Below the pieces are notes generated by a model, which saw nothing but the letters and a program-made list of their open reading frames with translations, was not told the DNA's origin and searched no databases. Positions 1 through 64,000 of a stretch of 64,000 bases of DNA are shown one piece after another. The position numbers and the translations under genes are program-made. The number at the start of each line of letters is the position of its first letter. Position 1 is the first letter of the stretch. Source of the DNA: an uncultured Verrucomicrobiae bacterium (GTDB lineage Bacteria > Verrucomicrobiota > Verrucomicrobiia > Chthoniobacterales > UBA10450); contig CAWFGO010000001.1 of assembly GCA_963815455.1 (NCBI GenBank), positions 736,001 through 800,000 of the forward strand, in the 5' to 3' direction.

Positions 1-481
1 TCAAGATGACGTTGATTTGGTTGACGCTGTTGTTGATGTAGACAAGAAACAAGTTCCCGAACGTGTCCCACGCTGCCTGCCCGTCGCAGCAGGCCACACC
101 CGTGGCTACGGTGCCACGCGTCCAGGTCGCACCGCCGTTAGTCGAGTACGCGCGGAAAATGCTGTTCTCGCTGGCCAGGTTCGAAAAGGCCACGAGGTTG
201 TTTGGATTCGTCGGGTTGACGACAACGTGACTCTCAGACTCGTTGCCCGCCCGGACGCTGACGTTTACCACCGGCACCAGGCAGGCCGCCGGCTCCGCCG
301 GTTTTAACAGTTCGGATACTATCGGGAGCCGGTTCTTGGGTTTAATGCATTTGCGTGTGCCCTCGGGCACATTCTTGTCCTGGTTCGCCGGCAGCATCAC
401 TTGGGCGTCCAACGTGCACTTGCCAGGCGTGAGGAATGTGAAAACCGCGGAAAGCGCAACGAGGGCGAGGCGTTTTTTCAT
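1..481 (-). CDS. Secreted BNR/Asp-box (sialidase-like beta-propeller) protein, N-terminal part only; runs off the window edge
   Basis: Manual translation from ATG at 481: MKKRLALVALSAVFTFLTPG signal peptide ... NESESHVVVNPTNPNNLVAFSN ... YSTNGGATWT (Asp-box) ... CCDGQAAWDTFGNLFLVY. Open to position 1 and absent from the ORF track. Confidence 0.75.
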   Translation of the reverse strand, partial: MKKRLALVALSAVFTFLTPGKCTLDAQVMLPANQDKNVPEGTRKCIKPKNRLPIVSELLKPAEPAACLVPVVNVSVRAGNESESHVVVNPTNPNNLVAFSNLASENSIFRAYSTNGGATWTRGTVATGVACCDGQAAWDTFGNLFLVYINNSVNQINVIL

Positions 482-591
482 ATGGGATTTTGGCCACGAG
501 GGCTAAATCATTTTCGAACCAATGTCGAGCCAATTCACGAAGACAGCGGAACCCCGTTGAGGTCTTTTTCCCTTGCGGCGACAAACTGTCA

Positions 592-620
592 TTGACAATT
601 GATACCCACTCAGATGGAAT
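592..620 (+). promoter_or_regulatory. Sigma70-like promoter for the 627 ORF (probably leaderless), overlapped by the palindrome TGTCA-T-TGACA
   Basis: TTGACA (592-597), 17-nt spacer, TGGAAT (615-620); ATG at 627. Confidence 0.55.
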
Positions 621-626
621 GAAAAA

Positions 627-1049
627 ATGAAACCCCAACGATTAATTTTAGCCCTGCTTGCGCTAACATTTGTTTTGGGTCCGCAATTGCCCGGAACCGC
701 ATCGGCGAAGGATAACAAGAAATACACTGCCAGACTGATCTCGCCGAGACCGGGAGAGGTTTTGATTCCTGGAAAAGTTGTGAGGATTGAATGGGCGGCG
801 GATTTTCCAGACGTGGACCTGTCGATGTGTGAGACGGAAGTTCTGCTTTCGCTCGATGGTGGCCGGACGATCTACGCGCTTCTGACGGAGCAGCGTAACC
901 CGAATGTGCATTATTTCGATTGGACCGTCCCGAATACGCCTACCAGCACAGCGGTGCTGGACATTCGCTTTGGCTGCCTGAATCTTTACCCGGAAACGTC
1001 AAGCCTTCAGGTTCAATCCGCTTTTACGATCGGCCCGGCGACGAATTGA
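627..1049 (+). CDS. Secreted hypothetical protein (Ig-like domain with an SxDGGxT motif)
   Basis: Signal peptide MKPQRLILALLALTFVLG...ASA; motifs LISPRPGEVL, LSLDGGRT and FDWTVP. Confidence 0.7.
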   Translation: MKPQRLILALLALTFVLGPQLPGTASAKDNKKYTARLISPRPGEVLIPGKVVRIEWAADFPDVDLSMCETEVLLSLDGGRTIYALLTEQRNPNVHYFDWTVPNTPTSTAVLDIRFGCLNLYPETSSLQVQSAFTIGPATN

Positions 1050-1093
1050 TTTTTTTGGTGCCTTGCCGCGGGATCAGACTATAGCCGTCTTCG

Positions 1094-1510
1094 TTGTCCC
1101 TCAGAGTGAGAATCATACTTTCGACCCTAGCAGCACTGGGCCTTCTGGCTGTTCCCGCCACGGCGCCGGCGCAAGTGACCAGTGGAGAACAGCCTCCCCA
1201 TTCGGCGCACGCACCCTCAAAAGCGGATGCCGCATCACTCCAGAAAAAAGCCGCCGATGCCCAAGCCCGGATTCAGTCCAATCAGAACGACCGCGACCAG
1301 CTAATGAAAGCGGTCAAGACGAACGAGGTGGGGTTGGCCAAACAAGTCCTCCTCAGAAACGGATTCACCCCTGTCGATTTGGAAAATGCGAAGATTACTC
1401 TACGGACGGGCGGCGGAAAGGGAGGCAAAGACGAAATAGAAATCACTGCCACCTGTTGTGATCCAAAGGAAATCACAATCCAGCGATCCCTGGAGTACTT
1501 CACCAAATAG
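1094..1510 (+). CDS. Secreted hypothetical protein
   Basis: Signal peptide (RIILSTLAALGLLAVPATAPA); 138-aa ORF; exact start uncertain. Confidence 0.65.
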   Translation: MSLRVRIILSTLAALGLLAVPATAPAQVTSGEQPPHSAHAPSKADAASLQKKAADAQARIQSNQNDRDQLMKAVKTNEVGLAKQVLLRNGFTPVDLENAKITLRTGGGKGGKDEIEITATCCDPKEITIQRSLEYFTK

Positions 1511-1580
1511 CCGTCACGGAAAATCCGGCGCACCTTGTCACTCCCGGTGGAGCGAGCCGCCTCCCTGTGCCGGGCGCAGG

Positions 1581-1605
1581 CCGGCGGCAGAGCGCCGCGG
1601 CTACA
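1581..1605 (-). repeat. GTAG-type REP-like palindrome
   Basis: Minus strand reads TGTAGCCGCGGCGCTCTGCCGCCGG (GTAG followed by a GC hairpin); related copies at 18432, 38386, 41772 and 63968. Confidence 0.55.
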
Positions 1606-1612
1606 ACAATTT

Positions 1613-1639
1613 CTTCGTGTCCTTCGTGTCCTTCGTGGT
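1613..1639 (+). repeat. 9-nt tandem repeat (CTTCGTGTC)2-CTTCGTGGT upstream of thrS
   Basis: Visible directly; a related reverse-complement array lies at about 37921-37951. Confidence 0.7.
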
Positions 1640-1642
1640 TAA

Positions 1643-3751
1643 TTGCTCCCGTTTATGCAGGAAGACCGCAAAACTCTAGACCAACGCGCGACGATGACGG
1701 ACTTGGAACGTCTTCGCCATTCGGCATCGCATGTTCTCGCCACCGCGATTCTAAAAATCTGGCCGGAGGCCCAATTCGCCGCCGGTCCGCCGGTCGAGAA
1801 CGGTTTTTATTACGATGTCGATCTTCCCCACCGGATTTCGCCTGACGACTTCGAAAAGATCGAGGCCGAGATGAAGAAGGAAATCAAGGCCAATCATCCG
1901 TTCGAAAAGATCGAAGTCTCCCGCGACGAAGCTTTGGCCATGGCGAAACGCGGTGAACTTGGTGCCCTTGGTGCGAGGTCCGAGCCGAGCAAGTTCAAGA
2001 TCGACATCATCGAGAACATCCCGGCGGATGAGAAAATCTCGCTCTATCGCAACGGCGATTTCCTCGATCTCTGCGCCGGCCCCCACGTGATGCGCACCGG
2101 AAACGTCGGCGCGTTCAAACTGACGCACGTCGCGAGCGCCTATTACAAAGGCGACGAAAAGAATCCGCAGCTCCAACGCATTTACGGCACCGCTTTCAAA
2201 AACAAGACGCAGCTCGACGAATATTTCGCCATGCTCGAGGAAGCGAAGAAACGCGACCATCGCAAGCTCGGCAAAGAACTGGAGATTTACATCATCGACG
2301 ACGACGTCGGCCCCGGGTTGCCGCTGTGGCTTCCGCGCGGCGCCGCCATGATCGAAGAACTGGAGAGGCTCGCCAAGGAAACCGAGTTCGCCGCCGGCTA
2401 TCTACGCGTGCGCACGCCGCATATCGCGCGCGAAAGTCTCTATCTAAAAGAGCGGACATCTTCCTTACTACTAGGGAGTCAATGTTTCCGCCGATGCCGG
2501 TCGAGAAAACACGAAGAATATCGCATTGGGCCGCTTGTTTTGAGCGAGGGAGAAGCAAAGGGCGATTTGGACACTCACGAGAAGGCGGTAAAGGCATTCA
2601 TGCCTGATTTGGATACGCCCGGACATCCGCGAGTCGATGAGCAAAATGACTCAGCGAGGAAATTGATCAGATTATTGAGGAGCGAATGTTCGAAAATGGG
2701 GCGACAGAAGTTAACAAAGCCTTTAACAGAGGTGCCATTGATAATTGGTTATCAATGGTAATGCTGACCCAAATAGCGCCGATTGAAGATCGCTATTTTC
2801 TCAAAGCGATGAACTGTCCGCATCATCACAAGTTGTTTGCGGCGGTTCCTCGGAGTTATCGCGATCTGCCGCTGCGGCTGGCAGAGTACGGGACCTGTTA
2901 TCGCTACGAGCAGAGCGGTGAATTGATCGGACTCATGCGGGTGCGCTCGATGCAGATGAACGACGCGCACATTTATATGCACGCCGGAGCAGTTCGAAAC
3001 CGAGTTCAACGCCGTGAACGAGATGTATCTGAAATATTTCAAGCTCTTCGGGATCGAGAAATATCTGATGCGTTTCTCGACCCACGATCCGGCCAAGCTC
3101 GGACAAAAATTTGTCGATGAACCGGAGCTTTGGAAACAAACCGAAGAAATGACCCGCAACGTTCTCAAGAATTCCGGGATCAATTACGTCGAGGTGCCAA
3201 ACGAAGCGGCGTTTTACGGACCGAAGATCGACGTGCAAGCCTGGAGCGCGATCGGGCGGGAATTTTCCATCGCCACCAACCAGGTCGATTTCGCGCAGCC
3301 GCGCCGGTTCGAGCTCGTTTACAAAGACAAGGACAACACCGAGAAAACGCCGCTCTGCATCCATCGCGCCCCGCTCGGCACCCACGAACGATTCATCGGC
3401 TTCCTGATCGAACATTACGCCGGCAATTTCCCGCTTTGGTTATCCCCGGAACAGGTCCGCATCCTCACCATCGGCGACGACGCGAAGCTGATCGATTATT
3501 CGATGTCGATCTTAAATGAGTTGCGCGCACATCAAGTCCGCGCCGAGATCGACAAGAGCACCGATCAAATCAACGGCAAAATCCAGCGCGCCGAACAAAT
3601 GAAAGTCCACACCATGTTCGTGATCGGAAAACGCGACCTCGAGGCAGACGCCGTCAGCGTCCGCGTTCACGGCAAGGGAAATCTCGGCGCCAAACCGCGC
3701 GCGGAAGCGATCGAGGACATTTTGCTGTCGATCAAGGAACGACGCAGTTAG
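1643..3751 (+). CDS. thrS: Threonine--tRNA ligase (no TGS domain), split by several apparent frameshifts and carrying a ~95-aa insertion
   Basis: Motifs across three frames: [92 protein letters not shown]. Confidence 0.95.
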
Positions 3752-3759
3752 ACTGGGGA

Positions 3760-6700
3760 ATGCTTCGGGCCTGGCGCTCAGTTAGCGTCACGATTGTTGC
3801 GCTCTGGACATCCGCGACATTTCTCTCCTCCGCAGACAAGCCGGGAGCGTATACCAAACTCCCTGCAGACCAGGCCGTGGCCCAGTTGTTCGACAGTCCT
3901 GCACCGCCGGTCGATTGGCGGGAATATCTTCGCCAGCATCCGCTAAAGCGGAATATTCCGGCCAAGAACGCTCCTCTTGACGACGTTCTGGAATACTGGC
4001 GTTACGCCGCGGACGAACCCCCGCCCGACGCAGACACGCAACAACGATTGCTTGAAGTATGCGAGCGCGACCCGGACGAATTGCCCGACTTTGCGCGTTT
4101 CTTTGGCAAAGCGTCGATCGACACTCAGGAACGATTGAAGCGAATTTACGACCGAACCTCGTCGAAACACACGGCAAAAGCTGAGGATCTCGCGCGAAAT
4201 TTTCATGACTGGCTGATGAAACACACGCGTTACTTTCGCGAAGACTTTATCAAGAGAGTCTTTCCGGCCGAAGACGGATTGCGAATTGCGGCGACAGAGA
4301 ACGAACTAGAAGCCTTCATCAACCTCGACCGCGAATCAGCGCGCAGCCATTTGATTGAGCAAGCAAAAAGCGCTGACGAATCGCTGCGTATCTCCGCCCT
4401 TTCATTGCTCTTCGAATATTTTGGCACCGATGCCGACGCGGAGTCATGGCGAAAGGAACTTTGCGCGATGGCCACGGATCGGGATAAGCCTACGGATCTT
4501 CTAGAAAAGGCGATTTTCGGTGCAATGAAACGTCCCTGGCCCGGCCGGGAAAAATGGTTCACGAGACTATTCGAAGATCGGCAATTGCTTCATCCGGACA
4601 AGCCCGCGGACATGAATGCGCTGGCCAAGTGTGTCGCGCGTGAGCCCGATCGATTGATTGCATTGGTTACGCCTTTGGTGGTCTCAGCCAACGTGACCAT
4701 TCGCGACAACGCGGTCCAGTGCCTGGTCCAATTCGACAATGCAGAAAAGGCCCGGGCTGATGCACTGCGTCCATTGTTACCGTGGCTGACAAATAAACGT
4801 TGGGCTGACGACGTCGACGGTTTTGAGCGTTCCTCTTTGTTCCGCGCGTTGACTTTGACAAATCTGCCGGAGTGCGCGCCGCTTCTCCCGAAGTGCATAG
4901 AAAGCGAAACCGGCGCGCAGCTCGAGTATGCGCTGGATGCGTCGGTGCATTATCGTGTGAGCGATGCAATTGCTCCCATGCGACGAAGAATAAAGCACGA
5001 GCGGAATGATGAATATCGCACCGCGTTAATGTCGGCGCTGTTTCACCTGAATGGCTTAAAACCGAGCGAGATCTCAGATTGCCTGAGGCCATATGTCGAG
5101 AAGGTCGCGGACAAGCTCGAAGAATGGGGTGGCTCGGATTATTATTCATGGTCGGCGGTGGATAAGCATGGAGTGGATTGGCATGCGGAAGTCGGGTACA
5201 AAATCGCGTCGAGCGTCACGGGAATTGAGGCCGCGGCGAAAGTCGTGCTCGATCTGGCCCATCAAGAGGAGGCGAAAAACCCGATTGCTTCCGAACATCT
5301 TTACTGCCTGGCGTTGAAATGGCCGACATCGATCAGAAGGCGCGTACTCACGGAGCGATTGCAAGGCGGCGCATTTTCTCCCGCCTGGATTGGAACAGTG
5401 ATTGAGCTAAGGCACGACCTTAAGCAGACACTACACGAAGTAGCCGATCTCAAAGGTTCTGGACAGGGAATTCAAGCGGCGCTGACCGAAGATCAAGGTT
5501 CGATCGAAACGGTATTGAAAGGCACCGATAGCGCGGCGCAAACTGCGGTGTTCGCGTGCGCCCGTCTGGCGCGTGTTTCGATTCCCTTGGATCTTGCGGT
5601 TCGCTTTCTCGATTCGAGCGATCAGCACCTGATGCAAGCGGCCGATAAATATTTTGCGGAAAGCGATTCGCCGAATGCCCGGGCCGAAGCTAAGAAGCGT
5701 GCAGTCAATCGGGCAAGAGTTCTGGGGACGCAACTGAACTTTTCGGCGTTTGCAATGGATCATGGCGCCATCTCGCGGACGGAAGCAGAGCTGAGGGCGT
5801 TTTTTCAGCGATCTGATCCACCACGCGAGATATTTGCTTTGCTCAGTGAAGGCAATTTTGGCAATGACGGGCAACGGGCATTGTTTGTTTACAACAAGCG
5901 GAACGTACTACGCTGCGCGGATGGCAACGGGCGCATGCGCGAACGAGAAGTCTCGCCTGCGGAACTCGATGTTCTTCGCAGTTGGATCGTGAAGAACGAT
6001 GTCGGCAATCTGCCGCCGTATGACGAAGGCACAATGGATGGCATCCAATTGCAATACGTTCACATCACTCCGGATGGAGGAGAGCGCGTCTTCATGAACA
6101 ATCCACCAGGCGGACCCATGGGGGCCGCGAAAGTTCAACCCGGAATTACCGAGCGCCGGCCTGATCCGATCGTTTACTCAGAACTGACCCGCCGGATTAT
6201 GAAGTTGAACGAAGTTCCAATGGCTGTCGTCTATCCAACGCTCAAAAAGCTTGAAGGATACCGCGTTGTTCACGCGAAGGAACAAGGCGAAATTGCATCG
6301 TTGCGGTTTCGCGAAGGCGAACTGTTCGCCGGAGTGACCATTTCGTACGACAAGCCGATTGAGTGGTGCGTCGTCGAAAACGATCATTTGTCGAGGAAGT
6401 TTCGAACGGAACCGCCCAACCCGTTGAAGCGACAGTTGTGGCCTGATTACAATGACTGGGACGACCGCGCTGCGAACGTTGAAGAAGGTCCGTATGCAGG
6501 AAAGCTCCTTTGGCCGGGAACCAGACAAAAAGATAACGTAGATGGCCTTTGGGCTTCGGGTCGGACTGGCCAACCAGACCTCATTGCGCGCGGAATATTC
6601 TACCGCCCGCTAGTTTGCCCTGCCGGTGACTGGATCGTGGTTGCCAAAACTCAAGAAGGCGAGATGTGGAATGCTCCTAATGGGGTTGTGCGAATTCACC

Positions 6701-7164
6701 TTCCTGCAAAGCGCATGTTTCCTGTCGATCTTCCGCCAGCTGATAACTTCGACGCTGTAGCCTGGATTGCCGCGCATAAGCGAGTTTTGCTTTATCGACA
6801 ACGGGATTTGGAAAATTGGACTACTGGACCCGAGAAAGCGGAATTTCATCTTCTCGATCCGGCGACTGGAGCGCACGAAAAAGTTGAGGGCGAGATGCGT
6901 CCTTTCTTCGACGCGGGCAGCCATGAGCTCCAACCAACCGGCAAGCCGAATGAATTTTGGGCCGCGCTGCACTCGAGCATTGTCGATCCTAAATTGCACA
7001 CGACGACCATCGGTCGGTTCGACAGCTACAATTTTCGATTTTCGCCGGTGCTCAGTTTTCCCGATATCGAATTCGACAGCGCGAGCCTTTACGTCGATGG
7101 ACCCGGCCGACAGATCTGGATCGCCGTCAACGGCGATTTGCTCCGCGTTTCGTTGCCAAACTAA
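3760..7164 (+). CDS. Large secreted hypothetical protein (1134 aa): helical HEAT-like N-terminal half, beta-rich C-terminal region
   Basis: Long uninterrupted ORF with an N-terminal signal; helical repeats such as NVTIRDNAVQCLVQF; Trp/Gly/Pro-rich beta-like C-terminus. Confidence 0.8.
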   Translation: MLRAWRSVSVTIVALWTSATFLSSADKPGAYTKLPADQAVAQLFDSPAPPVDWREYLRQHPLKRNIPAKNAPLDDVLEYWRYAADEPPPDADTQQRLLEVCERDPDELPDFARFFGKASIDTQERLKRIYDRTSSKHTAKAEDLARNFHDWLMKHTRYFREDFIKRVFPAEDGLRIAATENELEAFINLDRESARSHLIEQAKSADESLRISALSLLFEYFGTDADAESWRKELCAMATDRDKPTDLLEKAIFGAMKRPWPGREKWFTRLFEDRQLLHPDKPADMNALAKCVAREPDRLIALVTPLVVSANVTIRDNAVQCLVQFDNAEKARADALRPLLPWLTNKRWADDVDGFERSSLFRALTLTNLPECAPLLPKCIESETGAQLEYALDASVHYRVSDAIAPMRRRIKHERNDEYRTALMSALFHLNGLKPSEISDCLRPYVEKVADKLEEWGGSDYYSWSAVDKHGVDWHAEVGYKIASSVTGIEAAAKVVLDLAHQEEAKNPIASEHLYCLALKWPTSIRRRVLTERLQGGAFSPAWIGTVIELRHDLKQTLHEVADLKGSGQGIQAALTEDQGSIETVLKGTDSAAQTAVFACARLARVSIPLDLAVRFLDSSDQHLMQAADKYFAESDSPNARAEAKKRAVNRARVLGTQLNFSAFAMDHGAISRTEAELRAFFQRSDPPREIFALLSEGNFGNDGQRALFVYNKRNVLRCADGNGRMREREVSPAELDVLRSWIVKNDVGNLPPYDEGTMDGIQLQYVHITPDGGERVFMNNPPGGPMGAAKVQPGITERRPDPIVYSELTRRIMKLNEVPMAVVYPTLKKLEGYRVVHAKEQGEIASLRFREGELFAGVTISYDKPIEWCVVENDHLSRKFRTEPPNPLKRQLWPDYNDWDDRAANVEEGPYAGKLLWPGTRQKDNVDGLWASGRTGQPDLIARGIFYRPLVCPAGDWIVVAKTQEGEMWNAPNGVVRIHLPAKRMFPVDLPPADNFDAVAWIAAHKRVLLYRQRDLENWTTGPEKAEFHLLDPATGAHEKVEGEMRPFFDAGSHELQPTGKPNEFWAALHSSIVDPKLHTTTIGRFDSYNFRFSPVLSFPDIEFDSASLYVDGPGRQIWIAVNGDLLRVSLPN

Positions 7165-7264
7165 TGCGTTGCAAAGCCGCGGGGGTCTGACAGTATCCGT
7201 CGCAACCCGCTCAGGAATTGGCAATTGTGGGCTGTAGCGGAAAATCTCTACCCAACCTCATCCC

Positions 7265-7639
7265 ATGAAATTCAAAATCCTATTTACTCTGTTGATCGCT
7301 TGCTCGTTCTCACAAAAAATTCGCGCGGCCGAAGACGATCCGGCCAGGCTGATGCCGCGGAGTTATCGCGTGACTTTGGATAATCGCCAAGTGCGCGTGC
7401 TGAGCGTCACGTTAAGACCAGGCCAGAAGACTCCGATGCACTCGCACCCAGACTCGGTGATTTATGTTCTCAACGGCGGCGTTGTGAAATTCACGGACGA
7501 CAAAGGGAAATCGACTACGGCCCGTATGAGATCGGGACAGACGATTTTCCGCAACGATGAGGACCATATGGTGCAGAATGTCGGAAGACATACGGTTCGC
7601 GTTCTGCAGGTCGAACTAAAAGGCGTCCGCATTTTTTAG
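7265..7639 (+). CDS. Secreted cupin-domain protein
   Basis: Signal peptide; cupin motifs PGQKTPMHSHPD..YVLNGG and H.VQNVG. Confidence 0.8.
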   Translation: MKFKILFTLLIACSFSQKIRAAEDDPARLMPRSYRVTLDNRQVRVLSVTLRPGQKTPMHSHPDSVIYVLNGGVVKFTDDKGKSTTARMRSGQTIFRNDEDHMVQNVGRHTVRVLQVELKGVRIF

Positions 7640-7640
7640 T

Positions 7641-7664
7641 CACGACTGGTAACCGCCAGTCGTG
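7641..7664. terminator. Intergenic hairpin, possible terminator or processing stem
   Basis: CACGACTGG-6 nt-CCAGTCGTG, a perfect 9-bp stem; weak U-tract. Confidence 0.4.
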
Positions 7665-7687
7665 TCTTGCAAAATTTTGTCTGACCC

Positions 7688-8488
7688 ATGAATCGGACGC
7701 TGCTCGGTTTCGTTGTCGGGCTCGGATGTTTGCCCGTTGTGGCGGCATCCGATCTCCATCCCATCGTTGAAGTGCAGACGGGCTATTTCTTTGGCGCAAC
7801 TCGGGATGGCAAATGGATCAAGGCGGCCAAGGCGGCGAAGTCTGTTCAAGATGGAACGCCTTATCGACTCTACGATCTGACCGAAAAGCTCGGTGAAACG
7901 AAGGGCAGCAAACCGAAAGCGGACGAAGAGGTCTGCCCGGATAATTTCAGTATCGCACTGAAGCCGAAGCCGGAAAAAGGCGCCATCGCTCTGGCCGCAT
8001 CGTGGAACGCCCTCCCGCGTAAACCGCTCGTCCTCGATCCTACCCAGCAGGTTTACATCGACGCGGTGCGCGATTTTTTGAAGGGACGCGGCATCAAGAG
8101 CCCGAAGGTGAAGATCAAACGTATTCTGCGCGTTGATTTGGAAGGGGACGGCGAAGAGGAAGTGCTTATCAACGCCACGAATTATCTCAGCGCCGAAGAT
8201 TTGGAAGTGCCGGACACTGCGCCACCGGGAAGTTATTCCATCGTCCTATTGCGACGCGTCGTTGCGGGGAAAGTGAAAACTCAAGTTGTAGCAGGCGAAG
8301 TTCATGCCGACGGAAAAAACGCCAACCCGCCGAACTATTATGAGATCAGCGCGGTTCTCGATCTAAACGGTGATGGCAAACTCGAGATTATCGTGCACTC
8401 CAGCTACTACGAGGGAGGATCGACAATCATTTACCAATGCGATCCGGCCAAGATCACGCCGCTGCTTGAAGTGGCCTGCGGAGTCTGA
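7688..8488 (+). CDS. Secreted hypothetical protein with two FG-GAP-like DxxGDG motifs
   Basis: Signal peptide; VDLEGDGEEEVLI and LDLNGDGKLEII. Confidence 0.75.
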   Translation: MNRTLLGFVVGLGCLPVVAASDLHPIVEVQTGYFFGATRDGKWIKAAKAAKSVQDGTPYRLYDLTEKLGETKGSKPKADEEVCPDNFSIALKPKPEKGAIALAASWNALPRKPLVLDPTQQVYIDAVRDFLKGRGIKSPKVKIKRILRVDLEGDGEEEVLINATNYLSAEDLEVPDTAPPGSYSIVLLRRVVAGKVKTQVVAGEVHADGKNANPPNYYEISAVLDLNGDGKLEIIVHSSYYEGGSTIIYQCDPAKITPLLEVACGV

Positions 8489-8497
8489 GTGAACATT

Positions 8498-8986
8498 ATG
8501 AGCGAGAATGCAAAAGTGATCCATGTCGGGCCGGGCGAAGGCGATGCCTTCTCCGCCGTGGGCGATGTCTATCGTGTGCTCGCATCCGGCGACCAAACCG
8601 CTGGTGTTTATGCGCTTTCCGAAATCCGGGTTTCGCCAAATAACGGGCCACCGCCGCATGTTCATTCTCGTGAGGATGAGGCATTTTTCGTTCTCGAAGG
8701 CGAACTCATGTTTCAAGTTGGCGACGACCAAATCAAGGCCCGGCCCGGCGCTTTTGTTCAAGGACCGCGTGGAATTCCGCACACGTTCAAAAACATTGGC
8801 CAATCCCCGGCGCGAATACTAGTGCTGGTGATGCCGGCGGGATTTGAAAATTTTGTTAAAGAGTTCGCTCAGCGTGTTCCCTCGTTCGATTCGCCGGCGA
8901 TTCCGGTGAGCCAGGCCGAGATCGACAAGTTGCTCGCAGTCGCGCCCAAATACGGAATCCAAATCCTTCCCCCGCCTGCCGCCTAA
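8498..8986 (+). CDS. Cupin-domain protein (quercetin 2,3-dioxygenase-like)
   Basis: GPPPHVHSREDEAFFVLEGEL and PRGIPHTFKN. Confidence 0.85.
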   Translation: MSENAKVIHVGPGEGDAFSAVGDVYRVLASGDQTAGVYALSEIRVSPNNGPPPHVHSREDEAFFVLEGELMFQVGDDQIKARPGAFVQGPRGIPHTFKNIGQSPARILVLVMPAGFENFVKEFAQRVPSFDSPAIPVSQAEIDKLLAVAPKYGIQILPPPAA

Positions 8987-8994
8987 CGCGCTGC

Positions 8995-10374
8995 TCAGTC
9001 CTGCTTTTGCGGGCTCAAGATCATCTTGCGAGCGCCTTCCTCGCCTTTCGGGTTGGCAATGCGAAAGAGCGCAGCCATCATGGCCCGGCCGGCCGGCGTA
9101 AAAATGGGCGTGTGTCCGTTAATGATTTCCTTTGGCACCTGCATGATCCAGTAAGGAGTCCGTTGCGCGGTGTCGGGCCGGGTGATGGTCCACCAATTGA
9201 ATTGGCTCGGATCATTCTTCCTCGGCGTCGCGAAAGTCATGCCGTGCGGGTGCTGAAGGTTTTCTTCGAATGCCGGATTCGGTTCCTCCAATTCCGCGCA
9301 TTGGGTTTGACTGATCCGCGCGGTCATACGGGCCACCTCGGTCGCAGAAGAAGCTTCGGCCGGCGGACCGGCAGGATCGACATGGTGGGTGAAGAGGCGC
9401 TTGTTGTGTCCCGGCGTAATTGTGAGGTATTCATGCTGATCGACCTCCTGACTCAAATTGCCGAATCGATCGTCCCAATGATATTGCCGATGAGCGAAAA
9501 GGTTTGGAAAAAACGTGCCGACTGGGAACCATCCTTGGGTCGCCGTGTCGGTTTTTGAAGTAATGGAAATGAGCAACGGCCGGTTCGGACTAACGGAATC
9601 GCGGTGTCCAATGCGGGCGAACATTTCTCTCATCTCCTTCGCGTAGATGGATTCGCCGGCGGAATTGACCAGCAGAATCAGGTCGGCCGGGGCGTTAAAC
9701 GGACCGCCCCTGGCCTGCACGTCCTGGGCCAGAACACCACCGGTGAGCGCCTGGGCCATGGCCTTTTCCAAAACGAGCGCGCCAAATGAATGTCCAATCA
9801 CCACGCATTTCGATCCGGAATTTTCTCGACGCGCCTGACGTATCAACTCGAAGATCGTTTCTGTCACCGGTGTCCCGGCCACCCTGGTAGCGGCGGCTTT
9901 GCGGCTAAGAAAGGTCAGGTAATCGAGCGGACCGCTGATCAACCGGCCGCGCCAGCCCAGATAAACTCCGTGAACTTGAAAACCAGTCGTGCTCGCGGAA
10001 ACCGCCAGCTCGGAAAGAAGACAACGGAATGTTTCGACATCGCCCGGATTCTTGCCGCCCGGTTTGCGATCGTTGGCGTTGTGATGCCAGCCGTGAATGT
10101 AAATCACCAACAGGACCGGCTTTTTTGTATCGCGAATTTTATTGTTCGCGCGCCCCAGTTGACGGCGATCCCAGAAGTCTCCTTTCTCATCAAATTCGAT
10201 AAATGAAATCCTGTAGGTCCGGCCTTCCGAAATGCTTATTTCATCAAAGGAAGATTTTTGATTCGGGTAATTTTTGTCATCGATACCAAGGAGGCGAAAC
10301 GGTTTGTTCGCGACGCACCCGAAAAGAATGGTCGAGCACGCCAGGGCAACAGCGCTCCGAAGTGGGAAATTCAT
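8995..10374 (-). CDS. Alpha/beta-hydrolase-fold lipoprotein
   Basis: Lipobox ILFGC after ATG 10374; motifs FIEFDEKG, YIHGWHHNA, VYLGWRG and the nucleophile elbow GHSFG. Confidence 0.8.
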   Translation of the reverse strand: MNFPLRSAVALACSTILFGCVANKPFRLLGIDDKNYPNQKSSFDEISISEGRTYRISFIEFDEKGDFWDRRQLGRANNKIRDTKKPVLLVIYIHGWHHNANDRKPGGKNPGDVETFRCLLSELAVSASTTGFQVHGVYLGWRGRLISGPLDYLTFLSRKAAATRVAGTPVTETIFELIRQARRENSGSKCVVIGHSFGALVLEKAMAQALTGGVLAQDVQARGGPFNAPADLILLVNSAGESIYAKEMREMFARIGHRDSVSPNRPLLISITSKTDTATQGWFPVGTFFPNLFAHRQYHWDDRFGNLSQEVDQHEYLTITPGHNKRLFTHHVDPAGPPAEASSATEVARMTARISQTQCAELEEPNPAFEENLQHPHGMTFATPRKNDPSQFNWWTITRPDTAQRTPYWIMQVPKEIINGHTPIFTPAGRAMMAALFRIANPKGEEGARKMILSPQKQD

Positions 10375-10477
10375 CGCCAGAAAATGATCTTCGGATTTAA
10401 CAATTGATAGGCAATTAACGTCAAGCTCTTGTGCGTCGTCCCCGGCACTCCGTGGGACAAGCCTTGATCGGGGGACG

Positions 10478-12318
10478 ATGACGGGACTAAAACAGGAAAT
10501 GGATTTGCGGGGCATACTGAAGAAGCACTTTGGCTATGATCAGTTTCGGCCGCTGCAAGAAGAGATCATCGCCGACGCCCTGGCGGGTCGCGATGTTTTT
10601 GTCCTGATGCCGACGGGCGGCGGGAAATCGCTTTGTTTTCAGTTGCCGGCGTTAATTCGCGATGGATTAACGATTGTAGTGTCGCCCCTCATTTCCCTGA
10701 TGAAAGATCAGGTCGACGCGCTGCGGGCGAGCGGGATCGCCGCGACGTTTTTGAATTCGACGCTGGACCGCCACGAAGCGGCTGAACGATTCCGAGGTTT
10801 GAATCGTGGCGAGTATAGGATGCTCTACGTCGCGCCGGAGCGACTCATGCTGGATAGGTTCCTGGAGGGAGCGTTGAACTGGAACATCGCGCAGATCGCC
10901 ATCGACGAGGCTCATTGCATCAGCGAATGGGGACACGATTTCCGGCCGGAATATCGCGAGCTCAAGAAATTGCGAACTCACCTTCCCGATGTGCCGGTGA
11001 TGGCGCTTACCGCAACCGCAACCGAACGGGTCAGGATCGACATCGTCAAGCAACTCAAGCTGCGTGAGCCACGCTGCTATGTGGCCAGTTTCAATCGGCC
11101 GAATCTTACCTATCGCGTAATTCCGAAATCGGGACCTTACGATCAACTGCTCGCTTTCGTCCGGAGCCGGCCAAACGAGAGCGGCATCGTTTATTGCGCG
11201 AGCAGAAAGACGGCGGATTCGTTGCCACAGAGTTAAACACCGACGGAGTCAAAGCGAAGCCGTACCATGCCGGGCTCGACGCAAAGGAGCGAACAAGGCA
11301 TCAGGACCTTTTTCTGCGCGATGATGTGCGCGTGATTACGGCAACGATCGCGTTCGGGATGGGGATCAACAAATCGAACGTCCGCTTCGTTATCCATCAC
11401 GATCTGCCGAAGAATCTGGAAAGTTATTATCAGGAGACGGGGCGGGCCGGACGGGACGGATTGCCCAGTGAGTGCGTGCTGCTTTTCAGCGCGAGCGACG
11501 TGGTCAAGCAACGGCGTTTCATCGAAGAGAAAGGCGAAAAGGAACAGCAGATCGCAAAGGAGCAGTTGCGCGACATGATTCATTACGCTGAGACCCGCCA
11601 TTGCCGGCGGGCCACGCTGCTGAAATATTTCGGCGAAGAATTTCCGGTTCCCTGCAATGGCTGCGACAATTGCCTGGAGCCGCGGGAAACGTTCGATGGG
11701 ACTGTTCACGCGCAGAAATTTCTATCCTGCGTTTATCGCATCCACGAAAAACACGGTTTTGGTTTCGGGTTGAATCACGTTGTCGATGTTCTGGCCGGCG
11801 CCGAAACAGAAGCCATCAGGCAACGCAGCCACCATGAACTTTCAACATATGGGATCGGCAAGGATGTGAAACGGACCGCGTGGCTCGCGATTGGTCGTGA
11901 GTTGTTGCGGTTGGGACTCGTCGCCGCTGCGCCGGGAAAATTCGCGACGTTGCAATTAACGGAGGCCGGACTCGCAGCCTTGCGCGAGCGAAAGTCACTC
12001 ACGCTGACAAAGCCGTTCGATGTCGAAACGACCAGGCGAGCCAGAAAGCATCGAGCCGGCGACATTGAATGTGACGAATCGTTGTTCGAGCAACTGCGCG
12101 TCTTGCGCCGCCAAATCGCCGATGAACGCGATGTGCCCGCCTATGTCATCTTCTCCGACGTTGCCCTGCGCGAAATGGCGCGGGGTTATCCGACGACTTC
12201 CGCGGAGTTCGGTCGAATTCCAGGGGTCGGTCAGCAGAAGCTACGGGATTTCGCAGAGCCGTTTACTGCTGCGATCAGAGATTATCTCGCGAGCAATCCT
12301 CGCCAGTCACGAGCCTAG
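10478..12318 (+). CDS. recQ: ATP-dependent DNA helicase RecQ (one apparent frameshift near 11230)
   Basis: MPTGGGKS, DEAHCISEWGHDFRPEY, YHAGL, ATIAFGMGI, QETGRAGRDG, Zn-binding cysteines, RQC and HRDC domains, spread over two frames. Confidence 0.95.
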
Positions 12319-12869
12319 TGCTGCTTGTCGACTGATTTCGGCTGGAGAGTGATAAACGTTTTTAGTACTTCCTGCAGCGCTGCCAAATCCTTGCGATAAT
12401 TCGACTCATCCCGGGATGAGAGAACGATGTAAGCGACGGCGTGAGACATTTGGACGTAGGCGATGCGCTCCCATTGGGAGTAAGTTTTTGTCGCCGGATA
12501 TTCATTAATAAAATAGTCGTGGCCGTCCAGTGTCTTGCCGGAGGCGATCTTCTCCTTCGGCGTGCCGTGCGCCTTTTTCATTTCCTTGATCGCCATGGTG
12601 ACGAACGCATTCACGTCTTCAAATTGAGTGCTGGCGATCTTCGCGTAGATGATCGTCTTCGCATCCGCCCAGGACGATCCTTTGGGATACAACACGCAGG
12701 GCAAACCTTGCGAAGCGCCGGACTCATTGTCCAGGACCCAACCCTCCGGCGCATTGATGTTAAAGGCGCCTTTCGGTCCGTAAACAATTCCGCCACGAAA
12801 AGTTTCCTGGGCGGGACTTTGGCTACAGATGAGGAACAACGCGAGGCAAACAGCCAAAATTCGTTTCAT
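12315..12869 (-). CDS. Secreted hypothetical protein
   Basis: Signal peptide MKRILAVCLALFLICSQSPA; INAPEGWVLD motif. Confidence 0.7.
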   Translation of the reverse strand: MKRILAVCLALFLICSQSPAQETFRGGIVYGPKGAFNINAPEGWVLDNESGASQGLPCVLYPKGSSWADAKTIIYAKIASTQFEDVNAFVTMAIKEMKKAHGTPKEKIASGKTLDGHDYFINEYPATKTYSQWERIAYVQMSHAVAYIVLSSRDESNYRKDLAALQEVLKTFITLQPKSVDKQH

Positions 12870-12895
12870 GACCAGTTGACACAGGCGGTTCATGA

Positions 12896-14035
12896 TTACC
12901 GGAAGAATTCTTTCGCCCGCTCGAAGAAACTCTTGTGCATCGGCGCGTTTTCCTCCCCGCACAGATCAGCAAACTCCTCGAGCTTACCTCGCTGCTCCGC
13001 ATTCAAACGCGTCGGTACTTCGACAATGAGACGCGCGAGCAGGTCGCCGCGCTCCCTTCCATTTACATGGACGATTCCTTTGCCGCGCAGTTTGAACGTC
13101 TGACCGCTTTGCGTACCGGCGGGGACTTTCAGATTGGCCCTGCCATCGAGCGTCGGCACGGCTACTTCGCCACCGAGCGCCGCCACCGAGAACGGAATGG
13201 GCAGTTCGCAATAAAGATTATCTTCGTCGCGCTGAAAAATTTCGTGTTCCTTAATGTGGATCACCACATAGAGATCGCCCTGCGGCCCGCCGCGAATGCC
13301 GGCCTCGCCGTTTCGCGACGAACGGAGCCGCGAACCTTCGCTGATTCCCGCCGGAATCTTCAACTTCACTCGGCTCGCTTTCTCGAGGCGGCCTTCTCCG
13401 GCGCAGGCCCGGCACGGTTTCTCAATGACCTGACCGACCCCGCGACAACGCGGGCACGTTTGTGAAATCTGGAAAAAACCGCGCGAGCTGATCACCTGAC
13501 CACGACCGCCGCAGGCGGGACAACTGATCGTTCGTGAGCCGGACTCGGCGCCGCTGCCATTGCACTTGTCGCAGGTGTCCAGCTTGCGAATCTCAATTTC
13601 TTTTTCGACACCGAAGGCCGCTTCTTCGAGCGTGATTTGCATGTCGTACCGCAAATCGGAGCCGCGCTGTCGATCCTCGGCCTGGGTCCCGCCGCCTCCA
13701 AAAAAGGTCTCGAAAATTCCGCCGCCCATTCCGCCGCCGCCGAATACTTCGCGGAAAATATCGAACGGATCGTGAAACCCACCGCCGGCAAATCCTCCGC
13801 CCTGGGTGAAAGCAGCATGACCGAACCGATCGTAAGCGGCGCGTTTATCGGGATCCATCAAGACGTCGTAGGCTTCGCCGAGCTCCTTAAATTTTTCTTC
13901 GGAGTGCGGGTCGTCCGGATTTTTATCTGGATGAAATTTTACGGCCAGCTTGCGATAAGCGCGTTTGACCTCGTCGCCTGTGGCGCTGCGCTCGATCTCG
14001 AGAACCTCGTAATAATCGCGTTTGGTGGTGGCCAT
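12896..14035 (-). CDS. dnaJ: Chaperone DnaJ
   Basis: [11 protein letters not shown] motif, G/F-rich region, four CxxCxGxG repeats. Confidence 0.97.
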
Positions 14036-14043
14036 CGTAAAAC

Positions 14044-14122
14044 AGTGACTAGTGGCGGCTGACAAGAGAAAGCATGCCGCTTGCCTATTTACTCGTCACT
14101 TACCAGTTGTCACCCGTCACTT
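14044..14122. repeat. Degenerate inverted heptamer repeats (GTGACNA / GTCACYY) between grpE and dnaJ
   Basis: AGTGACTAGTGGCGGCTGACAAG ... CTCGTCACTTACCAGTTGTCACCCGTCACTT. Confidence 0.45.
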
Positions 14123-14662
14123 CCCTGCCGGGCCGCTGGAGACCACCACGCTGGATGGCCGGAGCAAACGGTCTTTCAAAAGATAACCGCGGCGAGTCTG
14201 GCGAATGACGTTTCCTTCCGCCACTTCCTCGCTTGGCTCGTGCGCGATCGCTTCGTGAAAATTGGGATCGAATTTCTTTCCCTCGGCCTCGATCGGTCGC
14301 AATCCGTTGTCGGCCAGGAAATCGTTGAGTTGTTTGAACACGAGACTCATTCCGGAATAAATGGGCGATTTGTCCCCCTCGGCCTGCGCCGCGGTAAGAC
14401 CGAGCTCGAAATTATCGACAATCGCGATCAGCCGCTCGAGCAGCGAGCTATTGGCGTATTTAATGGCTTCTTCTTTGTCGCGAGCGGTGCGCTTCTTGTA
14501 ATTTTCGAAGTCAGCCTGGCTGCGCATGGCCAGATCGCGAAATCGATCGAGATCCGCCTGCAAGCCGGCGAGGCCGTCGTCTCCATCGGGTTCCGATGCT
14601 CTGGCAGGATCGATATCGGATTTATCCGGGTCTTTTGGTTGAGCTACAGGAATTTTTTTCAT
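14117..14662 (-). CDS. grpE: Nucleotide exchange factor GrpE
   Basis: ADFENYKKR, FDPNFHEAI, GYLLKDRLLRPSSVVVS. Confidence 0.95.
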   Translation of the reverse strand: MKKIPVAQPKDPDKSDIDPARASEPDGDDGLAGLQADLDRFRDLAMRSQADFENYKKRTARDKEEAIKYANSSLLERLIAIVDNFELGLTAAQAEGDKSPIYSGMSLVFKQLNDFLADNGLRPIEAEGKKFDPNFHEAIAHEPSEEVAEGNVIRQTRRGYLLKDRLLRPSSVVVSSGPAGK

Positions 14663-16098
14663 GTCTTACGAATGGCGATAAGGGTGATGTCGTCGTGTTG
14701 TGGCGTTGTCCCGGCGAAGTTTCTCACGTCGTCGATTACGCTCGATATGATCGCCTGGGCGCTGCTGCCGTCGGCGCGAGCGCGGACCGATTCGGTCATA
14801 CGCTCGACGCCAAATTCATCTCCCGCAGAGTCCAGCGCTTCGGTCACTCCATCTGTGTAAAGAAGCAAACAGTCACCGCGCTCGAGCGGGACGGTGAAAT
14901 CGTTCGTGATCCTATCGAACACGCTTCCGCTGTCAATTCCCACGACCATTCCAGGCGGCTTCAATTTCTCCACCGTTTGCGAAGCGTGTTTGTAAAGCAA
15001 CGGGGCATCGTGACCGGCCCGGGCCAGAACGACACCGCTCCGGGCGTGATCGAGTATCAGATACGCCATGCTAATAAACATGTCTTCCTTAATATCGGGA
15101 TAAAGCTGCCGATTGACCTTTTGCAAGACGTCGGCCGGAGAAGGATTCTTGGCCGCCTCACTCCGCAACACGCTGCGACAAATTGCCATGATCAGCGACG
15201 CGGGAACGCCTTTGCCCGAAACATCGGCAATGGCGATGCCGAGCCGTTCCTGATCGACCACAATGTAATCGAAATAATCGCCGCTCACCTGTCGGGCGGG
15301 AATACTCGTCCCGCTTATTTCGAATCCATTGACCGAAGGCGGTTCGGTCGGCAAAAGCACTCGTTGAATATCTCGCGCGATCTCGAGGTCGTGATCGAGG
15401 CGCTTCTTTTCGCCAGCCTCGGAATAGATGATCGCGTTATAGAGCGCGAAGGCGGATTGCTCGGCAATCGATTTGAACACGACAAAGTCGCTCTGGGAAA
15501 ACGGCGCGCCCTTCGAGCCCTTGGCCAGCGCGAGAACACCGAGGTTTTGTTTTCCGTAAACCAACGAACCAATCATGAGCGACGAAGCGCCAAATGCGCT
15601 GTCGCGCAGGTTCGCCAGCTCCGGCGCTTCCGAGAATTCGTTCAGACTGACTGACTGCCCCGCTTGCCAGACCCGGCCGACAAGTCCCTCGCCCCGGGCG
15701 ATGGAATGCAGCCGCAGATAAGTTTCGAGCGCGACCGATGTCGCAGCGGCCTGCCGCAAAATTTCCGCCGGAACATCGACAAGCGGGGGGCAACTCTTGG
15801 AGATATACGCCGGGGTGAGTTTCAGACCGGTCCGATCGACAAGGTAAAGCGCCCCGCCATGGGCATCGACGATGCGGGTGGCGCCCTCGACGATGAGCCG
15901 ATGAAGATCGTTAGGCCGAATCGTTTCGGTAAAAGCCTCGCCCAGGCCGTGTAAAAAATCGAAGACCAGTGTCTCCTCGACCTGAATTTCCTCGTTTGAT
16001 CGCTCTAGCGTTCGAATCCGACTGGACTGCCGTCGGGCCGTGTAAATCCATCCGGCAATGGACGCGACGAGCAGGACGGAGAGAAGAATCGGCCACAT
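14659..16098 (-). CDS. Membrane-anchored GAF + PP2C/SpoIIE (RsbU-like) phosphatase
   Basis: N-terminal TM helix, GAF domain, ARDIQRVLLP, VSGDYFD, IADVSGKG, RAGH, YTDGVTE, DDITL. Confidence 0.92.
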   Translation of the reverse strand: MWPILLSVLLVASIAGWIYTARRQSSRIRTLERSNEEIQVEETLVFDFLHGLGEAFTETIRPNDLHRLIVEGATRIVDAHGGALYLVDRTGLKLTPAYISKSCPPLVDVPAEILRQAAATSVALETYLRLHSIARGEGLVGRVWQAGQSVSLNEFSEAPELANLRDSAFGASSLMIGSLVYGKQNLGVLALAKGSKGAPFSQSDFVVFKSIAEQSAFALYNAIIYSEAGEKKRLDHDLEIARDIQRVLLPTEPPSVNGFEISGTSIPARQVSGDYFDYIVVDQERLGIAIADVSGKGVPASLIMAICRSVLRSEAAKNPSPADVLQKVNRQLYPDIKEDMFISMAYLILDHARSGVVLARAGHDAPLLYKHASQTVEKLKPPGMVVGIDSGSVFDRITNDFTVPLERGDCLLLYTDGVTEALDSAGDEFGVERMTESVRARADGSSAQAIISSVIDDVRNFAGTTPQHDDITLIAIRKT

Positions 16099-16112
16099 GT
16101 GGACCGGCCAGC

Positions 16113-16625
16113 TTACTTCGATACCGTCTCGTGGTGAAGGTCTTGCTTTAGGTAATCGAGAACGTCCTTAAAACGAAACAGGTTCTCCGGGGCAGCCTCG
16201 CACAACGCCTCGTGCGCCTCTAACATGGTGCGCGCCTGCTCGCGTTTTTGGTTTTCGCGCTCCCCGTCCAGCGGACTCTTGAGCGATTCGCATTCGGGCG
16301 CCTTGTCGCCGTCGGAATGAATATTGAATAACTGGTCCAGACCGAGACCGGAGAGAAGCTCGCTGCTGCGTTCTCCGCAATGAATCACATGCAGATGCCC
16401 GCGACCCAGCTCCTTCAAACGCAAAGCCACTCCCGCCATTGTGCCCATGAAAGTGGAATCCATCATGGCGCAGTTGGCCAGGTCGATAACGAATTCTCGA
16501 TAACCGCGATCCATCATTTCGCGGGCAAACTCCTTCAAGTTCCCGCTATTGAGGAAACTCCCCTTACCCTGGACCCTGACCCAAACGGTGGGACCATTTA
16601 CCCCTACTTGAATCGATGACTCCAC
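16113..16625 (-). CDS. STAS-domain anti-sigma-factor antagonist
   Basis: VRVQGKGSF, IDLANCAMMDSTFMG (phospho-acceptor Ser motif), C-terminal MLEAHEAL helix. Confidence 0.88.
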   Translation of the reverse strand: MESSIQVGVNGPTVWVRVQGKGSFLNSGNLKEFAREMMDRGYREFVIDLANCAMMDSTFMGTMAGVALRLKELGRGHLHVIHCGERSSELLSGLGLDQLFNIHSDGDKAPECESLKSPLDGERENQKREQARTMLEAHEALCEAAPENLFRFKDVLDYLKQDLHHETVSK

Positions 16626-16640
16626 GATTAATCTTCACTA

Positions 16641-16670
16641 AGGATACAGGAGCCAGCGGCGGACTGTCAA
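16641..16670 (-). promoter_or_regulatory. Sigma70-like promoter upstream of the STAS-phosphatase-grpE-dnaJ run
   Basis: Minus strand TTGACA-N18-TATCCT, 15 nt upstream of GTG 16625. Confidence 0.55.
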
Positions 16671-16737
16671 ACCTTGGCGCTCCGCAGAGGCAATCCCTTC
16701 GAGGAACTCGCCTTGCCACCCTCGCCGCCGCGGCGGT

Positions 16738-17334
16738 TCATTCCCACAAATACGAGCGATTCTCCGCCACAATCGCGCCGTTCTCGATCAACAAACAGCG
16801 CCACGCGATCACGCGCCCGTCGTCAAAGTAGTCGTCACCGACGACTTTGAATTCCGTCTTGTGCGTGCCCCGCGCGCCGGCGTAGGAAATTTCCTGGGCC
16901 TGGACGTGGGAATGCAGTTTCTCCTGCCGATACTCGAGGCGCACGGTGACGTCGGCCGGCCGCCTGGATCGCCAAAAAAAATCGAAGTAATGACCGAACC
17001 GCTGGTGCCGATCCAAGGCCGTGACCGCGCCAAAGAGACGATACTGCCGCTCGAACCGGATCGACGCCTCCTGCACAGTGGACGATTTCGATGAAGGTGA
17101 ATTCTTTCCAAGTTTGCCGGCCTTCGCCGATGTTGCGTTGCTATTATTTCCTTGCGGGTCGGTGTGCTCATCGGTCTCGCTCAGGAAAAAGAGTTTGGCT
17201 TTTCGGAACTGGAAATCTTTGCTCAGCGCCATTGGCAGCGGCGTCACCTTCGTGAGCACCTTCGGCTCACCCGCAGCCCGAGCCAGACTGCTGGTGAAAA
17301 TGACCATGCCCAGCAATGCCGCCACAAATTTCAT
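16738..17334 (-). CDS. Secreted hypothetical protein
   Basis: Signal peptide; aromatic motifs FERQYRLFGAVT, GHYFDFFW, GRVIAWRC, SYLWE. Confidence 0.75.
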   Translation of the reverse strand: MKFVAALLGMVIFTSSLARAAGEPKVLTKVTPLPMALSKDFQFRKAKLFFLSETDEHTDPQGNNSNATSAKAGKLGKNSPSSKSSTVQEASIRFERQYRLFGAVTALDRHQRFGHYFDFFWRSRRPADVTVRLEYRQEKLHSHVQAQEISYAGARGTHKTEFKVVGDDYFDDGRVIAWRCLLIENGAIVAENRSYLWE

Positions 17335-17341
17335 TCCGATA

Positions 17342-17370
17342 ATGAAACCGGCTCAGGCCCGGCATGTCAA
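17342..17370 (-). promoter_or_regulatory. Sigma70-like promoter, probably leaderless
   Basis: Minus strand TTGACA-N17-TTTCAT-N7-ATG(17334). Confidence 0.5.
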
Positions 17371-17434
17371 CATGGCTCCCGTAGACCGCATGAGATCTGT
17401 TTCATTCGCTTCATTTCGCGGGTAAATTTTCGGC

Positions 17435-18466
17435 ATGATCGATGTTCGTTATGAACGCGGCGTTTATTTACCCCGGCAAGATCTCTGGCTCGATCCGCGG
17501 GAGGCAAAGCATTTCGCCTTTGTTTCGCACGCACATGGCGACCATATCGCGCGGCATGGAGAAATCATTGTCTCGGGACGAACCGCGGGATTGATGCAAG
17601 CCCGGCTCCCCGGCGAGCGGATCGAGCACGTGCTCCCGTTTGATGAAACCCAGACCGTGCGCGATGTCGATGTTACACTCCTCCCGGCGGGTCACATTTT
17701 CGGGTCGGCCCAAATTTTTCTCGAAGCAGACGGGGACACGCTGCTTTACACCGGCGATTTCAAGGTGCGACCCGGGAAATCGGCCGAACCGGTGGAATGG
17801 CGCCAGGCCGATACGCTCATCATGGAAACCACTTTTGGCCGGCCGCGCTACATTTTTCCGCCGGCCGAACAGGTGATCGGCCAAATCGTAGCATTCTGCC
17901 GCGAAACGCTCGATGAGGACGGGGTGCCGGTACTGCTCGGTTATTCGCTGGGCAAAGCGCAGGAAATTCTGTGCTCGCTCGATGGCGCCGGACTCACCCC
18001 GATGTTGCACGGCTCGGTTTATGAGATGACGCGCATTTACGAGCAATTCGGCCAGACGTTTTGCAAATATCTTCGTTACAAAGCCGGCGATGTTACCGGG
18101 AAGGTTCTTATCTGCCCGCCGAGCGCAAAAGGTTCGCGCATGCTGCAAGAGATTCCGCGCAAGCGCGTGGCCATGATCAGCGGCTGGGCGATTGATCCGA
18201 GCGCCGTTTACCGTTACCAGGTGGACGCGGTGTTTCCGCTTTCCGATCACGCCGATTACAACGATCTGCTTGCCTATGCCGATCTTGTCCGGCCTAAACG
18301 CGTATTCACACTCCACGGTTTCGCGGCCGAGTTTGCGCGGGACCTGCGCGAGCGCGGGATCGAAGCCTGGGCGTTAAATGCCGAGAACCAGATGGATCTC
18401 GGGCTTCAGTGGAATACCGAGGCAACTCGCGTTGTAGCCGCGGGCGCCGACCCCGGACACCAATAA
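17435..18466 (+). CDS. MBL-fold/beta-CASP nuclease (similar to ligase-associated DNA-damage exonucleases)
   Basis: SHAHGDH, AGHIFGS, YTGDFK, METTFG, GYSLGKAQE, SGWA, LSDHAD, HGF. Confidence 0.88.
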   Translation: MIDVRYERGVYLPRQDLWLDPREAKHFAFVSHAHGDHIARHGEIIVSGRTAGLMQARLPGERIEHVLPFDETQTVRDVDVTLLPAGHIFGSAQIFLEADGDTLLYTGDFKVRPGKSAEPVEWRQADTLIMETTFGRPRYIFPPAEQVIGQIVAFCRETLDEDGVPVLLGYSLGKAQEILCSLDGAGLTPMLHGSVYEMTRIYEQFGQTFCKYLRYKAGDVTGKVLICPPSAKGSRMLQEIPRKRVAMISGWAIDPSAVYRYQVDAVFPLSDHADYNDLLAYADLVRPKRVFTLHGFAAEFARDLRERGIEAWALNAENQMDLGLQWNTEATRVVAAGADPGHQ

Positions 18467-18511
18467 TCTGATCAAACCCTAGTGCGCCGAGGTCAACGCC
18501 CTCGGCTACAA
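18432..18511. repeat. REP doublet (inverted GTAG-type pair) between convergent genes
   Basis: TTGTAGCCGCGGGCGCCGACCCCGG ... CCGAGGTCAACGCCCTCGGCTACAA, an imperfect 25-bp inverted repeat. Confidence 0.7.
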
Positions 18512-20221
18512 TTACAACTCCGCCGGCGTAGGCGTCTGCGAAGGGCTCTCGCCGGGGTGACGTCGCTCTTTTTTCTCAGCTTTTTTTTCGGCCTTTTTCT
18601 CCTTCTTCTCTGCCTTCTTGTCTTTCTTCTCGTTTTCCTTTTGGTCCCGCGGTTCCACTGGCGCAGTCGCAGGTGAGGGCGAGCCTTCCGTGCTTGGCAT
18701 CGGCTTGGTCTTTCTCGGTTCGATTTGCTGCGCAACCGATTTGCGGCCTAAATTTTTCTTTTCGCCTTTTTGAGGAAACACCGGTTTTTCGAAATTTCGT
18801 GGCGAATTTGCCGGAAGCGGCGAGGAGTCCGGAGCGACCACCTCGTTTACGGTCGGCGTCGGCGTTGCGGTTCCAAGCGGAGTCGGTGATAACGAGACGC
18901 CCGAATCAGATGTCTGAGTTGGAGCATTTCTCCGGCCTTGTCTTGCATCCGACCGAATCGAAGCTCGCTCATCCGGGATCGGCGCACTGGTAGCGGCAGA
19001 TTCGGCTGGCGACGCAATCGGAGCGGATGTCGATGCTGTTTCCAACGCATTAGGTTCGGCCGGCGCCTGGACAGGCTTAACAAAAGTCCTGGGCGGGGCA
19101 TCGGGCGGCGGTGTGGATTCGGATTTGATCTTTGCCCGCGCTTTTTCGGCGGCTTGTGAATCTGTGACCGCTTGCCAGCCGCGATCCGCAGTTGCCCCGG
19201 TAACCGATTCCTTGATACGTCTTGGACGTTCCGCCGGCTGGGGTTTGTCGATCACGGGAGCAGATATCTCGATCACTTCGCCCCGGACAACCGGACCCGA
19301 ATTCTCATCAGCTGCATTCACCGCCGTGCGTCGTTCGATCCGCAAGTGTTCGATCGGCTGCTGCGTGCGCTTCTGCAATTCGTAATAATCGGGACCCTGG
19401 TTAACGATCCTGGTGTTGCTGTAAGTAATGTTGGTTACGTTCGTCGTTTGGTTGACGATGGTGACGTTGCGCTCGGACGAAACAATCGTGGGAGAAACAT
19501 GCTGGGCGCCAAATTGACGGGTCTCCACGAAACAATATTGGTCCGGCCCGACGTCGTAATAATTATCGGACCAATTACGAATACCGGCGCGCCGATCGAA
19601 TCGCGCTTCGGGCGGAAGCGGAGCCCAGCCGACGTAATCGTTGCCTTTGCGCCATGAGACCCATGCGGGCGCCCATTCGTCACCGGGAACCCAGACCCAT
19701 CCAATATGGCGCAATCGCGTCCAGCGTCCGTAATGATACGCGGCCCAACCAAACGGCTCCTCCGAAACCCACATCCAGCCTACATCGGTGTAGACCCAGC
19801 GCCCATTGGTATAAGGGCGCCAATCGCGAGAACGCTGCGCCACGTCCGGCTGCCACACATAACCGTAATCGGACGTTTCACGCCAGACGCCATATGGATC
19901 GAGCTTGGTGTAAAAAGTCGAATATGAAGCAGTCGGACGATTGTCAGGCAGGCCGCTAATTCGAGGGATGGTAGGCCTGGCCGGCGGGTGCGACGGTTCA
20001 GCATCGGCCGTTTCTTTCTCCGCCAAAGCTTTCTCGCGCTCGGTGAGATCAGCTTCTTTTTGCGCGAGCTCTTGCTGCTGCTGGTTCTGACGCTCGACGG
20101 CGAGGCGTTCCTCCACCCGGCGATTGATCTCGGCGGTTCGTTCTTCGTCGGTCTGCGGTTTCTGGCAAGACGAGAATGCTACCAGAGCCATCACCGCCGG
20201 AATCGCGCAAAATTTGTTCAT
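18512..20221 (-). CDS. DUF6600-like lipoprotein with a Pro/Lys-rich tail
   Basis: Lipobox FSSC; coiled coil; LDPYGVW, WRPYTNGRW, EPFGWAAYHYGRW, WAPAWVSW, GWAPLPP. Confidence 0.82.
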   Translation of the reverse strand: MNKFCAIPAVMALVAFSSCQKPQTDEERTAEINRRVEERLAVERQNQQQQELAQKEADLTEREKALAEKETADAEPSHPPARPTIPRISGLPDNRPTASYSTFYTKLDPYGVWRETSDYGYVWQPDVAQRSRDWRPYTNGRWVYTDVGWMWVSEEPFGWAAYHYGRWTRLRHIGWVWVPGDEWAPAWVSWRKGNDYVGWAPLPPEARFDRRAGIRNWSDNYYDVGPDQYCFVETRQFGAQHVSPTIVSSERNVTIVNQTTNVTNITYSNTRIVNQGPDYYELQKRTQQPIEHLRIERRTAVNAADENSGPVVRGEVIEISAPVIDKPQPAERPRRIKESVTGATADRGWQAVTDSQAAEKARAKIKSESTPPPDAPPRTFVKPVQAPAEPNALETASTSAPIASPAESAATSAPIPDERASIRSDARQGRRNAPTQTSDSGVSLSPTPLGTATPTPTVNEVVAPDSSPLPANSPRNFEKPVFPQKGEKKNLGRKSVAQQIEPRKTKPMPSTEGSPSPATAPVEPRDQKENEKKDKKAEKKEKKAEKKAEKKERRHPGESPSQTPTPAEL

Positions 20222-20260
20222 AACTGGGTTAGACCGCGATCGCAGTGCAATATTCGAATT

Positions 20261-20455
20261 TTACGGAACGCTCGCGGTTGGTGAAGCCGCAGGCGTTGTA
20301 GTGGTGGATTCGATCTTGTCGCGGCGGAATCGCTGCACATTCGCGTAAAGCGAAACCAGGGCAAACGCCACGACGATAACGAGCATGATCACCAGCGCGA
20401 CGCGGGGAACTTGCGATGCAGGAGGTCTTTCTGCCTGCGGCTCCGACGAAATCAT
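20261..20455 (-). CDS. Small membrane protein
   Basis: Single TM helix; start overlaps the plsC stop (ATGA). Confidence 0.6.
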   Translation of the reverse strand: MISSEPQAERPPASQVPRVALVIMLVIVVAFALVSLYANVQRFRRDKIESTTTTPAASPTASVP

Positions 20456-21096
20456 GACCCAATATTGCTTCGATCCGGCGATTGTTCCAACTGCAGCGCC
20501 GCGATCGCGTCCATGACTCGCTGGCTAAGTTGCGCGTAAAGATCTTTCGCGTCGGATTCGACATCCGCCTCGGTAAACAAAATCGGCTGGCCGACCACGA
20601 TAGTAATTCTGCGCCACAAATGAATTTTTCCGTCAATGGGCCAGGCATCGAACGCACCGAATATCCGCATCGGCACAACCGGTGCCTGCGTTTTGGCAAT
20701 GACGAGACCGACTCCCGGAAGCGCAGGCTGCAAATTTCCATCGGGCGTGCGCGAACCTTCCGGAAAAACCAGAGCGCAGTCGCCCGCTCGCAGAATTCGA
20801 ATCAATGCTTTCAACGCGCTCCGATCGTTTCCTCCCAGATCGACTGGGATCACGTTGAGCTTGGGCAAAAGCCAGCCGAGGATCGGCACTTTCATCAAGG
20901 ATTTTTTCGCGAGAAAGTAAATGGCGCGGTTACAAGCGTTTCCGGCCAGCGGTGGATCGAAAAAGCTTTGGTGATTCATGGCAAGAATCACCGGCCCGCC
21001 TTGAATCACGCGCTCTCGATGAACGATTCGGAAACTAAAAAACAACCGGGCAAGAAGACGGGAGAAATGATAGCCGATCCAATAGTAGAAATTCAT
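20452..21096 (-). CDS. plsC: 1-acyl-sn-glycerol-3-phosphate acyltransferase family protein
   Basis: NHQSFFD (HX4D motif), FPEGSR. Confidence 0.9.
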   Translation of the reverse strand: MNFYYWIGYHFSRLLARLFFSFRIVHRERVIQGGPVILAMNHQSFFDPPLAGNACNRAIYFLAKKSLMKVPILGWLLPKLNVIPVDLGGNDRSALKALIRILRAGDCALVFPEGSRTPDGNLQPALPGVGLVIAKTQAPVVPMRIFGAFDAWPIDGKIHLWRRITIVVGQPILFTEADVESDAKDLYAQLSQRVMDAIAALQLEQSPDRSNIGS

Positions 21097-21755
21097 CCGG
21101 CCACGCCTTCCAGACCCTTGAGCTTAAGGCGGCCGATGATCTCACCCACAACGCCTTCGATCGTCAGATTGGAGCTATCGATTACATGGGCGTCTTCGGA
21201 AATGATGAGGGGCGAGGCGCGTCGCGAGGAATCGACACGGTCGCGCGCGGCAATTTCGTCCTGCTGACCTTCCGCGGCCCGGCGGCGCAAACGAATCTCG
21301 GGCGACGCATCGACGTAAAACTTGAAAGGCGTATCCGGGAACACGACCGAGCCAATATCGCGGCCTTCCACGACCAGGTCCTGGCCGTGCGCGTAATTGC
21401 GCATCTTTTCGGTGAGGATCCTGCGCACTTCGGGAACGGTGCTCACCTGAGAAACGGCGTTGTTCACGGGATTATCGCGCAGATGCGGTGTTGGATCGAC
21501 ATCGTCGATCAAGATGCGCGATTGTTTGTTAATGATGTCGCAGGCGATTGAGGCCGCCTCAGCGGCCGCACCGATCCGTTGGCCATCATCGGGATCGATC
21601 CCGTGCTCCAGAACATGCCAGGTAATGGCGCGGTACATCGCGCCCGAGTTCACGTAAACAAAATCCAGCCGGCGTGCCAGTTCGCGGGCGACGCTGCTCT
21701 TGCCCGAAGCAGCCGGGCCATCAATGGCTATAACGCGATGGAAATTCTTGTGCAA
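21093..21755 (-). CDS. cmk: Cytidylate kinase
   Basis: IAIDGPAASGKSS, SGAMYRA, EGRDIGSVVFPD, RDRVDSSR. Confidence 0.95.
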   Translation of the reverse strand: MHKNFHRVIAIDGPAASGKSSVARELARRLDFVYVNSGAMYRAITWHVLEHGIDPDDGQRIGAAAEAASIACDIINKQSRILIDDVDPTPHLRDNPVNNAVSQVSTVPEVRRILTEKMRNYAHGQDLVVEGRDIGSVVFPDTPFKFYVDASPEIRLRRRAAEGQQDEIAARDRVDSSRRASPLIISEDAHVIDSSNLTIEGVVGEIIGRLKLKGLEGVAG

Positions 21756-21815
21756 TGGAGTGATTCGCTCGTTTACCGCAAAGAAAGTCGATTACTCCAT
21801 TACTCCAAACCCGAC

Positions 21816-23162
21816 TTATTCCTCGGGACGCGCCGGCGAGAGGGAGCCGATAACCGGCGTGCTGGAACGCATTCGTTTCGAGTTCGTGAATTCTTCCAAC
21901 ACTCCTTGAAAGCCGGGATACGATTCCCGGATGCAGTCGGCGTCTTGAACAATGGTTTCACCGTCGGCAAAAAGACCGGCAACAGCAAAGGCCATGGCGA
22001 TGCGGTGATCGCCGAAACTGGCTACACGCGCGCCGCGCAAGGGCGCCGGCCCGTGGATCTCAATTCCGTCGCTCATCTCGATGACTTGAGCGCCCATAAT
22101 GCGCAAATTATGAGCGATGGCGGCGAGGCGATCGGTTTCCTTGACTCGCAACTCCTGGGCGTGACGAATGATCGTCGTGCCCGTGGCCAGCGCGCCGGCG
22201 ACGGCCAGCACCGGTAATTCGTCGATAAGCTGTGGCACTTCTTTGCCCTGAATGACTGTGCCTTTGAGCGGCGCTCCGGTGACTTCCACGATACCGCGCG
22301 GCTCGAGTTGATCGACATCTTCGACAGCTTCGCGCACCTGAGCGCCCATTCGCACCAGCACACCCAGCAGCGCCGTTCGGGTATCGTTCAAACCAATGTG
22401 GCGCACGAGTAAATGGCCGCCGGGTTGCGCCGCCGCCGCGACCAGCCAGAACGCAGCCGAAGAAATATCGCCCGGAATGGTGAAGTCGCGCGATTCCGGC
22501 ACCTGATCGCCGAAAACCGAGACGCTGCGATCGGTTTTGGCCGTGCGAACGAGAAAATAGCGAAACATCAGCTCGGTATGATTACGGGTGTTCGATGGCT
22601 CGGCCACAGTGGTCTTGCCTTTGGCGAAAAGTCCGGCCAGCAAAATCGCGCTCTTTACCTGGGCGCTGGCCACGGGCGATTTGTAATGAATCCCCCGCAG
22701 CGACCCGCCATGAATCCGGAGCGGCGGCGTTTGCTCCGGCCCTTCAGCCGCGATGTTCGCCCCCATTTTCCGGAGCGGCTCGATCACGCGGTCCATCGGT
22801 CGCCGGGAAAGCGATGCGTCCCCGACGAGACAACTCTCAAAGGTTTGCCCCGCGAGCAAACCGGCCAGGAGTCGCATGGTCGTGCCGGAATTTCCGCAAT
22901 CGATTTCCTCCTTTGGCGGTGTGAGTACGCGTTTCTTGCCGTGCACGACGAGCGTGTCGGGCTCGGGTTGCTCGATCCGAATGCCGAGAGCGCGCAGAGC
23001 GTTGACCGTGTGCATGCAATCCTCGCTCGGCAGGAAGCCCTCGAGCTTGCAGATGCCATTGGCCAGGGCGGCAATGATCACCGCCCGATGCGAAATGCTC
23101 TTGTCTCCCGGCACCGTGATCTCGGTATCGATTCGAGGGGCTCGCTTGACGCGCAATTCCAT
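21816..23162 (-). CDS. aroA: 3-phosphoshikimate 1-carboxyvinyltransferase (EPSP synthase)
   Basis: PGDKSISHR, DCGNSGTTMRL, SAQVKSA, RNHTE, ELRVKETDR, DHRIAM. Confidence 0.97.
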   Translation of the reverse strand: MELRVKRAPRIDTEITVPGDKSISHRAVIIAALANGICKLEGFLPSEDCMHTVNALRALGIRIEQPEPDTLVVHGKKRVLTPPKEEIDCGNSGTTMRLLAGLLAGQTFESCLVGDASLSRRPMDRVIEPLRKMGANIAAEGPEQTPPLRIHGGSLRGIHYKSPVASAQVKSAILLAGLFAKGKTTVAEPSNTRNHTELMFRYFLVRTAKTDRSVSVFGDQVPESRDFTIPGDISSAAFWLVAAAAQPGGHLLVRHIGLNDTRTALLGVLVRMGAQVREAVEDVDQLEPRGIVEVTGAPLKGTVIQGKEVPQLIDELPVLAVAGALATGTTIIRHAQELRVKETDRLAAIAHNLRIMGAQVIEMSDGIEIHGPAPLRGARVASFGDHRIAMAFAVAGLFADGETIVQDADCIRESYPGFQGVLEEFTNSKRMRSSTPVIGSLSPARPEE

Positions 23163-23299
23163 TGATCGCTCTAAGGAAATCGATAATTGGACGCTTCGAT
23201 ACTAGCTGCTAGATGAAGACGGCAACGCTGGGTGACACATCCAGCATCACTATCTAGCATCCCGAATCCGCTGCAACCTTCGATTCAGCGGCGCGCAGA

Positions 23300-23697
23300 C
23301 TACGGAACCAGAAAAATCTTACCCGTGTACAGGATCTTTTACTTCCGTACCTGGCGGGAATCCTTCCACGTCCACATATTTGCCCGGCGAAAAGGGACTC
23401 TCCACCACGTGCGGTTTTCCGGGAACAGGAATTCCGTAGGGATGATCGCCCTTGGCGGCTTTGGTAGGCGCAACCGTCGGGACAGGAGCAGGCGCCGTCT
23501 CCGCTGTCGTTGGCGAAGGCATCGGCGGCGGGCGTTCGGGTTGAATGGCTGCTGCTGAGGCGGATACTGTTGCTGCTGTGCCGTCGGCAGGATATTTGGC
23601 AGCTCTGATGCCGGACGCGAGACGGCGGCTGATCGACCTCTTCGCACGACGTAATAAACAAGGCGGTAAGCAGGGCGAGTGACAGTGAGAATTTCAT
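23300..23697 (-). CDS. Lipoprotein with a Pro/Gln/Thr linker and a conserved ~48-aa C-terminal domain (frameshifted in this assembly)
   Basis: MKFSLSLALLTALFITSC lipobox; pieces across frames end in PYGIPVPGKPHVVESPFSPGKYVDVEGFPPGTEVKDP(Y)TGKIFLVP*; paralogue of 49635-50198. Confidence 0.75.
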
Positions 23698-23889
23698 AAA
23701 AGTCGGTTCGACGTCGAAACTATCTCGATTCCGCATTCGTTGCCAATCGCTAAATCGCTGCAATTCCACAGGCCGCGTCTGCCAGTCGCCAAGAATCGCC
23801 AGCGATGCCGGTTCGCGAAACCGTCTTTCCTTGCCCCGAGGATCGACATTACACTGGCGGGCCGGGTCTCGTCCGAATCAAGAGAGCAG

Positions 23890-25057
23890 ATGGCCGAACA
23901 ATTCCAACAGACCGATTTTGATTATCGACGACGACTCTGTTAGTCGAAAAATCCTGGCGCGCATTCTGACCGAGGCGGGCTACCACTGCGCCGAAGCCGA
24001 CAGCGGGGCAAACGCGTTGAGCGTTATCCGGGCCGAGCAACCTTCGCTTCTGCTGCTCGATTTCGAAATGCCGGAGCTGAACGGCACGGAAGTCCTCAAG
24101 CAATTGCGAGCGGACCCCGATCCCGCCGTGGCCCAAATTCCCACGATCATGCTGACCGGGCATGCCGGCGAAGAAAGCGAAGTGCTTTGCCTTGAAGCCG
24201 GCGCAGACGATTTCGTTACCAAGCCGGTCAATATGGCGGTGTTGCGGGCACGAATCGAAACGCAACTGCGTCTGCGCTCGATGCGCCGGCAACTCGAACG
24301 CCAAAACGACGAGCTCGAAGCCTGGCGTCGCAACCTCGAAAGTGATCTCGAAGCGGCCAGGCTTACCCAGCAATCGCTCATTCCGCAAAAACCGCCGAGT
24401 CTTCCCGGATGGGAAATTGCCGCTTGTTATCGGCCGGTCATTCAAGTGGGCGGCGACATCTATGGCTGGTTGCGCATGAAAGATGGCCGCACGCTGTTTT
24501 GGATCGCCGACGCAACCGGCCACGGCGCTTCGGCCGCGTTGCTGACTACCCTGGCAAAACTGCTTTTTCATCACGGCGCCACGGAAAAGCAGACGCCGGT
24601 AGAGGTGATGCAGGCGATAAACAACGACTTCCGAACCATCTTCGGGGCGCGTTCATTCATGACTGCAATGTGCGTGGCGCTCGATCCGGAGACCGGTCGG
24701 GCGAGCGTATTGGGTGCGGGGCATCCGCCGCTTTTGATCGCGCGCAAGACCGGCGACAAAGAGTCGATTTCATCCGCCACCCCGCCCCTGGGCTTGACCG
24801 AGCAACCCCAGTTTAAGGAAACCATTGTCGATCTGGCCCCGGGCGACGCTTTTCTGCTTTATACGGACGGCTTCTTTGGGGCAGCCCGAGCCGGTCGGCC
24901 CCGATTAACTCCTGATCAGTTAGGCGAAATCCTCGATTCATCCGCTCCCAATGCAGAGGCGCTTCTGGCCCGCCTGCTGAATCAGACGTCCCCCGATCAT
25001 AACGAAAAAGCTCTCCCGGACGACCTGGCGGCACTGGCCGTGCGCCGAATAACATGA
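23890..25057 (+). CDS. Response-regulator receiver + PP2C/SpoIIE phosphatase
   Basis: ILIIDDD, LLDFEMPELNG, GADDFVTKP, VGGDIY, IADATGHG, YTDG, DDL. The ATG at 23890 appears one base out of frame, so the start is uncertain. Confidence 0.88.
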
Positions 25058-25123
25058 AAAATATTTTTTGTTTCTCAAAAATTAGTATTGACCCTCTCAG
25101 GAGCGAAGCAGTAATCACCGTCT

Positions 25124-25402
25124 ATGCCGAAAACAAAGAAAACTTCCAAGCGCAAACCTAACCCCGCCTTCATGAGACCGGTGCAGCCCGACGACAAACT
25201 CTCCGCCATTGTCGGTTCGAAGCCAATCCCGCGTTCCGAGCTCACCAAGAAGCTTTGGGACTACATCAAGAAGAACGGCCTTCAGGACAAGAAAAAGAGA
25301 ACCATGATCAACGCGGACGACGCTCTCCGGGCGGTGTTCAATGGCAAGAGCCAGGTGAGCATGTTCGAGATGACGAAACTCGTCTCGGGACATATTCGCT
25401 AG
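25124..25402 (+). CDS. SWIB/MDM2-domain protein
   Basis: PNPAFMRP, LSAIVG, RSELTKKLWDYIKKNGLQD, INADDAL, VSMFEMTKLVSGH. Confidence 0.93.
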   Translation: MPKTKKTSKRKPNPAFMRPVQPDDKLSAIVGSKPIPRSELTKKLWDYIKKNGLQDKKKRTMINADDALRAVFNGKSQVSMFEMTKLVSGHIR

Positions 25403-25424
25403 ATCAGCGTCTCGCCCATTTTTG

Positions 25425-25452
25425 ATAGCCCGGCGTTCGCGCGCCGGGCTAT
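25425..25452 (+). terminator. Hairpin downstream of the SWIB gene
   Basis: ATAGCCCGGCG-6 nt-CGCCGGGCTAT, an 11-bp perfect stem. Confidence 0.6.
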
Positions 25453-25539
25453 ATCCCTAACATTGGATCGCGCGTCCCCCGCGAGCGCTTCATCGCGTCG
25501 CACTTGCGCGGGCCATTTCGCTGGCCGACCTTCTGCGAC

Positions 25540-26049
25540 GTGAAATATCTAATGATAGGGGCGGCCGCCGTTGTCGGGATCGGGGCCATCCTATTCGCCA
25601 CTCAAAAAGAGAAGGGCCGCCCCGCGGTTTCCCGCCCAGCGGCTTCCCAGCCGGCACCCCAAGCCGAGAGCCTGTGGCTAACCGATTACCAGAAAGCGCA
25701 GGAACAGTCCAAAGTCAGCAATAAGCCTTTGTTTCTCGAATTCACCGGCTCGGATTGGTGCCCGCCCTGCCGTCAACTTCAACGGCAAATTTTATCGGCT
25801 CCGGAATTCCAGGAGTACGCGAGCAAAAACTTTGTGCTGGTCGAGCTCGATTTCCCACGGCGCAAGATCCAGGCGCCCGAAATCGTCCAGCAAAACCACG
25901 CTCTGGCCCGCCAGTTTGGGATCGAGGTTTTCCCCACCGTGATCATCCTGAACAGCAATGGCGAAAAAATTGGCGAGCTGATCGGTTTCGATCCCAGCGC
26001 GGGACCGGCGGGATATATTACTGCTCTGGAAAAATTCCGTAAGAGCTGA
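25540..26049 (+). CDS. Membrane-anchored thioredoxin-family protein
   Basis: N-terminal TM; FTGSDWCPPC, LVELDFP, FPT. Confidence 0.88.
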   Translation: MKYLMIGAAAVVGIGAILFATQKEKGRPAVSRPAASQPAPQAESLWLTDYQKAQEQSKVSNKPLFLEFTGSDWCPPCRQLQRQILSAPEFQEYASKNFVLVELDFPRRKIQAPEIVQQNHALARQFGIEVFPTVIILNSNGEKIGELIGFDPSAGPAGYITALEKFRKS

Positions 26050-26080
26050 GCGCCGGCGTTTTCGGGCGGACGCTGTCGAT

Positions 26081-27973
26081 CTAATCTTTGCCGGAGTCAA
26101 ACGCCTGCTGTAGCACGTCGGCCAATTCGTGCCGCGTAAACGGCTTGGGCAATGCGCCGCGAAAACCGTAGGCCAGGAATTGCGATAGAGCGGCTTCGTC
26201 GGAATATCCGCTGCAAATGATCGCCGTCACGTTGGGATCGACCTGGCGAAGCCGCTCGATGGTCGCCACCCCGCCCATGCCTCCGCGAATGGTCGCATCC
26301 AGAATGACCGCCTGAAAACTCTCGCCCCGCTGCAACGCGTTCTCGTACGTTTTCACCGCTTCAACTCCATCCGGCACCGAGGTGGCCTGGAACCCGAGGG
26401 TCCCGAGCAATTCCGAGGTGAGTTCGCGAACCGCGTCCTCATCATCCATCACCAGGATGCGCACCTGATTGCGACGGGATGACGGATCCTCCTTCACCGG
26501 CCCAGTATCGACAATCTTTTCATCCGGAACGGCCGGAAGATAAAAACTAAACGTCGATCCTTCCGTAGAGGAATTTTCCAGATGCAACATGCCGCCGTGT
26601 TTCTTTACGATCGAATAACTGATTGAGAGGCCGAGGCCGCTGCCATTTGGTTTGGTGGTGAAATAGGGATCGAATATCTTGGTGACAAGGTCCTCATCGA
26701 TCCCCGAACCGCGATCGGCGATTGTGATTTTAAGGTAACGCCCGGGAGGAAGAATCGCGCCCTGCTGCTCCTCCACCTCCACGTTGCGCGCGGAAACAGA
26801 GACAATGCCGCCGTGCGGCATTGCTTCCCGGGCATTCATCATCAGTGCATTGACGACCTGTTTGATTTGTCCGGGATCAACGTTGGCTTTCCACAGTCCG
26901 ACCGGAATGTCCATCACTGCGCGCAGATTGGAACCATAAAGCGAGAATTCAGCGGCCTGACCAAGCAAACCAGAGATCGGTTCCACGCGTTTGAGCGGAG
27001 CGCCACCCTTGGAAAACGTCAGCAATTGGCCGGAGAGATGAGCGGCATGTTGTGCCGCCTGGCCCGCTTTGGAAAGAAACGAGAGCACATTGCCGGCCTT
27101 GCCGTGCGCTTCGATCTGGGCCAGGCCGATGTTTCCCGAGATAACCGTCAATATGTTATTCAGATCATGCGCGATTCCACCCGCCAAAGTCCCGAGCGAT
27201 TCGAGCTTGCTGGTAGTCAGCCGCTCTTCCTCCGTTCGTTTGCGCTCGGTGACATCGCGAAAGAAAACGGACACGCCCCCGCCACTGGGATAGGCGTGCA
27301 TTTCAAACCAGGTTTTCCCCGCGGCATCGCTCATTTCAAATTCCACCGGCACCTGCTCGGTGATCACCTGCTGGTAATTTTTTTCGAAAGCCGAACCTTT
27401 CAAATATGGAAATTCACTCCAGAGCTGTTTGCCTTTCAGCTCGTCGCGGTCCCGGCCGAACAGATTCTCAGCCTGGGCGTTGAGATATGTAAATTTCCAT
27501 TCGCGATCGAGCGCAAAAAATGCATCGGTCGTTTTCTCCAGAATCTCGGTCATCCGGCGGGCCGATTCCTGTAATTCGGCACGGGCCTGATTGCGCTCGG
27601 CCAGGGCCGCAATTCGCCGCTCGGCTACGGACAAACGCACATTCAATAGACCGGGATCAAATGGCTTGGTCAGATAATCGTTGGCCCCGGCAGCCAAAGC
27701 CTGTTTCAGGTCCTTCGTTTCGTCCCGTGCGGTCACGAGCAGAATAAAAATCTCGTCGCCGTTTGGCCCGGCCCGCAGGTTGCGGCAAAGGTCGATCCCG
27801 CTTTTTCCGGGCAACATCCAATCGAGAATCAGGAACGGAAATGCCTGGCCGGCCAGGATTTGCTCGGCTTCTTCCGCGCTGCCCACCGCCACCACCTCAT
27901 GCCCCCGGCGCGCGATCAAACGCTGCAGACTCCTGCGGCTTTCATCGTGGTCTTCGACGAGCAATATTTTCAT
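26081..27973 (-). CDS. Hybrid sensor histidine kinase (REC-PAS-HisKA-HATPase-REC)
   Basis: MKILLVED, PAS domain, GGIAHDLNNIL, NAREAM, DRGSGI, FTTK..GSGLGL, C-terminal receiver ILVMDDE. Confidence 0.93.
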   Translation of the reverse strand: MKILLVEDHDESRRSLQRLIARRGHEVVAVGSAEEAEQILAGQAFPFLILDWMLPGKSGIDLCRNLRAGPNGDEIFILLVTARDETKDLKQALAAGANDYLTKPFDPGLLNVRLSVAERRIAALAERNQARAELQESARRMTEILEKTTDAFFALDREWKFTYLNAQAENLFGRDRDELKGKQLWSEFPYLKGSAFEKNYQQVITEQVPVEFEMSDAAGKTWFEMHAYPSGGGVSVFFRDVTERKRTEEERLTTSKLESLGTLAGGIAHDLNNILTVISGNIGLAQIEAHGKAGNVLSFLSKAGQAAQHAAHLSGQLLTFSKGGAPLKRVEPISGLLGQAAEFSLYGSNLRAVMDIPVGLWKANVDPGQIKQVVNALMMNAREAMPHGGIVSVSARNVEVEEQQGAILPPGRYLKITIADRGSGIDEDLVTKIFDPYFTTKPNGSGLGLSISYSIVKKHGGMLHLENSSTEGSTFSFYLPAVPDEKIVDTGPVKEDPSSRRNQVRILVMDDEDAVRELTSELLGTLGFQATSVPDGVEAVKTYENALQRGESFQAVILDATIRGGMGGVATIERLRQVDPNVTAIICSGYSDEAALSQFLAYGFRGALPKPFTRHELADVLQQAFDSGKD

Positions 27974-28209
27974 TCTTAAGCGCTTCCCCCGTGGATGTTC
28001 CCTTGTCGCTGTGTTCCAGCCACTGTGCAGCGTCACAACGGCCCCGACCTAAAGACCAGCAGGATGACTGCCAATCCTTCAGTTCGGCTGCGCGATCGCC
28101 GGATTGTTCAATGAATGCGCGTGAGCCCGCCGCTCAATGTCGAGGCCGCCGCCTTGCGCAAACAGCGTCATCTGCTAAATACAATCCCATCAAATCGCGC
28201 TGTTCTCTA

Positions 28210-29055
28210 ATGCCCGTTTTTCGCCTGCTCCTTTTCGGTTTTCTCGGGTTCGCCGCTGTCAATCAGCTCCGCCCGGAAACGACCGCTATCCCGGCGCAGG
28301 CTCCCGAAAACGCCGAGCCGAACCGGCCAGCGGAGCCGCGCATCACGTTCAATTGGGTTCATGTGGACGCCCCCTATATCGCCATGACGTTTGACGACGG
28401 CCCAAATCCGAAACTCACGCCGAAACTGCTCGATATGCTCGCAGCCCGGCATATCAAGGCGACTTTCTTCGTGATCGGGCAAAACGCGGCCGCATATCCC
28501 GAGCTGGTCGCGCGCATCGTGCGTGAGGGCCACGAAATCGGGAACCATAGTTGGTCTCATCCAAACCTGGCCCGAATGTCCGACGAATCTGTGCGGCTTC
28601 AGCTCAAGCGAACCGACGAGGCAATTCAACGCGCGGCCAACATTCGTCCAGTACTATTGCGTCCGCCTTACGGCTCGATCACCACTCGGCAAAAACAATG
28701 GATCCACGATCAGTTCGGCTATGAAATCATTATTTGGGATGTCGATCCTCTGGATTGGAGACGGCCAGGCCCAATGGTAGTTTCCAATCGCATCCTGAGA
28801 GAAACTCGCCCGGGCTCGATCGTCCTTTCACACGATATTCATCCAGGAACGATTGAAGCAATGCCTGCCACGCTCGATCAGCTCGCCGCCAAGGGTTTCA
28901 AATTCGTCACCGTCTCCGAGTTGATCAAGCTGGCGACACCCGAGCCGGCCAAGCCCGACCCGGCCACTCGCGCGAAGATTCCATTGCCGCCTGCCAGTCC
29001 GGCGCCAGTTACACGATCGGCGTCGGCTTCGCTGGAAGTCTTAGCTGGCGAATAA
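28210..29055 (+). CDS. Polysaccharide deacetylase (CE4/NodB family), exported
   Basis: TFDDGP, ATFFVIG, GNHSWSH, RPPYG, WDVDPLDW, LSHD. Confidence 0.92.
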   Translation: MPVFRLLLFGFLGFAAVNQLRPETTAIPAQAPENAEPNRPAEPRITFNWVHVDAPYIAMTFDDGPNPKLTPKLLDMLAARHIKATFFVIGQNAAAYPELVARIVREGHEIGNHSWSHPNLARMSDESVRLQLKRTDEAIQRAANIRPVLLRPPYGSITTRQKQWIHDQFGYEIIIWDVDPLDWRRPGPMVVSNRILRETRPGSIVLSHDIHPGTIEAMPATLDQLAAKGFKFVTVSELIKLATPEPAKPDPATRAKIPLPPASPAPVTRSASASLEVLAGE

Positions 29056-29067
29056 TCGCGTTCCGCC

Positions 29068-30783
29068 ATGATTGCGGACCATTATTTGCAGCTTCGGAGC
29101 GAACTGGAGAATGCTCTGGCCGATTTGCTCAAGCTGGCTGCCGAGATGCGCCGCTCCAGCTCGTCGCTGGAGATTATTCAAGGTCTGCTTAGCGATATCC
29201 GCGAACCGTTGCTCATCGTGGCAGTGGGCGAAGTGAAATCCGGGAAATCATCGCTGCTGAATGCCCTCTTCGGCCAGGAGTTTGCCAGGGTCGATGTTCT
29301 TCCGGCAACGGACCGCGTTTGTATTTTCCGGTACGGCGACGAAGAAAAATCGATCGAGGTTTCGCCCAACTTGATCGAACGCTATCTACCGATTCCGTTT
29401 CTTCGCAATTTCAACGTGGTGGATACACCCGGCACCAATACCATGGTGGCGGAACATCAACGCATCACCGAGAATTTCATTCCGCGCGCCGATCTCATCC
29501 TCTTCGTCTTCTCGATTATGAATCCCTGGACGCACTCGGCCTGGGAACTGTTGAGCATCGTTCAGAAGAAATGGCTAAAGAATGTGGTTTTCGTTTTGCA
29601 GCAAACCGATCTGCGCACGCCGGCCGAGATCGAAGTCATTCGCCGGCACCTCCAGGACACCGCGTTGCAGAAACTCGGATTCGCGCCTCCGATCTTCGCC
29701 GTGTCCGCGCGCGATGCATTGCTCGCCCGCACGACTGGGTTGGATAAAGAACGCCTCTGGAACGAAAGCAAGTTTGGCCCGCTGGAGGAACAGATCAATC
29801 TGACCGTTACCGAAGCGGGGGGACGCAGTCTGAAGCTGCAATCGGCCCGCCAAACCGCCCAGCTCATGATCGACGAGGTCGTGACGGAGCTCAGGACATC
29901 ACTGGAAGTGATCGGCCACGACGAAGCGCGCCTGGCGCGGGCGGAAGCATTTCTTCAATCCCGCAAAGAGCAAACCCTTCGGCAAGTGGCGGGACTTCTT
30001 CGCGGAGTCGAAATGGCCTGCCGGGAAGGCGCCGGCCAGGGGCTGAAGCTTCTCGAGGAAAAACTCTCGTTCTGGCGGACCTGGAAAATTATTTTGGCTC
30101 GGGAACGCTGGCAGCACGAATTCCAAAGGGAGATCGAGGCTAAATTGAGGAGATCGGTCGAAGAGCAAGCCGAAAACGCGGTGCAATTACTGGAAACCGA
30201 TTTGCGCGCGCTCTGGCCGCAAGTCTACGACATGATCGATCAACAGCTGGCCGGCGATTTGCAGGAGAAAATTCCCAAAGCAATTCCCGATTTCGTTCGC
30301 CAGCGGCGCGAGCTTCTGCGATCGATCCAGCTGGCCTTGAGCGAACGCGCAGCCGGTAAAGCAGTGGAAGACGAATTGGCGGAGCTTTTTCGCGAAACTT
30401 CCGCGCGCTTGCGCGTGCCGGCCGGTGTCGCCGCCGCCGGCGGCATCGCCACGCTCATCGCCGCAATGACCAGTGCCGCCGTCGCGGACGTTACCGGCGT
30501 ACTGGCGGCTTCGGCTGCAATTGTCGGAACGATCGTCGCCTTTGCTCAGCGGCGAAAAATCTTTAGCGCGTACGAGCAACAGATGGAAACGAGGCGGTCC
30601 GAATTGATGCAAGCGATCGAGCAGCAGCTCAATCACGCTGTGGACTTGTTTTACAAGGAAGTCTCGACTGCGTTTCAGTCCCTGGGCGCGTTTTGCGTTT
30701 CACAACGGCGCATGTACGAACCGCGATTGCAGCGGGCTGAAGAGTTACAGCGGGCGTTCGCCCAGCTATCCTCGCGATTGTAG
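29068..30783 (+). CDS. Bacterial dynamin-like GTPase
   Basis: G1 GEVKSGKS, G3 DTPG, atypical G4 LQQTD, long helical stalk, hydrophobic paddle near the C-terminus. Confidence 0.85.
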   Translation: MIADHYLQLRSELENALADLLKLAAEMRRSSSSLEIIQGLLSDIREPLLIVAVGEVKSGKSSLLNALFGQEFARVDVLPATDRVCIFRYGDEEKSIEVSPNLIERYLPIPFLRNFNVVDTPGTNTMVAEHQRITENFIPRADLILFVFSIMNPWTHSAWELLSIVQKKWLKNVVFVLQQTDLRTPAEIEVIRRHLQDTALQKLGFAPPIFAVSARDALLARTTGLDKERLWNESKFGPLEEQINLTVTEAGGRSLKLQSARQTAQLMIDEVVTELRTSLEVIGHDEARLARAEAFLQSRKEQTLRQVAGLLRGVEMACREGAGQGLKLLEEKLSFWRTWKIILARERWQHEFQREIEAKLRRSVEEQAENAVQLLETDLRALWPQVYDMIDQQLAGDLQEKIPKAIPDFVRQRRELLRSIQLALSERAAGKAVEDELAELFRETSARLRVPAGVAAAGGIATLIAAMTSAAVADVTGVLAASAAIVGTIVAFAQRRKIFSAYEQQMETRRSELMQAIEQQLNHAVDLFYKEVSTAFQSLGAFCVSQRRMYEPRLQRAEELQRAFAQLSSRL

Positions 30784-30796
30784 CCGAGCCGGCCGG

Positions 30797-31624
30797 TTAC
30801 TTCTTTGGACCCGACGCCTTCTGGGCGACTTGCCGCTCGAGTTGGCGGCGGGCCAGAACAAAATTGTTGTTCTCTCCGTAGCTGCGCCAGGGGCCCGGCG
30901 GGATGTCGGCTACATCGACAAACTTCCAATCGGTCACGTCTGTCGGCTGAAGCCCAAGATAATCGCGCACAGCCGGAGAAACATCGAGACCCGCCCCGCG
31001 ATTCAGGTTCGGCTTCGGGCGCTCGTTCTGAAAAACATATTGATAATGATCGGTGCGAAACGGACCGCAATCTTCCCATTGCGCGTAACATGTGCGGTTG
31101 CCTTTGCGAACAGCGATCCACCGGCTCTTGCAAACCGACTGACCAGGGCCGGAGTAGGCCTGTTTGAACCATGGAATTACCAACGGCGCTTCCGGCTTGA
31201 ATTGGCCGTGACTGACGTCGTTATACGGCAGGGCGCAGTAGAACGGATTTTGCCGTGGGATAAAAGCGACTGGGATATAATTGCGCCGGGCCGATGCATT
31301 AGGATTGTCGAATCCGCCGTAATTGGCCGTCCAATTCGAATCCCAGGAGCTCTTGTGATTGGGCACCGGATTGTTCCCAGCAGCGTCTTCACCGATCCAG
31401 AACACCGTAGTCACGATATTCGTCTTCCATGGAAAACGTTGTGTCGCCGGTCGCGAACTGGTTGGCACGAACACCTGCGGCTCGACTTTCAACAACGCTT
31501 TCTCGCGCAAATTTCTGGCGTACTTGGCGAAATCAGCCGCCGTCGCGTAAGGGGAATCCGACTGCCCGTAGGCCGCGAGCCCACCGGTGGTCACCAGTAG
31601 AATGTGCGCAATGAACCGTCTCAT
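30797..31624 (-). CDS. Secreted hypothetical protein with a possible double-psi beta-barrel (RlpA-like) domain
   Basis: Signal peptide; motifs YCALPY, WIAVRKGNRTCYAQWEDCGP and AGLDVSPAVRDYLG resemble DPBB motifs. Confidence 0.6.
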   Translation of the reverse strand: MRRFIAHILLVTTGGLAAYGQSDSPYATAADFAKYARNLREKALLKVEPQVFVPTSSRPATQRFPWKTNIVTTVFWIGEDAAGNNPVPNHKSSWDSNWTANYGGFDNPNASARRNYIPVAFIPRQNPFYCALPYNDVSHGQFKPEAPLVIPWFKQAYSGPGQSVCKSRWIAVRKGNRTCYAQWEDCGPFRTDHYQYVFQNERPKPNLNRGAGLDVSPAVRDYLGLQPTDVTDWKFVDVADIPPGPWRSYGENNNFVLARRQLERQVAQKASGPKK

Positions 31625-31642
31625 TCGGGGATGCCGGAATTG

Positions 31643-31671
31643 TTTGTAACAGATAATTACCTCTGAGGCAA
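31643..31671 (-). promoter_or_regulatory. Sigma70-like promoter with an extended -10
   Basis: Minus strand TTGCCT-N17-TACAAA, preceded by TGn, in an AT-rich intergenic region. Confidence 0.45.
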
Positions 31672-31742
31672 GGCTTTTTACCTCTAAAAGCCAAGGCCGC
31701 TAGAAGTTCTGTATTTTCAAGAGCACTATCCATTCCATCTCT

Positions 31743-33344
31743 TCAACCCCGGCTCAGCAGCGTGTCGCGCTTGAATTGTCGATCCTCGGCATGCGGATAA
31801 TCCAGCGTGTAATGGAGGCCGCGGCTCTCCTTTCGGCTCAAGGCCGAATCGACAATGAGCGCCGCCACCGTGGCCAGATTGCGCAACTCCAGCAGATCGA
31901 CCGATACCTTGAAATTCCAATAAAACTCGCGGATTTCGCGCTGCAGATTTCGCAGGCGGGCGCTGGCTCGCTGCAGTCGTTTGTCCGTCCGCACGATCCC
32001 CACGTAATCCCACATCAAACGCCGGATCTCGTCCCAATTATGATAAATCACGACCAGCTCATCCACATCCTGGACATTGCCGGATTGCCATTCGGGCACG
32101 GACATTTCGCGAGTCGGATACGACGGCGATTTGAAATTCACCGCAATTTCGGCTGCGCGATGCGCCACCACCAGACCTTCCAGCAGTGAGTTAGCTGGCA
32201 AGCCGATTCGCGCCGTGCAATCCGGTGCAGCCCACTTCGCCGATGGCAAAAAGGCCCGGCAAACTTGTCACCCCGTTCACGTCGGTGTTGATCCCGCCGC
32301 ATTGATAATGCGCCGCCGGCACAACCGGGATCGGCTGCTTCGACATGTCGATCCCGAATCGCAGACACGTTTCGTAAATGTGCGGGAAACGCTCCTTGAT
32401 GAATTCCGGCGATTTGTGCGTGATATCGAGAAAGACGCATTGCGCTCCGGAACGTTTGATCTCGGCGTCGATCGCCCGGGCCACGATGTCCCGCGGCGCC
32501 AGCGCACCGCGCGAATCGTAGCGTTTCATAAAATCTTCGCCGCGATTGTTGCGCAAGATGCCGCCCTCGCCGCGCACCGCCTCGGAGATCAGAAACGATT
32601 TCGCTTTTGGATGAAACAGACAGGTCGGATGGAATTGCACGAACTCCATGTTCGCGATCGTCGCTCCGGCCCGCCAGGCCATGGCCACGCCGTCGCCGGT
32701 CGCGATGTCCGGATTGGTTGTGTAGAGATAAACTTTCCCGCAACCGCCGGTCGCCAGCACGATCCGGTCGGACCGGATCGTTTCCACTTCGCCGCTTTTT
32801 TCATCGAGAACATAAACACCCAGACAACGGTCCTCGGTGGCGAACCCGAGTTTCGCCGCGGTGATCAAATCGACCGCCATGTGATTCTCCAGAAGGTCGA
32901 CATGCGGCTGACGGCCCAATTCGCGAAGCAACGTCTCCTCGATCTCCTTGCCCGGTCACGTCGTGCACATGCAAGACGCGCCGTTTCGAATGGCCGGCTT
33001 CGCGTCCCAGATCGAGCTCGCGATGTCCCTGCGACTTCGCGCTCGTCGAAATGCAAGCCAAGATCGACAAGCTCGCGGATTCGCGCAGGCCCTTCGGTCA
33101 CGACCGTGCGCACAACGTTCTCGTCGCAAAGTCCCGCCCCCGCTTCGAGCGTGTCGCGCACATGCAGATCGAAAGAATCTTCGTCGCTCGTGACGCAGGC
33201 AATGCCGCCCTGCGCCCACGCCGTATTCGTATCGGCGCCTTTGCGTTTCGTAACCACAGCCACCGAGCCGTGCTTCGCCGCTTTCAAGGCAAAACTCAGC
33301 CCCGCAATGCCGCTGCCGATCACGACGAAATCGTATTCCTTCAT
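31743..33344 (-). CDS. nadB: L-aspartate oxidase (apparent frameshifts near 33030, 32950 and 32190)
   Basis: [82 protein letters not shown]. Confidence 0.93.
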
Positions 33345-34175
33345 TCCAAACGAATGTTATCGATCAACCGAGTCTTGCCGAAGAACACCGCCAGCGCGAG
33401 CAGCGAATTCGGCCGGACCGATTCGATCGGTTGCAAAGTCTCCGCATCGACAAGACCGACATAGTCGATCCGCGCCAGACGGCGCTTCGCCAATCGTTTT
33501 CCGCGACAAGATCGACAATTTCCTTCGCGGATTTCGTCCCGGCATTCTTCGCCGCCATCAAAGCCTGGTGCAAAACCGCCGCCTGTTTTCGCTCGCTCCG
33601 CGTTCAAATATTGATTGCGCGAGCTGCAGGCCAATCCGTCCTGTTCGCGCACGGTCGGCACGGCGACGATGTCGATCTTGAAATTGAGATCGCGCACCAT
33701 GCGCCGGATGATCGCCAGTTGCTGAAAATCTTTTTCGCCAAACACCGCCGCGTCCGGCGCAAGAATGTTGAACAATTTCGCCACCACCGTGCAAACACCG
33801 CGAAAATGTCCGGGGCGCGATTCGCCTTCGAGCACGTTGGACAATGCAATTTCATCGACGAACACCGACCGATCGTCCGCATACATTTCCTCCGGAGACG
33901 GCCGGAACAGAAGATCGACACCGGCCTTCCGGCAGAATTCTTCATCGGTTTTTTCCGGGCGCGGATACCGCTCGTAATCGCTTCCCGGTTCGAACTGGAG
34001 CGGGTTCACAAAAATGCTGACCACAACTTCGCCATCTTTCCAGCCCGCTCTCGCGCGCGCGACGCGGATCAATTCGCCATGCGCCTTGATGCAAAGCGCC
34101 CATCGTCGGCACCAGCACGCGTGGTCTAGCCCGCGGCTGCGACTGCGCCTCGTCAATTGTGGTCAAAATCTTCAT
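33341..34175 (-). CDS. panC: Pantoate--beta-alanine ligase (several apparent frameshifts)
   Basis: VLVPTMGALH, SIFVNPLQF, RPGHFRGV, FGEKDFQQL, REQDGLACSSRN, TRLIDN. Confidence 0.93.
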
Positions 34176-34192
34176 CCACCTCGATTGTCGAT

Positions 34193-34882
34193 CTATTCCA
34201 GCCAAATCGCCTGCCTGGCGAACCGAAAGTTCCGGTGGCCGAATTTTTCCCAGCCGGCCCGGCGCGCCAATTCCTGCATTTCTCCGAATGAAAATGCTCG
34301 CGCGGCGGAAAGGCGCGCATCGAAGCGGGTCATTGGTTCGCGAAATATTACCGCGGTCAAAAGATAAACGCCGGCATCGGTCAGAAATCCCCGTCGCAAG
34401 TCCGAGACTAGCACCCATCTGCGCGACAGTTCACGACACCGGGACAAGATACGGATGGCGTCGTTGTCACTAAAGTGGTGCAAGGCGAGCGAATTCAGAA
34501 CGATGTCGTAGCGCTCATCAGACTTCCATTCCAGAATGTTCGCTTCCAAGAAAGAGATCTCCGGGTATTCGGCGCTCAAACTTTTGGCTATCTCAAGAAT
34601 CGGAGGTTGCTGATCCACCGCATCAATCTGAACGGTGGCGCCGATCGATCTGGCGTAATCGACAATGCGTCGTGGGATATCGCCCGATCCAGTGGCCAGA
34701 TCGGCGATGCGCACGTGATCGCCCGGTTTGAGCCAGCGTTTCATAAAACTCAAAACCAGACGATAACTGCCAAACCAGCGATTGAGCTGACGAATGCGTT
34801 CCAGATCGAGTTCCAGCTCGGGCGAGACCGGCTGCGGCCGATCCATCATCTCCAGCACAGCCGGATCGAATTGGCGCTTCAT
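34193..34882 (-). CDS. Class I SAM-dependent methyltransferase
   Basis: EMMD N-terminal motif, IADLATGSGD, LALHHF, SDLRR, DARLSAARAF. Confidence 0.88.
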   Translation of the reverse strand: MKRQFDPAVLEMMDRPQPVSPELELDLERIRQLNRWFGSYRLVLSFMKRWLKPGDHVRIADLATGSGDIPRRIVDYARSIGATVQIDAVDQQPPILEIAKSLSAEYPEISFLEANILEWKSDERYDIVLNSLALHHFSDNDAIRILSRCRELSRRWVLVSDLRRGFLTDAGVYLLTAVIFREPMTRFDARLSAARAFSFGEMQELARRAGWEKFGHRNFRFARQAIWLE

Positions 34883-34925
34883 TTAAATGATCTCGCGGCC
34901 TCGGAAAATTTCGGAGCAGCGCTTT

Positions 34926-35058
34926 CTGTCATCCCGAGCGCAGCGAGGGACCTCACAATCGCGCTCCAGCCGACCAAACGACACTATGCCAGGACCGTAT
35001 CGTAGCTCGCGAACGCTGCCTCTGCTCGCGGGGTCCTTCGCTTCGCTCAGGATGACAG
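34926..35058. repeat. GTCATC-type palindromic (REP-like) element
   Basis: CTGTCATCCCGAGCGCAGCGAGGGACCTCAC ... GCGGGGTCCTTCGCTTCGCTCAGGATGACAG, imperfect inverted ends. Confidence 0.75.
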
Positions 35059-35137
35059 ACATGGCGCAGCGCGTTTCACGGTAATGCGAATTCATTCTAC
35101 GCTTGGAAAATCACTGTCGCCTAATCACAGGGCGCCG

Positions 35138-35884
35138 CTACGACGAGAGGAATTTTTCCCAGCCCGGCGGCAACTCCGCCGTCTCGACCTCGCTGGCAAT
35201 CCGCCCCTCGAACTCGGGATGAAAGGTCGTGCTCGTCCCGTAAACCATGAGCACATCCTCGGAACCTTCCGCGCGGATCGCGTGAGCCACCCCAGGCGGA
35301 ACGACAACGCCCACGTTGTTGCGCCCGCGATGATTATCACCATCGACAAAAAAACGCATCGTCCGCCCAGGCAGACCGGCCCGGACATCGCGCAGGATCA
35401 TTTCGGCCCGGCCTTGCAGAAAAAACATCACGTCCCATTGCTCGCGATCGTAGGGACGAAGCGAAAATTGTTGCGGCTCGGTGATGAACAAACGCCGGTG
35501 CCATTTTTCGGCCGTAGTGTCGGCCGGAATGCTCGGCGGATGGATATGAAATCCCTTTGCGCTGTGAGCAAACATCCGCGCGGCCGCCCATTGCCTGGGC
35601 CAGAGGCCAATTCTGGCCAGGACGCCTTCGTCCTGCCGAACCAGCTCGCCAAACGCCCCGCGATACCGCTGGGCATGGACCTCGCGCCGGAAAATCTCAA
35701 CGCCCGGAATCCAAACCCGTTTTATTTCGGGCTTACGCTGGTCGGCCCCGGCCAGCTCGCCGGCATCGACTCCCGATTGGCGTAGCCGCTGGTCGAGCGA
35801 ACTCGTCTTGTAGTCCCGCGCAGCCAGCGCCTTTCGCGCCGATTCGCTCAGGCCGGCCCAAAGATTCTTGTCGCGTTTGTTCAT
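35138..35884 (-). CDS. RmlC-like cupin (dTDP-4-dehydrorhamnose 3,5-epimerase family)
   Basis: IPGVEI, RGAFGELVR, AKGFHIH, QWD, LRDVRAG, VVVPPGVAH. Confidence 0.72.
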   Translation of the reverse strand: MNKRDKNLWAGLSESARKALAARDYKTSSLDQRLRQSGVDAGELAGADQRKPEIKRVWIPGVEIFRREVHAQRYRGAFGELVRQDEGVLARIGLWPRQWAAARMFAHSAKGFHIHPPSIPADTTAEKWHRRLFITEPQQFSLRPYDREQWDVMFFLQGRAEMILRDVRAGLPGRTMRFFVDGDNHRGRNNVGVVVPPGVAHAIRAEGSEDVLMVYGTSTTFHPEFEGRIASEVETAELPPGWEKFLSS

Positions 35885-36017
35885 GTCGATCTTGGGAAGC
35901 GACTTGCGTGCCTAACGAGACACCGCCAGTCGCCACCGGGATAGTATATGTAATTGAAGCCGGGCACATGCAAATTTACGCTGCGGCATAGGTGCGCCAT
36001 ACTCTGGGCGACTCCGC

Positions 36018-37958
36018 ATGTTCGACTTTCCAATTTACCTCCTCTACCGTGCCGCGACTGCCGTCCTGGCCCTGCTCCCTTTGCGCGTCCTTTTCGCAAT
36101 CGGGAACACGACCGGGTTCTGCGCCTGGGTGATCGCGGGAAAATATCGAGAACTGGCATGTCGTAATCTGGCGATCGCATTCGCGCCGGGAAAATCGGCC
36201 GGCGAATTGCGCCGCCTTGCCCGCCGCCATTTTCAGAGACTCGGCGCGAATCTCCTTTGCAGCGTGAAACTCACCCACATGCCTCCGGAGGAAATTCTTC
36301 GGCATGTTACGGTCGAAAATATCGAGAGTATGGACCGGGCATTTCGCGCCGGCGTTCCCGTGGTTCTCGTTTTGAGTCATCTCGGCACCTGGGAATTATT
36401 TGCACAATTGATGCCGAAATTCGTCGGTTACGTTCGCAATGCGACTGTCTATCAAAAGCTCGGCAATCGTTTCATCGATGAACATGTCCGGCGCACTCGC
36501 AGTCGCACCGGTCTGGAGATGTTCGACCGCAAGGAAGGATTCCAGCCCGTCATCGATTTGCTGCGCGCCGGCGGCGGTGTCGGCATTTTGAGCGACCAGC
36601 ACGCGGGCGACCAGGGACTTTGGACGCCGTTTTTCGGACGGCTGGCATCGACATCGCCACTGGCTGCGCTGCTGGCCAAGCGCAGCCGGGCAGCGCTGAT
36701 CGCCGCCGCGGTTTACACCGCCGGTCCGGCGTGTTGGCGCATGGTTTTTACCGATCGGTTCGACAAAGCCGGCGAGTCACTCGAATCGATCACGTCGAAA
36801 ACAAACGAAATAATCGAACAACAAATTCGCCACGCCCCCGAGGACTGGTTTTGGGTTCATAATCGATGGAAAACACCGCGCCCGAAATTCCTGCTCGCGC
36901 GATACAAACGCGGAGTGTATCTGCCCTCCAATGTGCCCGCGAAAGATTTGAAACCGTTCCGGATTCTGGTTCGCTCGAGCAATTGGCTCGGAGACGCCGC
37001 CATGAGCGTCCCCGCGATTCGCGCGATCAAGGCCGGCCGGCCCGATGCCCACGTCACTATCGCCGCGCCGGCGAAAATCGCGCCGCTATGGAAGTTGGTG
37101 CCGGAGGTGGATGAAATTCTGCCGCTCAAACGGAAATCGCTGTTTGCCGCTGCCCGTGCAATTCGGCAACAACCCGATTTCGACGTCGCGATTCTCTTTC
37201 CCAATTCGCTCCGGGCGGCACTGGAGGTCTGGTTAGGCGGCGTTCCCCGGCGGGTCGGTTATCGCGGCCATCGGCGGAGCTGGTTATTGAACCAGATCGT
37301 GCGCGAAGCGCGAAAGCCGGGACCGATCGAGCACCAGAGCAATCGCTATCTTCGGATCGCCCAGGAGTGCGGAGCGGAAATGGCAGCGATCGAAAATCGA
37401 AAATCGAAAATCGAAAATATCGCGAGGAACGAAGGAACAAAGATCGCCCTTTGCCCCGGCGCGGAATATGGGCCGGCCAAACGCTGGCTGCCGGAACGTT
37501 TTGCCGAAGCCGCCAGCAGCATCGCCGCGCAACAGAAAGTGCAATGGATCTTGTTTGGAACGGCGAACGACGTCGATGTTGGAAAACAAATCGCCGGAGC
37601 GTTGGGCGACAATTGCATCAATCGCATCGGCCAAACCACACTCGATCAACTTATCGACGAACTACGCGAGTGCCGATTATTGCTTACGAACGACACCGGC
37701 TCGATGCATCTGGCCGCGCTTCTGGACGTGCCGACTGTCGCCGTCTTTGGCTCGACCGAGCCGAAACTGACCGGCCCCCTCGGCGATGGTCACGTAATTC
37801 TGCGCCATCAAGTCGAGTGCAGTCCGTGTTTCCTGCGCCATTGCCCGATTGATTTCCGATGCATGAAAGCCGTAACCGTCCCGGAAGTTGTCGATGCCGT
37901 GATGTCGATCTTGCAGGGCAACACCACGAAGAAAACGAAGAGCGCGAAGAAAAGTTGA
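36018..37958 (+). CDS. waaF: Fusion of a lipid A acyltransferase (LpxL/HtrB family) and an ADP-heptose:LPS heptosyltransferase II (GT9)
   Basis: N-half HLGTWE, LSDQH, FFGR, PEDWFWVHNRWK; C-half SNWLGDAAMS, CPGAEYGPAKRW, TNDTGSMHLAA, FGST, CSPCFLRHCP; one continuous frame. Confidence 0.9.
   Translation: MFDFPIYLLYRAATAVLALLPLRVLFAIGNTTGFCAWVIAGKYRELACRNLAIAFAPGKSAGELRRLARRHFQRLGANLLCSVKLTHMPPEEILRHVTVENIESMDRAFRAGVPVVLVLSHLGTWELFAQLMPKFVGYVRNATVYQKLGNRFIDEHVRRTRSRTGLEMFDRKEGFQPVIDLLRAGGGVGILSDQHAGDQGLWTPFFGRLASTSPLAALLAKRSRAALIAAAVYTAGPACWRMVFTDRFDKAGESLESITSKTNEIIEQQIRHAPEDWFWVHNRWKTPRPKFLLARYKRGVYLPSNVPAKDLKPFRILVRSSNWLGDAAMSVPAIRAIKAGRPDAHVTIAAPAKIAPLWKLVPEVDEILPLKRKSLFAAARAIRQQPDFDVAILFPNSLRAALEVWLGGVPRRVGYRGHRRSWLLNQIVREARKPGPIEHQSNRYLRIAQECGAEMAAIENRKSKIENIARNEGTKIALCPGAEYGPAKRWLPERFAEAASSIAAQQKVQWILFGTANDVDVGKQIAGALGDNCINRIGQTTLDQLIDELRECRLLLTNDTGSMHLAALLDVPTVAVFGSTEPKLTGPLGDGHVILRHQVECSPCFLRHCPIDFRCMKAVTVPEVVDAVMSILQGNTTKKTKSAKKS
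37389..37416 (+). repeat. Perfect heptamer repeat (ATCGAAA)4 inside the waaF domain
   Basis: Visible directly; encodes IENRKSKIEN. Confidence 0.85.
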
Positions 37959-37979
37959 ATTAATCTGCCTTTCCAACCG

Positions 37980-38417
37980 ATGAATTCAGAGGCGCCGCGT
38001 ATTCGCACCGAAGTGCAGGTGATGTTTTTCGACACCGACTGCGGCGGGGTCGTTTCCAACATCGCTTATCTGCGGTTTATCGAGATCGCCCGCACCCAGC
38101 TGGCGGAGGAACTCGGTCTTCGTTTGGCCGACATGTCCAGGACCCAGCAATATCCCGTGATCGTTCGGACCGAGATCGATTACCGGCGGGCCGCGAAACT
38201 GGCGGATCGGCTCGTGGTGGAAGGCTGGCTCGATCGAGTCGAGCGCGCGCGGTTCTGGTGCGCCTTTCGGATTGTTCGGCCAAGCGACGACGCCCTAATA
38301 GCCGAGTGCCGCCAGATGCTCGCGCTGATCGAAATGCCTGCCGGGAAATTGCTGCGTTTGCCGGAAAGCTGGGACAAATATCGTGGGCCGCGGTCGGCGG
38401 CCGCGGCTACAGGTTAA
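37980..38417 (+). CDS. Acyl-CoA thioesterase (4HBT/YbgC-like)
   Basis: VMFFDTDCGGVVSNIAYLRFIEIAR, IDYRRAA. Confidence 0.88.
   Translation: MNSEAPRIRTEVQVMFFDTDCGGVVSNIAYLRFIEIARTQLAEELGLRLADMSRTQQYPVIVRTEIDYRRAAKLADRLVVEGWLDRVERARFWCAFRIVRPSDDALIAECRQMLALIEMPAGKLLRLPESWDKYRGPRSAAAATG
38386..38411 (-). repeat. GTAG-type REP inside the 3' end of the thioesterase CDS
   Basis: Minus strand TGTAGCCGCGGCCGCCGACCGCGGCC. Confidence 0.6.
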
Positions 38418-38423
38418 TTGTCG

Positions 38424-40211
38424 ATGGTCGCCGCCACTCGCACATTTCGGATTGAAGAAACTCTGCTCGAGCCGCAGGCCATTCCCCCGCCCCCGACTCG
38501 GCATGCGCTGTTTGTCATTTTGATCGCGCTGGCGGCGTTATTGCACGTGGCGACGATCGGCTCGGGCGATCTCTACAGCCAGACCGAGGGGCAATACGCC
38601 GGCGCTGCCAAAGAGATGGTTGAGACCCATCAATGGCTCCTGCCTACCAATGACGGAATTCCGCGCCTGCAAAAACCGCCCCTTCTCTACTGGCTCATCA
38701 TTATTTCCTTCAAGTTGTTTGGCGTAAACGCCGCCGCAGCGCGTCTGCCCGTTGCTCTCGCCGTGGTTGCCTCGGTTGCTCTTGTTTTCTTGATTGGCGA
38801 AAAATTGACGGATTACTGGCGCGGCTTTGTCGCGGGCCTGATCTATCTCAGTTTGTGTGGAACGTTCCTGCTGGCCCGCATCGTCATGCCGGAGCCGCTG
38901 GTCAGTGCATTCGTCGCCGGCGCGATTTTTTGCGGTATTTGTGGTTATCAGCGGCGGCAATATCGCCGCGTCTGGTTCGCCGGATTCTGGATTTGTGGCG
39001 CCCTGGCCTGCCTGACCAAAGGCGTCCTGGGATTCGTTTACCCGGCCGCGGTTTTTCTTGTGCTGGCAATTTTTTACCGCGAAGCGCGCATCCGGTTTCG
39101 CGGACTCCTCCGTTTGGAATATCTGTCGATCTTCCTCCTAATCGTCGCGCCCTGGCATATCTGGGCGGAACGGCATTTTCCAGGATACTTTCATTACATC
39201 ATCGGGCAGGAATGGATGGGGCATCTGCGCGGCGTTTCCGACGAAACGCGCGATTTCGCCGGCGTCCCGCCTTTGCAATTCCTGGCGCTGCATTTGGCCT
39301 GGTGGTTCCCGTGGTCGGTCGCGCTGTTGCCGGGCGTTGTTTTTGCCTGGCGCCGAATACTGCGGCCGCGTGAAATTGACTTCGGCGACGCGCTCCCGCT
39401 ATACTGGATGGCAGTGATTTTTGTGCCGTTGCTCTTTCTCGGCCAGCGCCAGGATTATTATTCGATGAGCATGTGGGGCGCGCTTGCGCTCTGGGCCGCC
39501 GTGGCGTGGGACCGGATGCCGGCCCGGTTCCGCGTTGCTGGAACAATCGCGGTCGGTCTCGTGGGAGTGGCCAGCGTTGCGCTCGCCTTATTCCTTCCAC
39601 ATGCCGCCAATACATTGAACGGACATTGGGGAATAATGGACAAACGCTGGACCGCATGGGCTGCCTTGCGCGACATGCCCGTTTCAACCTGGCTCTCGTT
39701 TCGCCCCATGCTTGCCATCACGGGCGCCTCACTTGTTTCCCTGTCTCTGGTGGCGCTCTATTTTAGGCAGCGCGAGAAACTGGCCGCCGTCGCCCTGGCC
39801 GTCGCGATGTTGCCCGGTGGACTCAGCATGATGGACGGCGTCGCCCGAATGGCGCCGTATTTTTCAATGGCCGAGATCGGCCGGTTCTTGAACCCGCGCC
39901 TGGAAGACAATGGCGAAGTGCTTTTCGAAGGTCTGCTAACTGACGGCAGCAGCCTCATTTTTTATCTCGATCAAAAGTTCTTTCTCGTAAATCAAAACCC
40001 GCGCAAGGAAAACCCGATCGGCAAACCGTCCACCGGCATTTTTCTCAAGGAAGAAGTCGTTTTGGAAAAATGGGGGTCGCCCGATGCCGTTTATCTAATC
40101 GTCGAGCAGGGGCGCGTCAGCTACTGGCAACAGCGAATAACCGAACGCTTTCACATTTTTCATCAGGTCACGACGTCGGGCACGTACGCCGTGCTCAGCA
40201 ATCAACTATAA
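38424..40211 (+). CDS. ArnT/PMT_2-family membrane glycosyltransferase
   Basis: [44 protein letters not shown], many TM helices. Confidence 0.88.
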
Positions 40212-40775
40212 CGGGCCGCGCACGTCGTCCTTGAGCAATCGCCCCCAATACTGGTTGTAGGGATGAACGCGCGTCTCGCGCTCGCCATCGCGGACAAGCG
40301 GGCGATGTTCGTTGGCCCACTCGAAAATCCCGCCATCTAGATTTTGCACGTGAGTAAATCCGGCCGCGCGCAGGCGTTGGGCCAGCGCGGCGGAACGATA
40401 CCCGACCGCGCAATAGGTAATGATCGGCGTGTCTTTCGGAATATCCGGCGCCGCGCTTTCCGCAGAAGCGCCCGGCTCGACCCGGCGCGCGTTGGGAATG
40501 TGACTCATGTTCCATTCCTCCGGTGTCCGAACATCGAGAAGCAGCGGCGATTGACGTTGTCGATCTTCCTGCCAGGCCGCCAACTCCTGCGTCGATATCC
40601 ATTGCACCTGCGGGAATTGGCTGCGGAGCGAGGCTCGCAGGAGGAACCATTGAAACGCACTTGTCTTGGTCGCGCCGTAGCCGGCCACAAGCACGATGAG
40701 CGCCGTGAGAACGAGGCCAAGCCGCGTGTTCGACTTCCCTGGTACTCGTGGCGGTAGTGGGCTGGCTAACTCCAT
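40206..40775 (-). CDS. Membrane-anchored rhodanese-domain protein
   Basis: [35 protein letters not shown]. Confidence 0.9.
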
Positions 40776-40850
40776 TTGAATAATTCGGTGACCGGCTTAA
40801 TGTGCCCGCTCATTTTCTACGTTTCAACGCCTTAACTCTTAAACGAATTT

Positions 40851-41006
40851 ATGTCGCAACATCGAAGTCTAAAAGGGGCCAGCACCATCGCCGCCAAACG
40901 CAACGTGCTAAAGCGTTTCGAGCGGGTCGAGCTTCTCAAAAAGCGCGGGCAGTGGAAGGACGGCCAGAAAGTCGTCGGCCTTCCCAAGACCAAGCCGGAT
41001 GTGTAA
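40851..41006 (+). CDS. PVC-superphylum signature small basic protein (51 aa)
   Basis: Manual translation MSQHRSLKGASTIAAKRNVLKRFERVELLKKRGQWKDGQKVVGLPKTKPDV*; matches the RNVLKR.ER...GLPK pattern; below the ORF-track length cutoff. Confidence 0.9.
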   Translation: MSQHRSLKGASTIAAKRNVLKRFERVELLKKRGQWKDGQKVVGLPKTKPDV

Positions 41007-41011
41007 GCGTA

Positions 41012-41093
41012 GTTGAGCGGTTGAGATGTTGAGTGGTTGAGGGGAATTGCTCATATCAACTTTCTCAACTCCTCAACCTCTCAACTCCTCAAC
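41012..41093. repeat. Inverted arrays of 8-nt tandem repeats: (GTTGAGNN)4 ... (CTCAACNN)4
   Basis: GTTGAG at 41012, 41020, 41028, 41036; CTCAAC at 41064, 41072, 41080, 41088. Confidence 0.85.
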
Positions 41094-41098
41094 CTCCC

Positions 41099-41845
41099 TT
41101 GCGTCTCAACCGTTTCCTCGCCGCCGCCGGCGCGGGGTCGCGTCGTCATTGCGATGAGCTGATTGCCGCCGGACGAGTCACGATTAACGGCCAGGTTTGC
41201 ACAAATTTCAGCGCGCAACCGGCCGAGCGCGATCACGTTAAAATCGACGGCAAACTTGTCCATGTCGATCCCCCGCTCACGATCATGTTGCATAAACCAG
41301 CCGGGTTCGTTTCCACGCGAAAAGACGAGCATGCCCGTGACACAATCTTCGATCTTCTGCCTCGAAAGCTTTCCGCGCTCTTCAGCATCGGTCGGCTCGA
41401 TGCCCAGAGCGAAGGCCTGCTCCTTCTCACCAACGATGGCGACCTCGCCCAGCGGCTTACCCATCCTCGCTACAAGATCGACAAGGAATACGAGGTAACT
41501 CTCGATCGCGCATGGGATCCGGCTCTGATGCCGAAATTATCGAAAGGAATTTTTTTGGACGGCAAACGGGCCCGGATCGAGCGGCTTCATTCGATGGCGC
41601 CGAGACGTTTGCGAGTCGTTCTGCGTCAGGGAATCAACCGGCAGATCCGCCGCATGTTCGAAGCGGTCGGTTATCGGGTGAAACATCTGGCCCGTATCCG
41701 GATCGGAAATTTGCGTCTCGGCGATTTACCTCGCGGCCACTGGCGCCCGCTCAACAAGCGCGAGCTCGAAAGTGTAGAGGCGGCCGTGCCGGCCGCAAAC
41801 CGTCGGGAAACTGCGCGCGACACGCGCGCCTCTACACCAAAATGA
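41099..41845 (+). CDS. rRNA pseudouridine synthase (RsuA/RluB family) with an S4 domain
   Basis: LRLNRFLA..GAGSRR, HKPAG, IGRLD (catalytic Asp), KEYEV, NRQIRRM; probable TTG start at 41099. Confidence 0.92.
   Translation: MRLNRFLAAAGAGSRRHCDELIAAGRVTINGQVCTNFSAQPAERDHVKIDGKLVHVDPPLTIMLHKPAGFVSTRKDEHARDTIFDLLPRKLSALFSIGRLDAQSEGLLLLTNDGDLAQRLTHPRYKIDKEYEVTLDRAWDPALMPKLSKGIFLDGKRARIERLHSMAPRRLRVVLRQGINRQIRRMFEAVGYRVKHLARIRIGNLRLGDLPRGHWRPLNKRELESVEAAVPAANRRETARDTRASTPK
41772..41837. repeat. GTAG-type REP doublet forming the last ~22 codons of the pseudouridine synthase
   Basis: GTGTAGAGGCG ... CGCCTCTACAC outer inverted repeat with two internal GC hairpins. Confidence 0.75.
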
Positions 41846-42639
41846 ACCTCGACCGCTGCACCGCCCTGATCACCGGCGCCTCCGCCGGAATCGGACGCGA
41901 GTTTGCTCAACAACTCGCGAACCGCGCCACTGGGCTCGTTCTCGTTGCTCGCCGCGGCGAGCGATTGGAAGAGTTGCGCGCCGAACTGACAAAACGTGCT
42001 CCGAACCTGAAAGTCCACATACGCGTTGTCGATCTCGCCGACAAATCGCAAATCGATGCCCTGATAAACTGGCTCGCCCAAAACAAGATCGACATCGATC
42101 TGCTCGTTAACAATGCCGGCCTCGGTGACTACGGACCATTTGCCACGAGCGATCCGGATCGCACCGATCGGATCATTCAAGTGAACATCACCGCGCTCAC
42201 ACTGCTGACCCGGGGCTTGCTTCCCCCAATGATCACAGCAAAACGCGGAGCGATTTTGAACGTAAGTTCATCCGCCGGATTTCTCCCGATCCCCGGCATG
42301 ACGGTTTACGCCGCGAGCAAAGCCTACGTAACCAGCTTCTCCGAAGCGTTGCGCGCAGAGCTCCGAGGCACAGGCGTCAGCGTGACGGCTCTTTGTCCCG
42401 GCCCGGTGCACACAGAATTCGGGGAGGCCGCCAAACGCCCGGGCCGCGAACCGGAACGCAGCGGGGAGTCGGTCTATGTATCGACGGAGCAGGTCGTTGC
42501 CGATGCGCTTGCCGCCGTTGAAGCCGATCGCCCTCTCATCATTCCCGGTTTTTTCATGAAGCTCGCCATGTTCCTCGTTCGAATCACGCCGATGTCGATC
42601 CTGCGTCGGGCCTCGCGGATCTCTGCCAAACGAGTCTAG
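41842..42639 (+). CDS. Short-chain dehydrogenase/reductase
   Basis: TGASAGIG, NNAG, NVSS, YAASK, PGPVHTEF. Confidence 0.93.
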   Translation: MNLDRCTALITGASAGIGREFAQQLANRATGLVLVARRGERLEELRAELTKRAPNLKVHIRVVDLADKSQIDALINWLAQNKIDIDLLVNNAGLGDYGPFATSDPDRTDRIIQVNITALTLLTRGLLPPMITAKRGAILNVSSSAGFLPIPGMTVYAASKAYVTSFSEALRAELRGTGVSVTALCPGPVHTEFGEAAKRPGREPERSGESVYVSTEQVVADALAAVEADRPLIIPGFFMKLAMFLVRITPMSILRRASRISAKRV

Positions 42640-44738
42640 TTCTCCAGAATGACGCTGACACCGCCATCGCGACGGCCCATGTTAACCTCCATGCTTGATT
42701 CGTGACGGATAAGAGAGATATCGACGCTGACATCGCCGACGCGTAGGCGATTAATTTTCAACTCTGGTAGGAACTCGGGCAGAAACGGTTTGGTAAATAC
42801 GATCTTTCGTTCCAGCCCATCGATCTTGAGTCCGAGTGAGGCGCCGAGCAGGAGAAAGACGGCACACGCGGCCCAGGTTTGTGGGGAACATGAAACCGGA
42901 TAGGGCGTCGGGCCTTCGTTGGCAATCCGCGGAAAGCCGCAGAATAATTCCGGGAGGCGTTGCGAATCGAAGAACCTTGTCGCGTCGAACAGTGCAGTGA
43001 AAATTTTCGTGGCTTCTTGGTTGAAGCCGTAACGCGCGAAGCCGGCGGCGATGATCGCATTGTCGTGCGGCCAGATGGAGCCGTTGTGATACGATCGCGA
43101 ATCGTAGGGCTTCTCGGTTGCGGCGACGGTGCGAATTCCCCATCCCGAAAACGATTCTTCGCTCATGAGCGTCGCCGCTACGCGGCGGGCCCGATCTTCG
43201 CTGGCGAACCCGGCGAACAGACAATGCCCGGCGTTTGAGGCACGGACCCGGCAGAGCTGTTTCTTGCCGTCGAGAGCCAGAGCGTAGGTGGAAAGTTCGT
43301 CGCACCAAAATGTTTTCTCGAAACGCCGGCGTAATGTTTCCGCCTCGCGCGTCAGCTCTCCCGCGCGCGCTCCGTTTCCGAGGACTCGCGCAATCTCCGC
43401 AGCTGCGAGTTTCGCCGCGTAAACGTAGGCCTGCACTTCGCAAACTGCGATCGGTCCCTCCGCCGGCGTTCCGTCGGCGTGAAAGATCGCATTATCCGAG
43501 TCTTTCCAGGCTTGATTGCGCAGACCGCCGCGCGCGGAACGTTGATATTCGATGAAGCCGTCCCCATCGACATCGCCGAAATTGTCGATCCAATTGAGGG
43601 CACGCTCGACGTTAGGCCAGATTGACCGGATAAGATCGACATCGCCGGTGCGCTCGTAGTAGGCGCCGGCCAGCATCACGAATAGCGGCGTTGCATCGAT
43701 CGAGCCGTAGTATCGATCGAACGGCACCTCGCCCAGGATCGACATCTCCCCGTTGCGGGTCTCGTGCAGGATTTTTCCCGGCTGTGCGTCCCGCTCTGGG
43801 TTTTCCTCATCCGCCTGCGTCGCGGCGAGATAAGACAGAACACCGCGGGCAATGTCCGGATTAAACCAGAGGCATTCGAGTGCCGTGATGATCCCGTCTC
43901 GTCCAAAGGCAGTGTTGTACCAGGGAAGACCAGCATATGGATACGGACCAAACGGCGTTTCAGTCCGCATCAGGTGAAGATCGGCGATCGAGCGATTCAA
44001 CCAGGCGTTGAACTGCTCGTTCGGCGTGACGATCTCCGGCTCCCGAGCCTTCAAGGCACACAGTGCCGCCGCCGCTTTCGTCGCTGCTTCATCGTAATCG
44101 AGTAGCGATTCACTTTTCGGCTGACAACGGATTGTGATGTTTTGGATCGCTTCTTCTCCGGCTCCGAGTTGGATACGATGTTGCGCGCGCGATCCATCCA
44201 GTTCCGTTGGCACTGGATCGAGCCGGATCGATGTCCGGCGGAGTTGTCGATCCAATCCTTCGTAGGCCAACTCGATGGTATTTCCGCTCGTCCGAATCGG
44301 GAGACGATCGCCGCGGCGCTCGCGCTTGATGCCGCGGACTTCGAACAGATCGGCAAAATCCGCATCGAATTCCAAAGCGATTACGAACTCGACGGCTTTG
44401 CGCCCTGAATTGTGGATGTGCAGCCGGTCGTAACAAGCCGCTTCCCACAAGAAGCGTGAGCGGGAGACGCGGATCGTCCCGTGCGGAATCAGAACGTCGC
44501 CATCCCTCAACAGGTCGGGAGTGGTAAGATCGACAGTCAGCACGGTGTTGTCCGCCGTAATCGACGTGCCCACCACCAGCAACTTCTCGCTTCCGATCCG
44601 CAGCCGCAGCCGGGAAAGAAAACGAGTATCCCGATGATAAAGCCCGAGCCCGGAAGAGCCCGCACTATCTATGTCGCCGGAGGGATCGAAGACCGCGAAG
44701 GTGTCCCCGTGCTTGAGCACCTTCGCGCAATCAGTCAC
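42636..44738 (-). CDS. Amylo-alpha-1,6-glucosidase (glycogen-debranching family)
   Basis: LKHGDTFAVFD, AGLPWYNTAFGRD, PGKILHE, NQAWKDS, YHNGSIWPHDN, LPELFCG. Confidence 0.92.
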   Translation of the reverse strand: MTDCAKVLKHGDTFAVFDPSGDIDSAGSSGLGLYHRDTRFLSRLRLRIGSEKLLVVGTSITADNTVLTVDLTTPDLLRDGDVLIPHGTIRVSRSRFLWEAACYDRLHIHNSGRKAVEFVIALEFDADFADLFEVRGIKRERRGDRLPIRTSGNTIELAYEGLDRQLRRTSIRLDPVPTELDGSRAQHRIQLGAGEEAIQNITIRCQPKSESLLDYDEAATKAAAALCALKAREPEIVTPNEQFNAWLNRSIADLHLMRTETPFGPYPYAGLPWYNTAFGRDGIITALECLWFNPDIARGVLSYLAATQADEENPERDAQPGKILHETRNGEMSILGEVPFDRYYGSIDATPLFVMLAGAYYERTGDVDLIRSIWPNVERALNWIDNFGDVDGDGFIEYQRSARGGLRNQAWKDSDNAIFHADGTPAEGPIAVCEVQAYVYAAKLAAAEIARVLGNGARAGELTREAETLRRRFEKTFWCDELSTYALALDGKKQLCRVRASNAGHCLFAGFASEDRARRVAATLMSEESFSGWGIRTVAATEKPYDSRSYHNGSIWPHDNAIIAAGFARYGFNQEATKIFTALFDATRFFDSQRLPELFCGFPRIANEGPTPYPVSCSPQTWAACAVFLLLGASLGLKIDGLERKIVFTKPFLPEFLPELKINRLRVGDVSVDISLIRHESSMEVNMGRRDGGVSVILEN

Positions 44739-45347
44739 TTATCGGTACTTGATCGAGCACCCGTAAGGTTTGGTATTGGCCGTGGAGACCGATTTGCCGG
44801 CCATCGATTCCTCCAGCGCGACTTTGACGTAATTGGTCGAGCTTGGAATATCGGCCGGGTTCGGGGTGGCTTTGCTGTCGATCGCGCCTGCGTAGACGAT
44901 TTTGCCTTCAGGATTGATAATCACCATGTCCGGGGTGTTCTTCGCGCCGTAACTTTTCCCGGCTTGCCCTTGCGGATCGAGAAGCAGCGCCGTTTGACGT
45001 GTTTTCCACGAATTCATAATCTTCTCGGCTTGTTCCGCCGTGAGATAACCTTCCTTCCCGGGCGCGGATGAATCAATGGTGAGCCACACAACGCCTTTGC
45101 CGGTAAATTCCTCCTGCAGCTTTTGCATGTTGTCGCTGCCGTAATGTTTCTTCACAAATGGGCATTCCGGATTGAACCACTCGAGGACAACATATTTGCC
45201 TTTGTAATCGGCCAGCGAATGCGTCTTGCCTTTGGCGTCGGAAAGCGAGAAGTCGGGAGCGGAGCTCCCGATCGGCGGCACGTCTTTAGCGAAAAGACCG
45301 GTTGCGAGGAGTGCTGTTGCGAGGATGAGGATCGATTTTGTTTTCAT
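44739..45347 (-). CDS. Exported redoxin (AhpC/TSA family)
   Basis: Signal peptide; APDFSL, VVLEWFNPECPFVKKHY, YGAKNTP, YAGAID, PYGCSIKY. Confidence 0.9.
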   Translation of the reverse strand: MKTKSILILATALLATGLFAKDVPPIGSSAPDFSLSDAKGKTHSLADYKGKYVVLEWFNPECPFVKKHYGSDNMQKLQEEFTGKGVVWLTIDSSAPGKEGYLTAEQAEKIMNSWKTRQTALLLDPQGQAGKSYGAKNTPDMVIINPEGKIVYAGAIDSKATPNPADIPSSTNYVKVALEESMAGKSVSTANTKPYGCSIKYR

Positions 45348-45350
45348 AAA

Positions 45351-47468
45351 TTATTGAGAAGCGACACTGCGGTTAAAGGATTCCAGTTTGTCCAGAATCA
45401 TACTCTTGGTCAGCAATTCCGGAAACACAACCGGTTCCGCGGATTTGCCGGGATAGAGCACATACAGTGGGACACCCGGGCGGCCAAAATGTTGCAATAA
45501 TTTTGTGATCTCCGGATCGCCGTTGGTCCAGTCGGCCTTCAGCTTGACGATGCCGTGGCGTTGAAACGCGTCGCGCACGGCGTCGCTCTCGAGCACGCTT
45601 TTCTCGTTGAATTTGCAGGTGAGACACCAGGCGGCAGTGAAATCGATGAAGACGGCGCGCCCCTGATCGAGTTCGCTTTGCAGGCGCCCCGGAGTAAACC
45701 TTTGCCAGTCACCCGCCTGCTGCGATGTCGCATCGAGCTTCGACATTCGGAATTTTCCTCCGATGAAATACGCTCCGCCACCGATCAGGAGCAGGAGCAT
45801 GAGCAGGAGCACCATCGTGCGCTTCGCGGCGGAGGCAGTCGGCAAGACGAACGCGCCTTTCATCCAGCAGGCGATGCTCACGACGAGGAGGAAACAACTG
45901 GCCCAGATCGCGCCGTCAAGGCCGCGTTGCGCGCCCAGAACGTAAAGAAGAAAGAGCAACGTGGCGATCAGGAGAAAGCCCATGAACTGTTTCACGTGGA
46001 CCATCCACGGCCCCGGCTTGGGCAGAAACCGCAGCCAGGCCGGTTGCGCACTGAGCAACAAATAGGGCGCGCTCATTCCGGCGGCGATGGCCAGAAACAT
46101 CGACAGAATTACCGGGGCGGATTGAGTAAAGGCGAACCCGAGCGCTGTGCCGAGAAACGGTGCGGTGCATGGCGTGGCCAGAATGGTCGCGAACACGCCT
46201 TGGAAAAATGAGCCGAGATCGTCTTTGCGTTCCGCAGTCGAAAGCAAACCGCGGGTCGTGCTTTGCGGCAGGGAAATCTCGAACACGCCGAATAGATTCA
46301 ACGCGAAAACGAGGACCAGCACACTCATTCCCAGAACGAAATACGGATTCGTGAACTGCAAGCGCCCAGGTGATCTGATGACCTGCCGATTTCAGCGCGA
46401 CCAGGATCAGCGCCAGGCCGACGAACCACGCGAAGATGCCAGCCACGAAAGCCAGACCGCTCCGCAAAATGCGTTGTCGATCTTGTCCGGCCTGTTTAAC
46501 GAATCCGAAAATCTTCAGCGAGATCACCGGCAGCACGCACGGCATCAGATTCAAAATGAACCCGCCGATAAAACCGAAAAGGAGAAACGTGAAGAGTCCG
46601 CGCGACTGGGCAGGCACAGACGCCGCCTCAGGCGACTTCGATTTCAACCGAGAGCAACCAACTTGTGCGGTTCGGATCGGTCGGGCCCTGGCCCGCTACA
46701 ACAAGCCCGCGGATTTGATCCGTTGGCGCGGTTTCGAATGGGACGGTAATGGTGAGTTCATCTCCCTGCGCGGTCGCTTTTGGATGTCCAACAACGCTTT
46801 TCTCATCCGGCAGCGGATAAAAATCGACGTAGGGATAGTTTGCGACCGCTGCCGTGTTAAAGGTCACCGAAAGTTCAGAAGCTTTGTGTGGTCCACCGCT
46901 TAACGAACATCGCGCGATCGGGCCATGGCTGTGGCAGCATCCGACGAAATTGTGCGAACAGGTCCGCGTTCGCGGGGAGGCTCGATGTCGAAGTTGGCAG
47001 TTCCATCTGCACATTGGCGCTGCCGGGAATGCAGATTTTTTCGCAAACGAGCCAATTCGCTTCGGCCGAAAGCTTCATGTTCGGCTCGGCAATGGATGCT
47101 GGTGGAGTAATTTTCTGCATGAGCAGAACTTCGTCGTGGTACCCGTAGATCTGGATGTCGCCCGGTTCGTCGAGCTTGAGCGGAATCGGCCATTGAATTT
47201 CGCCAACTTTCCAGCCCGGCGGCAGATTCCATTTGATCTCGGTGGGAATCCCGGCGTCACCCGGAAATTTCCAATAGGTGTGCCAGCCTGGCGCCATTCG
47301 CAGCAGGAGTCCGACCGTGAACGGGTTACCGGGAACAACTGCAGTCGTATCCGCCACCAGGCTCGCTTTGACGAGCACTTTGCCCCCGTAGGTTTGGGCC
47401 TGAAGCGACGCGACCCCGGCAAAGATCGACAACAGCACTGCGCCGGCGATCGTTCTAGCCACCTTCAT
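45351..47468 (-). CDS. dsbD: Protein-disulfide reductase DsbD family (N-terminal domain, TM domain, thioredoxin); frameshifted in this assembly
   Basis: PGWHTYWKFPGDAG, WLVCEKICIPG, ILNLMPCVLPV, ATPCTAPF, DFTAAWCLTCK, spread over several frames. Confidence 0.88.
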
Positions 47469-47530
47469 ACAGACACCTAACATCGCAGCGCGTTCGCAGC
47501 AATGGCTCGGCAAGTGCTCCAAAACAGAGA

Positions 47531-47770
47531 ATGCGCGGATTCATCATCTTTCTGCTCGTCGCCGGACTCGGCTTTGTCTTCCTCCGCCAGAAAGAGGGTC
47601 AGACGCCATCTCCTCCCGCCAAATCGGCAGCGGCCCAGCCCGCGGCCCAGCTAACACCCGCGCCACGCGGCCAGGCGTCGGAGCATAATTGGATGAAACG
47701 CGCCCTCGATCGGGCCGCCGACGTTAGAGATAAGTCCCGCGCGCAAACTAAAGAAGCGCAGGATCCGTAA
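47531..47770 (+). CDS. Small membrane-anchored hypothetical protein
   Basis: N-terminal TM helix, Pro/Ala linker, SEHNWMKRALDRA helix. Confidence 0.65.
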   Translation: MRGFIIFLLVAGLGFVFLRQKEGQTPSPPAKSAAAQPAAQLTPAPRGQASEHNWMKRALDRAADVRDKSRAQTKEAQDP

Positions 47771-47778
47771 GCGTTATC

Positions 47779-47799
47779 CTGTCACTCCGAGGATGACAG
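47779..47799. repeat. Short hairpin with the same ends (CTGTCA...GGATGACAG) as the 34926 element, between convergent genes
   Basis: CTGTCACTCCGAGGATGACAG. Confidence 0.45.
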
Positions 47800-47814
47800 C
47801 GCGCTGAATGCCGG

Positions 47815-48330
47815 CTATTGGACCCCGCTGCCTCTGCTTACTTGGGTGCGGACCGACGCTTTGAATTCGCTCAGACCGTTGACCGCTTCGCCTTGGTTGG
47901 TCAAAACAGATTCGCGACCGGCTTGATCGCGCCGAACGTGAAACCGGCCATACATGATCCCAACGAGCGGGATAAACTGGGTGCCGTTGTTCTGCACGAA
48001 AAGAATGTCTCTGTCGCCCACGGCAAACTTGGGCGCATCGGTCACGCCCATCGATTCATCGCCGACTGTCCCGCCGAGCATCCGGATCGTGTAGGATTGA
48101 CCGGGATTGCCTTTGAGGCTGTCGTCGATCCTAAAGGTGACGTAGCTGACGATATTGCGCTGTGCGCCTTCACCGACCCATTGCGACTTCACTGCGGTCA
48201 CTTCGCCTTGGAAAATGACGTCGGCTTGATTGACAAGCTCGTCGAACGTGGGCGGGATCACGGTGGTTGCTTGCGTTGCCGGGATAAAGGCAGCGACGGC
48301 GGCCAGGAAGAGGATAGAAGATTTTTTCAT
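47815..48330 (-). CDS. Secreted hypothetical protein, possibly TIMP/NTR-like or propeptide-like partner of the adjacent protease
   Basis: Signal peptide; TTVIPPTFDELVNQADVIFQGEVTAV, IDDSLKG, LGGTVG, PKFAVGDRDILF. Confidence 0.7.
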   Translation of the reverse strand: MKKSSILFLAAVAAFIPATQATTVIPPTFDELVNQADVIFQGEVTAVKSQWVGEGAQRNIVSYVTFRIDDSLKGNPGQSYTIRMLGGTVGDESMGVTDAPKFAVGDRDILFVQNNGTQFIPLVGIMYGRFHVRRDQAGRESVLTNQGEAVNGLSEFKASVRTQVSRGSGVQ

Positions 48331-48367
48331 GGAGTGATTTGGGACGTCAAAGATTTGAAATGATTAC

Positions 48368-49465
48368 TTATTTCTTAATGCTCACAGTGGCGTTGGTGGG
48401 AGATGAAACCCTATAGCCCGACCCGGACGAAAGGGTCATCTTGGCTGCCTTCGCCTTCTTGGCCACTTTTAGTACAGTCAGGACAACCTCGGTGGAACTG
48501 GCTCCGGCCGGAATAATCGCCTGGCCGTAAGTTCCGCTTAACGAATAAATTGTTCCCCGCTTGGCGCTGCCACTCATGGCGTATCGGACGGTAACCGAAT
48601 TATTCGGATCAATAACCGAAGCGGCGATCGTGTAGACTGCCGTGCCGCCCGCTCCCACTGTAGTCGGCGAAGCCGAGACGCTAACGACAGGGGTTGGATT
48701 TGGAGTGGCGGTCGGAGTCGGAGTCGGCGTTGGTGTCGGAGTCGGTGTTGGCGTTGGCGTGGGCGACGGCGTTGGCGTTGGCGTTGGCGTTGGTGACGGT
48801 GTTGGCGTTGGTGAAGGAGTCGGTGTGGGAGTTGGCGACGGCCCGGGTGCGCCATAAATGCTCTGGCCACCGTCGATGTCATCACTGGCAAGAGCATCGA
48901 GATTGCTCACGATCGAGTTCATGATCGCGCTAACGTGCTGGCCGCTTTGATCGGGATGTCCCAGGCCCAGGGCGTGCCCCGCCTCATGAAGCAAAACCCG
49001 CCGGATGTCAATTGCGGATCGGAGCGAGCCTCGGTAGGAATCGAAGCTCCTGTTTTGATTAAAAAGGATATCTGCCTCGATCATCCGAGAGCCCGAATAC
49101 CGGTAATAGGTCACCGCCAGGGTGTTCGCGCCAAAGCTTTGACCAAAAACGGTGTCCGAAAAAACGACCGAGTTGAGGCCATCGCCGGAAGAGGCAGTGG
49201 AGCCTCCACTTGCTGAGGCCAGCTGGATTCTCTCAACGTTCAAGTCCCAACTGGTAAGGGCGGGCTCGGCCGCGGTGTCCCATGAGGTATTGCCGTCAAT
49301 CAAAGTGCGACCGGCATTGCCGAGGCCCATTCGAAAAGTAACTGTGGTTCCCGAGTTCCAACTAGGTCCCTCCAGAACATAGGCGCGCAATCCTACGGGA
49401 AATGCAGCCAAAAACAGGGCGAGGGTGGTGCTGGCAAGAGTGGAAAATGCGAATTTGCGTCTCAT
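48368..49465 (-). CDS. Matrixin-like (M10) zinc metalloprotease with a Pro-Thr linker and a Calx-beta/Ig-like C-terminal domain
   Basis: Signal peptide; [18 protein letters not shown], Met-turn AIMNS, DDIDG, (PT/PS)n linker. Confidence 0.88.
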
Positions 49466-49634
49466 GGTTGGGAGAGAGAAAAGGGTTAGCACAGGGTAGA
49501 GGGAGCTGGTTTCTTTATAAAAACCATAAAGCACGATGCGTGCTCATTGGGTTTTCACCGGGCCTTTTTCTTCGAAAAAACCTTTCGGCGGCAACATCAG
49601 AGCACCTATGGCCGGCAATGGGCTTTCCAGTGAT

Positions 49635-50198
49635 CTATGGAACAACGAATATCTTATCGGTCCAAGGATCCTTAACTTTGCTGCCCCGCGTGTAACCGCT
49701 TACGTCAACGTATCTGCCCTTCGGATCGAATGGGCTAAACACATAACCCGGTTTGTCGGGAACCCGCTTCGCGGTTGGATATTCGGTCTGCGCGGCCGCG
49801 GCTTTTTGTGAAGATGAGCCCGCCTTCTGTGAAGCCTTCGATTTGCGGCGCGCCATTTCTTTTCGGGCCGCTTGTGGGGTTGGCGTTGGAGATGCGCCCT
49901 TTCCAATCAAGCGTCCCGGCGGCTGCTTGGGAGCAGGCGAAGAACTTGCCACCGGATGTCCCGGAGACGTGACATCAGAAGCCGTCGTTCTGGTCGTTCG
50001 TGTGACGACGGTTGTCGTCGTCGTTGTTCTCGTCCCCGGTTTCGGCTTGTTAGCGCCTTTTTGAAACAATCTCGCGGGGGCCGTAACGACGTGATACGAG
50101 GTGGACCCGACACTGCGCATAGCCTGACACCCTTCAAAAGCGGTTCCGGCAAAGATCGCCAGCGTGACGTAGATCAATAAACGCGCCTCTGAATTCAT
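49635..50198 (-). CDS. Lipoprotein with a Thr/Pro/Lys-rich linker and a conserved ~48-aa C-terminal domain
   Basis: Lipobox-like FEGC; C-terminus YPTAKRVPDKPGYVFSPFDPKGRYVDVSGYTRGSKVKDPWTDKIFVVP*. Confidence 0.78.
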   Translation of the reverse strand: MNSEARLLIYVTLAIFAGTAFEGCQAMRSVGSTSYHVVTAPARLFQKGANKPKPGTRTTTTTTVVTRTTRTTASDVTSPGHPVASSSPAPKQPPGRLIGKGASPTPTPQAARKEMARRKSKASQKAGSSSQKAAAAQTEYPTAKRVPDKPGYVFSPFDPKGRYVDVSGYTRGSKVKDPWTDKIFVVP

Positions 50199-50254
50199 CC
50201 GGCTGCTTTATACAATGTCCTTTGCAGAGCGCAACTACGATGGCAGCTCGCTCA

Positions 50255-51292
50255 TCATTTTCCCTGCAGCACCGCTACATCTTCAACGAAATCGGCAATC
50301 TCCTTGTCCGTCACCGCCCACGAACACATCAGGCGATAAATATCAGGCTCGATGAACTTGTAAAAATGCCATCCGCGTCCGCGAAGGCCGGCTACGAGAT
50401 GGTCGTTCATTCGCACAAAGGTGCCGTTCGCTTCCACCGGATAAGCGATGTCGATCTTCGCTTGCGTTTGGAGCTGTTCGGCGAGTGTTGCGGCGGCGCG
50501 ATTAGCGTGCCGGGCATGGCGCAGCCAAACGTCATCGGTCAGAATGCCGATCCATGGTGCGGCCAGAAAGCGCATCTTCGACCCGAGCTGCCCCCCTTGT
50601 TTGACCCGATAATCAAATTCACGCGCGAGATCCCTCTTGAAGAACACGACGAGTTCTCCCGCAGCCAGGCCGTTCTTGGTGCCGCCGAAGCAAAGGACAT
50701 CGACGCCTGCTTGCCAGGTTATTTCCTTCGGCGCACAACCAAGCGAGGCAACTGCGTTGGCGAAACGCGCGCCATCCATGTGAATGAAGAGCGAATGCTT
50801 CGCCGCAAGTTCTTTCAGCGCGCTCAGTTCCACAGCGGTATAAACCGTCCCAAGCTCGGTTGATTGGGTGATGCTTATTACGCGCGGTTTCGACGCATGA
50901 AGCTCGGGCTGCCGGGCAATCGCAGCGCCGGCGTCGTCAATGTCGATCTTCCCGTTCGCCCCGCGCGTCAGCAACAGCTTCGACCCGGAAAAGAATTCCG
51001 GCGCACCGCACTCGTCGGTTTCGATATGCGCTTTTTCATGACAAATGATGCTGTGAAACGGCTGGCAAAGCTGTGCCAAAGCCAGAGCGTTAGCCGCCGT
51101 GCCGTTGAAAACCAGGAAAGCCTCGCAATCCGTTTCGAAAATTTCTCGCACCCGTTCGCACAGTTGGTTCGTCCACCGATCGTCGCCATAGGATGGCGCG
51201 GAACCAGCGTTCGCTTTTTGGATCGCCTCCCAGGCTTCCGGGCAAAGTGGAGCGGTGTTATCGCTCTCAAATGGATGTCGATCCAGATTCAT
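50255..51292 (-). CDS. ltaE: Low-specificity L-threonine aldolase
   Basis: SDN, YGDD, NGTAAN, AHIETDECGAP, TELGTVY, HMDGARFANA, FGGTKNG (PLP Lys). Confidence 0.9.
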   Translation of the reverse strand: MNLDRHPFESDNTAPLCPEAWEAIQKANAGSAPSYGDDRWTNQLCERVREIFETDCEAFLVFNGTAANALALAQLCQPFHSIICHEKAHIETDECGAPEFFSGSKLLLTRGANGKIDIDDAGAAIARQPELHASKPRVISITQSTELGTVYTAVELSALKELAAKHSLFIHMDGARFANAVASLGCAPKEITWQAGVDVLCFGGTKNGLAAGELVVFFKRDLAREFDYRVKQGGQLGSKMRFLAAPWIGILTDDVWLRHARHANRAAATLAEQLQTQAKIDIAYPVEANGTFVRMNDHLVAGLRGRGWHFYKFIEPDIYRLMCSWAVTDKEIADFVEDVAVLQGK

Positions 51293-51371
51293 CCCGCTCG
51301 TCTGCTACGCGAGTCTTTCCCACCACGCAACCGGGAACGAAAAAATCAATCGATCGACAAACGCCCTTGCT

Positions 51372-51433
51372 AAAAAGGGATTGCCTAACGGACCCGAGCC
51401 CTGGGCCTGCAGAGTCCGCCAGGCAAATCACCC
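51372..51433 (-). terminator. Long minus-strand hairpin followed by a U-tract (terminator or structured RNA end)
   Basis: Minus strand GGGTGATTTGCCTGGCGGAC ... GTCCGTTAGGCAATCCC-TTTTT; its two mismatches pair as G-U only on the minus strand. Confidence 0.5.
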
Positions 51434-51553
51434 TCTGCTTGTTCCCAAACTCGCATCCCTAATCGCGAATGTGAATCTGGGCTTCACCAATGATTCGAAT
51501 TGAGGACGCCAATTGCGCGCATCAGGGGCGGAGAAACTTCAAGGGACGGCTTT

Positions 51554-53575
51554 TCAATCCGCAAACGGCTGCGGCCCCCCCATTTCCAACAGGCGTGTAG
51601 CCTCCAGACGATGCTGATCAGCGAGGTCGGAACGGCCAATTCGCCCGTAAATGCGCGAAAGATAGCGATGCGCCAGTACGAAACCAGGCCGCATTCGCAG
51701 AGAGATTTCGAAGGCCTGAACCGCGCGTTCGAACCAACCGAGCCGGGAGAGCAACGCACCGAGTTGAAAGTGCGCCTCGGGAAATTCGTGGCGCAGTCCC
51801 ACCGCCAGTAACGCGTGATCGATTCCCTGCTCGACGAAACTTTGCCGTGGCAACGCCACGCTCAATCCGTAATGACCTTCGGCTGAATCAGGATCGACAT
51901 CCAACACGCGCTTGAATGCGCGTTCGGCCTCGGGCCACCGGCGTTGGCGCAGATAAAGCCGCCCGAGATATGTTTGCGTCACCGGATCGCCCGGCGCAAT
52001 GAGTTCCGCTTCGTGGAAAGCATCCGCGCAGGCTTCCATATCACCGCGCGTCCAGGCCATTACTCCCCGCAACACGTTCGTCTGCGGTGTGGCAGGCTCA
52101 AGGCGTTCCAGTGCCTCGAGCGCCGGTTTCGCGTCTTCCGGCGTCTGCGCGGCCAGGCAGGCCTGCGCGAACGCTCGCCAATAACGTGCCTCGTTCGGAT
52201 GTTTGGCCGTAAGCTTTGACAGGACCTCCTTGCCTTCGCGCGTCCGGCCCGCCTCGCACAAGCTCACTGCCACATTGAAATCGGCTTCCGCCTCCGCCAA
52301 CGCCACCATCCGATGCACATTATTGGCGGGATCGGCGATGTAGCCGAGGTCAACGAGTTGACGCAACGCGGCCTGCGCTGCCGCCGGATTTTCGTCTTCG
52401 ACCTTCGGTAACAGCCGACCATCTTCGCCCGCGACTTTTTCCCATGATGGAATTCGCTCGATATCCGGCGCCTGCTCAAAAGCGCTCACCAGCGGTTTGC
52501 CTTCCATGTCCTCGCCGATAGGCAATCCGAGCAACGTCAGCACCGTTGGCGCGATATCCAGCAGGGTCGCGCCCTCGATTCGTTCGTCCGCGCGAATCCC
52601 CGGGCCGTGCAGCACAAAAATTCCCTGGGGCCGATGCCACTTCGCCGGTTCGACGCGGCCTCGCGGACGCCGTGCCCCGCTTTCGAATCCGTGATCGGAC
52701 ACGATTAGAACATGCGCATTCGGTCCGGCCAGCTCGACCAGGCGTCCCAGCATTAGATCATGAAACCGGTAAATGCCGGTCATCACTTCGCGGTAAAATT
52801 CGAAGTCATGTTCCGGAATTTCGGGCAGACGCGGCGGATGAAACGGCATGAACTCATGGCCGACCTGGTCGATGCACTCGTAGTAGATCGCGCCGAAATC
52901 CCAGGCCTCGTTTTCCAGCAGCTCGGTGGCGACGGCATGCACCGTGATGACTTCAGCCAGTCGTTGGGCCAGGAATTCGAGCCGATGCCTGACCAGCGGG
53001 TCATTCTGATCAAGCTCCGGTGCGCGCGGAATCAATTGCTGAAGCGGCGGCGGCTCGATATCGCGCGGATGGACGCGCAGCTCCGCAAGATTTTCGGCGA
53101 GCGAGCTTGGCTCAACGCTTCCCGGAGGGATCGGCCAGGTGTCCGGCGTCGCGTCGGTTGGCGGAACGCTGAACAGGTTCGAGACCATTGCGCCACGCAC
53201 CGGTTCGGCCGGATGGCTCGCCTGCCACGCGCAAACGACGCTCCGGCGATCGGTTTGCGAAACAATGTTCCAGAGCGCCTTGCAACGCCGTGTCCGGGTG
53301 CCCACTGGGCGCACACCGGATCGGTCCGGCAAGGGCTCGATAAACCCGCGAATACCATGTGCGTAGGCGCGTTTCCCGGTTGCGATACTGGTCCATAGGA
53401 TTGGCGAAAGCATCGGCGACAGCGACGCCACGTTGCCGATCACACCACCTTCGACAAGGCACTGAAGATTCGGCATCAGCCCGGCATCGAGCAAAGGATG
53501 AATCACCTGCCAATCAGCCGCGTCCCAACCCACAAGCAACACGCGCGCTGGATTGTTGCGAACAGGCGAACTCAT
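51554..53575 (-). CDS. AlkP-superfamily (type I phosphodiesterase/nucleotide pyrophosphatase-like) protein with C-terminal TPRs
   Basis: VLLVGWDAADW, LSPILWTSIATG, IDQVGH, VSDHGF, HRPQGIF, LLDIAPTVL, LVDLGY, then multiple TPR repeats; no signal peptide. Confidence 0.88.
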   Translation of the reverse strand: MSSPVRNNPARVLLVGWDAADWQVIHPLLDAGLMPNLQCLVEGGVIGNVASLSPMLSPILWTSIATGKRAYAHGIRGFIEPLPDRSGVRPVGTRTRRCKALWNIVSQTDRRSVVCAWQASHPAEPVRGAMVSNLFSVPPTDATPDTWPIPPGSVEPSSLAENLAELRVHPRDIEPPPLQQLIPRAPELDQNDPLVRHRLEFLAQRLAEVITVHAVATELLENEAWDFGAIYYECIDQVGHEFMPFHPPRLPEIPEHDFEFYREVMTGIYRFHDLMLGRLVELAGPNAHVLIVSDHGFESGARRPRGRVEPAKWHRPQGIFVLHGPGIRADERIEGATLLDIAPTVLTLLGLPIGEDMEGKPLVSAFEQAPDIERIPSWEKVAGEDGRLLPKVEDENPAAAQAALRQLVDLGYIADPANNVHRMVALAEAEADFNVAVSLCEAGRTREGKEVLSKLTAKHPNEARYWRAFAQACLAAQTPEDAKPALEALERLEPATPQTNVLRGVMAWTRGDMEACADAFHEAELIAPGDPVTQTYLGRLYLRQRRWPEAERAFKRVLDVDPDSAEGHYGLSVALPRQSFVEQGIDHALLAVGLRHEFPEAHFQLGALLSRLGWFERAVQAFEISLRMRPGFVLAHRYLSRIYGRIGRSDLADQHRLEATRLLEMGGPQPFAD

Positions 53576-53650
53576 GACCTAAAGCTTCGGATTCTATCGG
53601 CCCTGGGCGACCCTCGCAAATTGCTCCTGCCAGTGCGGTTTTGTCGCGAC

Positions 53651-54340
53651 TCAATCCAACGGTTTTGATTTCCGCCCGCGCCAAATACGCACGCCGAGCG
53701 CGCCCACGGCCATGAGTGACAGAAGTGCTGTCGTCGAAGGTTCGGGAACAATTCCCGGGAATGGGCCGCCACTATCCTCGTAGGCGTACCACACGAGGGT
53801 CCGTGGTTGCGTCGCGTAACCGGAGGAGAGCGCAATGTTTGCGACGCCGAAGTTGTATTGCCCGGTGGATTCGTTGAGAAAACGAAAGCCGATATTATTT
53901 TGATCGCTGTTGAGAACAAAGGCTGTCGGCCCGGTTGTTTCGATGCCGCTCGTTCTACTATAAGTCCATGAACTGTCGATGATCGTGAAGTAGGGGAGAT
54001 TATCGACTAACGTGTTCGAAGTTCCTCCAGTGTAGTTTGAGAGGATGCCGTCATTTGGGCTGGCCGAATTGTTCGCCCAGATGTTCAGCCCGGTGCTGCT
54101 CCATGGATTGATGTCCCACCCCGGAACTGCTGCCGGTGTTATTGAGGTGACACCGGTGACGACATTAATGTAAACACCGGCAGTCGTGCTGGGGATATTG
54201 ATGTTGACGATGCCGCTGTAAATGATCGTTGCGTCCGCGTTGTGGATGGCAGCTGCGGTAAGAGCCGCGCCCGCGATTGTAGCGTATGCCGCGAGGTTGC
54301 GATCAAGACGTGAAGCTGGCTTCTGATTGCGTGGGCTCAT
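53651..54340 (-). CDS. PEP-CTERM surface protein A
   Basis: Long signal peptide (RNLAAYATIAGAALTAA..ADA); Ser/Thr-rich body; C-terminal VPEPSTTALL + TM + RIWRGRK. Confidence 0.93.
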   Translation of the reverse strand: MSPRNQKPASRLDRNLAAYATIAGAALTAAAIHNADATIIYSGIVNINIPSTTAGVYINVVTGVTSITPAAVPGWDINPWSSTGLNIWANNSASPNDGILSNYTGGTSNTLVDNLPYFTIIDSSWTYSRTSGIETTGPTAFVLNSDQNNIGFRFLNESTGQYNFGVANIALSSGYATQPRTLVWYAYEDSGGPFPGIVPEPSTTALLSLMAVGALGVRIWRGRKSKPLD

Positions 54341-54464
54341 TCGCGGCCTGATATGCCAAATTCAATAGGAAATTTCAATGATATTCGTTCAGTCGATCGT
54401 TCCGAGGGCCCGAATTTCTTGATCTCTGATGTCCCTCAGAGTGACCAATAGTGAAAGCACCCGT

Positions 54465-56654
54465 TCACTCGCCTGCCTGGCGAGGTTGATGGTATGGTTC
54501 GTGGCGGCGATAAAGTTCCAGGCGCTGTTCGATTTGCCGCGTAAGGGAAATATCATCCATTGCTCTCGCCTTTCCAAGGGCGCGACTCGCCGTCTCTAGT
54601 GCAGTTTGAAAATCTCGGAGCTCGGCATAAGCGGCCGCCAAGGTATCGAGCTGCTCGGCGTCCGGGTCGTTCGTTAGGCCACAGCTTTGTCTCGCCGTCG
54701 CCACAGCATCGGCGCCATCGCGCAATTTTTCATCAGCCGCGGTTGCCAGGAGCCAGGCCAGCTTGGTGCGCGAAACCGTATCGTCACTTTTCAATCTCGC
54801 TGCGTCTCGATAATGCGTGATCGCTTCGCCCCATTGCCGGGTTTTGCTCAGAATATTTGCCAGGCTCAAATGCGCGTCAGCATCATTAGGTCGTCTTTCT
54901 AGCACTTTGCGATAATGAGTAATCGCTTCGTCCAATCGGCCTCTTTGAACAAATATATCGGCAAGCAGTTTGTTCGCCTCCCACAAATCAGGCTTGATTT
55001 GAAGCGCATTCACAAGGTGAGGGATGGCCTGGTTTGGCTGCCCCGATTGCAGAAGCGCGTAGCCGAGGTTGAGGTGGGCTCCGGCCATGCCGGGATTTAT
55101 TTCGATGGCTTTTTGAAACTGGCTGATCGCTTCTGTGACCTGTCCATTTTGCGCGAGAACGGTTCCGAGATTGCTGCGCACCTGTGGAAGGTCTGGAACA
55201 AGATCCAGCGCCGTGTGATATTCCGCGATCGCCTCATTCAACCGGCCAACTCGAGAAAGCGCATTGCCAAGATTGTTATGCGCCTCCGCATATGCGGGCT
55301 GGATTTGTAACGCTCTCCCGTACTCAAAAATCGCTGCGTCAGGCTGACCTTTCTCGTCCAAGGCGAGGCCCAGATTAGTGTGGGCGACGAAATTGTTGGG
55401 GTCGATAGCCAGAGCATGATTCCACAGTTTTTCGCTGTCGTGCCAATAGGAAGCCTCGGCGCGAGTCAGGATTACGAGCCCGGCAATCACAATCGCGCCT
55501 GCCGTGGCGAGAATCTTCCGCCGCCACCGCCACCGAGCGAACAGGTCCGCGGCCCCCCAAATGATCATAATGTAGAGACCGATGTGAGGCAGATAGGTGT
55601 AGCGATCGGCGCGCGCGTAATAGGAAATTTGGACGATTCCGATGACCGGCAACATCATTCCCAAATACCAGAGCCAGCCAACGGCCAAATACGGATGCGT
55701 TTTCCAAACAATGAATACGCCGATTGAAATGGCGATGAGGAGCGCCATGCACAATCCAACCTCGAGAAGCGAGAATCCATTGGGCGGATTGAAATATGGA
55801 ATTGTTAGTCTCGACGGATAAAACATCTGCTCGAGATAAATCACGTAGGAAACCACCGTGTTCTCCAGCCGCGCCCAAAGCGATTCTCGAAAGGCAGGTC
55901 CAACTTTTTCCGGCGAGAGACTCGTGGCCAGGATCGACAATGCCGAAAGGGCGAATAACGGAATCTTCTCCATCAGTAGATGACTTCTGATTTCTGATCT
56001 CTGACCTCTGAATCTTCCCAGCGGCCAATAATCCAACAGCAAGAGGACAAACGGCAGCGTCACCAGCATGCCTTTGGACATCAATCCAAGTGCAAAAAGG
56101 AGCACGACCAGCAAATAGTCGAACACCGGAGGCTTTCCCCGGGCGTACCGCGCATATGCGACCAACGTGAGCATGAAGAAAACGCCACTCAGAACGTCTT
56201 TGCGCTCCGCGATCCAGGCCACCGACTCCACTCGCAGCGGATGGACAGCAAAGAGCGCCGCGACGAATCCACTCCGCCAAATGCTGCCAGTCATTTCGCG
56301 CAATGCCAGAAACAGGAGAATCACCGCGGCGGCATGAAGCGTAACGTTCGTTAAGTGATGGCCGCCGGCCCTGAGCCCAAAGAGTTGGCAATCCAGCATG
56401 TGAGACCACCACGTTACCGGATGCCAGTGACCAATTGCGGCAAATGTGAACGACCACGCAATTCCCTTGAGCGTCAGGCCGCGAAGAACACCCGAATTTT
56501 GATAAACGTACATGTCATCGTCGTAATTGATAAACTGATGCCGGATGGTCTGGCCAAAGCCCAGCCAAACGATCGCTGCCAGAGCTACGCAGATCGCTCC
56601 GACGACGCGACGGTCACGATGTGAGATTCGCGAAGCCTCAGTTTCCAGACCCAT
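54465..56654 (-). CDS. TMTC-like (GT-C) membrane glycosyltransferase with C-terminal TPRs, paralogue 1
   Basis: FINYDDDMYV, WHPVTW, HHLTNVTLH, LFAVHPLRVESVAWIAERKDVLS, ADRYTYLP, WHDSEKLW, then many TPRs. Confidence 0.85.
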   Translation of the reverse strand: MGLETEASRISHRDRRVVGAICVALAAIVWLGFGQTIRHQFINYDDDMYVYQNSGVLRGLTLKGIAWSFTFAAIGHWHPVTWWSHMLDCQLFGLRAGGHHLTNVTLHAAAVILLFLALREMTGSIWRSGFVAALFAVHPLRVESVAWIAERKDVLSGVFFMLTLVAYARYARGKPPVFDYLLVVLLFALGLMSKGMLVTLPFVLLLLDYWPLGRFRGQRSEIRSHLLMEKIPLFALSALSILATSLSPEKVGPAFRESLWARLENTVVSYVIYLEQMFYPSRLTIPYFNPPNGFSLLEVGLCMALLIAISIGVFIVWKTHPYLAVGWLWYLGMMLPVIGIVQISYYARADRYTYLPHIGLYIMIIWGAADLFARWRWRRKILATAGAIVIAGLVILTRAEASYWHDSEKLWNHALAIDPNNFVAHTNLGLALDEKGQPDAAIFEYGRALQIQPAYAEAHNNLGNALSRVGRLNEAIAEYHTALDLVPDLPQVRSNLGTVLAQNGQVTEAISQFQKAIEINPGMAGAHLNLGYALLQSGQPNQAIPHLVNALQIKPDLWEANKLLADIFVQRGRLDEAITHYRKVLERRPNDADAHLSLANILSKTRQWGEAITHYRDAARLKSDDTVSRTKLAWLLATAADEKLRDGADAVATARQSCGLTNDPDAEQLDTLAAAYAELRDFQTALETASRALGKARAMDDISLTRQIEQRLELYRRHEPYHQPRQAGE
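55983..56010 (-). repeat. Heptamer repeat (CAGARRT)4 inside TMTC-like paralogue 1
   Basis: Minus strand CAGAGGT CAGAGAT CAGAAAT CAGAAGT; encodes RGQRSEIRS. Confidence 0.8.
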
Positions 56655-58599
56655 TCGTTTTCTTCGTCTCGATTTCCCTCAGCGCTCCGCGGGCCGGCGC
56701 GTAATCCGGCGCAATTTGAAGCACTCCTTGCAATTCCTGGATCGCTTGATCGACATCGCCGCGGCCAGCCAGGGCCCGGGCGAGATTCGTGCGCGCGAGG
56801 ACGCGCTGCGGTTCAGCTCGCGTGATTGGCGCCAACTGGTCTATCGCTTCATCGTTCCGGCCAAGCGCTACCAGAGCGAAGCCATAATTGATGTGCGCCA
56901 GGGTGTTGTCCGGATCGAGTTGAACCGCCCGCTTCAGCTGTTTCGCGGCGTCCTCGTACCGATTATTGATGAGAGCGATGGAACCGACGCTGTTGAACGC
57001 GGTCGACGAATTCGGATTTAGATAGATTGATTTTTCCAGCTCAGTTAGGGCCTCGGCATAGCGCCCCTGCTTCAACAAGACATTCCCGATATTTGCGTAG
57101 ATCCGCCCATAACGCGGTGATTCCTGGACCGCCTCCCGATACTGAGCGAGCGCGCCATCAAGGTTTCCTTCCACCTCCAGAACGCTTCCGAGATTTTGAT
57201 GGGCAATGAAGTTACCTCGCGTGACCTTCAGGGCGTGAGTGAACAAAGACCTGCTGTTTTGCCAGTAGGAAACCTGAACCCACGTGACGCTGGTAAGAAC
57301 CGCCAGCCACGCACAGACCGCGGTGACGACAGCGGATTTTCCCAGCCGCGAAACCCCGGCCGGAAGGCTCCACGCGACCATAACAAAAACCCCGATTGAC
57401 GGAATATAAGTGTATCGATCGGCAATCGAATGCATCCCAACCTGAACCAAACCGATCACTGGAACCAATGTGCCGAGAAACCAGAGCCAGCCGATTAGCA
57501 GCCACGGACGACGACGGCGACAAACCACTGCGATAGCAGTGATGATCGACAAAATCGCGACGCTGACGATGACATCGGTAAGGCGCCAGTGACCAGGGTG
57601 CGGATAAAAAACGGCCAGGTTCACCGGAGCGATAAGCTTGTCCAAATACATGCGGTATCCGACAAGCGCGCTCGCTGCGCGCGTCCAAATCGGCGAAGCC
57701 GCCAGGCCGACGACGGAGCCAGCGCTGCGTTGAGAGACAATCGCGATTACGCTGAATATCGCCGCGATTAACAACAACGGAATTTTCTCGAGAATAACGC
57801 GCGACCGGGGAAGTGCGCGCGACGCCTCCGTCTCTACTACTGGAGGCGTCGCCTCGGCCGCTATTGCCGGCGCGCCGGGGTCGAGCGCAAAAGGCTTCCA
57901 TCGACATAGGGGCCAGATATCGATCAGCAATAGGAGAAACGGAAATGTGACCCACATTGGCTTCGCCAGAAGAGAGAGAACAAACAGGCATGGTGTTACT
58001 AGATATTTTCTGACCGAAGGCTGGCGCGTGTATGCGACGTAGGCGCCGAGCGCGAGCAAACCGAAAAAGCTGCTGAGCACGTCCTTGCGTTCTGCCACCC
58101 ACGCGACCGATTCGACGTGCAACGGATGTATCGCAAAAAGGGCCGCCACTAACGCACTGCCCCAAATGCTGCTGGTCCGGTCCGCCACTTGGACGGATTC
58201 GGCCCGCGGCGAACTCGGACCATCGGTCATTCGGCAAAAAATTAGAAACAACAACAGCGTATTGACGCCATGCAAGAGCACGCTGGTGAGATGATGGCCG
58301 CCAGCCCAGCCATCCCACATCGTCACGTCGAGCATGTGCGAGAGCCACGTCAGCGGATGCCAGTTACCGCTCTTTAATGTGGTGAAGGCCCAGACGATTC
58401 CCTTCCAGTTCAGCCCATGCAAAACATGCGGGTTTTCCGTGACGTAAAGGTTGTCGTCGTAATTAATAAAATCGTGACGAAGCGCCTGCAGGTAGGGAAG
58501 AACCGCCAGCGCGAAGAGGAGCGCTCCTATCATTGCGGTAACGCGTGAGGCATGCCCTTTGGCAGTTGCATTCATGTTGCGATCAGCTTTCACCGCCAT
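56638..58599 (-). CDS. TMTC-like membrane glycosyltransferase with C-terminal TPRs, paralogue 2
   Basis: FINYDDNLYV, NWHPLTWLSHMLD, LFAIHPLHVESVAWVAERKDVLS, ADRYTYIP, WQNSRSLF, TPRs; overlaps paralogue 1 by 17 nt. Confidence 0.85.
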   Translation of the reverse strand: MAVKADRNMNATAKGHASRVTAMIGALLFALAVLPYLQALRHDFINYDDNLYVTENPHVLHGLNWKGIVWAFTTLKSGNWHPLTWLSHMLDVTMWDGWAGGHHLTSVLLHGVNTLLLFLIFCRMTDGPSSPRAESVQVADRTSSIWGSALVAALFAIHPLHVESVAWVAERKDVLSSFFGLLALGAYVAYTRQPSVRKYLVTPCLFVLSLLAKPMWVTFPFLLLLIDIWPLCRWKPFALDPGAPAIAAEATPPVVETEASRALPRSRVILEKIPLLLIAAIFSVIAIVSQRSAGSVVGLAASPIWTRAASALVGYRMYLDKLIAPVNLAVFYPHPGHWRLTDVIVSVAILSIITAIAVVCRRRRPWLLIGWLWFLGTLVPVIGLVQVGMHSIADRYTYIPSIGVFVMVAWSLPAGVSRLGKSAVVTAVCAWLAVLTSVTWVQVSYWQNSRSLFTHALKVTRGNFIAHQNLGSVLEVEGNLDGALAQYREAVQESPRYGRIYANIGNVLLKQGRYAEALTELEKSIYLNPNSSTAFNSVGSIALINNRYEDAAKQLKRAVQLDPDNTLAHINYGFALVALGRNDEAIDQLAPITRAEPQRVLARTNLARALAGRGDVDQAIQELQGVLQIAPDYAPARGALREIETKKTNGSGN

Positions 58600-58662
58600 T
58601 CACGCCCGCAAAAAATATTGCGCAAGCCTAATACCTTGCGCTCCATCAAAAAACTTGCGCTG

Positions 58663-58702
58663 AAAAACAAAAAGCCCGCGCGAAACTTAATTCGCGCGGG
58701 CT
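58663..58702 (-). terminator. Rho-independent terminator of PEP-CTERM gene B
   Basis: AGCCCGCGCGAA-6 nt-TTCGCGCGGGCT, a 12-bp stem followed by a minus-strand T-tract. Confidence 0.85.
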
Positions 58703-58726
58703 CTTGGAGAAATATGCTGCCCGTGA

Positions 58727-59407
58727 TTACGCTTTGCGCTTGCGCCAGGTCCGCACACCTAAAGCGCCAGCCGCCATCACTCCTAACAGAGCGAAGGTTG
58801 ACGGCTCTGGAACCTGGCCGGCCATAATCGAATTGCCCATGTTATCGTAGGCGTACTCGACAAGTAACCGAGGCTGCCCTGAACTGGTTGCGGCTAACGA
58901 AAATCTGGCCCATCCAAAGTTGTAGGTGCTTGTCCCCTCGTTGAGGAAACGGAAGCCAACCACATTGTTACTGCTGCTGAGGTTGAAGGCAGTCGCGCCA
59001 GTTGTTTCGATTGATGAAGTCCTGCCATAGCTCCATGAGGCGTCAATCACGGTTCCCAACGGAATGTTGTCGACTAGAGTAGCGGAAGTTCCTCCCGTGA
59101 AGTTCTGAAGCACCCCATCATTCACGCTGGCCGAATTGTTTGCCCAAACGTTAAATGACGCGCTCCCCCAAGGATTGAGATCCCAGCCGGGAGCACCAGC
59201 TGGCGTGGTCGAGGTCACGCCGGTTACGAAATTGATATAAATGCCAGAAGTCGTGCTCGGAACCGTAAAGTTCACAACGCCGCTCCAAACGATATCGGCA
59301 TCGGCGTTCGGTATTGCAGGCGCGGCCAGCGCAGCACCAGCAACCGCTGCGTACGCTGCCAGACGACCATCAACACGTGGACTAAGTTTAAGATTTCTCG
59401 GGCTCAT
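58727..59407 (-). CDS. PEP-CTERM surface protein B (paralogue of A)
   Basis: ATG 59407 with AAGGA upstream; MSPRNLK..RLAAYAAVAGAALAA..ADA; aligns colinearly with A; VPEPSTFALL + TM + RTWRKRKA. Confidence 0.93.
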   Translation of the reverse strand: MSPRNLKLSPRVDGRLAAYAAVAGAALAAPAIPNADADIVWSGVVNFTVPSTTSGIYINFVTGVTSTTPAGAPGWDLNPWGSASFNVWANNSASVNDGVLQNFTGGTSATLVDNIPLGTVIDASWSYGRTSSIETTGATAFNLSSSNNVVGFRFLNEGTSTYNFGWARFSLAATSSGQPRLLVEYAYDNMGNSIMAGQVPEPSTFALLGVMAAGALGVRTWRKRKA

Positions 59408-59453
59408 AATGTTTTTCCTTTGCGAGGTATGCGGTCTGTTTTGATCAATTTGT

Positions 59454-59475
59454 GCAAAAAGGTCAAGCTTTTTCG
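59454..59475 (-). promoter_or_regulatory. Conserved palindromic upstream element of PEP-CTERM gene B
   Basis: Sense strand CGAAAAAGCTTGACCTTTTTGC; 21/22 identical to 60342-60363. Confidence 0.7.
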
Positions 59476-59558
59476 AGTAATTCCGGCAGTGAATTGGGGC
59501 CTTCCATCGACGGCAACCGAACGTCGCACTGGCTCTGATTCTACACAGTTCGATTTGG

Positions 59559-59599
59559 AAACAGAAAGCCCGCGCGAAACTCAATCGGCGCGGGCTTTC
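59559..59599 (-). terminator. Rho-independent terminator of PEP-CTERM gene C
   Basis: GAAAGCCCGCGC ... GCGCGGGCTTTC stem; nearly the same sequence as the terminator at 58663-58702. Confidence 0.8.
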
Positions 59600-59625
59600 G
59601 AGAAAATCGTTCGTTTAAGTTAGTC

Positions 59626-60291
59626 TTATGCTGCTTTGCGTTTGCGCCAGGCGCGCAAACCAAGACCCGCCGCGCCCAAACCTAGCAGGGCCAACGTGGT
59701 CGGTTCCGGCACGATCGAGATGACACCGGGACCGCTGATGCCGAAGTAGTAATCGCCAGTGGCTTGACCGGCCGAGGTGGTGGAGACGAATGTTGTGTCG
59801 CGAAAGCCCGACGTATACAGGAAGTATTGGGTGCCCGCGGTCAGAGCGACGTTGAGCAACCGCGAACCCGGTTGAGCGCCGGTGAACCCAGTGGAAGTCG
59901 CTGTGAGTCCCATGCCAGAGTAGGGGCCTGGAAGGACCGTCAGGGTGCCGGTGAAGTCGTCGCTCGAGAATAGGGGCGCGCCCAGCGCTGGCGGAGTGAA
60001 CGTGTTGGCAAATACCGCCAGCCATGTATCCAACGCGTTGCTCGGCGTTCCAACCGAGTTGATCGAAGCAAGCTCGAAGGTATAGCTCCCGCTCGTACCA
60101 ACAGTGAATGCGTAGACATTGTAATACTGCAGGCTGGTTCCCGCCGTGCTCTGGCCCGTAGCGTGAGCTGTCGGTGACGCCGCAGTGAGAGTGCCATTAC
60201 CGAATACTATGTCGGCGTAGGACACGCTCGAAAGGGCAAAGATGCAGACGACCGACGCTGCGAGGAGTTTAAATGATTTAGTAAGTTTCAT
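59626..60291 (-). CDS. PEP-CTERM surface protein C (different extracellular domain)
   Basis: Signal peptide MKLTKSFKLLAASVVCIFALSSVSYA; Thr/Ser/Gly-rich body; VPEPTTLALL + TM + RAWRKRKAA. Confidence 0.93.
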   Translation of the reverse strand: MKLTKSFKLLAASVVCIFALSSVSYADIVFGNGTLTAASPTAHATGQSTAGTSLQYYNVYAFTVGTSGSYTFELASINSVGTPSNALDTWLAVFANTFTPPALGAPLFSSDDFTGTLTVLPGPYSGMGLTATSTGFTGAQPGSRLLNVALTAGTQYFLYTSGFRDTTFVSTTSAGQATGDYYFGISGPGVISIVPEPTTLALLGLGAAGLGLRAWRKRKAA

Positions 60292-60341
60292 AAGCAGGAT
60301 CTCCGGTTTTCGTTGTAGAAGTAACTTGTACCCGGTCATGC

Positions 60342-60363
60342 GCAAAAAGATCAAGCTTTTTCG
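60342..60363 (-). promoter_or_regulatory. Conserved palindromic upstream element of PEP-CTERM gene C
   Basis: Sense strand CGAAAAAGCTTGATCTTTTTGC. Confidence 0.7.
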
Positions 60364-60537
60364 GTGTCCTAAAAGACTCTTTTGGCCGCCCCCCCTGGCG
60401 CTGAGCTACAAGGTCTCTGGGGTAACTCCGCAATTTCTCGGATACTCTTTCTCCTTGCTTGCCTCGGTGCGAAGACTGGTGGGATCGCCATCTTTTTTTT
60501 CCCTGCAGTGATTTGCGGTCGCTGCTAGAGACTGTAG

Positions 60538-62556
60538 GTGGCCGAATATTCTGAGGCAAACAAAGGGGTGGATGACCGATCGTCGGTCGGCGGCGTTTGT
60601 TTTTTTCTGGCGGCCCTCGTCTGGCTGGCTTTCGGCCAAACGATTCGGCACGCGTTCGTCAATTATGATGACGACGTTTATGTTTATCAAAATCCGTACG
60701 TTCTGGCGGGACTGACGCGCCGGGGAATTGGGTGGGCCTTTGCCTATGGCAGGATCGGTCATTGGCATCCGCTAACCTGGTTTTCACACATGCTGGATTG
60801 CCAGCTCTGGGACCTTCGGGCGGGCGGGCATCATCTGACCAACGTGCTCCTGCACGCCGCCGCTGCGATCCTTCTCTTCCTGGCCTTAAAGCAAATGACG
60901 AGTGGTCCGGGCCGGACTGGCAGTATTTGGCGGAGCGCAGTCGTGGCCACGATCTTCGCGATTCATCCGCAGCGGGTGGAATCGGTCGCCTGGATCGCGG
61001 AGCGCAAAGATGTGCTGAGCGGCGCTTTCTTCATGCTCACGATCCTCGCCTACGTGAGATACGTGCGAAAGGCGCCGTCCGTGGCTGGATATGCGCCGGT
61101 GGCGATTCTATTCGCGCTCGGGCTCATGTCGAAGGGGGTGCTGGTGACGTTGCCATTTGTGCTCCTGCTCCTCGACTACTGGCCATTGCGACGAATAACA
61201 CCGGAAATCCTCCCAGCGATTCGACGGCCCGAAAACCGCGCAAAGGTTTGGTGCTTGCTCCGGGAAAAGATTCCGCTCTTTCTCCTCTCAGCCGCGTCTT
61301 GCCTGATGACCAGTCTGTCGCCGGAGCGGATTGCGCCGGCCCTGCAAATGTCGCTTCGAGCGCGGGTCGAAAACGTCATCGTTTCCGATGTCATTTACAT
61401 AAAGCAAATGCTCTACCCGGTGGGTCTGGAACTGCCCTACTTCAATCCGCCGGGCGGCTTCCCGCTTTGGCAGGTCGGCGGGGCGCTCGCACTTCTGCTC
61501 GCCGTCTCGATCGGCGTGTTTGTCTTTCGGAAAACGCATCCTTACCTGATCGTGGGCTGGCTCTGGTATCTGGGAATGATGGCGCCGGTCATTGGACTGG
61601 TGCAAATCTCCTACTACGTGCGCGCTGATCGCTACACCTATTTGCCGCACATCGGTCTCTACATCATGGCAATTTGGGGCGGCGCGGCGTTGTTAGGGCG
61701 CGTCCGCGCGGGCCGCTACATCCTCGGGGGCGTTGCTTTGCTCCTGATCGCGGCGCTCCTCTCGCGCACTCGGGCGCAGACCTCCTATTGGAATGACAGC
61801 GCGACGCTCTGGACGCACGTCTTGCAGGTGAACCCGGAGAACCACGTTGCTCATAGCAATCTGGGCCTTGTCCTGGCCGAGAACGGCCAAATCGAAAGCG
61901 CTATCACGCATTTTGAAAAGGCCCTGGAGATTCAACCGCTGTATGCCGATGCCTACAACAACATGGGCACCGCGCTTTCGCGTACCGGGCGGACACGCGA
62001 GGCGATTGCCCAATACCGGAAGGCGCTCGCTCTCGATGCGGAGCACCCGCAAATGCAGAACAATCTCGGGATCGCGCTCGCCCAAAACGGGCAGGTGAGC
62101 GAGGCGCTGCCGCACTTCCGCAAAGCGATCGAGCTCAAGCCCGATTTCGCCGCAGCCTACAGCAATTTCGGACACGCCCTTTCGCTCCAGGGACGAATCG
62201 ATGAAGCGCTGCCCCAGTTTTTGAAAGCGCTTGAGATAACGCCCAACTCCATCCTGGCGCACAAAGAGGTCGCCGTGGCATTGCTAAGAATTGGGCAACC
62301 CTCCGAAGCGGTTACCCATTATCGCAAGGTTCTCGAACTCGGGGGCGATGCGGCCGACGTGCGTTTCAATCTGGCCGCCGCCTACGCCGAGATCGGAGAT
62401 TTCGATGCTGCGTTCGAGACGGCGACTCGCGCACTGGAACAAGCGAGAGCGAACGGAGACGACCGGCTCGCCCGGCAAATCGAAGAACGCCTCGATCTTT
62501 ATCGGCAACATCAACCCAACCGGCAGACCCTGCCAAAGGATTCCGGTAATCGTTAA
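60538..62556 (+). CDS. TMTC-like membrane glycosyltransferase with C-terminal TPRs, paralogue 3
   Basis: FVNYDDDVYV, GHWHPLTW, IFAIHPQRVESVAWIAERKDVLS, ADRYTYLP, WNDSATLW, TPRs; closest to paralogue 1. Confidence 0.85.
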   Translation: MAEYSEANKGVDDRSSVGGVCFFLAALVWLAFGQTIRHAFVNYDDDVYVYQNPYVLAGLTRRGIGWAFAYGRIGHWHPLTWFSHMLDCQLWDLRAGGHHLTNVLLHAAAAILLFLALKQMTSGPGRTGSIWRSAVVATIFAIHPQRVESVAWIAERKDVLSGAFFMLTILAYVRYVRKAPSVAGYAPVAILFALGLMSKGVLVTLPFVLLLLDYWPLRRITPEILPAIRRPENRAKVWCLLREKIPLFLLSAASCLMTSLSPERIAPALQMSLRARVENVIVSDVIYIKQMLYPVGLELPYFNPPGGFPLWQVGGALALLLAVSIGVFVFRKTHPYLIVGWLWYLGMMAPVIGLVQISYYVRADRYTYLPHIGLYIMAIWGGAALLGRVRAGRYILGGVALLLIAALLSRTRAQTSYWNDSATLWTHVLQVNPENHVAHSNLGLVLAENGQIESAITHFEKALEIQPLYADAYNNMGTALSRTGRTREAIAQYRKALALDAEHPQMQNNLGIALAQNGQVSEALPHFRKAIELKPDFAAAYSNFGHALSLQGRIDEALPQFLKALEITPNSILAHKEVAVALLRIGQPSEAVTHYRKVLELGGDAADVRFNLAAAYAEIGDFDAAFETATRALEQARANGDDRLARQIEERLDLYRQHQPNRQTLPKDSGNR

Positions 62557-62600
62557 TCGCGATCCGTGCCGAAGCTTTTGTGGGCGTTGTGCGCTTGACT

Positions 62601-62629
62601 TTGCCTCGCGTAAATCGCCGGATTAGTTT
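62601..62629 (+). promoter_or_regulatory. Sigma70-like promoter for putA, probably leaderless
   Basis: TTGCCT-N17-TAGTTT-N7-ATG(62637). Confidence 0.45.
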
Positions 62630-62636
62630 TCGCCAC

Positions 62637-64000
62637 ATGAATTCCCTTCAAACGGAGATCGAGCAGCGCGGAGAACGCATTTTCGATCTGGTCGATCGAC
62701 ATCCCGAATCGCTCTTCAGCAAGGCCGGTTTTTACCAGCGAATGATGGCGTTCTCGATGCGGGACGAGCAGTTCAAGGTGCAATTGTTCCGGTTTGTCGA
62801 TGTCCTCGCCTCGCTCCGCCGCTCCACCGATATCGTGCAGCATCTCGACGAATATTTCGCCGAAATGCGCAACGGCTTCGCCCCGGTGCTCCATACCGGT
62901 GTGCGCCTGGCCAAGATCGTGCCCTGGATCAGCGGCCAATTGTTGCGCTGGAATGTCTCCGGCATGGCTCGCCAGTTCATCGCTGGAAAAAATCCGGAGG
63001 ACGTGATGAAGACCCTTCGCAAACGGCGGGCGCAGAAGATCGGATTCACTGTCGATCTTCTGGGCGAAGCGGTGGTGAGCGAAAAGGAAGCCGATGAATA
63101 CGGAGCGCGCTGCCTCGATTTGCTCGAAGGTCTCGCCCGCGAAACGCAGGGCTGGTCCGATCCGCTCGGCGAAAATACCGCGTTGTTTCCGGTGGTGAAT
63201 CTTTCGGTCAAGGTCTCCGCCCTTTATTCACAAATGAATCCGGCCGATCCCGCCGATGCTATCCATCATTTGGCGCCGAAACTTCGTCCGATTCTCCGGC
63301 GCGCGCGCGAACTAGGCGCGTTCGTTAACTTCGACATGGAAAGCTACGCCCATAAGAACGCGACGCTCGAGCTTTTCAAAACATTGTTTAACGAAAAGGA
63401 GTTTAAGGACTGGCCGCACGCCGGCATTGTCATTCAGGCCTACCTGCGCGACGCGGAAGACGATCTTGTCGATCTTATCGAGTGGGGTCGGGCTCGCGGG
63501 ACGCGTTTTACCGTGCGCCTGGTAAAAGGCGCCTATTGGGATTACGAAAAGATCAAATCGGGACAGAACGGCTGGGAGGTTCCGGTGTTCCTGCAAAAGC
63601 CGGAGAGCGACGCCAATTTCGAGGCGCTCACCCGAATCCTGCTCGAAAACGAGTCAATCGTCACAGCCGCATTCGGCTCGCACAACGTCCGCAGCATCGC
63701 CCACGCCCAGGCCCTGGCCTACGAACTCGGGATCGATCCCAGCCGGTTCGAATTTCAATTACTCTACGGCATGGCCGGCCCGGTGAAACGCGCGCTGGTC
63801 GAAATGGGTTATCGCGTCCGCGAATATTGCCCGGTCGGCGAATTGCTCCCCGGAATGTCGTATCTTGTCAGGCGATTGCTCGAGAACACCTCCAACGAAG
63901 GATTCCTGCGGGCAAAATTTTCCGAGAATGTTTCGGCCGAGGAATTGCTGCGTGATCCCAATGAAATTGTAGGGCGTCTGTGTCAGACACCATCCGGTGC
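62637..64000 (+). CDS. putA: Proline dehydrogenase, probably bifunctional PutA; runs off the window edge
   Basis: Manual translation MNSLQTEIEQRGERIF ... FKVQLFRFVDVL ... FTVDLLGEAV ... FDMES ... QAYLRD ... VRLVKGAYWDYE ... FGSHNVRS ... EFQLLYGM ... YLVRRLLENTSNEGFL. No stop codon, so absent from the ORF track. Confidence 0.93.
   Translation, partial: MNSLQTEIEQRGERIFDLVDRHPESLFSKAGFYQRMMAFSMRDEQFKVQLFRFVDVLASLRRSTDIVQHLDEYFAEMRNGFAPVLHTGVRLAKIVPWISGQLLRWNVSGMARQFIAGKNPEDVMKTLRKRRAQKIGFTVDLLGEAVVSEKEADEYGARCLDLLEGLARETQGWSDPLGENTALFPVVNLSVKVSALYSQMNPADPADAIHHLAPKLRPILRRARELGAFVNFDMESYAHKNATLELFKTLFNEKEFKDWPHAGIVIQAYLRDAEDDLVDLIEWGRARGTRFTVRLVKGAYWDYEKIKSGQNGWEVPVFLQKPESDANFEALTRILLENESIVTAAFGSHNVRSIAHAQALAYELGIDPSRFEFQLLYGMAGPVKRALVEMGYRVREYCPVGELLPGMSYLVRRLLENTSNEGFLRAKFSENVSAEELLRDPNEIVGRLCQTPSG
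63968..63991 (+). repeat. GTAG-type REP inside the putA reading frame
   Basis: TGTAGGGCGTCTGTGTCAGACACC (GTAG + hairpin GGCGTCTG/CAGACACC). Confidence 0.55.

Follow-up and report, generated by a model that had tools for sequence, protein, structure and literature searches.

The seven-gene block between ltaE and putA in the window (the whole 64,000-nucleotide stretch of DNA that was analysed) may be one copy of a conserved surface-protein tailoring module, in which the AlkP-TPR enzyme would modify PEP-A/B proteins before export and the TMTC-like enzymes would be optional; we give this reading about an even chance of being correct. The combination of leader-bearing surface proteins with AlkP-TPR and TMTC-related transferases makes decoration both before and after export likely, and no description of such a two-stage route was found in our literature searches. 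The block is flanked by ltaE at 50255-51292 (Beta_elim_lyase match) and, on the opposite side, by a putA-type ORF that starts at about 62637 and takes its name from the earlier note. A sequence check found all seven ORFs open and intact at the coordinates given in the earlier note:

51554..53575, minus strand: AlkP-TPR, 673 aa (PF01663, E 3.7e-24)
53651..54340, minus strand: PEP-A, 229 aa (TIGR02595, 20.7 bits, cut-off 16)
54465..56654, minus strand: TMTC-1, 729 aa, predicted GT-C domain (AF2 model) followed by TPRs, TMTC-1/3 clade (tree)
56638..58599, minus strand: TMTC-2, 653 aa, predicted GT-C domain (via homology to TMTC-1) followed by TPRs
58670..58705, minus strand: hairpin resembling an intrinsic terminator, 3' of PEP-B
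58727..59407, minus strand: PEP-B, 226 aa, PEP-A paralogue with the same leader type
59451..59475, minus strand: candidate promoter-like element, 25 nt, with a TTGAC/TTGAT core, upstream of PEP-B
59626..60291, minus strand: PEP-C, about 221 aa, ordinary signal peptide (PF07589, E 7e-8)
60538..62556, plus strand: TMTC-3, 672 aa, predicted GT-C domain (via homology) followed by TPRs

The PEP-A stop and the AlkP-TPR start are separated by 75 nt, the TMTC-1 start and the TMTC-2 stop overlap by 17 nt, and PEP-C and TMTC-3 are divergently oriented neighbours. PEP-B and PEP-C probably start at 59407 and, on inspection, 60291, rather than at their longest-ORF starts. The hairpin has an 82% identical copy 3' of PEP-C (59559-59607), and the promoter-like element has a 92% copy upstream of PEP-C (60339-60363) and related sequences 5' of some orthologues.

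The main evidence for the module is the distribution of PEP-A/B and AlkP-TPR genes. Among 78 AlkP-TPR loci from four phyla, 70 extend 1.5 kb or more upstream of the enzyme gene. This upstream stretch contains a PEP-A/B-type gene of the same strand in 60/70 loci (directly next to the enzyme gene in 52), and in 53/63 when the seven loci that seeded the PEP-A/B profile are set aside. AlkP-TPR, treated as a passenger in the earlier note, is the conserved core enzyme. Of the ten loci without such a gene, two (L153 and L156) have, in the upstream position, diverged PEP-CTERM genes whose leader is similar, and in a third (L106) a member with a T9SS tail lies downstream. In 201 genomes of the family, AlkP-TPR was found in 64, the PEP-A/B domain in 60, both in 55 and neither in 132; the domain is thus present in 55/64 genomes with the enzyme versus 5/137 without it. 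For this and the other comparisons, Fisher p-values overstate the association, because the sampled relatives are kin and not independent. Nine genomes appeared to have AlkP-TPR only, and all six of those examined carry a leader-bearing PEP/VPDSG-type gene beside it. In the tandem arrays L231-L234, the unit of PEP gene and AlkP-TPR is repeated 3-4 times, and other genomes have 10-18 PEP-A/B substrate matches for one AlkP-TPR match. Against the module, the domain is also encoded where the enzyme is missing: of 17 domain-positive genomes in a sample of the phylum, 13 gave no match to AlkP-TPR at E<=1e-40.

AlkP-TPR consists of an NPP/phosphodiesterase-family domain (residues about 12-400; 86 bits against PF01663, cut-off 23) followed by TPRs. 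D18, S57, D236, H240, D294, H295 and H314 are invariant across 25 homologues and, judging from the family, are presumably the metal ligands and the Ser nucleophile. No signal peptide, TM or other hydrophobic segment was found in the protein, which is predicted from sequence to be cytoplasmic. A minimal sulfotransferase (~190 aa) is present in 60 of the 64 AlkP-TPR genomes; of the 201 genomes, 65 have it, 60 together with AlkP-TPR, and 132 have neither. It is fused to AlkP-TPR, adjacent to it or, in the source genome, beside a second AlkP-TPR copy (no sulfotransferase adjoins the copy in the window); it lies within 4 kb of AlkP-TPR in only 24/66 loci. The source genome also has APS kinase. The variable genes at AlkP-TPR loci encode halogenase-like, GNAT, GT2 and GT-C proteins. 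The halogenase-like neighbours (10/66 loci) are closest to the small-molecule halogenase CmlS, with QhpG and LodB as second and third matches; the latter two are protein-modifying FAD enzymes of the same group.

The N-terminal leader of the precursors follows the enzyme. An Ala/Gly-rich, extended RLxx(Y/C) leader is found in 25/25 AlkP-adjacent precursors versus 0/8 proteins from enzyme-free genomes. In this contrast the positives themselves served to define the motif, and the eight negatives come from four genomes, six of them from one genus (negatives in 8 further genomes, with an unplaceable start or a weak domain match, were left out). AlkP-adjacent leaders average 36 aa, with Ala+Gly making up 55% of the final 20 residues and large hydrophobic residues 18%, and terminate in AxA, whereas the leaders of enzyme-free genomes average 23.5 aa, with 19% Ala+Gly and 43% large hydrophobics. 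The leader is retained across PEP-CTERM, VPDSG, dockerin and T9SS tails, and even in L241 and L242, two of the apparent AlkP-only cases, where the profile misses the mature domain. A counter-example is G217, which has a leader-bearing gene and no AlkP-TPR match, although that gene is located at a contig end. Overall, a conserved leader is joined to a variable core and co-inherited with the enzyme, as far as a small, kin-dependent negative set indicates. A peptidase-ABC exporter for Gly-Gly leaders is absent among the families that recur in at least 3 of the 78 AlkP-TPR loci.

The scheme that we propose starts from the neighbouring PEP-A/B and AlkP-TPR genes of several phyla and their co-occurrence with the ~190-aa sulfotransferase, and contains the following steps: (i) in the cytoplasm, the TPRs of AlkP-TPR would grasp the Ala/Gly-rich RLxx(Y/C) leader of the precursor, by analogy with RiPP enzymes and their leader peptides; (ii) the sulfotransferase would move sulfate from PAPS onto Ser/Thr/Tyr of the protein, or onto a glycan destined for it, and the AlkP domain, with its metal site intact and a Ser nucleophile, would most likely relay or edit the sulfo or phospho group, its exact reaction being the weakest step of the proposal; (iii) as is expected from the protein families, Sec export, leader cleavage at AxA and exosortase processing of the PEP-CTERM would follow; (iv) on the periplasmic side, TMTC-1/2/3 might then glycosylate Ser/Thr of PEP-A/B and PEP-C, taking the sugar from a polyprenyl-phosphate donor that a DPM1-like GT2 would supply. 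In other lineages, halogenase-like, GNAT or GT2 enzymes fill the same slots of the module.

The nature of the PEP proteins bears on a second reading, in which AlkP-TPR, the sulfotransferase, the halogenase-like protein and GT2 make a small molecule, lipid or lipid-linked glycan that is sulfated or decorated in another way, PEP-A/B carry or bind this product at the surface instead of being covalently modified, and the GT-Cs extend the glycan or pass it to other envelope acceptors. PEP-A has a 37-aa Ala/Gly-rich RLxxY leader, an unnamed beta domain (about 155-160 aa in PEP-A/B) that matched no Pfam family, and a PEP-CTERM tail, and its family comprises 4442 clusters. PEP-A and PEP-B are paralogous (64%), and PEP-C is unrelated to either; all three score above the TIGR02595 cut-off and carry VPEP, a TM helix and a basic C-terminal tail, with an N-terminal signal judged by eye. 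The AF2 model of PEP-B is all-beta, and the seven structures that match it best all belong to the HmuY family or to DUF4466 (Z 5.9-8.2, rmsd 2.8-4.2), with no Foldseek match at E<=0.001. HmuY proteins bind ligands, and this resemblance favours a carrier or binder role, as does the closeness of the halogenase-like neighbours to CmlS. Agl30/31 likewise act on a glycan, probably while it is lipid-linked, according to the available part of the source (PMC11980604). However, mature PEP-B lacks His and the Z values are middling, the halogenase-like FAD group includes the protein-modifying QhpG and LodB, and such a role explains neither why a special leader goes with the enzyme when mature domains and C-terminal anchors differ, nor the 1:1 ratio of enzyme to substrate genes in the tandem arrays. 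We consider it fairly unlikely.

The earlier note proposed instead that the block mainly serves O-glycosylation, with the TMTC-like proteins using their TPRs to select the PEP-CTERM proteins encoded beside them, and with AlkP-TPR in a secondary role. This proposal is supported in part, namely in the GT-C fold and TMTC-like layout and in the gene neighbourhoods of the clades concerned. The AF2 model of TMTC-1 (pLDDT 88.6) matches Pmt2 (VIA Z 18.8, rmsd 4.6, 336 aligned), with AglB also among the top GT-C matches; the top 20 VIA rows for the TM model are all of GT-C fold (Z 18.8 to 9.1; next row 6.1), and Foldseek gives E 1e-4 to PglB and Pmt. TMTC-1, by its predicted fold, and TMTC-2 and TMTC-3, via homology, are likely GT-C glycosyltransferases, each with TPR repeats after the GT-C domain. 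The motifs reported in the note are indeed common to the three, as NYDD, HP..VESVAW.AERKD and ADRY.Y.P; D45 is found in 104/105 and D46 in 103/105 alignment rows, ERKD, K194 and DRxxY are conserved at the same level (103-105 of 105), and YDD follows the first helix of the TMTC-1 model. TMTC-3, described as divergent, is so in orientation only: its TM domain shares 66% identity with that of TMTC-1, and the most distant of the three is TMTC-2 (about 40%). The mature PEP domains contain 23.1, 24.2 and 27.6% Ser+Thr, close to the quarter first counted, and no Lys or Cys, but at least 20% Ser+Thr is found in 17/25 measured PEP/VPDSG-CTERM proteins of the source genome (proteome mean 11%), so this richness is not peculiar to PEP-A/B/C. 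Exosortases and sugar-donor enzymes are, as supposed, available in trans: elsewhere in the genome there are 5 exosortase matches at 4 places, and GT2 is matched 27 times, in two cases next to further TMTC-like genes.

The claimed co-location of TMTC-like and PEP-CTERM genes depends on the clade. The whole family is large (10-14 paralogue matches in the source genome and at least 8000 database matches, several close ones carrying the JGI label 'protein O-mannosyl-transferase'), often occurs in arrays, and also neighbours pilin-like genes, haemagglutinin-like proteins, TonB receptors and other GT-Cs. PEP-CTERM genes lie near 8/40 TMTC-like loci versus 1/20 arbitrarily chosen windows (Fisher p=0.25), and the permutation within the source genome gave p=0.10 (2/9 loci), or p=0.36 (1/8) without this locus; there is no significant tie overall. 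Conversely, the clades of the window are tied to PEP-CTERM/AlkP-TPR genes. A PEP-A/B gene adjoins 7/9 clear TMTC-2 orthologues, and this clade (SH-aLRT 92, quick tree only) is mostly located inside PEP-A/B + AlkP-TPR operons, at differing chromosomal sites in several genera (L006, L009, L089, L098, L114), although two of three TMTC-2-like copies in G237 have no adjoining PEP-A/B gene. Among TMTC-1/3-like loci, 6/7 either adjoin PEP-C or lie no more than about 7 kb from AlkP-TPR, and the divergent TMTC-3/PEP-C pair recurs in 3/7 others (L215, L216 and L218, with PEP-C orthologues of 54-92%). All 12 genomes that have the TMTC-2 and TMTC-1/3 clades carry the core pair. GT2 genes lie within about 2.5 kb of 12/40 TMTC loci versus 1/20 control windows, and the L006 operon itself encodes a DPM1-like GT2. 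These observations, with the fold and the Ser/Thr-rich substrates, favour glycosylation as part of the module. As its organising principle, glycosylation is not supported: the core pair has a nearby TMTC gene at only 8/70 loci and none at 62/70, and 5/5 betaproteobacterial genomes have the pair and no TMTC-like match. We regard an O-glycosylation module with a secondary AlkP-TPR as quite unlikely.

It is very improbable that AlkP-TPR mainly serves as an export chaperone or editor for weak Ala-rich signal peptides, holding them or removing phosphate/PAP, and leaves no lasting mark. The leader's paucity of large hydrophobics and the one-to-one gene arrays would fit this role, as would the correlated identities of substrate and enzyme (Spearman 0.7-0.85), which shared descent would predict likewise; the invariant catalytic residues and the sulfotransferase, fused or co-present in 60/64 genomes, argue against it. 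Finally, a mere gathering of TMTC-like genes at a surface-gene hotspot, with no action on the PEP-CTERM proteins there, would agree with the 14 paralogue matches, the common arrays, the permutation results and a putA-ltaE interval that is variable among relatives, but is barely plausible given a TMTC-2 clade that recurs in the operon at different sites and, one borderline case aside, is confined to genomes with the core.

Among known systems, the tailoring module that we favour can be compared to RaxST of Xanthomonas, which is reportedly cytoplasmic and PAPS-dependent. In both cases, a sulfotransferase is co-encoded with a leader-bearing secreted protein substrate, RaxX being a tyrosine-sulfated RiPP; however, the source, as far as available, describes a 60-aa peptide with a Gly-Gly cut and peptidase-ABC transporter export (10.1101/442517), whereas PEP-A/B are folded surface proteins of ~220 aa that start with a Sec-type AxA leader and are anchored at the C-terminus, and the constant partner here is AlkP-TPR. 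Agl30/Agl31 of Halobacterium salinarum, which sulfate glycoprotein glycans, are also of the AlkP superfamily, one of them cytosolic, and are needed for surface-glycoprotein glycan sulfation; they are sulfatase-like and act on an N-glycan, and the available part of the source reports neither TPRs nor a classical sulfotransferase with them (PMC11980604), whereas the AlkP-TPR of the window is NPP-like (PF01663) with a Ser nucleophile. The PEP-CTERM/exosortase system shares the sorting tail, exosortases in trans and multi-copy cargo, but its partners in the portion of the description available are PrsT/PrsK/PrsR and EPS genes, with no mention of AlkP-TPR, a sulfotransferase or TMTC-like genes; PrsT is a lipoprotein with TPRs, and the TPR proteins of the window all fall below the TIGR02917 cut-off (PMC1569441). 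The likeness of the PEP-B model to HmuY/DUF4466 (PDB 3h8t, 8b6a, 4ei0; Z 7.6-8.2, rmsd 2.8-4.0, 117-132 aligned) appears to be a resemblance only, at 6-18% identity. The eukaryotic O-mannosyltransferases TMTC1-4 (GT105) differ in that the window enzymes are bacterial, belong to a multi-paralogue set and have no DUF1736 (PF08409) match; the proposed M4 Glu and M5 DW metal ligands of human TMTCs are not evident, the residue after K194 being N/G/P, and the top matches of the candidate substrate PEP-B are HmuY-like, none being cadherin-like. The TMTC paper, in the part available, mentions uncharacterised full-length prokaryotic homologues (PMC7801869). Its motif list M1-M7 (Table 4) can be followed in the window proteins by order and position along the sequence, not by alignment to human TMTCs: YDD corresponds to the M1 DD in EL1, ERKD to the M3 RxD in EL2, K194 to the M4 Lys and DRYTY to the M7 (E/D)RxxY, and both groups share the GT-C membrane domain with C-terminal TPRs (PMC7801869).

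The seven-gene block between ltaE and putA is a real feature of the window. All seven genes are open, as the earlier note had described them:

Genes of the block
51554-53575, minus strand: AlkP-TPR, a signal-less PF01663 enzyme with TPRs; open reading frame
53651-54340, minus strand: PEP-A, a PEP-CTERM protein; open reading frame
54465-56654, minus strand: TMTC-1, a membrane protein with TPRs; open reading frame
56638-58599, minus strand: TMTC-2, a membrane protein with TPRs; open reading frame
58727-59407, minus strand: PEP-B, a PEP-CTERM protein; open reading frame
59626-60291, minus strand: PEP-C, a PEP-CTERM protein; open reading frame
60538-62556, plus strand: TMTC-3, a membrane protein with TPRs; open reading frame

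Many genes of this assembly (G000) are seemingly split by frameshifts, e.g., at 2761-3014 and 32191-33344 of the window and at C2:578391-579665, and none of the seven is affected. PEP-A and PEP-B are 64% identical, TMTC-1 and TMTC-3 66%, and TMTC-2 is about 40% identical to each of the latter; TMTC-2 and TMTC-1 overlap by 17 nt. A promoter-like 25-mer and a terminator-like hairpin have matching copies at PEP-B and PEP-C, and promoter and terminator counts were no higher than in shuffles. The gaps of the window hold no stand-alone micro-peptide gene, and the 261 nt between AlkP-TPR and ltaE no halogenase-like gene. The motifs quoted earlier for the membrane proteins are present in all three. 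The mature PEP domains do contain 23-28% Ser+Thr and neither Lys nor Cys, but this richness is not special to them: 17 of the 25 PEP/VPDSG-CTERM proteins measured in the own genome have at least 20%, which rules it out as a mark of dedicated substrates. Near the block, at 47815-49534 (minus strand), a secreted matrixin-like protease (48368-49534) with a long Pro-Thr linker, a possible O-glycosylation target, and its 171-aa secreted partner are kept beside ltaE in relatives.

Sequence searches with the TM domains returned nothing useful from PDB or Pfam, PMT_2 matching weakly and under the cut-off (E 1.4e-4). The AF2 model of TMTC-1 residues 1-410 (105-row alignment, pLDDT 88.6) matched Pmt2 with Z 18.8 (rmsd 4.6, 336 aligned), AglB with 18.8, STT3 with 18.2 and ArnT with 16.2. 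The first 20 structural matches all had the GT-C fold, the next row falling to Z 6.1, and Foldseek gave the same result. The predicted match to GT-C folds, PMT and ArnT included, was thus borne out, and on this model the membrane proteins are GT-C enzymes. The layout of eukaryotic TMTC1-4, also claimed for them, is shared in part. From the motif set in Table 4 of PMC7801869, DD, RxD, M4 Lys and (D/E)RxxY are retained in 103-105 of the 105 rows, whereas M4 Glu and DW, which the eukaryotic proteins have, are not evident in this alignment, and DUF1736, likewise eukaryotic, has no match on the membrane proteins. They are TMTC-like in build, yet lack part of what defines a TMTC. The same paper records bacterial homologues as uncharacterised; the TMTC-like family is very large, with at least 8000 scored candidates.

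Across the TMTC-like family as a whole, no general tie to PEP-CTERM genes emerged. We compared 40 TMTC loci, a subset of those listed for relatives, with 20 control windows, hand-picked at round coordinates in 7 genomes. A PEP/VPDSG tail was found within 2 kb of the TMTC gene in 5/40 loci, and anywhere in the window in 8/40 versus 1/20 controls (p=0.25); in the own genome, a PEP gene was near two of nine TMTC loci (permutation p=0.10). The general co-location, for which the earlier note had proposed a test, is not significant in either the survey or the permutation test. Another genome (G009), in which TIGR02595 has no match despite 16 TMTC matches, is weak evidence because one VPDSG-type tail occurs there by pattern. 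The commonest neighbour of TMTC genes was a GT2, often DPM1-like (12/40 loci versus 1/20 controls), followed by other GT-Cs, TonB receptors, haemagglutinin-like proteins and pilin-like genes. TMTC-like genes lie directly 3' of type IV pilin-like genes at G000:C1:1445935-1449067 and in the loci L055 and L056; the N-terminal FTLVEIM motif of the pilins was recognised by eye in these three genomes, and each such pair is a candidate for pilin glycosylation. Others lie 3' of 2000-3700-aa proteins (G000:C1:1119471-1132811, L044, L047), of which those of L044 and L047 match DUF3739 and are filamentous-haemagglutinin-like.

The conserved core consists of AlkP-TPR and a gene with the PEP-A/B domain, i.e., the beta domain common to PEP-A and PEP-B. 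The best 80 of 324 stretches yielded 78 AlkP-TPR loci from Verrucomicrobiota, Betaproteobacteria, Planctomycetota and Bacteroidota, 70 of them with upstream room. A PEP-A/B-domain gene lay upstream on the same strand in 60 of these 70 (immediately in 52), and in 53 of 63 after removal of the loci that had seeded the profile. A sulfotransferase was found within 4 kb in 24/66 loci and halogenase-like genes nearby in 10/66. Among 201 family genomes, including the own genome and G008 (positive for all three), AlkP-TPR occurred in 64, the domain in 60 and both in 55; the sulfotransferase occurred in 65, in 60 together with AlkP-TPR, partly as fusion proteins. In each comparison, 132 genomes had neither partner. 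Nine genomes appeared to have the enzyme only, and all six that were opened have a leader-bearing PEP/VPDSG-type gene adjoining it; the five apparently substrate-only genomes include one with a broken enzyme (G257), two with broken or partial substrates (G004, G310) and one with the gene at a contig end (G217). Because a phylum sample of 151 genomes contained the domain in 17 and the enzyme in 5, with 4 shared, the domain is not exclusive to AlkP-TPR genomes. In a reverse scan of metagenomes, AlkP follows in 4 and TMTC in 1 of 16 loci, most of which are too short for a judgement.

The unit of PEP-CTERM gene and AlkP-TPR is repeated three to four times in tandem, with differing subtypes, in L231-L234, and in other genomes a single enzyme match stands against 10-18 substrate matches; the mirror-tree correlation does not separate co-evolution from block duplication. 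Sulfotransferase genes also occur in L231-L234, as does one for a ~230-aa protein that no Pfam family matches. In L238 (G244:C6:218000-233000), at least six PEP-A/B-family genes surround one AlkP-TPR-sulfotransferase fusion, in a genome with 18 matches. The betaproteobacterial version (Roseateles, Rubrivivax) is PEP gene, AlkP-TPR and sulfotransferase alone, a three-gene minimal system; no TMTC-like match was found in five betaproteobacterial core genomes, and five other genomes gave weak matches alone in two. The carriers here are presumably relatives of soil Chthoniobacterales. The own genome holds a second core copy, in which an AlkP-TPR 59% identical to the first follows the PEP-A/B-family gene and precedes the sulfotransferase, without a TMTC gene:

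G000:C1:108322-111866: PEP-A/B-family gene, AlkP-TPR, stand-alone sulfotransferase and a ~110-aa ORF

Precursors encoded next to AlkP-TPR share an unusual N-terminus. In 25/25 aligned cases it is a leader of 25-40 aa with 55% Ala+Gly in the last 20 residues and the motif (R/K/Q/N)(L/W/I/V)xx(Y/C). In enzyme-lacking genomes, 8/8 precursors with clear starts have ordinary signal peptides, mostly of 22 aa, with 19% Ala+Gly; these negatives are few and depend on kin, cases that were not clear had been set aside, and the motif itself had been derived from the positives. As judged from these sequences, the leader tracks the enzyme. It is retained with PEP-CTERM, VPDSG, dockerin or T9SS tails, and also in L241 and L242, where the profile fails on the mature domain; there, leader-bearing PEP/VPDSG-type proteins accompany AlkP-TPR, GT2s and an RmlC-like epimerase, which suggests a cytoplasmic glycosylation variant. 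A 33-codon ORF ~190 nt 5' of AlkP-TPR in L086 encodes the leader alone; it may be what is left of a PEP-A gene or may work as a leader peptide.

We consider a two-stage tailoring of the PEP proteins plausible, and would accept it about as readily as doubt it. AlkP-TPR and the sulfotransferase would first modify the precursor in the cytoplasm, guided by the leader and most likely by sulfation; export and exosortase anchoring would follow, and then, optionally, O-glycosylation by the linked TMTC clades. What the analysis observed is the linkage and co-occurrence of the genes, the fold and the conserved motifs; binding of the leader, the chemistry, the reaction of AlkP and the glycosylation are inferred from them. 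More tentatively, this may be a RiPP-style line working on full-size surface proteins in at least four phyla, in which AlkP-TPR reads the Ala-rich leader in the cytoplasm, the protein is sulfated and decorated before export by this enzyme together with a minimal sulfotransferase and with interchangeable partners (halogenase-like, acetyltransferase, glycosyltransferase), and a dedicated TMTC-type clade O-glycosylates it outside.

The mature PEP-A/B domain belongs to an unnamed family (4442 clusters at 50% identity), with no PDB sequence match, Pfam family or Foldseek match at E<=0.001; its Atlas clusters are annotated "hypothetical protein" alone. The model is all-beta (pLDDT 97), and the seven structures that match it best belong to the HmuY family or to DUF4466, with middling Z scores of 5.9-8.2 and with no cadherin or Ig entry among the best 50 VIA rows. 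Setting these matches beside the leader, we regard as rather doubtful a pathway that makes a small molecule or glycan and in which PEP-A/B would be the binder. The O-glycosylation-centred module of the earlier note, with TPRs choosing PEP-CTERM substrates, keeps its GT-C enzymes but has become unlikely: the conserved core is PEP-A/B and AlkP-TPR, and a TMTC gene lies within 5 kb of AlkP-TPR in 8/70 loci.

With its catalytic domain beginning near residue 12 and no hydrophobic segment, AlkP-TPR is probably cytoplasmic. D18, S57, D236, H240, D294, H295 and H314, which we take to be the metal ligands and nucleophile of the superfamily, are invariant in 25 homologues. A complex prediction of the enzyme (673 aa) with PEP-A 1-196 (leader and domain, without the tail) scored 0.01 in both runs, the controls not having folded, and so speaks neither for nor against binding. 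Alongside the invariant residues, a role of AlkP-TPR as export chaperone or editor seems very unlikely. The partner sulfotransferase (~190 aa) matches Sulfotransfer_3/1 and retains the PRSGTS loop, presumably PAPS-binding. Several other genes turn up repeatedly as neighbours: those for GNATs, for GT2s and for an RmlC-like epimerase, and those for FAD enzymes of ~595 aa whose closest matches, CmlS, QhpG and LodB, all fall under the cut-off. The FAD enzymes include:

L007:11306-14911, L087:8100-11731 and L091:8138-13170: between one and three genes in tandem for ~595-aa proteins like flavin-dependent halogenases (WIWFIP motif), directly 3' of AlkP-TPR

The link between TMTC and PEP-CTERM genes, not significant in the family at large, holds for particular clades. 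All seven rows that a quick tree, built from 84 domains, places in the TMTC-2 clade (four reached via AlkP-TPR loci) come from PEP-A/B and AlkP-TPR operons (SH-aLRT 92). A search of 200 family genomes, which may have missed some members because the best eight candidates per genome were scored, gave at least 12 non-self rows: nine clearly TMTC-2-like, one ambiguous and two of another clade. A PEP-A/B gene adjoins seven of the nine among the matches listed; in the remaining two, the neighbour within ~3 kb is AlkP-TPR in one case and a different PEP-CTERM gene in the other. At least seven rows were TMTC-1/3-like, with a divergent PEP-C orthologue in three, AlkP-TPR within ~7 kb in four and neither in one. 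Given these clades, chance accretion of the TMTC genes is hardly credible. Two pairings recur, TMTC-2 with PEP-B and TMTC-3 with PEP-C, each of them a candidate enzyme and substrate that could serve as a model for the human enzymes.

The own genome (3.6 Mb, 90% complete) has exosortases at four places, in agreement with the earlier expectation that they would act in trans. It also has 14 TMTC-like matches and an APS kinase, and a pattern search left 26 PEP/VPDSG tails after one of 27 was rejected. A candidate source of lipid-linked donor, from a DPM1-like GT2 family that lies beside TMTC genes in many relatives too, is found at:

G000:C3:481790-488080: three TMTC-like genes flanking the DPM1-like GT2 (485584-486312)

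The own genome has 17 PMT_2 matches over the cut-off. One GT-C protein of the window (38424-40211, plus strand; PMT_2 E 8e-17) adjoins a lipid A acyltransferase-GT9 fusion (36018-37958).

If the two-stage tailoring is true, a function would be assigned to the large unnamed surface-protein domain and to a widespread unnamed enzyme, and leader-directed modification would extend beyond peptides to anchored surface proteins; the RiPP-style version would add a TMTC enzyme from bacteria whose substrate gene is its neighbour. The compact gene set would then allow tests of what modification, if any, PEP-CTERM proteins undergo, and of the role of bacterial TMTC homologues. Every enzyme here is a member of a known superfamily. 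The combination of TMTC-like, PEP-CTERM, AlkP-TPR and sulfotransferase genes was not found in the open-access full-text literature, nor was a full text pairing TMTC with PEP-CTERM; for PEP-CTERM with sulfotransferase, that literature held nothing related. The neighbourhoods reported in PMC2938197 combine sulfotransferase, halogenase and dioxygenase genes with different secreted proteins and are not the present gene set. Of the systems compared, RaxST/RaxX (10.1101/442517) and Agl30/31 (PMC11980604) are the nearest working analogues, and the module is a member of neither.
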